A stretch of DNA of 35,654 nucleotides from a virus (taxonomy: Duplodnaviria > Caudoviricetes): positions 1-35,654 of the IMG/VR virus record IMGVR_UViG_3300037465_000124. One strand, given 5' to 3'. The translations under genes and the position numbers were made by a program. Below, in pieces: positions 1 to 35,654 of this stretch (the first letter of the stretch is position 1; every line of letters begins with the position of its first letter). The notes under the pieces are model-generated. The model was not told the DNA's origin. It ran no database searches and saw nothing but the letters and a program-made list of their open reading frames with translations.

Positions 1-195
1 TCGCTCGCCTACTTCGAGTGGTCGGTGGAATGCCCGACCCCGGACGAGCTCGACGATGAGGTGATGGCCGACCCGGCTTCGTGGGCGCAGGCGAATCCCG
101 GCCTCGGGATCCGGATCTCCGCCGAGCACGTCGCGCGGGAGCTTCGCTCGATGGACAAGCGCACGTTCGCGGTGGAGCGGCTCGGCGTCGGCGAT
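1..195. repeat. Terminal direct repeat (circular assembly overlap), copy 1
   Basis: 1-195 matches 35460-35654 except C68 vs T35527; lies inside the terminase CDS, so it is most likely assembly overlap rather than a physical terminal repeat. Confidence 0.95.
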
Positions 196-783
196 TGGCC
201 GCGGACAGACGGGATCGGGCGCGTGGTCATCACGCCCGAGCAGTGGGCAGGGGCCCGTGACGAGGACTCGCGCGTGCTCGACCCTGTTACCTTCGCCTTC
301 GACGTCTCGCCCGATCGCAAGCGGGCGACGGTGGGCGCAGCCGGACGCCGCGAGGACGGCCTCCTGCACGTGGAGACGGTGGCACTGCGGGCAGGGACGG
401 GCTGGGTCGTGTCTGAGCTCGTGCGCCTCGTCGAGGAGCACGGCCCGCTCGCGGTGCTGTGCGACGACGCGAGTCCGGCGGCCTCGCTTGTCCGCGACCT
501 TGAGCACGTCGGCGTTGCGGTGCAGACGCTGAACGCGCGTGAGTACGCGGAGGCGTGCGGACTCTTCCATGACATGATCGAGCAGGACCGGCTCCGGCAT
601 CTCGGTGGCTCCGAACTCGACTCGGCGCTCAAGGGCGCAGCGACGCGTCCGCTCGGGGAGCGCTGGGCGTGGTCGCGGCGGAACTCGAGCGCCGACATCA
701 CGCCGCTTGTCGCGTGCTCGGTCGCGCTCTGGGGGTTCGTCGCTTCTGACCGGGTGACAGAGCCGTGGGCGCTCGTCCGCTGA
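1..783 (+). CDS. terL: Terminase large subunit, C-terminal (nuclease) part; continues from 34773 across the join (~489 aa total)
   Basis: ANPGLG, FAFDVSPDR and DITPLVA motifs typical of actinophage TerL; frame continuous with 34773-35654. Confidence 0.93.
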   Translation, partial: SLAYFEWSVECPTPDELDDEVMADPASWAQANPGLGIRISAEHVARELRSMDKRTFAVERLGVGDWPRTDGIGRVVITPEQWAGARDEDSRVLDPVTFAFDVSPDRKRATVGAAGRREDGLLHVETVALRAGTGWVVSELVRLVEEHGPLAVLCDDASPAASLVRDLEHVGVAVQTLNAREYAEACGLFHDMIEQDRLRHLGGSELDSALKGAATRPLGERWAWSRRNSSADITPLVACSVALWGFVASDRVTEPWALVR

Positions 784-794
784 GGCGCCTCTCG

Positions 795-802
795 GCCGAT
801 AG
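795..802 (+). promoter_or_regulatory. Start-associated motif GCCGATAG, copy 1
   Basis: 12 nt upstream of GTG at 815. Confidence 0.65.
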
Positions 803-814
803 GCGCAGGCGGAC

Positions 815-976
815 GTGCGACGGCTGCCGCTCACCCTCCCTGCTTCGCTCTTCGCGCTTGGCCTGATCCTCGTTTCGGCAGGTGCGGGATGGATATACCC
901 GCCCGCCGGCGTGGTCGTGCTCGGCAGCGGCCTCGCACTCTTCGCAGTGGCGATCGGGATCGGGCGCGGGCAGTGA
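815..976 (+). CDS. Small membrane protein (53 aa) between terL and portal
   Basis: Read by hand: MRRLPLTLPASLFALGLILVSAGAGWIYPPAGVVVLGSGLALFAVAIGIGRGQ; two hydrophobic segments; its TGA overlaps the portal GTG (GTGA). Confidence 0.7.
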   Translation: MRRLPLTLPASLFALGLILVSAGAGWIYPPAGVVVLGSGLALFAVAIGIGRGQ

Positions 977-2277
977 GCGCGCTCAAGGCATTGGCGCGAG
1001 GATTCGGGCTCGAGCGGAAGGACTCGCTCCTGTCCGGCGACTGGCCGTGGTCAAGCCCCCCGCCTGCAGAGTGGCTCCTGGGCGGGTTCCCGCTCTCCCT
1101 CGAACGAGCGGTCGGGCTCCCTGCGCTGCTCGGGATTCTGCTCCGAACAGGGCAGGGCGTCGGGATGATGCCGCGGAAGGTGTACGAGCGCTCGGCGGAG
1201 GGACGCGCAGAGGCACCTGGCGAGCGTGTATTCAAGCTGCTGCACGACAGGCCCTCCGAGGAGTCGACGCCGTTCGCGTTCAACGCCGACCTCGCCGGCT
1301 CGCTTGCCGGTACGGGCATGGGCTTCGTTCGCAAGATCAAGTCCTCGCGAGGCGTCGTCGTCGAGCTTCTTGTCGAGGACGCGACGGCCTGGAAGCCGCG
1401 CCGTCTCGGCGGACTGCTCGTGTTCGACCACCGCCGGGACGGAGGGCAGGCGGCGCCGCTCGATCAGCGCGACCTGATCTTCGTGCGGGGGATGGCGCTA
1501 CCGGGATCACTCGAGGGGCTTTCGCCCGTGGGCGCACACCGGCTCGGCATCTCGCTCGGGCTCCACCGGCAGCGCTTCGAGCTTTCACACTACCAGCGCG
1601 GCGCCTGGCCGGGCGTGATTCTGAACTTCCCGCAGGCGATGACGCCGGAGCAGGCCGAGCGCTGGCTCGACGTCTGGGATCAGCGGCACGAAGGCGCCGA
1701 GCAGGCGGGGCGAACGGCGGCGATCGGCGGTGGCGCGCAGGCGACTGTGCTCCCGGTCAACCTCGCGGACGCGCAGTACGTGGAGGCGAACCGTATGACC
1801 GCCGAGCAGCTCGGCGCGATCTACGCGATGCCCAAGCCGTTCCTCAACATCGGGGACTCCTCCCCGGTAGATGCCGACTGGCGTTTCTGGGTGACGTTCG
1901 GGCTCGGTTGGATCACGACCGCCATCGACCAAGCGCTGAACGCGGATCGCGACCTCTTCCCGGCAGGCTCGCGGCTCTACTGCGAGACGGTGACGGATGC
2001 GCTGCTGAAGCCCGACATTCGCACCCGCTATGAGGCGTACAAGGCCGCGCGGCAGGCGGGCTGGATGACCTCGAACGAGATCCGCAAGCTCGAGAACCTG
2101 CCTCCGCATCCCAACGGGGACGTGCTGCAGGTGATCCCGGTGGGAGGCGGCGAGCCGGCTGACAAGGCGGCCGCACTCACCTACCTCAAGGAGCTGCTTT
2201 CGAACGCGGACGAGGAGAAGGCGGAGATCCTGCGAGCCGTGCTCGAACGAGCAAACGGTGTGGGTGTGCTCGCATGA
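973..2277 (+). CDS. HK97-family portal protein
   Basis: GLSPV, DAQYVE and GWMTSNEIRKLENLPP motifs; position after terL; start moved to GTG 973 because of the GTGA overlap. Confidence 0.92.
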   Translation: MSALKALARGFGLERKDSLLSGDWPWSSPPPAEWLLGGFPLSLERAVGLPALLGILLRTGQGVGMMPRKVYERSAEGRAEAPGERVFKLLHDRPSEESTPFAFNADLAGSLAGTGMGFVRKIKSSRGVVVELLVEDATAWKPRRLGGLLVFDHRRDGGQAAPLDQRDLIFVRGMALPGSLEGLSPVGAHRLGISLGLHRQRFELSHYQRGAWPGVILNFPQAMTPEQAERWLDVWDQRHEGAEQAGRTAAIGGGAQATVLPVNLADAQYVEANRMTAEQLGAIYAMPKPFLNIGDSSPVDADWRFWVTFGLGWITTAIDQALNADRDLFPAGSRLYCETVTDALLKPDIRTRYEAYKAARQAGWMTSNEIRKLENLPPHPNGDVLQVIPVGGGEPADKAAALTYLKELLSNADEEKAEILRAVLERANGVGVLA

Positions 2278-2335
2278 AGAGCGCTATCTGGACGAAGCCC
2301 GACACGGGCATCCGGACGCGGGTGTTCTACTTGCC

Positions 2336-2343
2336 GCCGATAG
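2336..2343 (+). promoter_or_regulatory. Start-associated motif GCCGATAG, copy 2
   Basis: GCCGATAGGCGCGGGCGATG; 9 nt to ATG 2353; 20-mer identical to the copy at 4887. Confidence 0.75.
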
Positions 2344-2352
2344 GCGCGGGCG

Positions 2353-3003
2353 ATGAAGCCCGCATGGCGCACGAAGGACTTCCCCTTCGAGCTGAAGGAC
2401 CTGGACGAGGAAGCCGGCACGTTCACCGGCTATGCGGCCGTGTTCGGGAACGTCGACCTCGACGGCGACGTGATCGAGCCGGGAGCGTTCCGCAAGACGA
2501 TCCGCGAGTCCGGTGGCAAGGTGCCGATCCTCTGGCAGCACGACCGTTACGAGCCAATCGGGGTAGGGAAGCTTGCCGAGGACGGGAAGGGGCTGCTCGC
2601 GGAGGGTCAGCTCAACGTCGAGACGCAGCGCGGCCGCGAGGCCCGCGCGCTCATGCAGCAGGGCGCTCTCTCCGGGCTCTCGATCGGCTACAAGGCGATC
2701 AAGCCGGTGTACGAGGCGGGTGTTCGCCGGCTGAAGGAGATCGCGGTGCGGGAGTTCTCGCCGGTGACGTTCCCGGCGAACGAGCTCGCCCGTGTTGCCA
2801 CCGTCAAAGGGATGGGGTCGCTGCTGCGCGACCTGCGGTTACTGCGCGAGACCGACGAAGAAGGTTTCAAGGCACTCCTCGCTGAGCTCGAGCCGGACGA
2901 GAGTCCACTCGAGGACGACGGAGCCGCCGGGCTAGGAGTCGAGCCGGAAGTCACCACTCGCCTCCGTGAACTCCACACACGGATGCAGGAGGTGATCCGA
3001 TGA
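2353..3003 (+). CDS. HK97-family prohead protease (peptidase S78)
   Basis: FTGYAAVFGNVD, ILWQHD, GLSIGY and EFSPVTFPAN motifs. Confidence 0.95.
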   Translation: MKPAWRTKDFPFELKDLDEEAGTFTGYAAVFGNVDLDGDVIEPGAFRKTIRESGGKVPILWQHDRYEPIGVGKLAEDGKGLLAEGQLNVETQRGREARALMQQGALSGLSIGYKAIKPVYEAGVRRLKEIAVREFSPVTFPANELARVATVKGMGSLLRDLRLLRETDEEGFKALLAELEPDESPLEDDGAAGLGVEPEVTTRLRELHTRMQEVIR

Positions 3004-4136
3004 GTGACGAGATCAAGGGTCTCGTCGACGACCTCCACTCCGCGTTCGAGGAGCTGAAGAAGACGCTTGACGAACGCGAGCAGGAGGTGAAGCAGCTCGG
3101 GGAGGCGCGGGCCGAGACCGAGCAGAAGCTCGAGCAGGTTCAGACGCAGATCGACGCGGTCGAGGGGCGGCTGGAGAAGCTCAAGCTCGACACGAAGGAC
3201 GAGGACGGCTCCTCCGAAGAGTACAAGGCGTTCCTCGCGTGGGCGCGCAAGGGCAACCGGGTCTCCGAGGACGAGATCAAGGCGCTGAGTGTGTCTACGG
3301 ACACTGAAGGCGGCTTCCTCGCTCCCGCCGAGTTCCTGCGCGAGATCCTCAAGGGCGTCGTCGAGTTCTCGCCGCTGCGCCGATTCGCTCGCGTGAGCGA
3401 GACCTCCGCGCAGTCGGTGAAAGTGCCCAAGCGCACGGGCACGTTCTCGGCGGTGTGGGTCGCCGAGCAGGGCACGCGCTCGGAGACGACGGGACTCGCC
3501 TACGGGATGGAGGAGATCCCGACGCACGAGGCATACGCGCTCGTCGACGTCTCGAACCAGTTGCTCGAGGACGCTGTATTCGACATCGAAGCGGAGCTTG
3601 AGATGGAATACGCCGAGCAGTTCGGCGTGGCCGAGGGCGCTGCGTTCGTGAACGGCACCGGGGTGGGACGCCCGGAGGGCTTCCTGCAGCACCCCGACGT
3701 CCAGAGCATCACCTCGACGACGAACGATGTGCTCGACGAGGACGACTTCGCGAAGCTGCTGTACGCGCTCAAGGAGCCCTATCACGCTCGCGCGGCGTGG
3801 CTCCTGAACCGCTTGACGCTTCGCGACGCTCGATTGCTCAAGGACGCAAACGGACAGTTCCTGTGGCAGCCGGCGCTCGCGCTCGACGTCCCGGCGACGA
3901 TCCTCGGCAAGCCGTACGCGATGGCGACGGACATGCCGACCATCGCGAACGCAGCGAGGGCGCTGGCCGTCGGAGACTGGTCGCGGGGCTACCGCATCGT
4001 CGACCGGATCTCCATGTCGGTCCAGCGCGACCCGTACACCCAGGCGACCTCGGGCAACACGCGCTTCATCGCACGCAAGCGCGTGGGAGGCCAGGTCGTC
4101 GTGGCCGAGGCCATCAAGGTCCTCACGATCCAGTAG
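3000..4136 (+). CDS. HK97-family major capsid protein with coiled-coil delta domain
   Basis: N-terminal coiled coil, GGFLAP, WVAEQ, GTGVGRPEG, LKDANGQFLWQP; SD GGAGGTG. Confidence 0.95.
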   Translation: MSDEIKGLVDDLHSAFEELKKTLDEREQEVKQLGEARAETEQKLEQVQTQIDAVEGRLEKLKLDTKDEDGSSEEYKAFLAWARKGNRVSEDEIKALSVSTDTEGGFLAPAEFLREILKGVVEFSPLRRFARVSETSAQSVKVPKRTGTFSAVWVAEQGTRSETTGLAYGMEEIPTHEAYALVDVSNQLLEDAVFDIEAELEMEYAEQFGVAEGAAFVNGTGVGRPEGFLQHPDVQSITSTTNDVLDEDDFAKLLYALKEPYHARAAWLLNRLTLRDARLLKDANGQFLWQPALALDVPATILGKPYAMATDMPTIANAARALAVGDWSRGYRIVDRISMSVQRDPYTQATSGNTRFIARKRVGGQVVVAEAIKVLTIQ

Positions 4137-4157
4137 GCCGAGAGGAGGTAGCAAGAG

Positions 4158-4583
4158 ATGCGTGATCTCTACTCGAACGTCTCGGCCGTCAAGTCGATCT
4201 TGCCGATCGTCGGCAACAACGACACCGAGGGCACCGGGACGGGCGTCGACCTCAAGGGGTACGAGTCGGCGTTCGTGGTCTTCGAGGTGGGCGCGTCCGG
4301 CGACACGCTGTCCGGAACCGTGCTCATCACGCTGAGGGTGCAGGAGTCGGACGACGACTCCACCTACACGGACGTGGCTGCTGCCGACCTCGTCGGCGGA
4401 GCGAACGCGATCGTGATCGACGACCCGGCCGAGGACGACGTGATCCACGTGCGCGGATACAACGGCGCCAGGCGCTACATCCGCGCGTTCGTGGACTTCA
4501 CCGGCACGCACACGAACGGCATCCCGATCAGCGCCGTGGTCGTGCGTGGGAACGCGAGGCATCTGGGCGGCCAGGCCGCGTAG
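4158..4583 (+). CDS. Putative head decoration/structural protein
   Basis: Directly after MCP; strong SD; GVDLKGY..QESDD..Y.G.RRYIR pattern seen in post-capsid genes. Confidence 0.7.
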   Translation: MRDLYSNVSAVKSILPIVGNNDTEGTGTGVDLKGYESAFVVFEVGASGDTLSGTVLITLRVQESDDDSTYTDVAAADLVGGANAIVIDDPAEDDVIHVRGYNGARRYIRAFVDFTGTHTNGIPISAVVVRGNARHLGGQAA

Positions 4584-4596
4584 AAGCCGCTGAGGC

Positions 4597-4642
4597 GACG
4601 GTGCCGCTCACTGAGATCCCTGATTTGGTGGGCGGCACCGTC
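4597..4642 (+). terminator. Long GC-rich hairpin (terminator or mRNA-stabilising stem) after the capsid genes
   Basis: GACGGTGCCGCTCACTGA...TTGGTGGGCGGCACCGTC, ~20 bp including GU pairs; no U-tract. Confidence 0.6.
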
Positions 4643-4657
4643 CCTGAGAGGAGAGCG

Positions 4658-4894
4658 ATGAAGCTGCGGATGCGACAGACCCACCACGACGCGGTACGCA
4701 ACGAGCCTGTCACGCTGGCTGCGGGGGAGGAATACGAGCTCCCCGCGGACGTTGCGGGACGGATCCTCTCGATGGGGATCGCCGAAGAGGTCAAGGACGC
4801 AGGCCCGGCACCCGAGAACAAGGACGCGGGAGCGGCGGAGGAAAACAAGAGCGAGGCCAAGCCTCGCAGACGCCGTTGGAGCTTCGGCCGATAG
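4658..4894 (+). CDS. Small hypothetical head-region protein
   Basis: SD AGGAG then ATG 4658; its TAG stop lies inside the next GCCGATAG motif. Confidence 0.65.
   Translation: MKLRMRQTHHDAVRNEPVTLAAGEEYELPADVAGRILSMGIAEEVKDAGPAPENKDAGAAEENKSEAKPRRRRWSFGR
4887..4894 (+). promoter_or_regulatory. Start-associated motif GCCGATAG, copy 3
   Basis: 9 nt to ATG 4904. Confidence 0.75.
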
Positions 4895-4903
4895 GCGCGG
4901 GCG

Positions 4904-5167
4904 ATGCCGGTCATCCGCGTCAGGCTCGAAGATCCATCCGGCGAGTGGCGGTCCGCCGCAGTGGCGGCTGACACCCAGGACGAGGCGGTGGCAGTCGTGG
5001 AGGCGCTCGAGGCCAAGCGCACTGCGTTCCTGATCGATCCCTCGGAGGCGAAGGAGCTCGAGCGCAAGCTGCGTGAGGGCTCGCTCTCTGGCCGGGAGAA
5101 GGCCCGGCTGCTCACACATCGTCAGGAGCGGCCGTACAAGGTCGTGAAGGCCGGGAAGGGAGGCTAG
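4904..5167 (+). CDS. Hypothetical protein
   Basis: 87 aa ORF tightly packed in the operon. Confidence 0.65.
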   Translation: MPVIRVRLEDPSGEWRSAAVAADTQDEAVAVVEALEAKRTAFLIDPSEAKELERKLREGSLSGREKARLLTHRQERPYKVVKAGKGG

Positions 5168-5168
5168 C

Positions 5169-5618
5169 GTGGCGATCACCGTCGCTCTCTACGGGCTCAC
5201 GCAGGAGAAGGTGGTCGAACAGGCCGGCGCCGACGTGAACATCCTGTCTGGCACGGCCAAGCTGTCGCTGCACACGGCCACCTACGTGCCGAACCGCGAC
5301 ACGGACGACTTCTTCAACGACGCGACCAACGAGCTGGCCGCGGGCGGTGGCTACACGGCCGGCGGGGAGACGCTCGGCTCCAAGACCGTCACCTACGACT
5401 CGGCCTCCGATCAGGTCCGTTTCGACGCTGCGGATGTGACCTGGACGTTCACGGCCTCGAAGACATGGCGCTACGGCGTGGGCTACATCGACACGGCCGG
5501 GGCTGCCACGACCGACCCGCTCTACTTCCTGCTCACCTGGGACTCGGACCAGACGGTATCGACCCCATATACCCTTCAGTGGGACGCCGCCGGGATTCTT
5601 TTCTGGGACACGACCTGA
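5169..5618 (+). CDS. Putative virion accessory protein
   Basis: Thr/Gly-rich beta-type sequence (TNELAAGGGYTAGGETL); SD GGAGG. Confidence 0.7.
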   Translation: MAITVALYGLTQEKVVEQAGADVNILSGTAKLSLHTATYVPNRDTDDFFNDATNELAAGGGYTAGGETLGSKTVTYDSASDQVRFDAADVTWTFTASKTWRYGVGYIDTAGAATTDPLYFLLTWDSDQTVSTPYTLQWDAAGILFWDTT

Positions 5619-5619
5619 C

Positions 5620-6879
5620 GTGAGCGCGGGCGATCTCATCGCCCGCTCGATCGCCGAGCATCGTCTCAACGCCTGGTACTACAAGGCGTTCCAACGGGAC
5701 AACCCCGTGCTCGCGCCGAAGGTGCTCGCCTACCTCGACGGCGGCGAGCGCCCGACGGACGCGGATCTCGGCTCCAACCACTACGCGCTTGGGCTCGTCC
5801 TCGCGGAGGACGCCAGGCGGGAGTTGGTCGTTCCCGAGCCTGAGCCACCGAGCATGCGGTTGCTCCCGCTCCCGGACCGTTTCCATGTCTGGGGCGGGAA
5901 CGAGCAGCAGAAGATGGCCGAGTGCGGGCTCGTCGTCTGCGCCTTCAGCTCGAATGCCGACCCGCGTGTCGCTCGTCAGCAGAACCCGCGACTCGTCGCG
6001 CTCTCGAACCTCTCGCTCGATCCCTTCAACGCAGACTGGCGGCAGCGCAAGGGGTTCTCGTGGACGTACGGCGGCGGGATCCAGGGTTGGCCGGGTGTCA
6101 ACGACTCGCTTACCCCGAACCCGCAGGGCACGATCCGCGGCTGGCAGTCCTCGGATGCCGGGTGCAAGCAGGCAGACGGCTTGCAGGGCTTCGCGCTGCA
6201 TCGTTCCGAGACCGCTGACTTCCTCGCCCGCGCGGCCTTCTACGCATGGAAGCTCGGCAAGTTCGCCGAGCGCGGCTACGACGGCGTCTGGTCGGACAAC
6301 CTCTTTCCGGGCGACGTGCTCTCGGCGGGCTGGTGCTACGGATCCTGCGGCGCTGGCATCGACCGAGCCGCCTGGGATGCCGGGCTCGTCACGATCACAC
6401 GGCGGCTCCGCTCGCTCGGCGGGCCGATGCTCCTCGGTGGAAACGTCGTCTACCGGGCGAGCGACCCGACGCTGCGCTCCGAGACGAGCGTCACCCTGCG
6501 CGAGAACCTGGACGTGGTGATCGCCCAGGGCATCGATTCGGTGTGGGCTGACGTGCAGCAGATGCACGCCTGGGCCTCGGTGCCGAGCGTGGACGGGCTC
6601 TCCAAGCTCATCGCACTCAACGATCGGGTGCCGCAGGCAGACGCCGCACGCCAGCGTTTCGGGCTCGCGGTCGCGCTCGTCTACGGCGGCCTGTATGCGG
6701 CCTACGACGGGAACCACGCGAACACGTACTGGCCGGCCGAGATCGCCGAAGGCGGGAAGGTCGGCTACCTCGGGCATCCCACCGGCCCCCCGCAGCGTCT
6801 CGGGAACGTGCTCTCGCGCGCCTACGGCGATCGCGTCGTGCGTGCCGACTTCTCCTCCAAGACCGCGTCCTTCGCCTAA
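5620..6879 (+). CDS. Putative glycoside-hydrolase-like TIM-barrel protein (GHL15-like)
   Basis: GYDGVWSDN, RFGLAVAL and C-terminal LG.P.GP..R.G.V..R.Y resemble hypothetical glycosyl hydrolase family 15 (by eye). Confidence 0.55.
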   Translation: MSAGDLIARSIAEHRLNAWYYKAFQRDNPVLAPKVLAYLDGGERPTDADLGSNHYALGLVLAEDARRELVVPEPEPPSMRLLPLPDRFHVWGGNEQQKMAECGLVVCAFSSNADPRVARQQNPRLVALSNLSLDPFNADWRQRKGFSWTYGGGIQGWPGVNDSLTPNPQGTIRGWQSSDAGCKQADGLQGFALHRSETADFLARAAFYAWKLGKFAERGYDGVWSDNLFPGDVLSAGWCYGSCGAGIDRAAWDAGLVTITRRLRSLGGPMLLGGNVVYRASDPTLRSETSVTLRENLDVVIAQGIDSVWADVQQMHAWASVPSVDGLSKLIALNDRVPQADAARQRFGLAVALVYGGLYAAYDGNHANTYWPAEIAEGGKVGYLGHPTGPPQRLGNVLSRAYGDRVVRADFSSKTASFA

Positions 6880-6881
6880 GC

Positions 6882-7673
6882 ATGCCGCTCGTCGATACCG
6901 GCCTCGTCTGCCGCTACTACTTCGACGAGGCGGCCTCCGGCACGACCCCGACTGCCGTCGAGGATCACTCGTCGAACAACTACGACCTGACCGAGATCGA
7001 CTACGGCGCGGGGAACATGTTCTACACCGAGGTCTCGGGCAACCGGGGTCTCGAATCCACGGTCACGACAGGCGTGCAGCGGGCGAGGCGCACGGTGAGC
7101 GACACCTCGGATGCGCTCCGGGACGCGATCGACGGCTTGCAGAAGATCACGTTCGAGCTCGTGCTCGCGATCGACAACGTGACGACCAATCACTCCCGCG
7201 TCTTCGTCGTCAACGACCGCGTGGGCTCCAACGCGCGCATCGGTCTCAACGGACGCCAGGAGGGTGTCTACTTCTGCCGCTGGAACGGGAATGAGTCGAA
7301 CGACTTCAACGAGTCGATGGAGGGCACCCGCAAGGTGTTCCACATCGTCTACGACACGACGCAGGCGGCAGCCGCCGATCGTGCGATCGCCTACGTCAAC
7401 AACGTCGCCAAGTCAATGACGGTCACTTCGACGATCACGCAGAACTCGACCCTCTCGCTCGGCACCGGCCTCGACCTGATCGCCTGCAACCGCGAGAACG
7501 CGGGCACTTGGGACCGCTCGTTCGACGGCACGCTCTTCTACGCGGCGATCTACACGGGGGCGATGTCTGCCGCCGACCGCACGACGAACTACGACGTGCT
7601 CTCGGCAGACGACGACGCGCCGCCGGTTACTGCCCCCACGCTCCGCGTCCTCTCTTCCAATCTGCGCTGGTAG
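6882..7673 (+). CDS. Concanavalin-A/LamG-like virion accessory protein
   Basis: GLVCRYYFDEAASGT..D.S.N, HIVYD..YVN and FDGTL..AAIY LamG-like pattern. Confidence 0.65.
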   Translation: MPLVDTGLVCRYYFDEAASGTTPTAVEDHSSNNYDLTEIDYGAGNMFYTEVSGNRGLESTVTTGVQRARRTVSDTSDALRDAIDGLQKITFELVLAIDNVTTNHSRVFVVNDRVGSNARIGLNGRQEGVYFCRWNGNESNDFNESMEGTRKVFHIVYDTTQAAAADRAIAYVNNVAKSMTVTSTITQNSTLSLGTGLDLIACNRENAGTWDRSFDGTLFYAAIYTGAMSAADRTTNYDVLSADDDAPPVTAPTLRVLSSNLRW

Positions 7674-7675
7674 CG

Positions 7676-7683
7676 GCCGATAG
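7676..7683 (+). promoter_or_regulatory. Start-associated motif GCCGATAG, copy 4
   Basis: 7 nt to GTG 7691. Confidence 0.75.
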
Positions 7684-7690
7684 GCGGGAC

Positions 7691-8125
7691 GTGGCCTGGC
7701 ACTCAGTCAGCGGCCGAACGGACGCGCTCCCCACCTCGCTCCGTGGCCCTTCGCTCTATGCTGCTGCGGCCGCCGGTGCGCGGCTGCGCGAGGTCGAGAT
7801 CGCGAATACGACGGCCACTGCGGTCGCGGTCGGGCTCATCCGCTGGACCGCCACCGGCACGCAGGGCACTGCACTCACCGAAGCTGCGTGGGATCAGAAC
7901 ATGGTCGCACCGCAATGCACGGCGTTCAACACGCACACGGCCGATGCGACAGCTGGCGACGTGATCCGTCGCACCGTGCTTGGTGCTGCGATCGGAGCTG
8001 CGGTCATCTGGACCTTCGGCGGTTCCGGGGTCGTGATCCCCGAAGGCACGGCGAATGGGGTCGGGATCTACCTGCCCACGGGCACCGCGCAGCACCTCGA
8101 CTTCAGTTTCATCTGGGAAGAGTAA
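7691..8125 (+). CDS. Putative virion accessory protein
   Basis: In frame with ORF 7508-8125; beta-rich, ends FIWEE; start placed after the motif. Confidence 0.65.
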   Translation: MAWHSVSGRTDALPTSLRGPSLYAAAAAGARLREVEIANTTATAVAVGLIRWTATGTQGTALTEAAWDQNMVAPQCTAFNTHTADATAGDVIRRTVLGAAIGAAVIWTFGGSGVVIPEGTANGVGIYLPTGTAQHLDFSFIWEE

Positions 8126-8128
8126 GCC

Positions 8129-8695
8129 GTGCCCTCGCAGGGGCCGCTCTACCCCGGCACGGTCACGACGGAGATCGGGCCTTCGGGCGACAACGACTGG
8201 ACGAACCCGGGCAACATCTCCGCCAACGATGGCTCGGAAGCGCAGATCACCGCCGCCACCTACGACACGGGCGACCACTCCTACCGGCTGAGGGCGCAGA
8301 ACTTCGGGTTCACGATCCCGGCCGGGGCGACCATCGACGGGATCGTGGTCGAGATCGAGCAGCGCAGCTTCGCGGGCGCGGCCGAGGATCAGGAAGTTCG
8401 CCTGTACAACGGCACCGGCACGCTCGTCGGGGACGACAAGCAGACCGCCACAGCCTGGCCGGGCACGGCCACGATCGCCACCTACGGCGGCTCCACGGAC
8501 GACTGGAACGCGGGCCTGACGGACGCGGACGTGAACGACGTGGACTTCGGGGTGGCGCACATCGTCCTTGCGACGGCCAACAACACGGACATCGGCGTTG
8601 ACTTCATCCGCGTGACGGTGCACTACACGGAGGCACCTGTGAGCATTCCTCAACGCTTGTCGCCCCCTATTCTCCCAGCCGGGTGGGCTGAGTGA
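8129..8695 (+). CDS. Putative virion accessory beta-sandwich protein
   Basis: WTNPGNI, FGFTIPAGATIDGIVVEI, YGGSTDDW pattern. Confidence 0.65.
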   Translation: MPSQGPLYPGTVTTEIGPSGDNDWTNPGNISANDGSEAQITAATYDTGDHSYRLRAQNFGFTIPAGATIDGIVVEIEQRSFAGAAEDQEVRLYNGTGTLVGDDKQTATAWPGTATIATYGGSTDDWNAGLTDADVNDVDFGVAHIVLATANNTDIGVDFIRVTVHYTEAPVSIPQRLSPPILPAGWAE

Positions 8696-10113
8696 ACGTC
8701 CGCTGGCCGCCGCCGAACCGAGGCTGGCCCGCGCGACAGCGCGTCTCGACCGTCCGGCAGGCACTTACTCCGAGCGATGCGGTTGTCGAGACGCCGACGC
8801 CGGGAGGCGCAAGCACCGGCGGCACGGCACCCGTGGCGCTCGTCGCGGCCGTCATTGCAGGTGCGGTTGCGGCAGGTGTCGCCCCGCAGCCGACGGCGGC
8901 TGTTACCGCTGCCGGGGCAACCGTGCAAGGAGGCTCGGCAACGGCACAGGCGACGGCGATCCCGACTCCCGGCGGAAGCTCGGTCTTCGGCACATCGCCG
9001 AATCCGAACGCAGCCGTTCCGCAGGGTGGGGTGCCAGCGTCGGGAACGGGGCCGAGCGCACACGTGCTCACGGCCGCAGGCGGAGCGACCGCAGCAGGTA
9101 CGTCTCCAAGCGCGACCGCTACCGCCACCCCTACACCGGGAGGGACGCAGGCGGCGGGTATCTCGCCCAGCCCGACTGCCGCTGTCACCGTTGCGGGCGC
9201 GACTCTCGCAGGCAATGACCCGAGCGCACGAGTCGACGTCACGGCCGCAGGCGCGTCCGTCGGCGGGGTCGAGCCGGATCCCACCATCACGGTCGCTCCC
9301 GGCGGTGCGGTCGTCTCAGGACCCGATGCGAATGCGACGGCGAGCGCTGCACCGACGCCTGGCGGTAGCATCGTCGGAGGAAACGCTCCCACCCCAGCCG
9401 CGCTTTCCGCCGTCGGAGGTGCGAGCGGGGCTGGCTCGAGCCCGACCGCGAGCGTCTCCGTCACCGCAGCAGGACTCCTCGCGGGCGGAAACGCACCGGC
9501 GAGCGCGACGAGCATCGGCACGGGAGGAGCGACGGTCGGAGCAAATGCTCCTGCGCCCAGGATCAGCGTCACCATCGCCGTGCTCGTCGCCTCGGGTCAG
9601 GGGCCGGTCGCGATTGTCACGCTCACCGCTGGCGGGCTCGTCACCGGCGGGAACCCGCCGAGCGAAGGGGGGGTCGCCGAGACCCCCACGCCGGGCGGGG
9701 CGATCGTCGGCGGCGCCGGGCCCGCCGCACAGGTGGTCGCAGGTCAGGGCGGGTCCTCCGCCACTGGCTTCGCGCCCTCCCCGACCGTCACGCTCACGAT
9801 CGGTGGAGTCAGCGCCTCCGGCAATGACCCGAGCGCACAAGCGACGACCACCCCCACGCCCGCGGGTGCGAGCGTCGCCGGGCGAGCCCCGCAGCCAGTC
9901 GTCACGGTCAGCGCGGGGGGTGCCACGAGCTCGGGTAGCGGCGCCACTGTCCGCGTCACGCTCAGCGCTGGCGGGGTCGTCGTCGGCGGGCGCGAGCCCA
10001 CTGTCGGCGGGGTCGCGATCCAGCTCCTGCCCTTCGACCGCCCGAGTCCGCGCATGGAGGATCCGGCCACGGCGGACGCCAAGACGTTCGACAGCCCGAC
10101 TCCCCGCTTGTGA
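8692..10113 (+). CDS. Ala/Gly/Thr/Pro-rich repetitive fibre-like protein
   Basis: 473 aa with recurring ~20-aa TPTPGG..GG..P / V.AAGA..GG..P units; GTGA overlap. Confidence 0.7.
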   Translation: MNVRWPPPNRGWPARQRVSTVRQALTPSDAVVETPTPGGASTGGTAPVALVAAVIAGAVAAGVAPQPTAAVTAAGATVQGGSATAQATAIPTPGGSSVFGTSPNPNAAVPQGGVPASGTGPSAHVLTAAGGATAAGTSPSATATATPTPGGTQAAGISPSPTAAVTVAGATLAGNDPSARVDVTAAGASVGGVEPDPTITVAPGGAVVSGPDANATASAAPTPGGSIVGGNAPTPAALSAVGGASGAGSSPTASVSVTAAGLLAGGNAPASATSIGTGGATVGANAPAPRISVTIAVLVASGQGPVAIVTLTAGGLVTGGNPPSEGGVAETPTPGGAIVGGAGPAAQVVAGQGGSSATGFAPSPTVTLTIGGVSASGNDPSAQATTTPTPAGASVAGRAPQPVVTVSAGGATSSGSGATVRVTLSAGGVVVGGREPTVGGVAIQLLPFDRPSPRMEDPATADAKTFDSPTPRL

Positions 10114-10116
10114 CCG

Positions 10117-10124
10117 GACGATAG
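10117..10124 (+). promoter_or_regulatory. Start-associated motif variant GACGATAG, copy 5
   Basis: 10 nt to GTG 10135. Confidence 0.65.
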
Positions 10125-10134
10125 GCCACCTGCC

Positions 10135-11244
10135 GTGGTCATCACCGTCTACAAGGACAACCTCGCCCCGAGCCTCTTCGACACGATCCGCCAGGCCGGG
10201 GTGGCGTTCGACCTCGCAGGCTCCACGGTCAAGCTCCAGGCACGCGAGGAGGACGGCACCGCGCTCGTCATCGACGCGGCGGCCACCATCATCACCGCCT
10301 CGACCACGCTCTCCGCGGAGACGGTACTGCCTGAGCCGACGATCACGGTCGCGGACGCAAGCGGGTTCCTGGCCTCGGGCGCGCTCTCTGTCGGCGGCCA
10401 GATCGTCGAGTACGACGAGATCTCGGGCAAGACCTTCCTCGGTTGCCGCGGCGGGGAGGGGACGATCGCCTCCGGCGCGACCGTCACCCAGCGCGGCGGC
10501 GTCCGTTACGACTGGGTCGCAGCCGACGTCGATACGGCGGTCGAGCTCGAGGCGTGGTGGCGGGTCACGCTCGCTTCGGGGAAGGTGCAGGAGAGCCCGC
10601 CGTTCCAGATCGTCGTCGTCGACCCGCTCGCGGTTCAGAAGGGTCTGTGCGAGCTCTCGGACGTGATCTCCTACGCGCCGCGCTACCGGAGCGAGCGTAC
10701 GACCGACGCGCTGCTCGAGCGGATGATCCTCGCCGAGTCGCGGATGATCCAGCGTGAGACGGGACGCGAGTTCCTGGCGCTCTCTCCGGCCGTGAACCCG
10801 CGCCGCTTCGATCTCACCCTCTGGCATGTGCGCCACCGAAAGGTCTACATCGGGGACGCGGCCGCTGTCACGACGGTGAAGGTGATCGACTATGACCAAT
10901 CGACCGTGGTCGAGACGATCGCTTCGACCAACTACGTGCTCATGCCGCGGGTCAGGGACACGACCTGGGAGCCGATCACCGCGCTCCACTTCCCGCCGCA
11001 GAGTCCCGATCCCGCCGACCTGTATGTGGGCCGGGTGCTCGAAGTGGATGGGACGTGGGGGTTTCCGGCGGTCCCCGACGACATTCGTGAGGCGTGCGCC
11101 AAGCTCGTCGTTGCCCGCTATGCCTTCGACGTCGCGAGCGCCGGCACGCAGCTCGCGGAAGCGCTGGACGCAGTCAACGTGGGCGCTCTCTTCGCGTCTG
11201 GGCGAGCAGTTGTGGAGAGCTACCGGACGCTCCTGGCTGCCTGA
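10135..11244 (+). CDS. Head-tail adaptor-like protein with an extra BppU-like N-terminal domain
   Basis: C-terminal half has adaptor motifs (ESRMIQRETGREF, R.FD, GTWGFPAVPDDIREAC); N-terminal half has FDLAGSTVKL and GGVRYDWVAADVDT. Confidence 0.7.
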   Translation: MVITVYKDNLAPSLFDTIRQAGVAFDLAGSTVKLQAREEDGTALVIDAAATIITASTTLSAETVLPEPTITVADASGFLASGALSVGGQIVEYDEISGKTFLGCRGGEGTIASGATVTQRGGVRYDWVAADVDTAVELEAWWRVTLASGKVQESPPFQIVVVDPLAVQKGLCELSDVISYAPRYRSERTTDALLERMILAESRMIQRETGREFLALSPAVNPRRFDLTLWHVRHRKVYIGDAAAVTTVKVIDYDQSTVVETIASTNYVLMPRVRDTTWEPITALHFPPQSPDPADLYVGRVLEVDGTWGFPAVPDDIREACAKLVVARYAFDVASAGTQLAEALDAVNVGALFASGRAVVESYRTLLAA

Positions 11245-11681
11245 TGCCGCTCGTCGCCTCCAACCTCATCACCGACTGGCGACGCGCGCTCATCAGTGAG
11301 CTTCGCAGCGCGTATCCACAGGCGCTCGTGGAATCGAAGCGACGGAGCGGCGTCAACAAGGACGCGCAGGCCCGCATTGCGATCTTCTTCGACGGCTATG
11401 ACGAGGAGGCGGGCCGCGTGAGCGTCGCGCGCCCGCAGATGATGATCCGGTACTGGCCGCCGCGCTCGGACATCGAGACTTCCGATGATCCGACCGAGCT
11501 CGAGCAGGCCGCCTATGACCTCGTGAGGCTGCTCGAGGACCGCATGAAGCAGGTGGAGATCGCGGTCGACGATCTCTGGTACTTCCGCGTCGTCTCGGCA
11601 CAGACAGACGATGACCCAACCGAGTGGGGCGTGGAGCTCCGGCTGGTCGGGTTCGCGCGCAACATCGCGGTGCCTGCGTGA
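11244..11681 (+). CDS. Neck/tail-completion protein (putative)
   Basis: Position and size; TGATG overlap. Confidence 0.55.
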   Translation: MPLVASNLITDWRRALISELRSAYPQALVESKRRSGVNKDAQARIAIFFDGYDEEAGRVSVARPQMMIRYWPPRSDIETSDDPTELEQAAYDLVRLLEDRMKQVEIAVDDLWYFRVVSAQTDDDPTEWGVELRLVGFARNIAVPA

Positions 11682-12106
11682 TCTCTGCCCGCGTCTCGAT
11701 CGAGCGCGGCTGGGGTGACCGCTTCGCCCGCCGCATCGAGCAGCAGGTTCCGGGGCTCCTGCGCGCGGCAGCAGAGGAGGGCGCAAAGGTGGCAAGCGAC
11801 GCCTCTCGGTCGCGACAGCGCACTGGGAAGATGGCGAAGATGGAGGTGCTGCCGGCGCGCGAGACACCTCGCGGCTTCCAGGGCGGCTTCCGCTCGCGCG
11901 CCTGGTATGCGGGCTTCCAGTCATACGGGACGAAGGGACAGCGGAACCGCCGCGTCTCGGCCGCCACGCTTCGTCGCCGCCAGTCCTCCTCGGAGCAGGC
12001 GCGGCAGAGCTCCAGCCTCGGGATCTCTCCGCTCGGGTTCCTCGAGAAGGGTAGAACCGCGATGCGGCGAGCCTTGATCGCGAGGTTGAACCGGCTCCGC
12101 CGATAG
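11678..12106 (+). CDS. HK97 gp10-like neck protein (putative)
   Basis: Basic protein with RTGKM..., YAGFQSYGT and FL motifs; GTGA overlap. Confidence 0.6.
   Translation: MISARVSIERGWGDRFARRIEQQVPGLLRAAAEEGAKVASDASRSRQRTGKMAKMEVLPARETPRGFQGGFRSRAWYAGFQSYGTKGQRNRRVSAATLRRRQSSSEQARQSSSLGISPLGFLEKGRTAMRRALIARLNRLRR
12099..12106 (+). promoter_or_regulatory. Start-associated motif GCCGATAG, copy 6
   Basis: 8 nt to GTG 12115; its TAG is also the upstream stop codon. Confidence 0.75.
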
Positions 12107-12114
12107 GCGCGGGC

Positions 12115-12291
12115 GTGAAGGCGACATACACCTTCGCTGGTGAGCAGGGCCACTTCGCGACGACCGCCGCGGACGGGTCGCTCATCCTCATTGAGGCGAG
12201 CAAGAACTTTTCGACGAGCGATCCAAAGCTGATCGCCGAGCTCGACGCTCAGCCCTCCGTCAAGCGCGTCAAGGCAGAGAAGGAGGACTGA
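12115..12291 (+). CDS. Small hypothetical protein (58 aa), not in the ORF track
   Basis: MKATYTFAGEQGHFATTAADGSLILIEASKNFSTSDPKLIAELDAQPSVKRVKAEKED; fills the gap before the tail tube gene. Confidence 0.7.
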   Translation: MKATYTFAGEQGHFATTAADGSLILIEASKNFSTSDPKLIAELDAQPSVKRVKAEKED

Positions 12292-12292
12292 G

Positions 12293-13264
12293 GTGGCAGG
12301 CCACGCGGGAAACTTCTTCACCGCTGCGATTGGTAGGCAGTCGGCCAAGGGCACGCCGCAGACGACGCCCAAGTTCAAGTTGCGCGTCACCGGCGACATC
12401 GTCGATCCGACCGTCCAGATCCTCGATCTGCCCGAGACTGACTCCTCGATCCAGCGCTCGAAGGCGATCAAGGTCGGGGAGATCATCGAAGGCAACCTCA
12501 CTGGGTTCGTGCGCGCGGACGAGTTCGGATTCATTGCCTACCTGCACATGGGGGCTGTCACCACCACAGGCACGAGCCCGTACACGCACACGATCACCGC
12601 TGCCACGCACCTCCCATACGCGACGATGTACAACGCGTTCGACTCGACGGCGCTCGTCTCGCGCATGGCGGACTGTCGGCTCGGATCGCTCAGCGTCTCG
12701 GGTGGCGCGGGGCAGGCGCTCACCTACACCGCCGGCGTGTTCGGCCTCGTCCAGCTCGAAGGCGAGACCGATCCGGTGCTCGCACCCTCCACGTTCGAGC
12801 CGCTCGTGTACCCGAACGTGACCGTGACCTACAACTCGGCCACGACGGACATCGTGGAGTCGTTCACGCTCAACTCCGAGCGGGCGACCACGATCATCCA
12901 GGGCGACACCGGCATGGCAGCCTCGGACTCGGTCACCGGCCGCTGGGGGGTCACGGGCACGCTCCGCGTCCTCTTCGAGACGGACGCGATCTGGCGTGAC
13001 TTCCTCACCGGCACGACGAGCGGCACGACGCACTCGCAGACGATCAACACGGTTCCGCTCAACATCCTCGCCTCGCGCAATGCCACCAACGACGAGGTGT
13101 CCTTCGACGTCAACTCGGCGGAGATCCGAAACGTGTCGCTCGTTCCCGATCCCTCCGGAGCGCCGCTCTTCTACGACATCGAGTGGTCGGCGTTCCCAGA
13201 CCCGACGATCGCGAACACGCTCGAAATCGTCGCCAAGAACCTCACCGCCTCGTACACGGCATGA
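12293..13264 (+). CDS. Major tail (tube) protein
   Basis: SD AGGAGG; IGRQSAKGTP, PYTHTIT; position before chaperone and tape measure. Confidence 0.8.
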   Translation: MAGHAGNFFTAAIGRQSAKGTPQTTPKFKLRVTGDIVDPTVQILDLPETDSSIQRSKAIKVGEIIEGNLTGFVRADEFGFIAYLHMGAVTTTGTSPYTHTITAATHLPYATMYNAFDSTALVSRMADCRLGSLSVSGGAGQALTYTAGVFGLVQLEGETDPVLAPSTFEPLVYPNVTVTYNSATTDIVESFTLNSERATTIIQGDTGMAASDSVTGRWGVTGTLRVLFETDAIWRDFLTGTTSGTTHSQTINTVPLNILASRNATNDEVSFDVNSAEIRNVSLVPDPSGAPLFYDIEWSAFPDPTIANTLEIVAKNLTASYTA

Positions 13265-13443
13265 GCGAGTCGGTGGAGGTACAGCGGCTCCGGCAGATGC
13301 TCAAGGCCGCCCGACCGCTCCTGCGCGAGCTCGCGATCGCGTGCGCGCGTGCGGAGGAGGAGCTCGACCGTCTCGCCCAACACGCACAGCCACAGGAGGC
13401 ACAGCATGGGCACGAACGCAATCTCGAGCGCTGCATCGCTTAG
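13261..13443 (+). CDS. Small hypothetical protein
   Basis: ATGA overlap with tail tube stop; helical sequence. Confidence 0.45.
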   Translation: MSESVEVQRLRQMLKAARPLLRELAIACARAEEELDRLAQHAQPQEAQHGHERNLERCIA

Positions 13444-14008
13444 CGGCTGGCGGGCGCGAGCGCTCCACACAATCACGCTCCCCTCGGGACAGCGCGTCCG
13501 CATCCGTCTCCCTGGCATCGCCACCCTGCTCGAGCACGGCGACCTCTCGGAGGAGCTGTTCGAGATCGCGATTGCCGAGCTGACGGACACGATCTCCGTC
13601 CCCGGCATCGACAGTCCCTCGGTCATCCCCGGCTCGGTGCAGTGGGCGACGAAGGAAGTCACGACCGAGGAGAAGCTCAAGCGGATCGCGACCTACGGCC
13701 GCTTCCAGCGTGAGCTCGTGTGCGTCGCCGTCGAGGAGATCGAGGTGGACGGCGAGTGGCAGCCGTTCAAGCTCGCTCTCGATGACCTCGACGCGCTGCC
13801 CGAGGACGACCTGTCCCTGATCGCGGACATCGTGCAGCGGATCCGCTTCCGCGATGCGAGGGGGGTGAGGATCGGCGTCGAGCCTCTCGAGCGCTGGGCC
13901 ACCTTTCGTCAGGGGCACAAGGGAATCGCCTGCACGGGCGACGAGGATTGCCCAGGGTGCGAGAGCGTCCGGCAGTCCTTTTCCTCGCTTGACCTGGATC
14001 CGGTGTGA
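13406..14008 (+). CDS. Tail assembly chaperone (G-like)
   Basis: SD AGGAGG then ATG 13406; HTITLPSGQRVRIR; between tail tube and tape measure. Confidence 0.75.
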   Translation: MGTNAISSAASLSGWRARALHTITLPSGQRVRIRLPGIATLLEHGDLSEELFEIAIAELTDTISVPGIDSPSVIPGSVQWATKEVTTEEKLKRIATYGRFQRELVCVAVEEIEVDGEWQPFKLALDDLDALPEDDLSLIADIVQRIRFRDARGVRIGVEPLERWATFRQGHKGIACTGDEDCPGCESVRQSFSSLDLDPV

Positions 14009-14216
14009 GTGCGGGTGCGGCTGGGAGGGCGAGGACGAGGTGACGCAATGGCTGATCGAGGAGGCGGCGTTCGCAGCACTCGATCTGTGGATGGCCGCTG
14101 AGCGCTCGGGCCGAAACGCCGAATGGCGGGCGCAGGAGCAGCTACAGGCGCGGCACGCCGAGATGCTGGCGCTCCGCGAGGGGCTGCGTGGGGAGGTGAG
14201 TGATGGCGTTCGGTGA
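13905..14216 (+). CDS. Tail assembly chaperone extension (T-like), probably reached by a +1 frameshift
   Basis: Frame is +1 relative to the chaperone, open from 13869 to 14216; candidate shift site ACC TTT CGT at 13901-13909. Confidence 0.5.
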   Translation, partial: FVRGTRESPARATRIAQGARASGSPFPRLTWIRCECGCGWEGEDEVTQWLIEEAAFAALDLWMAAERSGRNAEWRAQEQLQARHAEMLALREGLRGEVSDGVR

Positions 14217-16677
14217 CTCCCTGCGGCCCTCGGACGGCGCCTCCGTCGTCCTGCACGTCGATACGAGCCAGACGGCGAAGCTCGAGCAGGCCGAGCGCCA
14301 GTGGGCCGAGTCGGTCGGCACCATGTCGCGAGAGGCGCTCAAACTCGACCTCGCGCAGGAGCGCCTACGCAAGACGCTGACCCAGTACGGCGCCGAATCG
14401 TCGCAGGCCAAGCGGGCGACGATCGCGCTCCGGGACGCAGAGGCCCAGGCGGGCAACGCCGCCGATCGCACGACCCGTGACTTCCAAGAGCAGGCACGCG
14501 CGCTCGGACGGCTGACGCGGGGTGCGGTTGCCGGCTCAGGTGCGTTCCGCGGGTTCGGGCGGATGATCGCATTCGCGAGTGCCTCCTTCCTCGGGGGCGC
14601 AGGGTTCGTGTATGCAATCCGGCAGGCGCTGAACGCATCCCGAGACTACAACGAGGAAGTCTCGAAGACACGCGAGGTGTTCGGCGCCGTTGCTCCTCAG
14701 GTGATGGACTTCGCCAACAACGCGCTCGGGCTGGCAAAGGATCAGGCGCTCGGCGCCGCATCCTCGCTCGGGGCGCTGCTGCGTCCGATCGGACTCCTCG
14801 AGCGTGACTCGGCCAAGGTATCGGTGACGCTCACCAAGCTCGGCGTCGATCTTGCCTCCTTCTACAACACCTCCGTCCAGGATGCTCTGGATGCGATCCG
14901 TTCCGGGCTCATCGGAGAGGCAGAGCCCCTTCGCCGCTACGGCGTGCTGCTCTCGGAGACGCGGGTACAGCAACTCGCGATGGCGCAGTCCGGCACGACG
15001 AACGCGAAGGAGCTGACGAATCAGGAAAAGGCACTCGCGCGAGTGGCGATCATCCTCCGCGACACGAAGCTCGCTGCGGGCGACTACTCGCGGACGATCG
15101 ACGGTGTCGCAAACCAGGAGCGCGAGGTTCAGAAGCACTGGCGGAATACGCAGATCCTACTCGGCGAGGCTCTCCGGCCCGCCTATCTTGAAATCCTGCG
15201 GACGGTCAACGACTGGCTCGGGGATGCCGAGAACCAACGCGCGTTGCAGGAGCGCCTGAACACGGTGATGGAGACGGGCGAGAAGGTCGTGCGCGGGTTC
15301 GGGGGTGCAATCGAACTCGTCGCCGACTGGCTTCGCCCGCTCGTCGAGCTGCTCGGCGGGGCCGAAAACGCGGCCAAGCTCTTCCTGCTCGCACTTGCGG
15401 CTCGGAAGTTGCTCGCGATCACGGGTGCGGTGCGTGGCCTGCAACTTGCGATCAGAGTGCTCGGCCCGACTGCTGTCGCCTCGTCGGCCACGACCGTTGC
15501 CTCCATGAACGCGATCGGCGCGGCGGCGGCGATCAACGCGATTCGTGTCGGGACGCTCCGCACGGCTCTGCTCGGACTCGGCAGGGCATCCCTCATAGGG
15601 GGAGTCGTCGCTGCTGGGGCCGCCGTGGCGGTAGCTGGCATTAAGGGACTCAACGAAGCGGAGAAGGCGGCTGGCCTGCAGGGGTGGACGGCGAGCGACA
15701 TCGCGAATGTCATGGAACGCCAGTCAGGGCCAGAGGTGTGGCGTAAGACGTGGGCCAACATGCAATCAGCCACGCGGCGTGCAGTCGAGGCCGAGCTTCG
15801 TAGGCGGGGGCGTGTCGACATCTTGGCTGCAGTCGGAGCGGGGGGCGCAGCCGTTCGAGGATCGCAGGCGAGTCCGGACACGCTCGATCTGCGTCGCGTG
15901 GGCCGGACTCCTGTCACGGCTCCCGCCGAGAAGCCACCTCCCAGACGACGCGGAGGCGAGCGCCGCACGCTCGAGGACATCCTGCTCGACCAGGCGCGGG
16001 CGAGTGTGACACCGGGCATGGCAGACGACGTGCGCTTCCTGCGCGAGGAGCAGGCGCTCCTGCAACGGCAGATCGCGATGCTCGAGGCCCGCCGCAACAA
16101 GACGGCCGAGCAAAAGCAGGAGCTCACGCGCCTCTACCAACAGCTCCGCGGCGTCCAGTCCGAGCTCGACTCGATCGCCGAAGCGGAGGAGAAGCTACTC
16201 GCCGACCAGCGGGCAAAGGCAGCCAAGCGCCGGGAGGCGGCACGCGAGCGGGAGGCGCAGCGGATGGCGCGCCTACACGAGGCCGCTGCTCGCCGTGCCG
16301 AAGCACGAGCGGATCTCTTCGCGCAGGCGCAGCTCGGACGCCATGGCTGGAACCGTGTAGGCATGCGCCGGGCAGCCCTCGCCGGGCTCGCACGCTCCGA
16401 GCAGCGCGCCGTCCAGGGAGCAGCCGCCGACTTCAACCGGCTCGCAGTCGAGTTCCTGAGCGGCCTGCAGGGCGCCGGCAACCAGTTCGGCTCGAACATC
16501 GGCGGCGACTGGCAGGTAGGCGGCGGGGAGACGGCGACGAACACGTGGGTGACGGCGCAGCTCACCCGCGAGCAGAACCGGTTGTTGCGTGAGCTCACGC
16601 GCGGGGTCGCGCATCCGGGCGCGAAATTCGCGCGCACCGAGCTCATGCAGGCGCTCGGCGGGATGGGTGGGCTGTAG
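14200..16677 (+). CDS. Tape measure protein
   Basis: 825 aa helical Ala-rich; DLASFYNTSVQDALDAIRSGLIGEAEPLRRYGV. Confidence 0.92.
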   Translation: MMAFGDSLRPSDGASVVLHVDTSQTAKLEQAERQWAESVGTMSREALKLDLAQERLRKTLTQYGAESSQAKRATIALRDAEAQAGNAADRTTRDFQEQARALGRLTRGAVAGSGAFRGFGRMIAFASASFLGGAGFVYAIRQALNASRDYNEEVSKTREVFGAVAPQVMDFANNALGLAKDQALGAASSLGALLRPIGLLERDSAKVSVTLTKLGVDLASFYNTSVQDALDAIRSGLIGEAEPLRRYGVLLSETRVQQLAMAQSGTTNAKELTNQEKALARVAIILRDTKLAAGDYSRTIDGVANQEREVQKHWRNTQILLGEALRPAYLEILRTVNDWLGDAENQRALQERLNTVMETGEKVVRGFGGAIELVADWLRPLVELLGGAENAAKLFLLALAARKLLAITGAVRGLQLAIRVLGPTAVASSATTVASMNAIGAAAAINAIRVGTLRTALLGLGRASLIGGVVAAGAAVAVAGIKGLNEAEKAAGLQGWTASDIANVMERQSGPEVWRKTWANMQSATRRAVEAELRRRGRVDILAAVGAGGAAVRGSQASPDTLDLRRVGRTPVTAPAEKPPPRRRGGERRTLEDILLDQARASVTPGMADDVRFLREEQALLQRQIAMLEARRNKTAEQKQELTRLYQQLRGVQSELDSIAEAEEKLLADQRAKAAKRREAAREREAQRMARLHEAAARRAEARADLFAQAQLGRHGWNRVGMRRAALAGLARSEQRAVQGAAADFNRLAVEFLSGLQGAGNQFGSNIGGDWQVGGGETATNTWVTAQLTREQNRLLRELTRGVAHPGAKFARTELMQALGGMGGL

Positions 16678-17097
16678 ATGGCCTCCTACTCGGACATCAC
16701 GACGCTCGTCACTTCCGGTGGCACGATCACCTTCAACGCTGCTACCGGGAATACGTACTGGATCGATCCGGCGCGCTCGGACGGCCTCGACAGCGTCCAG
16801 CTGCGGAAGCCGTTCGACAACAAGGGACAGGCGGACGGATTCCTCGTCCACGACGGATTCGAGGAGGGACTGCACCTCGTTCTCGCGGGCGTGCTCGTGG
16901 TGGACACGGTCGCAAACCGTGACACGCAGATCGCGAACCTGAAGGCGGCGCTTCGCTCGATCAAGTCGAGTACCGGCACGCTCAACTTCGGGGCGGGGGG
17001 CTCGCTCTCGGTCGAGTGGGAGCTCGGGGTCAGCTTCCCACAGTGGAACGGTTGGGTGAAGGGCTTTCGCTTCGGGCTCATCGCGGAGAACGCCTGA
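16678..17097 (+). CDS. Distal tail protein-like
   Basis: Position after tape measure; 139 aa. Confidence 0.6.
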   Translation: MASYSDITTLVTSGGTITFNAATGNTYWIDPARSDGLDSVQLRKPFDNKGQADGFLVHDGFEEGLHLVLAGVLVVDTVANRDTQIANLKAALRSIKSSTGTLNFGAGGSLSVEWELGVSFPQWNGWVKGFRFGLIAENA

Positions 17098-18254
17098 TGG
17101 GCGTCAGCGTCACGATTGACGGCGCGAACGCCACTCAGAACGTGCAGGAGGGCTCGGTCACGCACACGCTCAACGGCCGCTCGACGGCGAGCGTAAGGAT
17201 GCCGCTCGACTCCGCGACCGGCGCGATCCACTCGACGCTCTACATCACGACCGACGAGGGCGGCCCCTTCTTCGGCCGCGTCCAGCACGTCGACGAGCAG
17301 GGTGAGGAGAGCCACCCCGGCTACGTCGTCCTAACCGCCGTCGACCCGACGCACATCCTTGAGTACCGCCCGGCCCGTGATGCCGATGGCGACTTCTCCA
17401 AGCCCTCGTTCATGACCGCCTTTCCGCAGGGCCCGCAGATGCTGCAGGAGATCCTCGAGAACTCGATCACCTACGAAGGATCGCTCGGCTTCTCGCTCGG
17501 CACCTTCGCGACCGGCGGCGTCGATCTCTCCGGGCTTCCGACCGACTGGCCGATGACGATCGGGGAGATCGCGGGCCTGCTCACGCAGACGGGCGAGGTG
17601 GACATAGTGTTCACGCCCTCGCCAACAGGGGGGGTGCTCGACATCTACAACGGTGACTACGGAGCCGACCTCTCGGGTTCGGTGTCCTTCAGATACGCGA
17701 TGGGATCACTCTCGAACTGCCGCGCCGCCCGCCGCACGCTCGACGCGAGCGAGCTCATGAACAAGCTCTGGCTCTACCTGGGGCCGCGTAAGGGCACGAA
17801 GGCAGATCCAGCTGGTGACCAGCACTGGGAGGGGAACATCACCCGCGATCACCCCGACCTGCCGGGGCTCGCGGGCTTCGGCACCGTCTCGGCGCTGATC
17901 GACTCCTCGCGCGCCACCTACCTCGAGCGGATGCAGGTGCGAATCTTGGACGCCGACTACGCGATCGCGCACAAGATGTACCTGCATTGGTGGCTGCGCG
18001 AGTCGCTCATGCGCGCGCAGCCGAAGACGCTCGTACACCTGACGCCGCATCGGGGGATCGCGCCCTCGTTCGGGGTCGGCGACCTGATCCACGTCGAGGC
18101 GGGATCGTCCTTCCGCGGCGGCTTCTCGGGCGTGCAGCGGGTGTTCTCGTATACCTACCGTTGGGACACCGAAGGCGTGATCGAGCTGGGCGAGCCGGTT
18201 GGCCAGGCGGGGGCTCCCGCGATTGTCACCTCGTCCGATCAGGAGGCGATATGA
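17097..18254 (+). CDS. Minor tail/baseplate hub protein
   Basis: TGATG overlap; FGVGDLIHV OB-fold-like end. Confidence 0.7.
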   Translation: MGVSVTIDGANATQNVQEGSVTHTLNGRSTASVRMPLDSATGAIHSTLYITTDEGGPFFGRVQHVDEQGEESHPGYVVLTAVDPTHILEYRPARDADGDFSKPSFMTAFPQGPQMLQEILENSITYEGSLGFSLGTFATGGVDLSGLPTDWPMTIGEIAGLLTQTGEVDIVFTPSPTGGVLDIYNGDYGADLSGSVSFRYAMGSLSNCRAARRTLDASELMNKLWLYLGPRKGTKADPAGDQHWEGNITRDHPDLPGLAGFGTVSALIDSSRATYLERMQVRILDADYAIAHKMYLHWWLRESLMRAQPKTLVHLTPHRGIAPSFGVGDLIHVEAGSSFRGGFSGVQRVFSYTYRWDTEGVIELGEPVGQAGAPAIVTSSDQEAI

Positions 18255-18871
18255 CGCGGCCGATGGGAGAGCCAGCACCGAGCGGGCGCACGGCCGAGAC
18301 GCAGCACGCGGTGCGGCAGCTTCAGCGGCGGCCGGCGCCGGAGGTAGTAGGCGGATCGACCGAGGTCGTGCACATGTACTCCTGGGACTACGACACGGTG
18401 AGCACGGTGGCTACTTCGACCTGGACGTCGGTTGCCTCCTTCTCAGCTGGCGGCGGGTATTACAGAGAGACGTTCCATGTCCTCGACGCAACCACCCCAG
18501 CAATGAGCTGGGATTTCAAGACGGGCATCATCGGGCTCACGGTCGATGGTGAGTTCTTCGCGAGCGGCTGGGTTCGCTTCTCAGAAGACGCGCAGAAAGA
18601 CAACGAGTTGCGAGCAGTCGCGATTCGTCGTGTCGGAGGAACGGAGCGTGTGATCCAGACGCATCGTTTCGACATCGCTGACGGTTCCCTCGCAGCGCTC
18701 CGACTCCCGGTACATGCCCACTGGCTGCACGGCTTCGGAACGATCGATCTCGAGCTACAGGTGTGGCAGAACTCGGGCGGTAACCTGACGCTCGTGCAGG
18801 CTGAGTTCCTCGTTCGTCGCTTCGAGTTCGAGACCGACGGTACCTACGTCGTCAACGACCCCTTCGTCTAA
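18251..18871 (+). CDS. Minor tail/receptor-binding-like protein
   Basis: SD GGAGG; short N-terminal coil then beta domain ending ELQVWQNSGGNL. Confidence 0.6.
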   Translation: MTRPMGEPAPSGRTAETQHAVRQLQRRPAPEVVGGSTEVVHMYSWDYDTVSTVATSTWTSVASFSAGGGYYRETFHVLDATTPAMSWDFKTGIIGLTVDGEFFASGWVRFSEDAQKDNELRAVAIRRVGGTERVIQTHRFDIADGSLAALRLPVHAHWLHGFGTIDLELQVWQNSGGNLTLVQAEFLVRRFEFETDGTYVVNDPFV

Positions 18872-18878
18872 CCGATAA
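18871..18878 (+). promoter_or_regulatory. Start-associated motif variant ACCGATAA, copy 7
   Basis: 9 nt to ATG 18888. Confidence 0.65.
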
Positions 18879-18887
18879 GCGCACGCG

Positions 18888-19580
18888 ATGGCCCGAGTCC
18901 CAGTCACTGTTACGAATCTCACCCCGCCGAAGGCGACGCTCACGACGGCGCTCTCGGGCACGAACAACGATCTCGTCTACACCGCCCGCTACGGCGGCCC
19001 CGGCGGCAACAACATCCGCGTCGAATACGTCGTCGCGGGCACAAACACAGCACTGAGTGTCGTCGTCACTGGCTTCGACATCACCGTGAACGTTGCGACC
19101 GACGGGGCGGGTGCTGCGACCTCGACAGCCGCGCAGGTGAAGACGGCCGTGGAAGGAAACGCGAATGCTGCCAAGCTTGTCACGGTCGCAAACGCGTCCG
19201 GCAACGACGGAACAGGCGTCGTCACCGCTCTCAGCATCACCGCGCTCTCAGGCGGTGCCCTGCAGATCACGCCACCCGCGCAGGTGAACGGGGACGCGAC
19301 GAACGGCCACTACATCACCGGCAACGACGGGCTCGTGGTGCTCGAGGTCGTGTCCTCGGACGCCGGCGCGCAGACGGTCTCGATCGAGTACGGGCCAGGC
19401 GTACAACAACTCGCCGACATTCCCGCCCAAGTCGAGTCGATCCCGGCCGGCGCGATCCGTTGGCTCGGTCCGTTCGCCAACGGCGCGTTCGACCAGACCG
19501 AGAACCGTGATCTCTACTTTACCCCGTCCGTCTCGACGACGCTCAAGTTCCGCGCGTACAAGATGGTGAAGGCCATCTGA
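18888..19580 (+). CDS. Putative virion structural protein
   Basis: Thr/Gly/Ala-rich; YTA..GG.GGNNIRVEY..TLSGG domain typical of phage structural proteins. Confidence 0.6.
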   Translation: MARVPVTVTNLTPPKATLTTALSGTNNDLVYTARYGGPGGNNIRVEYVVAGTNTALSVVVTGFDITVNVATDGAGAATSTAAQVKTAVEGNANAAKLVTVANASGNDGTGVVTALSITALSGGALQITPPAQVNGDATNGHYITGNDGLVVLEVVSSDAGAQTVSIEYGPGVQQLADIPAQVESIPAGAIRWLGPFANGAFDQTENRDLYFTPSVSTTLKFRAYKMVKAI

Positions 19581-19588
19581 GCCGATAG
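19581..19588 (+). promoter_or_regulatory. Start-associated motif GCCGATAG, copy 8
   Basis: 7 nt to holin GTG 19596. Confidence 0.75.
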
Positions 19589-19595
19589 GACGAGC

Positions 19596-19829
19596 GTGAA
19601 CCGCACCGCCATGATGGACGCGCTCGAGCGGATCTTCTGGACAGCCGTGCAGACCTTTGGGGGATCGCTCCTCGCATCCCCGGTGTTCGGCGATCTCGGT
19701 CTCGGCTGGCAGGACGCGCTCAAAATCGCCTCCGCCGCCACCGCGCTCGCCGTACTCAAGGTCGTCGTCGGGATCGCGCAGGACCGCACGGCTCAGCTCG
19801 GGCCGAGAACGTACGCGAACGAGCCCTAG
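19596..19829 (+). CDS. Holin (r1t-like)
   Basis: DALERIFWTAVQTF; two transmembrane segments; adjacent to endolysin. Confidence 0.8.
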   Translation: MNRTAMMDALERIFWTAVQTFGGSLLASPVFGDLGLGWQDALKIASAATALAVLKVVVGIAQDRTAQLGPRTYANEP

Positions 19830-19834
19830 CCGAA

Positions 19835-19842
19835 ACCGATAG
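19835..19842 (+). promoter_or_regulatory. Start-associated motif variant ACCGATAG, copy 9
   Basis: 7 nt to endolysin GTG 19850. Confidence 0.7.
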
Positions 19843-19849
19843 GCCGGGC

Positions 19850-20557
19850 GTGAAGCTCAGGCGCCCCCTCCGAGGATCCGAGCGCGGGGCGGACGTTCGG
19901 ATGGTTCAACGCGCGCTCAACCGCTGGACGGAGGGCGAGCCGATCCCGGTTACGAGCGTCTACGACTCTACGACAAAGGACCGCATGGCCGGGTTCCAGC
20001 TCTGGGAAGGGATCCGGCCGGCGACAGGCTGGTTCGGGCAGGCAACGCTCGATGCGCTCTGGCCCTATTTCGATGCCTACGGGTGCTGGCGCTACCGTCT
20101 CTATCGCCCGCCCTCGCCGCTGCCCAAGCTCGGCCCGGTGTGGCGCGGAGGCAAGAGCGTCCTCGACCACGACTTGACGCATGCGACGAGCGGCATCCCG
20201 CTCTACCCCGCATTCGACGACGCTTTCCGGGCAGGAACCGAGATCATCGCGCCGGAGGCGATCGTCGTCACCCGCCGCTCAAGCTCGCGTCCCGGCGCCG
20301 CCTTCTACGCGATCGGGGACTCGGGTATCCGCTACTGGCTCGGGCATCTCGTCGAGGCACCGGCCGAAGGACGCCGGTTCAAGCGCGGCGAGGTGCTCGG
20401 GGTCGTGCTCGAGCACGTGATCGGCGGTGGCCCGCACGTGCACGTCGGGATCAATGTCGAGCACCTGCTCGGCGATGGTGTCGAGCTCGTCCATCGCACG
20501 GATTACCGGCATGGCGCCCCCACCGTCGGCGAGCAGCTATGGAGGGCGCTCGCGTGA
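19850..20557 (+). CDS. Endolysin: PG_binding_1 domain plus M23-like peptidase
   Basis: LRGSERGADVRMVQRALN..FQ..GI..TG.FG..TL; C-terminal GH and GPHVHVG. Confidence 0.8.
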   Translation: MKLRRPLRGSERGADVRMVQRALNRWTEGEPIPVTSVYDSTTKDRMAGFQLWEGIRPATGWFGQATLDALWPYFDAYGCWRYRLYRPPSPLPKLGPVWRGGKSVLDHDLTHATSGIPLYPAFDDAFRAGTEIIAPEAIVVTRRSSSRPGAAFYAIGDSGIRYWLGHLVEAPAEGRRFKRGEVLGVVLEHVIGGGPHVHVGINVEHLLGDGVELVHRTDYRHGAPTVGEQLWRALA

Positions 20558-20766
20558 ACGAGCCCCTCTCCAACGGTCAGGTCGTCTGGCGGCTGCAGCA
20601 GATGGAGCGGAAGGTCGAGACACTCGAGCTCGAGGTGGACAAGAGGTTTGACACGCTCAACCGTAAGGTCGATCGGCTGACACTCACGATCGCAGGCGGG
20701 GCGGTGACGTTCGCCATCAGTGTCGCCGTCTTCGCGTTCACCATTCTCGCCACGGGGTCGGGCTGA
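20554..20766 (+). CDS. Small membrane protein (lysis accessory)
   Basis: Coiled coil plus C-terminal transmembrane segment; GTGA overlap. Confidence 0.6.
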   Translation: MNEPLSNGQVVWRLQQMERKVETLELEVDKRFDTLNRKVDRLTLTIAGGAVTFAISVAVFAFTILATGSG

Positions 20767-20776
20767 TGGTGTGTCC

Positions 20777-21004
20777 ATGAGATCGCTCGCAGTCATCATG
20801 GCCTGCGCGCTCGTCGCCTGGATCGGAGCTGCCGCCTCCGTCCTCTACTCGGCGCAACGCTCGGCGGACGAGCGGCGCGCGCTCGTCTCGTTCGTGTGCG
20901 CGGCGATCGAGGTCGCCAAGGAGCAGTCCACCCCGGAGCCACTTCGCCGCGCCGAGCGCTTCCGCGAGATTCTCGACTCCATCGGTGAGCGCTGCCCGGA
21001 GTGA
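20777..21004 (+). CDS. Small membrane-anchored protein
   Basis: N-terminal hydrophobic segment. Confidence 0.55.
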   Translation: MRSLAVIMACALVAWIGAAASVLYSAQRSADERRALVSFVCAAIEVAKEQSTPEPLRRAERFREILDSIGERCPE

Positions 21005-21203
21005 CACCGTGGTCGAGCCCGTCCAGGAGCGGCCGGAGCAGTTCCGCATCGTCGCCTGGCGGTTCGAGCAGCTACAGCGGGCAGGCTATGACCTCGAGTG
21101 GGCCTGCGTGCTCGCCGAGATGGAGGATGTCGACTTACACGAGGCGGTGGCGCTGCTCGAACGGGGCGCGAGTATCGAGGAGGCGGTCAGGATCCTGCTC
21201 TAG
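20985..21203 (+). CDS. Conserved-looking small hypothetical protein
   Basis: WRFEQLQRAGY..DVDLHEAVALLERG..AVRILL. Confidence 0.65.
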   Translation: MSAARSDTVVEPVQERPEQFRIVAWRFEQLQRAGYDLEWACVLAEMEDVDLHEAVALLERGASIEEAVRILL

Positions 21204-21321
21204 TGCTTGAGTCGCGTGGTGGAGGCGGCGGATCGACGTTCGTCATCACGGCGTACTGGCGCTGAGGTTCCTGCGCTCTAGGCGTCGCAGACGTGCGAGA
21301 ACCGACTACGCTACGACAACC

Positions 21322-21600
21322 GTGAAGCTGATCTATGACAACGAGGCGGACGCGCTGGCGATCCGACTCGCCGACGGCATCGTCGACCGCACGGTGGAGG
21401 TCGAACCGGGCACGCTGGTCGACGTCGACGCGGCCGGCTCCGTGCTCGTGATCGAGGTTATTCAGCCTGCGCGTCGGTGGCCGCTGGACGAGGTGCTGGC
21501 GCGGTTCGAGATCGAGGACGCTGACGCAGCGATTCTTCGCGGGATTCAAGGCGGAGACGACGTGCTCTCGCTTGTCGAGCTCGCTCCGCTCGTGGCGTAG
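21322..21600 (+). CDS. DUF2283-family protein (putative antitoxin)
   Basis: MKLIYDNEADALAIRL..RTVEV..VDVDAAG.V..IEV. Confidence 0.75.
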   Translation: MKLIYDNEADALAIRLADGIVDRTVEVEPGTLVDVDAAGSVLVIEVIQPARRWPLDEVLARFEIEDADAAILRGIQGGDDVLSLVELAPLVA

Positions 21601-21650
21601 GTCACGGCGGCGCGCTTATGCGCGCTTGAGGTGGTCATCCGCAGCTCCGG

Positions 21651-21945
21651 CTACCGCAGTGCGTCCTCGGGCAAGAGCCAGCCGACGCCCCACACGTTGA
21701 CGAGTGGGACGCCCTTGCGGCGGAGGCGAGAGACGGCCTGGTCGAGGGCGCGAGACGTGAGCCGGCCGTAGTCGGTCTGGGGGACGAACCCCCAGAGGGC
21801 TAGCCAGAGCTCACGCTTCGTGACGACAGTCCCGGCGCGCTCGATGAAGACCGCGAGGAGCGCGTCGTCGGTTCTGGACACGCGCTCGCCGTTGATCGTC
21901 CAGGCAGCGAAGTCGACGGAGACGACACGCTCCCGGACCTGCTCT
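21651..21945 (-). pseudogene. 5'-truncated OmpR/PhoB-type winged-helix (Trans_reg_C) gene
   Basis: VVTKRELWLALWG..SRALDQAVSRLRRK..NVWGVGW; no start codon before the IS fragment. Confidence 0.65.
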
Positions 21946-22490
21946 GCGGATGTGGGCGGGGTAGGCGAGCCGGATCGTGCGCATGAAGGTGAGCGTGGAG
22001 AGGCCGTTGCGGCGGGGACGCGGCCTGATCCGCAGGTAGTCGGCGTGCACGTCCAAGGCGCCGACCAGGTAGCGGATCCCCTGGCGGCGGGTGTAGGTGG
22101 CGCGGTGCCGCTCGGGCCGGCCGCGCCGCGCCCAGCCGCGTCCGTGACGGGGGCAGAGGCTCTCCGGACCCTTCTCGTCGAAGCTGATGACGACGCCGTT
22201 TTCCGGGCGCTCGCGGTAGAGGGCGAGGATGCGCGCGGCCTTCGCCTCGTAGTCGGAGTCAGGGCTCTGCTTCCAGCTGCGCGTGCGCTGCGGCGAGATC
22301 CCGTTGCGGGCGAGGATGCGGCCGAGGTGGGCGGGCGAGACCTCGATCCCCTGCCCGGCCAGGTAGCGGGAGAGCTTGCCCAGGCTCCAGCGCGTGTACG
22401 GCACCCCGAGCGTGGAGGGACGGGCGCCGGCGAGGGCGACGATCCGCTGCTCGTCGTCACTCGAGATCCGGCGGGGTCGCCCGCGGGCCG
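21946..22490 (-). mobile_element. IS630-family transposase internal fragment
   Basis: GRPRRIS, TRWSLGKL, WKQSPD.DYEAK, VISFDEKGP, ATYTR; truncated before the later DDE residues; no terminal inverted repeats seen. Confidence 0.8.
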
Positions 22491-22546
22491 GAACGAAACG
22501 TACGCTCTTTGCGAACGTTCGTCGCCGCACGAGTTGTTCGTCCTGC

Positions 22547-22574
22547 TTGCATTGTCTTCCGTTCGTGGTACAAA
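22547..22574 (+). promoter_or_regulatory. Sigma70-type early promoter for a leaderless cro-like gene
   Basis: TTGCAT-16nt-TACAAA with extended TGn; 7 nt to TTG 22582. Confidence 0.55.
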
Positions 22575-22581
22575 GAGACGC

Positions 22582-22767
22582 TTGCAAAAGGCGCGGAAGA
22601 CGAAGGGACTCACCCGAGCCGAGCTCGCGAAGGCCGCTCAGTCGACCGAGGCGGCCGTTCGCATGTGGGAAACCGGGCGCCGACAGCCGAAGATGCAGTA
22701 CCTCATTCGCATCGCGCAGGCGACCGACCGGGACGTGTCCTGGTTCTTCGAGGAGGTCGCAGCATGA
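22582..22767 (+). CDS. Cro-like XRE helix-turn-helix protein
   Basis: LQKARKTKGLTRAELAKAAQSTEAAVRMWETGRRQP..RIAQAT..WFF. Confidence 0.85.
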   Translation: MQKARKTKGLTRAELAKAAQSTEAAVRMWETGRRQPKMQYLIRIAQATDRDVSWFFEEVAA

Positions 22768-23129
22768 GAACCGGATTCGACCTCCGCGAAGGCTCCCGCA
22801 TCCTCGCCGAGCGCTTCGCCCTGCTGGACAGAACGGAGGCTACGTCAGCGCTACCCACCCGCGGCGATGACCTCTGTTCTGTCGAGCAGGCCGACTTCGT
22901 TGCTGTCGCAGACACCGGATCGCGATGGTCGTTCTCCCCCCGGTTGGCCTGCTCGGTTTGTGGAGGCGTCATGGTCGAGACACACCGTGAAGGATGGGTA
23001 CCGGGCAAGGTGCTCGGGTTCCGCTTGTCCTCTGCAGACGAGGAGTTTCCGCGGCGCGTGGACGTGCTGCTCGACGACGGCCGCCGGATCCTCGGGTGCC
23101 ATCCCCGCTGCGTGCGGAGGGCGGCGTGA
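22764..23129 (+). CDS. Hypothetical protein with CxxC/C motifs
   Basis: SD GGAGG; ATGA overlap. Confidence 0.5.
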   Translation: MRTGFDLREGSRILAERFALLDRTEATSALPTRGDDLCSVEQADFVAVADTGSRWSFSPRLACSVCGGVMVETHREGWVPGKVLGFRLSSADEEFPRRVDVLLDDGRRILGCHPRCVRRAA

Positions 23130-23286
23130 GCGTGACCGCAACCAAGCGCATCTTCCGCTGCGCCCGCTGCGGCCGGCGGCTCAAGGAAGGCCGTTGGATC
23201 GTGGGCAAGGATCGCCGGATCACGGGCAGAGTGCCCGCTACTGCTGGCCCGGTGAGGGCTGCTGGCTGACGAGGGGGCGTACGTGA
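23126..23286 (+). pseudogene. Small Cys-rich gene with an apparent frameshift near 23226
   Basis: RCARCGRRL in one frame; RYCWPGEGC in another frame, ending at TGA 23286 which overlaps the next GTG. Confidence 0.4.
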
Positions 23287-23417
23287 GCGCCGCCGAGATG
23301 TACGAGCGCATTCGCGCGGCCTGCTGCCCCGAGCACGGCTTCGAGGCAGACTGGATGCTCGACGCTCACGCCAAGGCCATCGTCTTGACGATCCTAAGGC
23401 TCCGAGGTGTTGTGTGA
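23283..23417 (+). CDS. Small hypothetical protein (44 aa)
   Basis: GTGA overlaps at both ends; MSAAEMYERIRAACCPEHG... Confidence 0.5.
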   Translation: MSAAEMYERIRAACCPEHGFEADWMLDAHAKAIVLTILRLRGVV

Positions 23418-23653
23418 GCGAGTTCCGCCCCATTTCCATCCGCCGTGCCGACATCGAAGCACTCGACGAGTCGGTGGAGGCGCTCTTCCGCGCGGGCGAG
23501 AGGACGCTCGCGCTCAAGCTCGGCGCGCTTGCCTTGCGAGCGCGCGGGAGCACTGGCTTTCACCACCCGAGCTTCGTCTGCGACGTGGACGAGAGCGCGG
23601 GAGTGGCCGAGGTTGTCGAGATCAGCGGTTACTCGAGGAAGGCGGGGGCGTGA
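23414..23653 (+). CDS. Hypothetical protein
   Basis: GTGA overlaps at both ends. Confidence 0.55.
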   Translation: MSEFRPISIRRADIEALDESVEALFRAGERTLALKLGALALRARGSTGFHHPSFVCDVDESAGVAEVVEISGYSRKAGA

Positions 23654-24408
23654 CGACGACAACAGTCTTCGATTACACCGCTCAAGGCACGAGTGAGCTT
23701 GCCAAGGCGCTTGTCAAGGCACAGTCGGAGTTTCCGACGATTGAGCGCTCGAAGACGGTGAGCGTGACGACGAAGACGGGCGGGAAGTATACGTTCGACT
23801 ACGCGCCGCTCGACGCGATTGTGCGCGCCGTTTCGGGCCCCCTCACGGCCAACGGGCTTGCGTTCTCACAACTGTTGACGCACGTCGGCGGTCAGCTGGC
23901 ACTGCGAACCGTTCTCTTGCACTCCTCCGGCGAGAAGCTCGAGGGCACGTGTCCACTGCCCCTCAACGGAGAGAGCACTCCGCAGGAGATTGGCTCTCTC
24001 GTCACCTACATGCGCCGCTATGCGCTCGTGGCGCTGCTCGGGATCGCGACTGAGGAGGACGACGACGGGAACACGGCGAGCGGGAGCGTCGCGAATCCGG
24101 CGGCAGGGCGCGGGGCCGGCGAACCTGACTCCGGCTCTGCCGCCGACGCGCTCGAGGAAGCGCACGCGGCCTACCTGCGGCGCATCGAGAAGGGGCGCGC
24201 ACCGGGTGCGGTTCCCTCGGAGCAAGTCATCCACTTCGGGAGGAACAAGGGATTGACGCTCGGCGAGCTCACCCCTCGCCAGCTCGCCTGGTATGCGACC
24301 GAGTGGAAGCTGCAGGACGAGCCGACGGAGTACGACCACCGGTTGAAAGCCGCTGCCGTGGCACTCAACGCCGGCCACGATCATCCCGACTTCGACCCCC
24401 CCTTCTAG
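23650..24408 (+). CDS. erf: ERF-family ssDNA-annealing protein with a C-terminal FG..KG..L.EL domain
   Basis: LAKALVKAQSE, YTFDYAPLDAI, PQEIGSLVTYMRRYAL..LGIA.EEDDDG. Confidence 0.9.
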   Translation: MTTTTVFDYTAQGTSELAKALVKAQSEFPTIERSKTVSVTTKTGGKYTFDYAPLDAIVRAVSGPLTANGLAFSQLLTHVGGQLALRTVLLHSSGEKLEGTCPLPLNGESTPQEIGSLVTYMRRYALVALLGIATEEDDDGNTASGSVANPAAGRGAGEPDSGSAADALEEAHAAYLRRIEKGRAPGAVPSEQVIHFGRNKGLTLGELTPRQLAWYATEWKLQDEPTEYDHRLKAAAVALNAGHDHPDFDPPF

Positions 24409-24555
24409 TGGACAGCTGGTTCGATGCATCCCGACACAACTACCGGCGAGCCTCGGAGGAGTACGAGGAGCACCGAGAGCACGTCATCCGAGAGCGCTTC
24501 GATCGCCTCTTCGAGCGGGGAGGAGACGCTCGACCTCACCTACGGCGCGAAGATC

Positions 24556-24789
24556 GTGACTCGGGGGCGAGAGACGAAGTGGCACAAGGCGATGAGGCTT
24601 CTGATTCAGGGGAGGCTGCGTGTGCTGCGCGTTGACGTCGACTTCATCGCGGCGGAATGCCGCGGTGATTCCGGCGAGGTGTATCGCCTCGGCTGGCGCG
24701 GTCAGCGGTGGACGTGCTCGTGTCCGGCGATGACGGATTGCAGCCACTTGGCGGCGCTCTGGGCGGTGTGCGCGGTGAGCCGACGATGA
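24556..24789 (+). CDS. SWIM zinc-finger protein
   Basis: RGDSGEVY...WTCSCP..CSH. Confidence 0.75.
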   Translation: MTRGRETKWHKAMRLLIQGRLRVLRVDVDFIAAECRGDSGEVYRLGWRGQRWTCSCPAMTDCSHLAALWAVCAVSRR

Positions 24790-24959
24790 CCATCACGCCC
24801 GCCATCCCCATCGCCCCACCCGAGCCCGGCGCGCTGCAAGAAGTGACCGGAATCGACCCCTACTCATATCCAAGAGGGGTGCTTGTCGAGGCGCTTCTCG
24901 TGCTCGGCGGGCAGCACCGGGAGGAGCTCAGGGCGCATTTCCAGGGGCAGGAGGCGTAG
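24786..24959 (+). CDS. Small hypothetical protein
   Basis: ATGA overlap; packed in the operon. Confidence 0.45.
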   Translation: MTITPAIPIAPPEPGALQEVTGIDPYSYPRGVLVEALLVLGGQHREELRAHFQGQEA

Positions 24960-25732
24960 TGGTGGCGTGGCTCGACGACCGTGCCTGGTGCCACCCCAAG
25001 CTCGTGAACCTCTCAGATCGTGCTCACCGTGTCTACATCAACAGCCTGGCCTACGCCTCGGGCATGGCGACGAAAGGACGCCTGACGCAAGCACAGCAGC
25101 GGCTGCTCGGAGCGACGCCAGCCATCCGCCGCGAGCTCCTGGACGCGCGGTGCTGGGACGATCTCGGTGACGATATCGCCATCCACGACTGGACCGACCA
25201 CAACGCGAGGCGCGATGCGCGGCGGGAGGCCGACCGGGAACGAAAACGAGCAGCGCGTCTCAAGGAACGTCCGCAGGACAGTCCCGCGGACAGTCCTAAG
25301 GAAAGTCCGCGGGAGCGTCGGCAGGACCGGCGCGCGTTGAAGGAAGTGAAGGAAGTGACAGAGAGATCTACTGACGTAGATCTCTCGGACGAGCGACCTC
25401 GCGACGAACTCTGGGACGCACTCGTGGCCGAACTCGGTGAACCGGCGACGAAGAACGAGCGTGGCCGTCGCAACGCTGCCGTGAAGCAGCTACGGGAGAT
25501 AGCCACGACTAGCGAGGAGGTACGCCGTCGGTGTCGGGCGTATCGGCGTATGTGGCCGGACATCACGCTCACCGATACGGCACTCGTCTCGAACTGGACG
25601 ACGCTCAAGCAGGCCGACAAGCGACGTTCCGTCGAAGAAATCGTCAACTTACCGGACATCAGCGATGACGAGCGTCGGAAGAACTTGGAGCGCGCTGGCG
25701 CGCTTGCCGAGTCGATTGGGAAGCCGACGTGA
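24959..25732 (+). CDS. Phage replication initiator protein
   Basis: WLDD..WCHPKL..L.Y and IHDWTDHN..RERKR actinophage Rep-like N-terminus; internal iterons. Confidence 0.75.
   Translation: MVAWLDDRAWCHPKLVNLSDRAHRVYINSLAYASGMATKGRLTQAQQRLLGATPAIRRELLDARCWDDLGDDIAIHDWTDHNARRDARREADRERKRAARLKERPQDSPADSPKESPRERRQDRRALKEVKEVTERSTDVDLSDERPRDELWDALVAELGEPATKNERGRRNAAVKQLREIATTSEEVRRRCRAYRRMWPDITLTDTALVSNWTTLKQADKRRSVEEIVNLPDISDDERRKNLERAGALAESIGKPT
25257..25386. repeat. Putative replication origin: six tandem 12-bp iterons plus an 11-bp perfect inverted repeat
   Basis: GTCTCAAGGAAC, GTCCGCAGGACA, GTCCCGCGGACA, GTCCTAAGGAAA, GTCCGCGGGAGC, GTCGGCAGGACC (25257-25328); GAGAGATCTAC-TGAC-GTAGATCTCTC (25361-25386). 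Confidence 0.7.
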
Positions 25733-25789
25733 GCCGCCGCATGAGCCACGACGATCTCGTCGCTCTCCGTCGTCGCCATCGCGATCGAC

Positions 25790-26342
25790 ACGCAACTCCT
25801 CAGCGTCGCCGAGACGGCCCGCGACCGCCTGGCGCTCCTGGCGCTCCTCGACTACGGCGTGCGCCGCTCCGAGCTGACCGGCATTCGCTGTGCTCGGCAA
25901 AGGTGAGCGCCATCGTGTGCTCCCGCTCCGCGGCCGGATCGTGCTCGCAATCGAGGAGTACCTGCTGACGGAGCTCCGCGAGCCAGTCGGGCGCGTTCCC
26001 GAGCCGGATGACTTCCTGCTCTACTCCGAGCACCGCAACCGGCACACGATCTACCGAGCCGACCCCAAGCGGCCGATGCCCGGCCAGACCGTGCACCACT
26101 GGCGGTACCGGGACCTGCAGGCGGCCGGGCTCGTCGCCCGCGACGTCGAGCGCGGGATGAACATGCACCGCGCGCGGCACTCGTTCGCGACCGAGCTGCG
26201 ACGAACCGAAGGCGTTGACCTCGGCGACGTTCAGCACATGCTCGGCCATGCCGACATTCACACGACCGAGGAGTACTACGGCCACTACGACCTGACCGAC
26301 CTCGAGCGCGCAATGGACGCGTTCACGCGAGGTAGGCGATGA
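25790..26342 (+). pseudogene. int: Tyrosine integrase remnant (no N-terminal domain; frameshifting deletion at ~25889)
   Basis: RDRLALLALLDYGVRRSEL in one frame, then GKG..R.LPL, HRARHSFAT, VQHMLGHADI.TT..Y in another. Confidence 0.85.
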
Positions 26343-26392
26343 GTCGCTGTCCCAGCCACCCGAAGCGGAAGGGCGCATGGTTGCGCGGAAGA

Positions 26393-26419
26393 TGGGCGCA
26401 CCTGGGATCGAACCAGGGA
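26393..26419 (-). other. attP-like core: 3' end of a tRNA (T-arm plus acceptor strand)
   Basis: Reverse complement TCCCTGGTTCGATCCCAGGTGCGCCCA; ~50 nt downstream of the integrase. Confidence 0.75.
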
Positions 26420-26475
26420 AGTGTCCCACCTAGTGCGCTGATTTTGTCGCCCCGGCTTTGGCCGGGAGTGGCTGC

Positions 26476-26634
26476 GTGATCTTCGCCCTCATCGCCGCCG
26501 TCTGCTCTCTCATGACCGGCTACGTGCTCATCGCCGGGCATCGCGGCTACCGGCAGTGGCGAGCGGCGTCGGCGTGCTCTTGTAATCGGCACGGCTGGGA
26601 TCCCTGGTGCGTTGTTCACGGGCGGGGGCGATGA
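26476..26634 (+). CDS. Small membrane-anchored protein
   Basis: SD GGAG; N-terminal hydrophobic stretch; C.C..H..C..H tail. Confidence 0.5.
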   Translation: MIFALIAAVCSLMTGYVLIAGHRGYRQWRAASACSCNRHGWDPWCVVHGRGR

Positions 26635-26837
26635 GCGCGACTGAGCACGCGACCATCGGACGCGGCGGAACCGCGTCCGCTACACCTGGCGCGCGGACGT
26701 GCTGCGCGAAATCTCGGCAGCGGTGCGCTTCATCAGCTCGGAGCCGGATGCACTACGCCGGTGCCGGCCCGAAGTCGGGCGGTCGCTCACTCGACGGGCG
26801 GACGTGGGACGAGATGCCGGAGATGCCCGCCGCATGA
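26631..26837 (+). pseudogene. Collapsed Gp37/Gp68 (DUF5131) remnant
   Basis: RADVLREISAAVRFISSEP and PKSGGRSLDGRTWDEMP in different frames within ~200 bp. Confidence 0.75.
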
Positions 26838-26980
26838 GCAACCTCGTCATCCTCCTCGCCTCGTTCGCCTTCCTCGCCGGGCTCTTCGCCGCGCTCGCGG
26901 GGATCGCGGACCTGCTCGGGCGCCTATGGTCGGAGTGGGACCCGGCGCGGGACGGGCTCGTTCCGTGGAGGCGGCGATGA
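26834..26980 (+). CDS. Small membrane protein
   Basis: MSNLVILLASFAFLAGLFAALAGIADLL...; ATGA overlaps. Confidence 0.55.
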   Translation: MSNLVILLASFAFLAGLFAALAGIADLLGRLWSEWDPARDGLVPWRRR

Positions 26981-27750
26981 GCGGGGTCTACAAGTTCCTG
27001 AACGGGCGCGAGGCCCCGAACGTCCCCGGCTACCGCTACCGGCTCGGCCACTGGCGCGAAGTCCAGGGGCCGCTCGTCGTCTGCCGCAATGGGATCCACC
27101 TCCTGCGCTCCGAGCACCTCTCGCGCTGGAGCGCTCGCGACCTCTACCGGGCTGAGTACGACGGGGAGCTGCTGGAGGCTGGCGACAAGATCGTTGTCCG
27201 TCGGGCCCGTATCGTCGAGCACTTGAAGGGTTGGACCGAGCGCACGGCCCGACTTGCGGCGGTGGACTTCGCAGAGGCGGTGCTGCCGATCTTCGGGGCG
27301 CACTATCCCGACGACGACCGCCCGCGTAAGGCGATCGAGGCTGCGCGCGGCTACGTGAACGGGCTAATCGGGAGAGACGCTTTGCGCGCCGCCCGCGCCG
27401 CCTCCGCCGCCTCCGCCGACGCCGCCCGCGCCGCCGCCCGCGCCGCCGCCGACGCCGCCGCCGACGCCGCCGCCTACGCCGCCGCCTCCGCCGCCGCCGA
27501 CGCCGCCTACGCCGCCGCCTCCGCCGCCGCCTACGCCGCCGCCGACGCCGCCGACGCCGCCGCCTACTACGCCTCCGCCGCCTCCGCCGACGCCGCCCGC
27601 GCCGCCGCCTACGCCGCCGCCGACGCCGCCGCCTCCGCCTCCGCCGCCGACGACGACGACGCCTACTACGCCTACTACCCCGCCCGCGCCGCCGCCTACG
27701 CCGCCCAAGGCGAGATCATCCTCGACTACGCATACGGGAGGCGGGGATGA
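26977..27750 (+). CDS. Phage protein with Imm5-like domain and poly-Ala tail
   Basis: YKF..CRNGIH N-terminal domain; FAEAVLPIF..YPDDDRPRKAIEAAR; Ala-rich repeat. Confidence 0.7.
   Translation: MSGVYKFLNGREAPNVPGYRYRLGHWREVQGPLVVCRNGIHLLRSEHLSRWSARDLYRAEYDGELLEAGDKIVVRRARIVEHLKGWTERTARLAAVDFAEAVLPIFGAHYPDDDRPRKAIEAARGYVNGLIGRDALRAARAASAASADAARAAARAAADAAADAAAYAAASAAADAAYAAASAAAYAAADAADAAAYYASAASADAARAAAYAAADAAASASAADDDDAYYAYYPARAAAYAAQGEIILDYAYGRRG
27388..27706 (+). repeat. Imperfect (GCC)n trinucleotide array encoding the Ala-rich tract
   Basis: ~105 codons, nearly all GCC, interspersed with GAC/TAC/TCC/CGC. Confidence 0.95.
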
Positions 27751-27875
27751 CCGCCCTCGCTGCCGTTTGCGTCCTTACGCTCGGCACCCTACTCGCGCCT
27801 GCGCCTATCGCCTGGTTCTGCCTCACCGCGCTCGCGGCGCTCTGGATCGTGACGCCCGTGGGGGTGCGGCGGTGA
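27747..27875 (+). CDS. Small membrane protein (42 aa)
   Basis: MTALAAVCVLTLGTLLAPAPIAWFCLTALAALWIVTPVGVRR; overlaps at both ends. Confidence 0.5.
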   Translation: MTALAAVCVLTLGTLLAPAPIAWFCLTALAALWIVTPVGVRR

Positions 27876-28369
27876 GCCTGACAACGATTTCGCACAAGAA
27901 GGGCCGCGTCTACCACCGCCACTTCGATCACGACGAGGCACGACGGCTGCGCGCTGAGGGGCTGTGGACGTACTCGCGGCTTGCCGAGCACTTCGGAGTT
28001 TCGGAGGCCGCCGTCATGCGGGTGTGTAACCCCGAGTTCCGTGCCCGCATGGACGCACGCTTGAAGGAGTTCGTGTGGCGCAACAAGCGTGAGCCGTGCA
28101 AGGGCGAGTGTGGGCGGCTTGTCTGGATGATGACTAAGGGCCGAAGCGGCTATTGCCAGAGTTGCCTCGGCGAGCGTCGCGTGGCTGCGGATGTACGCGA
28201 GGGAGAGCTCCGCTGGACGCAGTGCCGCCAGTGGAAGCCCGATAGCGAGTTTGGTCACAACAAGAACAAGGCGCGTCGGGGACTCGGCCCGAGGACGCGA
28301 TCCCGGATGAGGATGTGTATGGCCCTTGACAGGCGCCGGCCCAGGGTGTATAGTCGTACACATGGATAG
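27872..28369 (+). CDS. HTH plus Cys-rich protein, probably 3'-truncated by the moron
   Basis: WTYSRLAEHFGVSEAAV HTH; CxxxC, CxxC and C..WKP.SEF motifs; its end runs through a promoter. Confidence 0.55.
   Translation: MSLTTISHKKGRVYHRHFDHDEARRLRAEGLWTYSRLAEHFGVSEAAVMRVCNPEFRARMDARLKEFVWRNKREPCKGECGRLVWMMTKGRSGYCQSCLGERRVAADVREGELRWTQCRQWKPDSEFGHNKNKARRGLGPRTRSRMRMCMALDRRRPRVYSRTHG
28326..28354 (+). promoter_or_regulatory. Near-consensus sigma70 promoter
   Basis: TTGACA-17nt-TATAGT, overlapped by inverted repeat GTGTA-N6-TACAC (28346-28361). Confidence 0.85.
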
Positions 28370-28390
28370 ACGACGACGAGAGGAGGACAG

Positions 28391-28903
28391 GTGAAGACTG
28401 TAGATGTTCCGGTGCGCGGAAAGAAATGGCGCATGGGTGCGCTGCTGCGAGAGGGCAACAGGCTGTATCGCGTGTCGAGTGGGCCAATCCACTACCACGA
28501 GGACTGCCTGCCGATGCAGCGCGTCAGCACTGTACGCGCACTGCCGCCTGACTGGCAGGCGGCAATGCGGCTGCTCGCGATCATGGACCAGGTGGAGATG
28601 GAGGGCACGCATACTCCCGAGTCTCGTGGCGCCTACGGCCCCCGCGCCGAGCAAGTGGCCCCCCTGCCCGCTGTGTCTGGCGAGGGGGTGCGATGGGAGG
28701 CGCGGCGTGATGCGGAGTCCTATGCATCGTATGACTGGATCGAGGTCTACGGCGACGTGCTCCGCTGTGTGCGGCCGATGTACGACGACAGCCCGGTGAT
28801 CACGTGGCTGTGCGATTCGGCTCTCGCGGACGAGGCGAGAGCGCTGATTGCGACCCGGCCGAGTCTGACCCGGTATCCCGCCGTCTGGGTGAGATCATTA
28901 TGA
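28391..28903 (+). CDS. Moron hypothetical protein 1
   Basis: SD AGGAGG then GTG, just after the promoter. Confidence 0.7.
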   Translation: MKTVDVPVRGKKWRMGALLREGNRLYRVSSGPIHYHEDCLPMQRVSTVRALPPDWQAAMRLLAIMDQVEMEGTHTPESRGAYGPRAEQVAPLPAVSGEGVRWEARRDAESYASYDWIEVYGDVLRCVRPMYDDSPVITWLCDSALADEARALIATRPSLTRYPAVWVRSL

Positions 28904-29100
28904 TCACCACAGCCCTCTACGATCAGATGACCGGAGACAGATACGAGTTGACCGGCCCCGGCACGTCGTGGTGGGAGGCAGGATACGTGCCGGGGTACCG
29001 CGTCTGTATGAGCGTCGTCCCGAACAGGGGCGACCCCCCGGCGTACGACGTCGGATCTCTCCGCCATCGTTTTGGCATCTATCCGCCCCCGACCGGATGA
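28900..29100 (+). CDS. Moron hypothetical protein 2
   Basis: ATGA overlaps at both ends. Confidence 0.55.
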   Translation: MITTALYDQMTGDRYELTGPGTSWWEAGYVPGYRVCMSVVPNRGDPPAYDVGSLRHRFGIYPPPTG

Positions 29101-29375
29101 CCTCCCTCTACGAGAACATCGTCCACGCCGCACTTCGCGAGAGCCCGCCTCTGGGCTCTCCGCGTGAAGGCGTCCCGGTCCATCCCGAGGACGCTCGGCA
29201 GGCGCTCGCCTGGTACGCGGAGATGCACGCCGCGGGCTCGCGCATCAGGGCCGAGGCCATGCTCGAGCTCGCGGCCTGGGCGCGGGCCGGCAAGCGCGCC
29301 GGTCTGAGCGTGTCGGAGATCGCACGCCAAGCCGGGGTGACGCGAGTTACCGTGTACAACTTGCTCCGCGACTGA
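29097..29375 (+). CDS. Moron HTH DNA-binding protein
   Basis: GLSVSEIARQAGVTRVTVYNLL. Confidence 0.75.
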   Translation: MTSLYENIVHAALRESPPLGSPREGVPVHPEDARQALAWYAEMHAAGSRIRAEAMLELAAWARAGKRAGLSVSEIARQAGVTRVTVYNLLRD

Positions 29376-29405
29376 GCGGAGCGGACCTGCTACGATAGGT
29401 GGGTT

Positions 29406-29453
29406 GGTTCCCCCCGGCCCGAGGTACGCCCTCGGACGGAGCGGGAGCCTTTT
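29406..29453 (+). terminator. Hairpin plus short U-tract after the moron
   Basis: GGTTCCC..CCGAGG-TACGC-CCTCGG..GGGAGCC-TTTT. Confidence 0.55.
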
Positions 29454-29456
29454 CAG

Positions 29457-29774
29457 ATGGACACGAAGCGGCTCCTCGTCACCGACGATGAGGGCAACGT
29501 CTGCGGCTCCCTGCTGCTGACGATGCACGAGAGCGACGAGCGCGTCACGCTCAAGCTCTCCCCCGGTCAGCTGCGAGCGCTACACGCGAAGTGCAACGCG
29601 CAAGACCGCATTCTGGATTCAGAGCGAGGCGCGGCCAGAGCGGCTGCGCTTGCCGATGCCCGCGCCGAGTTCGGGCGCGAAGTCGAGCACTTCTCGGACT
29701 TGACCGCAATCGAGGCGAGCTGGCTGCTCGATCACCTCGAGAACGCGATCGTTGGAGCGCGTGCCGAGCGGTGA
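29457..29774 (+). CDS. Hypothetical protein
   Basis: 105 aa; SPGQLRALHA..FSDLTAIEASWLLDHL. Confidence 0.65.
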   Translation: MDTKRLLVTDDEGNVCGSLLLTMHESDERVTLKLSPGQLRALHAKCNAQDRILDSERGAARAAALADARAEFGREVEHFSDLTAIEASWLLDHLENAIVGARAER

Positions 29775-29974
29775 GGCCGAAGCAGGCCAAGCGCCAAGCG
29801 AACAACGCCCATGCTCAGAAGTTCCGCCGCCGGAACAGGAAGTTGAAGCGCGAGGAGCGCCGGCAGCGGATGGAGCGGCGTGAGGCCGAGTGGCTCCGAC
29901 GAGCAGGGATTGAGCGGGACATGAGCCATCCGCTCGTCCTCGGGCCGGGCCGAGCGAAGAGGCGCAAGCAGTGA
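29771..29974 (+). CDS. Small basic protein
   Basis: GTGA overlaps at both ends. Confidence 0.45.
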   Translation: MRPKQAKRQANNAHAQKFRRRNRKLKREERRQRMERREAEWLRRAGIERDMSHPLVLGPGRAKRRKQ

Positions 29975-30477
29975 GTGTCATGACGGTCTGCCCTGTTCTC
30001 GGCTGCCGCCGGTTGACGACGGGCGGCCGCTGCGCCGAGCACCGCCGGGCCGAGGTATTGCGCCGGCGGGCGAAGAACGTGACGCAGCGGAACAAGACGG
30101 CGCACTGGAAGCGAGTGTGCGCTGCGGTATTGGCCCGTGACGGCTACCGCTGTCGGCTCTGCTGGGTGGGGAAGAACTTGACCGTTCATCTCACGCAGTC
30201 GCTCGCTGGCCGACATGATCTGGCGACTGAGGACGACTGCCTGACGCTATGCAGGTCGTGCCACGGATCCACCGATGCGCCGAGGGCCGCGAGGTCCGCT
30301 CGGCTTTACGAAGCGACCCAGCCCCCGCTCAGTCGCTCCACGCCGTCGAGCGTAAGCTCGCTTGCGCGGAACCCCCGGGTTTCGCGCAGCGCGTTAGAGG
30401 CTAGGAGGGTACACGTGGTCCCGAGACACGTTCGTGCCGAACTGGGAGGAGACGATGCGTGCGATGGACTCCTGTGA
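29971..30477 (+). CDS. HNH endonuclease
   Basis: VLARDGYRCRLC..LTVH..TLCRSCH. Confidence 0.8.
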   Translation: MSVMTVCPVLGCRRLTTGGRCAEHRRAEVLRRRAKNVTQRNKTAHWKRVCAAVLARDGYRCRLCWVGKNLTVHLTQSLAGRHDLATEDDCLTLCRSCHGSTDAPRAARSARLYEATQPPLSRSTPSSVSSLARNPRVSRSALEARRVHVVPRHVRAELGGDDACDGLL

Positions 30478-31519
30478 GTTGCGCTTTGCAGCGAGTTCGC
30501 GCGTTGTCACTCCCCTCGCGCGACGCGAGAGGAGGTTCCTGCCCGCCCGAGCTCTGCGAGACGCGCTGCGCGCGTTGTCACACGGAGGGGCGGTCGGAAA
30601 AATCTCTAGGTGTTTCCGGTTGCGGCAGCCCGCGCGAAGAGGCCGGGAAGCCAGCGAGGGAGCAGGAGTCATCCGGGCCGCGGTGACGACACTCGCCGTC
30701 ACGCTCTCCCTCGCTTGCCCGGCCGCTCAGGCCGAAGGATCGGGCGCGGCCGTAGGCGGTGACCCTTCCTCCGTCGTAACGGAGACCGAGCCGCGGATGC
30801 TGCCGCGCGTGACGGGTGTTGGGGCACTGCTCGCAGCCACGAGCGCTTCGGCGGTCCGCGCAGCGGGTTTCGCGGTGACGGATTCTGTGCGGTCGCGCCC
30901 GAGCACTTGTCCCGCTGCTCGCAAGGCGCTGCGCTTCTTCACGGCGCGCGAGGCAGAGTGGCGGGCGAGGATGCCTGCGTCCAGCAGGCTAGGGGGCAGG
31001 GAAAGAGTCGACCACCGGTCCATGTCGCCCTGCCCCCGCCTCCGTCGCGCAGCGCTCCGCGCGCAGGCCCGCGCCAGGGCCGCCAGGAGCCGCTGGGAGC
31101 GCTTCTGGGGGGCCGAGCGAGGTCACGTCATCCGTCGGCTCGAGCGGGGGATGCGAGGAACGCCGATGGCGGGCACGGGGATCCTGCTTGAGCGCCACGG
31201 TCGTCGCTACGGCGTCTCCCCCTACTTCATGGTCGCGGTCGCGGCGACCGAGAGCTCGATCGGGCGCGTGCCCTGCCGCAACAACCGGCGCAACGTGTGG
31301 GGGCTCGCGAGCTGCGTCAACACCTGGCCGGTCCCCTACTTCGCGACCTGGGACGCGGCGATCTCGTTCTACGCGCGCTTCCTCGCCCGCCGCTGGCCGG
31401 GGCACTCGACGCCGTACTCGTTCCGGGGCTACGCGGCCTGCTCGGACTGCTGGTCGCGGAAGATCAGCTATTGGATGCGGGCGCTTTTCGGGGTCAGGCC
31501 GGTGACGAGGTATCCGTGA
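30455..31519 (+). CDS. Secreted lysozyme-like/glucosaminidase-like peptidoglycan hydrolase (start uncertain: 30455, 30671 or 30683)
   Basis: Signal-like AAVTTLAVTLSLACPAAQA; YGVSPYFMVAVAATESSIG..NVWGL..FATWDAAISFYARFL. Confidence 0.7.
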   Translation: MRAMDSCELRFAASSRVVTPLARRERRFLPARALRDALRALSHGGAVGKISRCFRLRQPARRGREASEGAGVIRAAVTTLAVTLSLACPAAQAEGSGAAVGGDPSSVVTETEPRMLPRVTGVGALLAATSASAVRAAGFAVTDSVRSRPSTCPAARKALRFFTAREAEWRARMPASSRLGGRERVDHRSMSPCPRLRRAALRAQARARAARSRWERFWGAERGHVIRRLERGMRGTPMAGTGILLERHGRRYGVSPYFMVAVAATESSIGRVPCRNNRRNVWGLASCVNTWPVPYFATWDAAISFYARFLARRWPGHSTPYSFRGYAACSDCWSRKISYWMRALFGVRPVTRYP

Positions 31520-31764
31520 TGGAGCCCTACCTCGCCGACCCCGACGTCACGATCTACCACGGAGACGCGCTCGCCTGCCTGCGCGAGCTGCCGGACGAGT
31601 CGGTTCTCGCGCAGCTGCGCCGGGCAGACGACGCTCGCAAGCTCGGACGGCGCAGCAGCGGTGCGCTCTCGCCGTCTCGCGCATGGTGGAGGTGGCGGCA
31701 TGAGGGAGCACGAGGTTTTTCGGCTGGGCGTCCGAGAGGCGACGCGCGCAGCAGCGCGAGTTGA
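31519..31764 (+). pseudogene. N-terminal stub of an N4/N6 DNA methyltransferase fused to unrelated sequence
   Basis: MEPYLADPDVTIYHGDALACLRELPDESV, then similarity stops just before the expected (D/S)PPY motif. Confidence 0.7.
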
Positions 31765-31927
31765 GCTGCGGTTCAACGGTGTTAATCTCGTGTTCGTGTC
31801 AGACCTGCTCGCAAGCGAGTTACGCGTCTGGTCAGACCCCGTGCAAATCATGCTCGAGCCCAGTCGCGAGGGAGAAGGATTGCTCGACATGCATGTGCGA
31901 CCGACTGCCCGACGAGACGATTCCTGA
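31700..31927 (+). CDS. Hypothetical protein
   Basis: SD GGAGGT then ATG 31700. Confidence 0.55.
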   Translation: MREHEVFRLGVREATRAAARVELRFNGVNLVFVSDLLASELRVWSDPVQIMLEPSREGEGLLDMHVRPTARRDDS

Positions 31928-31949
31928 TGCCCACCCCGAGGAGGATTCC

Positions 31950-32183
31950 ATGAGCGAGAGAGTCCCCGCCGGCGCCTTCCCCGAGTCCGCTCGCGCCGAG
32001 CAGGAGATCGCACGCAAGGTACTCGGCTCGAACCGGCGAGCGTTCGACTCGCGCTCCAAATCGCTCGCCGAGATGCGAACCGCAGTCAACGAGCACGAGC
32101 AGCGCATCGCTGCGCTCGAGGGAGGCGGCAACCTGGCCGGGATCGAGGCAAAGCTCGAGGACCTGCTCGGGAGGGCATGGTGA
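31950..32183 (+). CDS. Hypothetical coiled-coil protein
   Basis: SD GAGGAGG then ATG 31950. Confidence 0.6.
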   Translation: MSERVPAGAFPESARAEQEIARKVLGSNRRAFDSRSKSLAEMRTAVNEHEQRIAALEGGGNLAGIEAKLEDLLGRAW

Positions 32184-32423
32184 GCGCGTCGGAGAAGCTG
32201 CGGGCGATGTTTTGAGGCGTGGGAGTCAGTTGAGTTTCCACCGGACGTTCCGTCGCCATTGAGATGGATCGATGCCCTCCCGCAGATCGTGGCCGTGGTG
32301 GAGGCGGCGGAGGACTTGCCCCAGCCGCATGAAGACGAAGACGATCACTGGACGCTGACGGATACAGATGATCTGCGAGCAGTGGCGAAGGCCCTCGCCG
32401 CCCTCGACGAGGCGCTGTCGTGA
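32180..32423 (+). pseudogene. Small gene split by a +1 frameshift at TTT-TGA (32210-32215)
   Basis: Removing one T gives an 80-aa ORF MSASEKLRAMFEAW..ALPQIVAVVEAAE..ALAALDEALS with GTGA overlaps at both ends. Confidence 0.6.
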
Positions 32424-32614
32424 GCACCTATACCCATGGCTATGCGTGTTCTGCCTGCGGCGGATGGATTCCAATCGGGTATTGGCACAGGTGCTGGTCA
32501 CTATCGCCGGGCGGCTCGTGGGATCGCATGTCAGATGTGCGAATCGCAAACGCTCTCGAGCACATAGCTGCTGCTCTTGAGCAACTCGTAGCCGTCGAGC
32601 GAGGCGCTCAGTGA
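32420..32614 (+). CDS. Small Zn-ribbon-like protein
   Basis: CSACGG..HRC; GTGA overlaps. Confidence 0.55.
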   Translation: MSTYTHGYACSACGGWIPIGYWHRCWSLSPGGSWDRMSDVRIANALEHIAAALEQLVAVERGAQ

Positions 32615-33303
32615 GCACGCTCGCCCGCCTCGACTCCACGCTCGACGCCGTGCTCGCAAGCCCCCGACTGCTACGGACCCACGGAGCTTTCCTCCGCACC
32701 CCCGACGGGAACGCTGAGACTGTCGCCTCAGACATGGGATCGGATATCGGCTGGCTCGCGCTCAACGTTGGGGACGGGCATTCATGGGAGGAGTGGCGGC
32801 AGACGCGGGACATAGCCGCCCGGAACGGCGTCAGCGTGTACCCGTGGGAGCGATGCCACGACGAAAGCTACCTACGGCACCTGCTCGAGCTCGCCGAGAT
32901 ACACGCAGTCCAGCCGCTACCGAATCTCGAGCAGGAACTCGACGACGGTACGCTCCCAGCGGCCAGGGTCGGGAAGGTGTGCGCTGAGTACCCAGTTACA
33001 GTCGTGGGCTGGTCGCTCGTCGCCTGGCTCTATGCGGACGTGGACTTCTTGCCGCTCACGGATAGGCCCGCGCTCCTGCAGGTATTCCCCGCCGACAACC
33101 GCTGGACGCCTGAGGAGCTCCCCGCGAAGCAGCGCGATTGCATCCGCCATGCTCGGCGCAAGGGCTTCCTCCACGTCGGGGTGACGCATCAGACCTACGC
33201 CGGTGCTGAGCCGGAGTGGTACGCCTACCACCGCGGCCCTCGCAGCCTGTTTACGGGCGATGACATGGGTACAGGGAACTGGGCGAGGTGGAGGCCCGAC
33301 TAA
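32611..33303 (+). CDS. Hypothetical protein, possibly a glycoside-hydrolase-like barrel
   Basis: 230 aa; GWLALNV, NLEQE and LLQVF strand patterns (weak). Confidence 0.55.
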   Translation: MSTLARLDSTLDAVLASPRLLRTHGAFLRTPDGNAETVASDMGSDIGWLALNVGDGHSWEEWRQTRDIAARNGVSVYPWERCHDESYLRHLLELAEIHAVQPLPNLEQELDDGTLPAARVGKVCAEYPVTVVGWSLVAWLYADVDFLPLTDRPALLQVFPADNRWTPEELPAKQRDCIRHARRKGFLHVGVTHQTYAGAEPEWYAYHRGPRSLFTGDDMGTGNWARWRPD

Positions 33304-33320
33304 CCGCCGAAGGAGGCATA

Positions 33321-33626
33321 ATGACTGAGATGGCAACGCAGGAGCAGGCGTTCGACGCCAGTGCGTTCGACCTTCCCATCCCTCGTGACCGCTACGGGCG
33401 AAAGGCAGACAAGCTCGTCGTCTCGCTTGGCTCGATCGAGCTCGACCGTACCTCAGAGGATGACCTCAACGTGTTCAACGCGCTCGAGCACGGAAACTAC
33501 GTTGAGCTTCGCGTGGTGGCGTTCGTGGCGCAGGCAAGCGACGTGGCGAAGGTGGACGGCGAGGGCGAGGAGGAGACGGAGATGAAGCGTTCCCTGCGCG
33601 TCACCCGAGTGGAGCTGACACCCTGA
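33321..33626 (+). CDS. Hypothetical acidic protein
   Basis: SD AAGGAGG then ATG 33321. Confidence 0.7.
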   Translation: MTEMATQEQAFDASAFDLPIPRDRYGRKADKLVVSLGSIELDRTSEDDLNVFNALEHGNYVELRVVAFVAQASDVAKVDGEGEEETEMKRSLRVTRVELTP

Positions 33627-33736
33627 CCACGCTCGTTGCCCCGTCCACCGCTGAGGCGAGCTCGCGCCTCGCCCAGCGCAAGCACGCCCGCATCGGCGAG
33701 CTCTACGACCGCTGCCAGTGGTACGAGCTGATCCTC

Positions 33737-34216
33737 ATGCGTCACGGCTTTACACCTGAGGGCCTGCAGAAGCTCTCTTGCAAGATCGCTTACGACGGCT
33801 GCCGCAGACGAGGAGCGATGCTGCAGGACCGCATGGACGATCTCGTGTCCCGACTCACCATCGCTGGGCTCGAAGCACTGCGACGCTACGACCCTGAACG
33901 ACACCAGGCAAGCTACGGCTCGAACGGCGGCGACCCTGTGTTGAGCTACATCTCGGACATCATGGACGCCCGTATCACGGACTACTTCCGCTGCCGCTCC
34001 GAGGGCTTCGGTGACCGTCGCTATGGCAACGACAACCGCATCGTCCTCGACGACGACCCCGACCCCGCAGACCACGACACGGACTTCGAGCTCCTCGTCG
34101 ATGACCGGCGACGGGCCCGCTGGCAGGAAGCAGCCGATGCGACAGGCTGGCCGTTGAGTGAGTGGATTGCGATCGCGCTCGACCGGTACGCCGAGGCGGT
34201 GCTGAAGGCGGCATGA
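33737..34216 (+). CDS. Sigma70 region-2-like protein (FliA/WhiG-like) with a C-terminal RHH-like segment; may start at CTG 33623
   Basis: DDLVS....AGLEALRRYDPER...SY....DARITDYFR resembles sigma region 2.2-2.4; C-terminus FELLVDDRRRARWQEAADATGWPLSEWIAIAL. Confidence 0.65.
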   Translation: MRHGFTPEGLQKLSCKIAYDGCRRRGAMLQDRMDDLVSRLTIAGLEALRRYDPERHQASYGSNGGDPVLSYISDIMDARITDYFRCRSEGFGDRRYGNDNRIVLDDDPDPADHDTDFELLVDDRRRARWQEAADATGWPLSEWIAIALDRYAEAVLKAA

Positions 34217-34230
34217 GCATCGCTCGTCAA

Positions 34231-34292
34231 GGGGGGGAGGTCCATGGCCGGGACGGCGTCGGCATCCCCGATGGCACCGGATTTCTCTCCCT
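34231..34292. other. Candidate cos/packaging region
   Basis: Intergenic G7-run...TTTCTCTCCC immediately before HNH-terS-terL; positional inference only. Confidence 0.3.
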
Positions 34293-34553
34293 GTGACCCC
34301 GAAGTCGGATAGAACCGCTCGTGGATACGGTCAGAACCATCGCCGGCTCAGAGCTCTATGGGAAAAGCGAATCGCGACCGGCAGCGTCCTCTGCGCCCGC
34401 TGTCAGCGGCCGATTCTGCCCGGTGAGCTCTGGGATCTCGGCCATGACGACCTCGACCGCTCCCGCTACACGGGCCCCGAGCATCGCCGCTGCAACCGGG
34501 CGACCTCGACGCACCGTGCACGCCGCGCCCTGCGAACCTCGCGCCAGTGGTGA
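34293..34553 (+). CDS. Terminase-associated HNH protein
   Basis: RGYG..HRRLR..CARC..PI.PG..WDLGHDD..GPEH..CNR. Confidence 0.88.
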   Translation: MTPKSDRTARGYGQNHRRLRALWEKRIATGSVLCARCQRPILPGELWDLGHDDLDRSRYTGPEHRRCNRATSTHRARRALRTSRQW

Positions 34554-34843
34554 GCGTCGTCGAAGCGGTCAAGCGGGACCTCGGGGTGCTCGCCAAGCGG
34601 GATGCTTCGCTTGCGCGCTCGGCACTTGCGGCCTCCTGTCTCGTGCTTGCGGCACAGCTCGACGATCCCGGCAACTCGGCTACGTCGAAGTCGATGTGTG
34701 CGCGGGCGCTTCGCGAGGCGATGGATCGCCTGCGCGAGCTCGCGCCGCCCGAGTCTGTGGAGGACAGGCTCGATGACCTTGGCGCTCGACGTGCCAAGCG
34801 ACTTGCTGGGCGAGCAGCAGCCGCGCGTCGTAAGCGTTCCTGA
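34547..34843 (+). CDS. terS: Terminase small subunit
   Basis: LAAQLD..LRE.M..L..DRLDDL.ARR; between HNH and terL. Confidence 0.75.
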   Translation: MVSVVEAVKRDLGVLAKRDASLARSALAASCLVLAAQLDDPGNSATSKSMCARALREAMDRLRELAPPESVEDRLDDLGARRAKRLAGRAAAARRKRS

Positions 34844-35654
34844 CTATGTCTCCTCGACCGGCGGCGAGGCGCTCGAGCTATGCGAGATGGCTGGTCTCCA
34901 CCTCGACCCGTGGGAGGCGTTCGTGCTCGAGCATGCTCTCGGCGAGCGCGCTGATGGGCGCTGGGCATCATTCGAGGTCGGGATCAACGTCTCCCGCCAG
35001 AACGGAAAGGGGGCGATCCTCGAGGCGCGCGAACTAGCTGGGCTCTTCCTCCTTCCCGAGCGCCTGATTATCCATTCGGCACATCAGTTCGACACCTCGA
35101 TCGAGCACTTTCGGCGCTTGCTCTTCCTCGTCGAGAACACACCCGACCTCGACCGGCGGGTGAAGCGCGTCTCGCGCTCGCACGGCGAGGAGGGGATCGA
35201 GCTCCTGGACGGCTCGCGCATCCGCTTCCGCACGCGCACGAAGGGCGGGGGGCGCGGGTTCACGGGCGACCTGCTCGTGCTCGATGAGGCGATGGAGCTC
35301 GCGGAGGCGTTCCACGGGGCGCTCTTGCCGACGCTCTCGGCGACCTCGGTGACCGGGAACCCGCAGGTGTGGTACACGGGCTCGGCGGTCGACCAACTCA
35401 TCCACGAGAACGGCGTCGTATTTGCGCGCATCCGTGAGCGCGGGCATCGTGGCGATCTCTCGCTCGCCTACTTCGAGTGGTCGGTGGAATGCCCGACCCC
35501 GGACGAGCTCGACGATGAGGTGATGGTCGACCCGGCTTCGTGGGCGCAGGCGAATCCCGGCCTCGGGATCCGGATCTCCGCCGAGCACGTCGCGCGGGAG
35601 CTTCGCTCGATGGACAAGCGCACGTTCGCGGTGGAGCGGCTCGGCGTCGGCGAT
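34773..35654 (+). CDS. terL: Terminase large subunit, N-terminal ATPase part (runs through the join; absent from the ORF track)
   Basis: Translated by hand from ATG 34773 (SD GGAGG): LDPWE, Walker A SRQNGKG, HSAH, RGFTGDLLVLDEAM Walker B. Confidence 0.93.
   Translation, partial: MTLALDVPSDLLGEQQPRVVSVPDYVSSTGGEALELCEMAGLHLDPWEAFVLEHALGERADGRWASFEVGINVSRQNGKGAILEARELAGLFLLPERLIIHSAHQFDTSIEHFRRLLFLVENTPDLDRRVKRVSRSHGEEGIELLDGSRIRFRTRTKGGGRGFTGDLLVLDEAMELAEAFHGALLPTLSATSVTGNPQVWYTGSAVDQLIHENGVVFARIRERGHRGDLSLAYFEWSVECPTPDELDDEVMVDPASWAQANPGLGIRISAEHVARELRSMDKRTFAVERLGVGD
35460..35654. repeat. Terminal direct repeat, copy 2
   Basis: Matches 1-195 with one mismatch. Confidence 0.95.

What the first reader, a model, noticed from the sequence alone, without database searches (positions are those of the whole stretch)
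33623..34216. Phage-encoded half sigma factor: FliA/WhiG-like region 2 without region 4, fused to a ribbon-helix-helix-like tail
Seen: DRMDDLVSRLTIAGLEALRRYDPER-(insert)-LSYISDIMDARITDYFR, then an acidic linker (DDDPDPADHD) and FELLVDDRRRARWQEAADATGWPLSEWIAIALDRYAE. Established: sigma-28 region 2 has the pattern DDL...G..GL..A..R(Y/F)D....F.TYA..RI.G...D.LR; region 2 binds core RNAP and the -10 box; T4 gp55 is a precedent for a late sigma that lacks region 4 and reads -10-only promoters; RHH proteins show strand-helix-G.SLSEW-helix. The gene is last before HNH-terS-terL, where late regulators often sit. Inference: this protein is the cognate factor for the nine CCGATAG boxes, with the RHH replacing the region-4 HTH (dimerisation, DNA tethering or autoregulation). 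I do not recognise this architecture as described.
Basis: partly seen in the sequence, partly recalled or inferred. Interest (0 to 1): 0.85.

Follow-up and report, generated by a model that had tools for sequence, protein, structure and literature searches.

The report
Phage half-sigma with borrowed dimer tail
A family of uncultured high-GC phages encodes a protein with a predicted sigma-factor region-2 fold whose usual -35-reading end is replaced by a helix pair likely captured from a neighbouring regulator gene, and it likely switches on virion genes from the single word CCGATAG that sits 7-9 bases before their start codons.

Summary
The gene is real (197 aa; about 170 relatives). Its model matches sigma region 2 and it has no region 4. 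The tail is the C-terminal helix pair of LmbU-family regulators, likely without a DNA-reading ribbon. Relatives that keep a region-4-like end carry a whole LmbU-like gene just downstream (4 of 4), so the tail likely arose by deletion-fusion. A homodimer is predicted, narrowly (0.43, best control 0.00).

CCGATAG occurs 8 times exactly, not 9. It behaves as a -10-only promoter: 72 sense against 8 antisense copies in 12 phage records, 7-9 nt before start codons, no ribosome-binding site, no -35, and one copy before a tRNA. All 4 motif-rich phages first found by the motif alone carry a family gene; 3 later motif-rich fragments do not but stop short of its usual place. Phages with region-4-like or split tails use the same word, so region 2 and not the tail likely reads it. 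The word equals the host-type WhiG -10 box, but the protein's layout is ECF-like.

Verdict: a new variant of the T4 gp55 kind of late sigma. No transcript or binding has been measured.

The parts
33623..34216 (+). Half-sigma gene, 197 aa, CTG start overlapping the upstream stop (databases call it from ATG 33737)
33731..34006 (+). Sigma region-2 domain, about residues 37-128, with an insert in the 2.2-2.3 loop; D73, D120, R123 conserved
   Evidence: VIA Z 7-8.3 to SigB, WhiG, SigK, SigA, SigI6; Pfam Sigma70_r2 in 21 of 78 members; TIGR02937 in 56 of 89
34007..34102 (+). GDRR motif and acidic linker, residues 129-160, low pLDDT, collinear with the ECF region 2-4 linker
34103..34210 (+). Helix-helix tail, residues 161-196, homologous to the LmbU-family C-terminal RHH; ribbon likely lost
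   Evidence: NF038070 positions 128-170 in 23 of 89 members; TacA1 in 30 of 78; hhalign 165-196 P 80.7; VIA Z 5.2 to TacA1 and Rv0298
33321..33626 (+). Conserved upstream partner gene, 101 aa, beta-rich, no named fold; candidate co-factor
   Evidence: present in 31 of 33 loci with at least 350 nt upstream, in none of 5 region-4-type or split phages
796..802 (+). CCGATAG between terL and portal; GTG of a 53-aa frame 12 nt on
2337..2343 (+). CCGATAG 9 nt before the prohead protease ATG (2353)
4888..4894 (+). CCGATAG 9 nt before ATG 4904 (87 aa)
7677..7683 (+). CCGATAG 7 nt before GTG 7691 (144 aa)
10118..10124 (+). ACGATAG variant 10 nt before GTG 10135 (head-tail adaptor-like)
12100..12106 (+). 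CCGATAG 8 nt before GTG 12115, ahead of the tail tube gene
18872..18878 (+). CCGATAA variant 9 nt before ATG 18888 (virion structural protein-like)
19582..19588 (+). CCGATAG 7 nt before GTG 19596
19836..19842 (+). CCGATAG 7 nt before GTG 19850
28239..28245 (+). CCGATAG with no start codon behind it; possibly chance
34293..34553 (+). HNH endonuclease, first gene of the packaging block after the half-sigma
   Evidence: phrog_1808 E 2.9e-14

Best explanation
This protein is likely a phage late sigma factor reduced to region 2: it would bind the host RNA polymerase clamp, read and melt the -10-only word (G)CCGATAG, and start near-leaderless messages for virion genes, while its LmbU-derived helix pair is predicted to dimerise it rather than read DNA. 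Steps: (1, model and profiles) residues 37-128 fold as sigma region 2. (2, shown) The word lies 7-9 nt before start codons on the sense strand, with no -35 and no ribosome-binding site, and in one phage before a tRNA. (3, correlation shown, causation inferred) The word travels with this gene family whatever its tail. (4, inferred from solved SigI, ShbA and sigma28 complexes) D120, R123 and R117 read the CG pair, R133 the upstream bases, and the acidic linker threads the active cleft. (5, inferred) An ancestral region 2-4 sigma sat just upstream of an LmbU-like gene; deletion of region 4 and most of LmbU fused the sigma linker helix to LmbU's last two helices, apparently more than once. (6, predicted, weak) The product is a homodimer. 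The host is probably Thermoleophilia (indirect).
For: Fold: the top 18 VIA rows hold 17 sigma or sigma-like chains, best Z 8.3, rmsd 1.9, 70 aligned; gp55 Z 6.9, rmsd 2.1, 73 aligned. Foldseek ranks 1-3 are a SigE region 2. TIGR02937 hits 56 of 89 members. hhalign to host ECF P 95-97.

Motif: 72 sense against 8 antisense in 12 records or parts of records; at most 0.15 bit at every position from -40 to -2; 0 of 47 sites carry the host-type YAAR -35. Anti-SD pairing is at random level: -3.3 against -3.2 kcal/mol, 3 of 47 at -6 or better, against 12 of 24 other window starts. In G025 the word stands 7 nt before tRNA-Met. Pa sigma28 has GCCGATAA at -15 to -8, that is 7 nt to +1 (PMC12784957).

Co-occurrence: of 34 records found by the motif alone, 4 of 4 with four or more copies carry a homologue, against 1 of 30 others; pooled with the second set p = 9e-5.

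Tail origin: a whole LmbU-like gene lies 56 to about 530 nt downstream in 4 of 4 region-4-type phages, while five fused-type records show only the tail match. Homodimer 0.43, best of 3 controls 0.00; the mark was reached by 20 of 30 solved homodimers and 1 of 23 monomers; runs agree in at least 52% of contacts, pLDDT at least 68. A region-4-less ShbA transcribes normally in vitro (PMC12019637 section 16).
Against: No single sequence or Foldseek hit is significant: Pfam E 0.011, below cut-off; no Foldseek E under 0.001; VIA Z of 7-8 is within the range the tool calls common for helical bundles. The Q and E of ShbA's core-binding D60/Q63/E64 are S76/R77 here, though host WhiG also has DLVSY. V106 replaces a Phe kept in 74 of 78 relatives. 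135 of 151 Thermoleophilia genomes hold a WhiG over cut-off and show (T/C)AA(A/G)-N16-(G)CCGATA sites, so a host sigma for this -10 exists. With a 2.4% background rate, 0 of 47 shows no enrichment of the -35 but is close to the chance count of about 1. Three further motif-rich fragments lack the gene: one is identical to a gene-bearing phage, one ends about 430 nt before terL, one has no terL. Five of the 12 records were selected by the motif. HNH-terS-terL has no exact copy upstream. The dimer score is 0.01 above the mark, and its best contacts are in the N-terminal helices, not the tail. VIA aligns residues 148-197 onto whole RHH chains, so a ribbon is not excluded. The tree is a quick one on 102 columns.
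Confidence: 0.72

Rival explanations
1. The host WhiG/FliA reads the word, helped by a phage activator that replaces the -35. The phage protein is a sigma-2 mimic that steers or blocks host sigmas or anti-sigmas instead of reading the promoter.
For: The word equals the sigma28 -10 core. WhiG is present in 135 of 151 Thermoleophilia genomes, with bipartite sites ending in CCGATA above the reversed control in 5 of 5. Core-binding residues are partly divergent.
Against: No -35 and no activator box upstream. The DNA-reading positions D120, R123, R133 are the best conserved in the family (87, 89, 87 of 89), which a decoy would not need. The gene accompanies the word across three tail types. The phage-type extended word is not enriched in WhiG-bearing genomes, 6 against 9 control hits.
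Confidence: 0.12
2. One reading: the protein is the cognate sigma and the RHH tail binds DNA, tethering the polymerase or repressing its own gene in place of region 4.
For: Tail matches RHH families by Pfam, NCBIfam, VIA and Atlas; dimer predicted; 106 of 169 classified family members keep this tail.
Against: No conserved site upstream of the word. The same word is used by non-RHH relatives. Ribbon positions are acidic with helical spacing (F155 72 of 78, L158 73 of 78, 157 variable) and align with the sigma linker. LmbU's own RHH is not needed for DNA binding and a fragment holding it does not bind (PMC6510168 section 13).
Confidence: 0.1
3. The word is a translation signal like the mycobacteriophage cluster K start-associated sequence GGGATAGGAGCCC, and the link to the gene reflects shared ancestry only.
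For: Shares GATAGG and the position before start codons (PMC3203893 passages). All carriers may be kin.
Against: A copy stands 7 nt before a tRNA. No anti-SD pairing above random. The spacing fits a sigma28-type start site. 19 of 72 sense copies have no long frame starting within 3-13 nt.
Confidence: 0.04

Closest known systems
T4 gp55 late sigma (PMC7892883, abstract and passages read; PDB 7D7D)
   Same: Phage-encoded region-2 homologue, no region 4, many late promoters with a -10-like element and no -35 conservation; VIA Z 6.9.
   Different: gp55 follows region 2 with a helix-loop-helix and a clamp-binding tip and is activated by gp33 and gp45; no such genes were identified here. Different word, small siphovirus-type genome, leaderless starts, RHH-family tail, family linked to ECF-type region 2-4 proteins.
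Streptomyces ECF sigma ShbA (PMC12019637, abstract and sections 16, 17, 19 read)
   Same: Actinobacterial, -10 CGATGA read by an Asp and Arg of helix 4, region 4 disordered and dispensable in vitro.
   Different: ShbA is a host protein that keeps region 4 and has -35 motifs; no RHH.
Sigma28 / FliA / WhiG (PMC12784957, passages read; TIGR02479)
   Same: -10 word GCCGATAA and 7-nt spacing to +1; DLVS(Y) and RYDP in region 2.2-2.3; tied top fold match (Z 8.1).
   Different: Needs regions 3 and 4 and a -35; has RI(R/K)G, absent here; only 2 of 89 members touch TIGR02479; hhalign P 2.9 (close set) and 70.9 (wide set).
SigI of Bacilli and Clostridia (PMC10575876, passages read; PDB 8I24)
   Same: Region 2 joined to a C-terminal domain that is not region 4; the CG pair is read by R98, D101, R104, the spacing of R117, D120, R123 here; 16 of 89 members hit a SigI model weakly.
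   Different: SigI's C-domain is a large HTH that does read a -35 A-tract; -10 is CGWA.
LmbU family regulators (NF038070; PMC6510168, passages and section 13 read)
   Same: C-terminal RHH-like helices homologous to the tail; whole LmbU-like genes sit behind region-4-type relatives.
   Different: LmbU binds DNA by a central HTH that the fusion lacks; its reported dimer depends on Cys12, not on the RHH.
RinA/ArpU-type late activators before terS (PMC3152322, search listing only)
   Same: Same genomic slot, just upstream of the packaging genes.
   Different: They bind one site upstream of terS and work with the host sigma; here many promoters and a region-2 fold.

Membership tests
Sigma-70 family | Region-2 three-helix fold | tested here: met
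   AF2 pLDDT 87.8; VIA, Foldseek and Atlas top rows are sigma region 2, each individually weak
Sigma-70 family | Curated profile cut-off (PF04542, TIGR02937) | tested here: not met
   16 bits against 24; 15.8 against 42.9. Four of 81 scanned relatives pass PF04542
Sigma-70 family | Binds core RNA polymerase and directs initiation | not testable with these tools
   Not measured; the one complex job went to the homodimer. D73 conserved, Q/E positions not
FliA/WhiG (group 3) | Regions 3 and 4 present | tested here: not met
   197 aa; no region 3 or 4 match in the protein
FliA/WhiG (group 3) | RI(R/K)G in region 2.4 | tested here: not met
   Position 113 is never R in 78 close homologues, R in 15 of 89 of the wide set; G at 116 not among the common residues
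FliA/WhiG (group 3) | -10 word GCCGATA(A) | tested here: met
   CCGATAG, G before it in 34 of 53; assignment of the word to this protein is inferred
FliA/WhiG (group 3) | -35 TAAA/CAAG element | tested here: not met
   0 of 47 sites; no upstream information
ECF (group 4) | Region 2, short linker, region 4 | tested here: not met
   Not in this protein; met in a sister set of 39 proteins, three with Sigma70_ECF or r4_2 hits
ECF (group 4) | Region 2.3-2.4 pattern with DxxR | tested here: met
   hhalign P 95.3 over 63-172 and 97.5 over 70-125; D120 and R123 in 78 of 78
Ribbon-helix-helix | Helix A, Gly turn, helix B | tested here: met
   H161-174, G175, H178-196
Ribbon-helix-helix | N-terminal strand with alternating hydrophobic and DNA-reading residues | tested here: inconclusive
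   No strand in the monomer model and no confident dimer contacts at 152-160; helical conservation pattern; but VIA aligns 148-197 to RHH chains and the strand forms between chains. Leaning absent
Ribbon-helix-helix | Homodimer | tested here: inconclusive
   Model passes narrowly, 0.43 against control 0.00; not a measurement
T4 gp55-type late sigma | Region 2 only, -10-only late promoters | tested here: met
   (promoter function inferred)
T4 gp55-type late sigma | gp33 co-activator and gp45 clamp | tested here: inconclusive
   No such PHROG hit among 36 window frames scanned; not all frames scanned; the upstream partner is unassigned

The most novel reading that the evidence does not exclude
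A homodimeric sigma factor with a plug-in tail. These phages have repeatedly thrown away region 4 and captured the helix pair of the adjacent LmbU-like gene, so the sigma carries its own dimer switch. The predicted dimer also buries the N-terminal helices and residues 87-91 beside the -10 pocket, so it would be a self-silenced store that opens on the polymerase, with the co-travelling 101-aa protein as its trigger. Because it reads the WhiG -10 without a -35, it would also fire part of the host's WhiG regulon.
Probability: 0.25. Interest if true: 0.82.

Novelty: new variant of a known kind. Interest (0 to 1): 0.6.

Why it matters
It is a natural domain-swap series on one sigma region 2. The same promoter word is paired with a region-4-like tail, a split-off region 4, or an RHH-derived helix pair. 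This makes an old question directly testable: what is the least a sigma-70 protein needs, and what does the slot of region 4 do once no -35 is read? A dimeric sigma would be unusual. A 200-aa factor with a 7-base, -10-only, leaderless promoter would also be a compact expression switch for actinobacteria. The basic logic (phage region-2-only sigma, many late promoters) is known from T4, and phage sigmas with leaderless late promoters recur in this scan, which caps the score.

Tried and rejected
PDB sequence search with the family profile: only chance hits, best E 0.11. PHROGs: none for this protein; phrog_1740 sigma in 10 of 89 relatives. No tblastn match in 50,697 GenBank phages and none in the genome collection by peptide pattern, so no cultured carrier was found. 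Longer fused forms: one hit, in a short contig. No RNA holder listed for window 600-8000, which says nothing on expression. The full motif in the genome collection gave scattered single hits across phyla; the short pattern was not above its reversed control in 6 of 7 genomes and 12 against 9 in G260. Phylum-wide search for the family: 0 of 401 at E 1e-10. A separate region-4 gene in the window: only a weak generic HTH at 29298-29369, not hit by the sister-clade profile. Partner protein: no fold match, best Z 3.2; Atlas lead to PF21628 in 22-34% of cluster members. The pyrimidine-purine step at +8/+9 in 46 of 47 sites is partly forced by the start codon and is not counted as evidence. I first read G017 as 'no tail'; its region-4-like part lies in the next frame. 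The G029 gap printed used a wrong frame; about 370 nt follows. The ARAGORN tRNA-Arg on the minus strand at 25766 was not followed. The careful tree did not finish. Literature searches found no description of this architecture (open-access text only).

Full report
THE OBSERVATION. The start is a CTG overlapping the stop of the gene before. Databases call the protein from ATG 33737, but many homologues extend to the same upstream point and begin with M or V. The gene is followed after 76 nt by an HNH nuclease, a small unassigned gene and terL. The window is a circular phage genome, with a 195-nt terminal overlap at 99.5% identity. There are 81 homologues by phmmer and 173 cluster representatives by profile. 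None was found in cultured phages. The motif count is 8 exact CCGATAG, all on the coding strand, against a chance mean of 2.97 (1 of 100 shuffles reached 8). Seven lie in the virion module, six of them 7-9 nt before a start codon.

THE N-TERMINAL DOMAIN. The AlphaFold model (78 sequences, mean pLDDT 87.8) has five helices to residue 123, a low-confidence linker and two long C-terminal helices. Against 48,161 solved chains, 17 of the top 18 rows are sigma or sigma-like region-2 chains: SigB Z 8.3 (rmsd 1.9, 70 aligned), WhiG 8.1, SigK 7.9, SigA 7.8, SigI6 7.5, gp55 6.9. These scores are tied and individually middling, and Foldseek gave nothing under E 0.001. The agreement across methods carries the weight: Sigma70_r2 in 21 of 78 close members, TIGR02937 in 56 of 89 of the wide set, and Atlas neighbours with Sigma70_r2. 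The subtype is mixed. Region 2.2 reads like Thermoleophilia WhiG (DLVS then an aromatic in the wide set), but region 2.3-2.4 reads like ECF or SigI. hhalign gives P 95.3 and 97.5 to host ECF proteins against 2.9 and 70.9 to host WhiG, with the caveat that the WhiG profile held 4 sequences and the ECF profile 6. D120, R123 and R133 are kept in 87, 89 and 87 of 89 members and R117 in 76. In SigI6 the -10 CG pair is read by R97, R98, D101 and R104 (PMC10575876, passages), the spacing of positions 116, 117, 120 and 123. In ShbA an Asp in the same helix reads C-12 (PMC12019637, section 17). That R133 answers to the sigma28 arginine reading the extended -10 (R97 in PMC12784957) is my inference.

THE TAIL. 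Residues 146-188 match positions 128-170 of the LmbU family model, the part that PMC6510168 calls an RHH motif and shows to be unnecessary for DNA binding (passages and section 13). The wider family has more than one ending. Of 169 proteins with a clear region 2, my profiles class 106 as RHH-tailed, 39 as ending in a region-4-like HTH and 24 as neither. The region-4 profile was built from 25 hand-picked members, and the RHH count is swollen by close homologues. Three of the second kind hit Sigma70_ECF or Sigma70_r4_2. The two tails are complementary with a neighbour. G011, G016, G025 and G029 have a region-4-like sigma and a whole LmbU-like gene 56 to about 530 nt downstream. G000, G001, G002, G004 and G005 have only the LmbU tail, inside the sigma gene. 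G003, G006 and G017 gave no match. Profile alignment places the seam: the region-4-type sisters align with residues 34-161, host ECF with 63-172, the phage LmbU-like proteins with 165-196 only. The LmbU-like proteins have a typical ribbon (alternating hydrophobics with an Arg) where this family has an acidic stretch with F155 and L158 conserved in helical spacing. I infer a deletion from the sigma's pre-region-4 helix into LmbU's helix A, which removed region 4, the LmbU HTH and the ribbon. A quick tree on region 2 alone mixes the two tails (15 changes, at least 2 forced by strong branches), so this likely happened more than once. Against a lost ribbon, VIA aligns residues 148-197 onto whole RHH chains at Z 5.1-5.2, and a monomer model can miss an inter-chain strand. 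Two copies of residues 20-197 scored 0.43, best of 3 controls 0.00. The mark was reached by 20 of 30 solved homodimers and 1 of 23 monomers; runs agree in at least 52% of contacts, pLDDT at least 68. Confident contacts lie at 21-40, 87-91 and 163-194, none at 152-160. Likeness to solved RHH dimers may help this pass.

THE WORD IS LIKELY A PROMOTER. In 12 phage records or parts of records that carry a family gene, CCGATAG occurs 72 times on the sense strand and 8 times on the other. G002 was left out as a near copy of G001; G001, G005 and G017 were read in part; five records had been selected by the motif. Of the 72, 53 have a start codon within 13 nt, 46 of them at 7, 8 or 9 nt. From -40 to -2 no position exceeds 0.15 bit. 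None of 47 sites has the YAAR element that precedes CCGATA in host-type genomes, though only about 1 is expected by chance. The 47 genes pair with the anti-Shine-Dalgarno word no better than random sequence, unlike 24 other window starts picked by eye. In G025 one copy stands 7 nt before a tRNA-Met, which a translation signal would not. P. aeruginosa sigma28 puts GCCGATAA at -15 to -8, so +1 would fall on the start codon or 1-2 nt before it. No RNA data were available.

WHO READS IT. Of 34 viral records found by the motif alone, the 4 with four or more same-strand copies all carry a family gene, against 1 of the other 30. A second set of 50 records (46 chosen by length or repeated hits from about 200 motif loci, 4 from 34 capsid relatives) held 3 more motif-rich records, none with the gene. 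One is 100% identical over 12 kb to gene-bearing G005, one ends about 430 nt upstream of terL and one lacks terL. Pooled, p = 9e-5; these phages are kin, so the figure overstates independence. The key point is that the four motif-found carriers do not have the RHH tail: three end in a region-4-like HTH and one has it split into the next frame. The word follows region 2, not the tail. The rival is the host. Strong family matches occur in 2 of 401 Thermoleophilia genomes and 0 of 401 across the phylum, which points weakly to that class. 135 of 151 of its genomes have a WhiG with the same -10 core. The absence of the -35 on the phages, the lack of the phage-type extended word in those hosts and the conservation of the DNA-reading residues favour the phage protein.

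MECHANISM. Shown: the fold match, the tail homology, the motif's position and strand, the co-occurrence. Inferred: the protein is made at the end of the early or middle block, binds host core through helix 2.2, melts (G)CCGATAG without a -35 and starts leaderless or nearly leaderless messages from about nine late promoters. Region 4 became idle and was replaced or split off. The captured helix pair likely dimerises the factor and does not choose promoters. A truncated ShbA without region 4 transcribes normally (PMC12019637 section 16; the data are in a supplementary figure I did not see), and T4 gp55 reads -10-like elements with no -35 (PMC7892883, abstract and passages). A 101-aa gene sits directly upstream in 31 of 33 loci with enough sequence and in none of five non-RHH phages. 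It may be a co-factor in gp33's role, but no fold could be assigned.

NOVELTY. It works like gp55 but is not shown to be a gp55 family member, and it fails the defining layouts of FliA/WhiG and of ECF. Six searches of open-access text found no report of a sigma region 2 joined to an RHH or LmbU tail; subscription papers were not searched. Earlier notes of this scan describe other phages with sigma28-like factors and leaderless late promoters, one with CCGATAA (unchecked, used as a lead to test the WhiG rival). Verdict: a new variant of a known kind, interest 0.6. The boldest reading, a self-dimerising sigma with a plug-in switch, has probability about 0.25.

Noticed in passing
G017:C1 about 38590-38900; G395:C9 about 31465-31900; G360:C3 about 197500-197800: A subclade where the region-4-like HTH lies in the +1 frame overlapping the tail of the region-2 gene (3 of 4 looked at). 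In G017 it has its own AAGGAGG plus GTG and runs into what looks like a ParB-type domain (judged by eye). Either a split two-gene sigma or a programmed frameshift.
   Followed up: partly
window 33321-33626: 101-aa beta-rich protein that travels with the RHH-tailed form (31 of 33 loci) and was not found in five region-4-type or split phages; no fold assigned.
   Followed up: partly
window 1-195 and 35460-35654: 195-nt terminal overlap at 99.5% identity inside terL: the record is a circular, likely complete genome although listed as linear and 39% complete.
   Followed up: yes
G016:C1 34065-34960 (L095): Family member with Cys-rich zinc-ribbon-like inserts inside region 2 and in the linker.
   Followed up: no
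G260:C8 271055-271073; L042 488-494: The word stands directly before the family gene itself, which suggests autoregulation in some members; not so in the window.
   Followed up: no
window 28326-28354: Near-consensus sigma-70 promoter TTGACA-17-TATAGT ahead of gene 28391, a likely early promoter of the block that ends with the half-sigma.
   Followed up: no
window 21820-22767, 23407-24408, 24959-25732, 26761-27750, 28968-29375: C-terminal HTH_3 regulator, ERF annealing protein, replication initiator, Imm5-like protein and a small HTH gene; no integrase seen among 36 frames scanned.
   Followed up: no
G016 (L254 17343-17735); G005 (L005 10457-10530); G025 (L260 7495-7567): Unusual tRNA-Met and tRNA-Gln genes in these phages, at the start of the late block.
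   Followed up: partly
G058, G046, G064, G082, G149: Thermoleophilia genomes show clustered (T/C)AA(A/G)-N16-(G)CCGATA sites, a likely WhiG regulon, in a class where 135 of 151 genomes carry WhiG.
   Followed up: no
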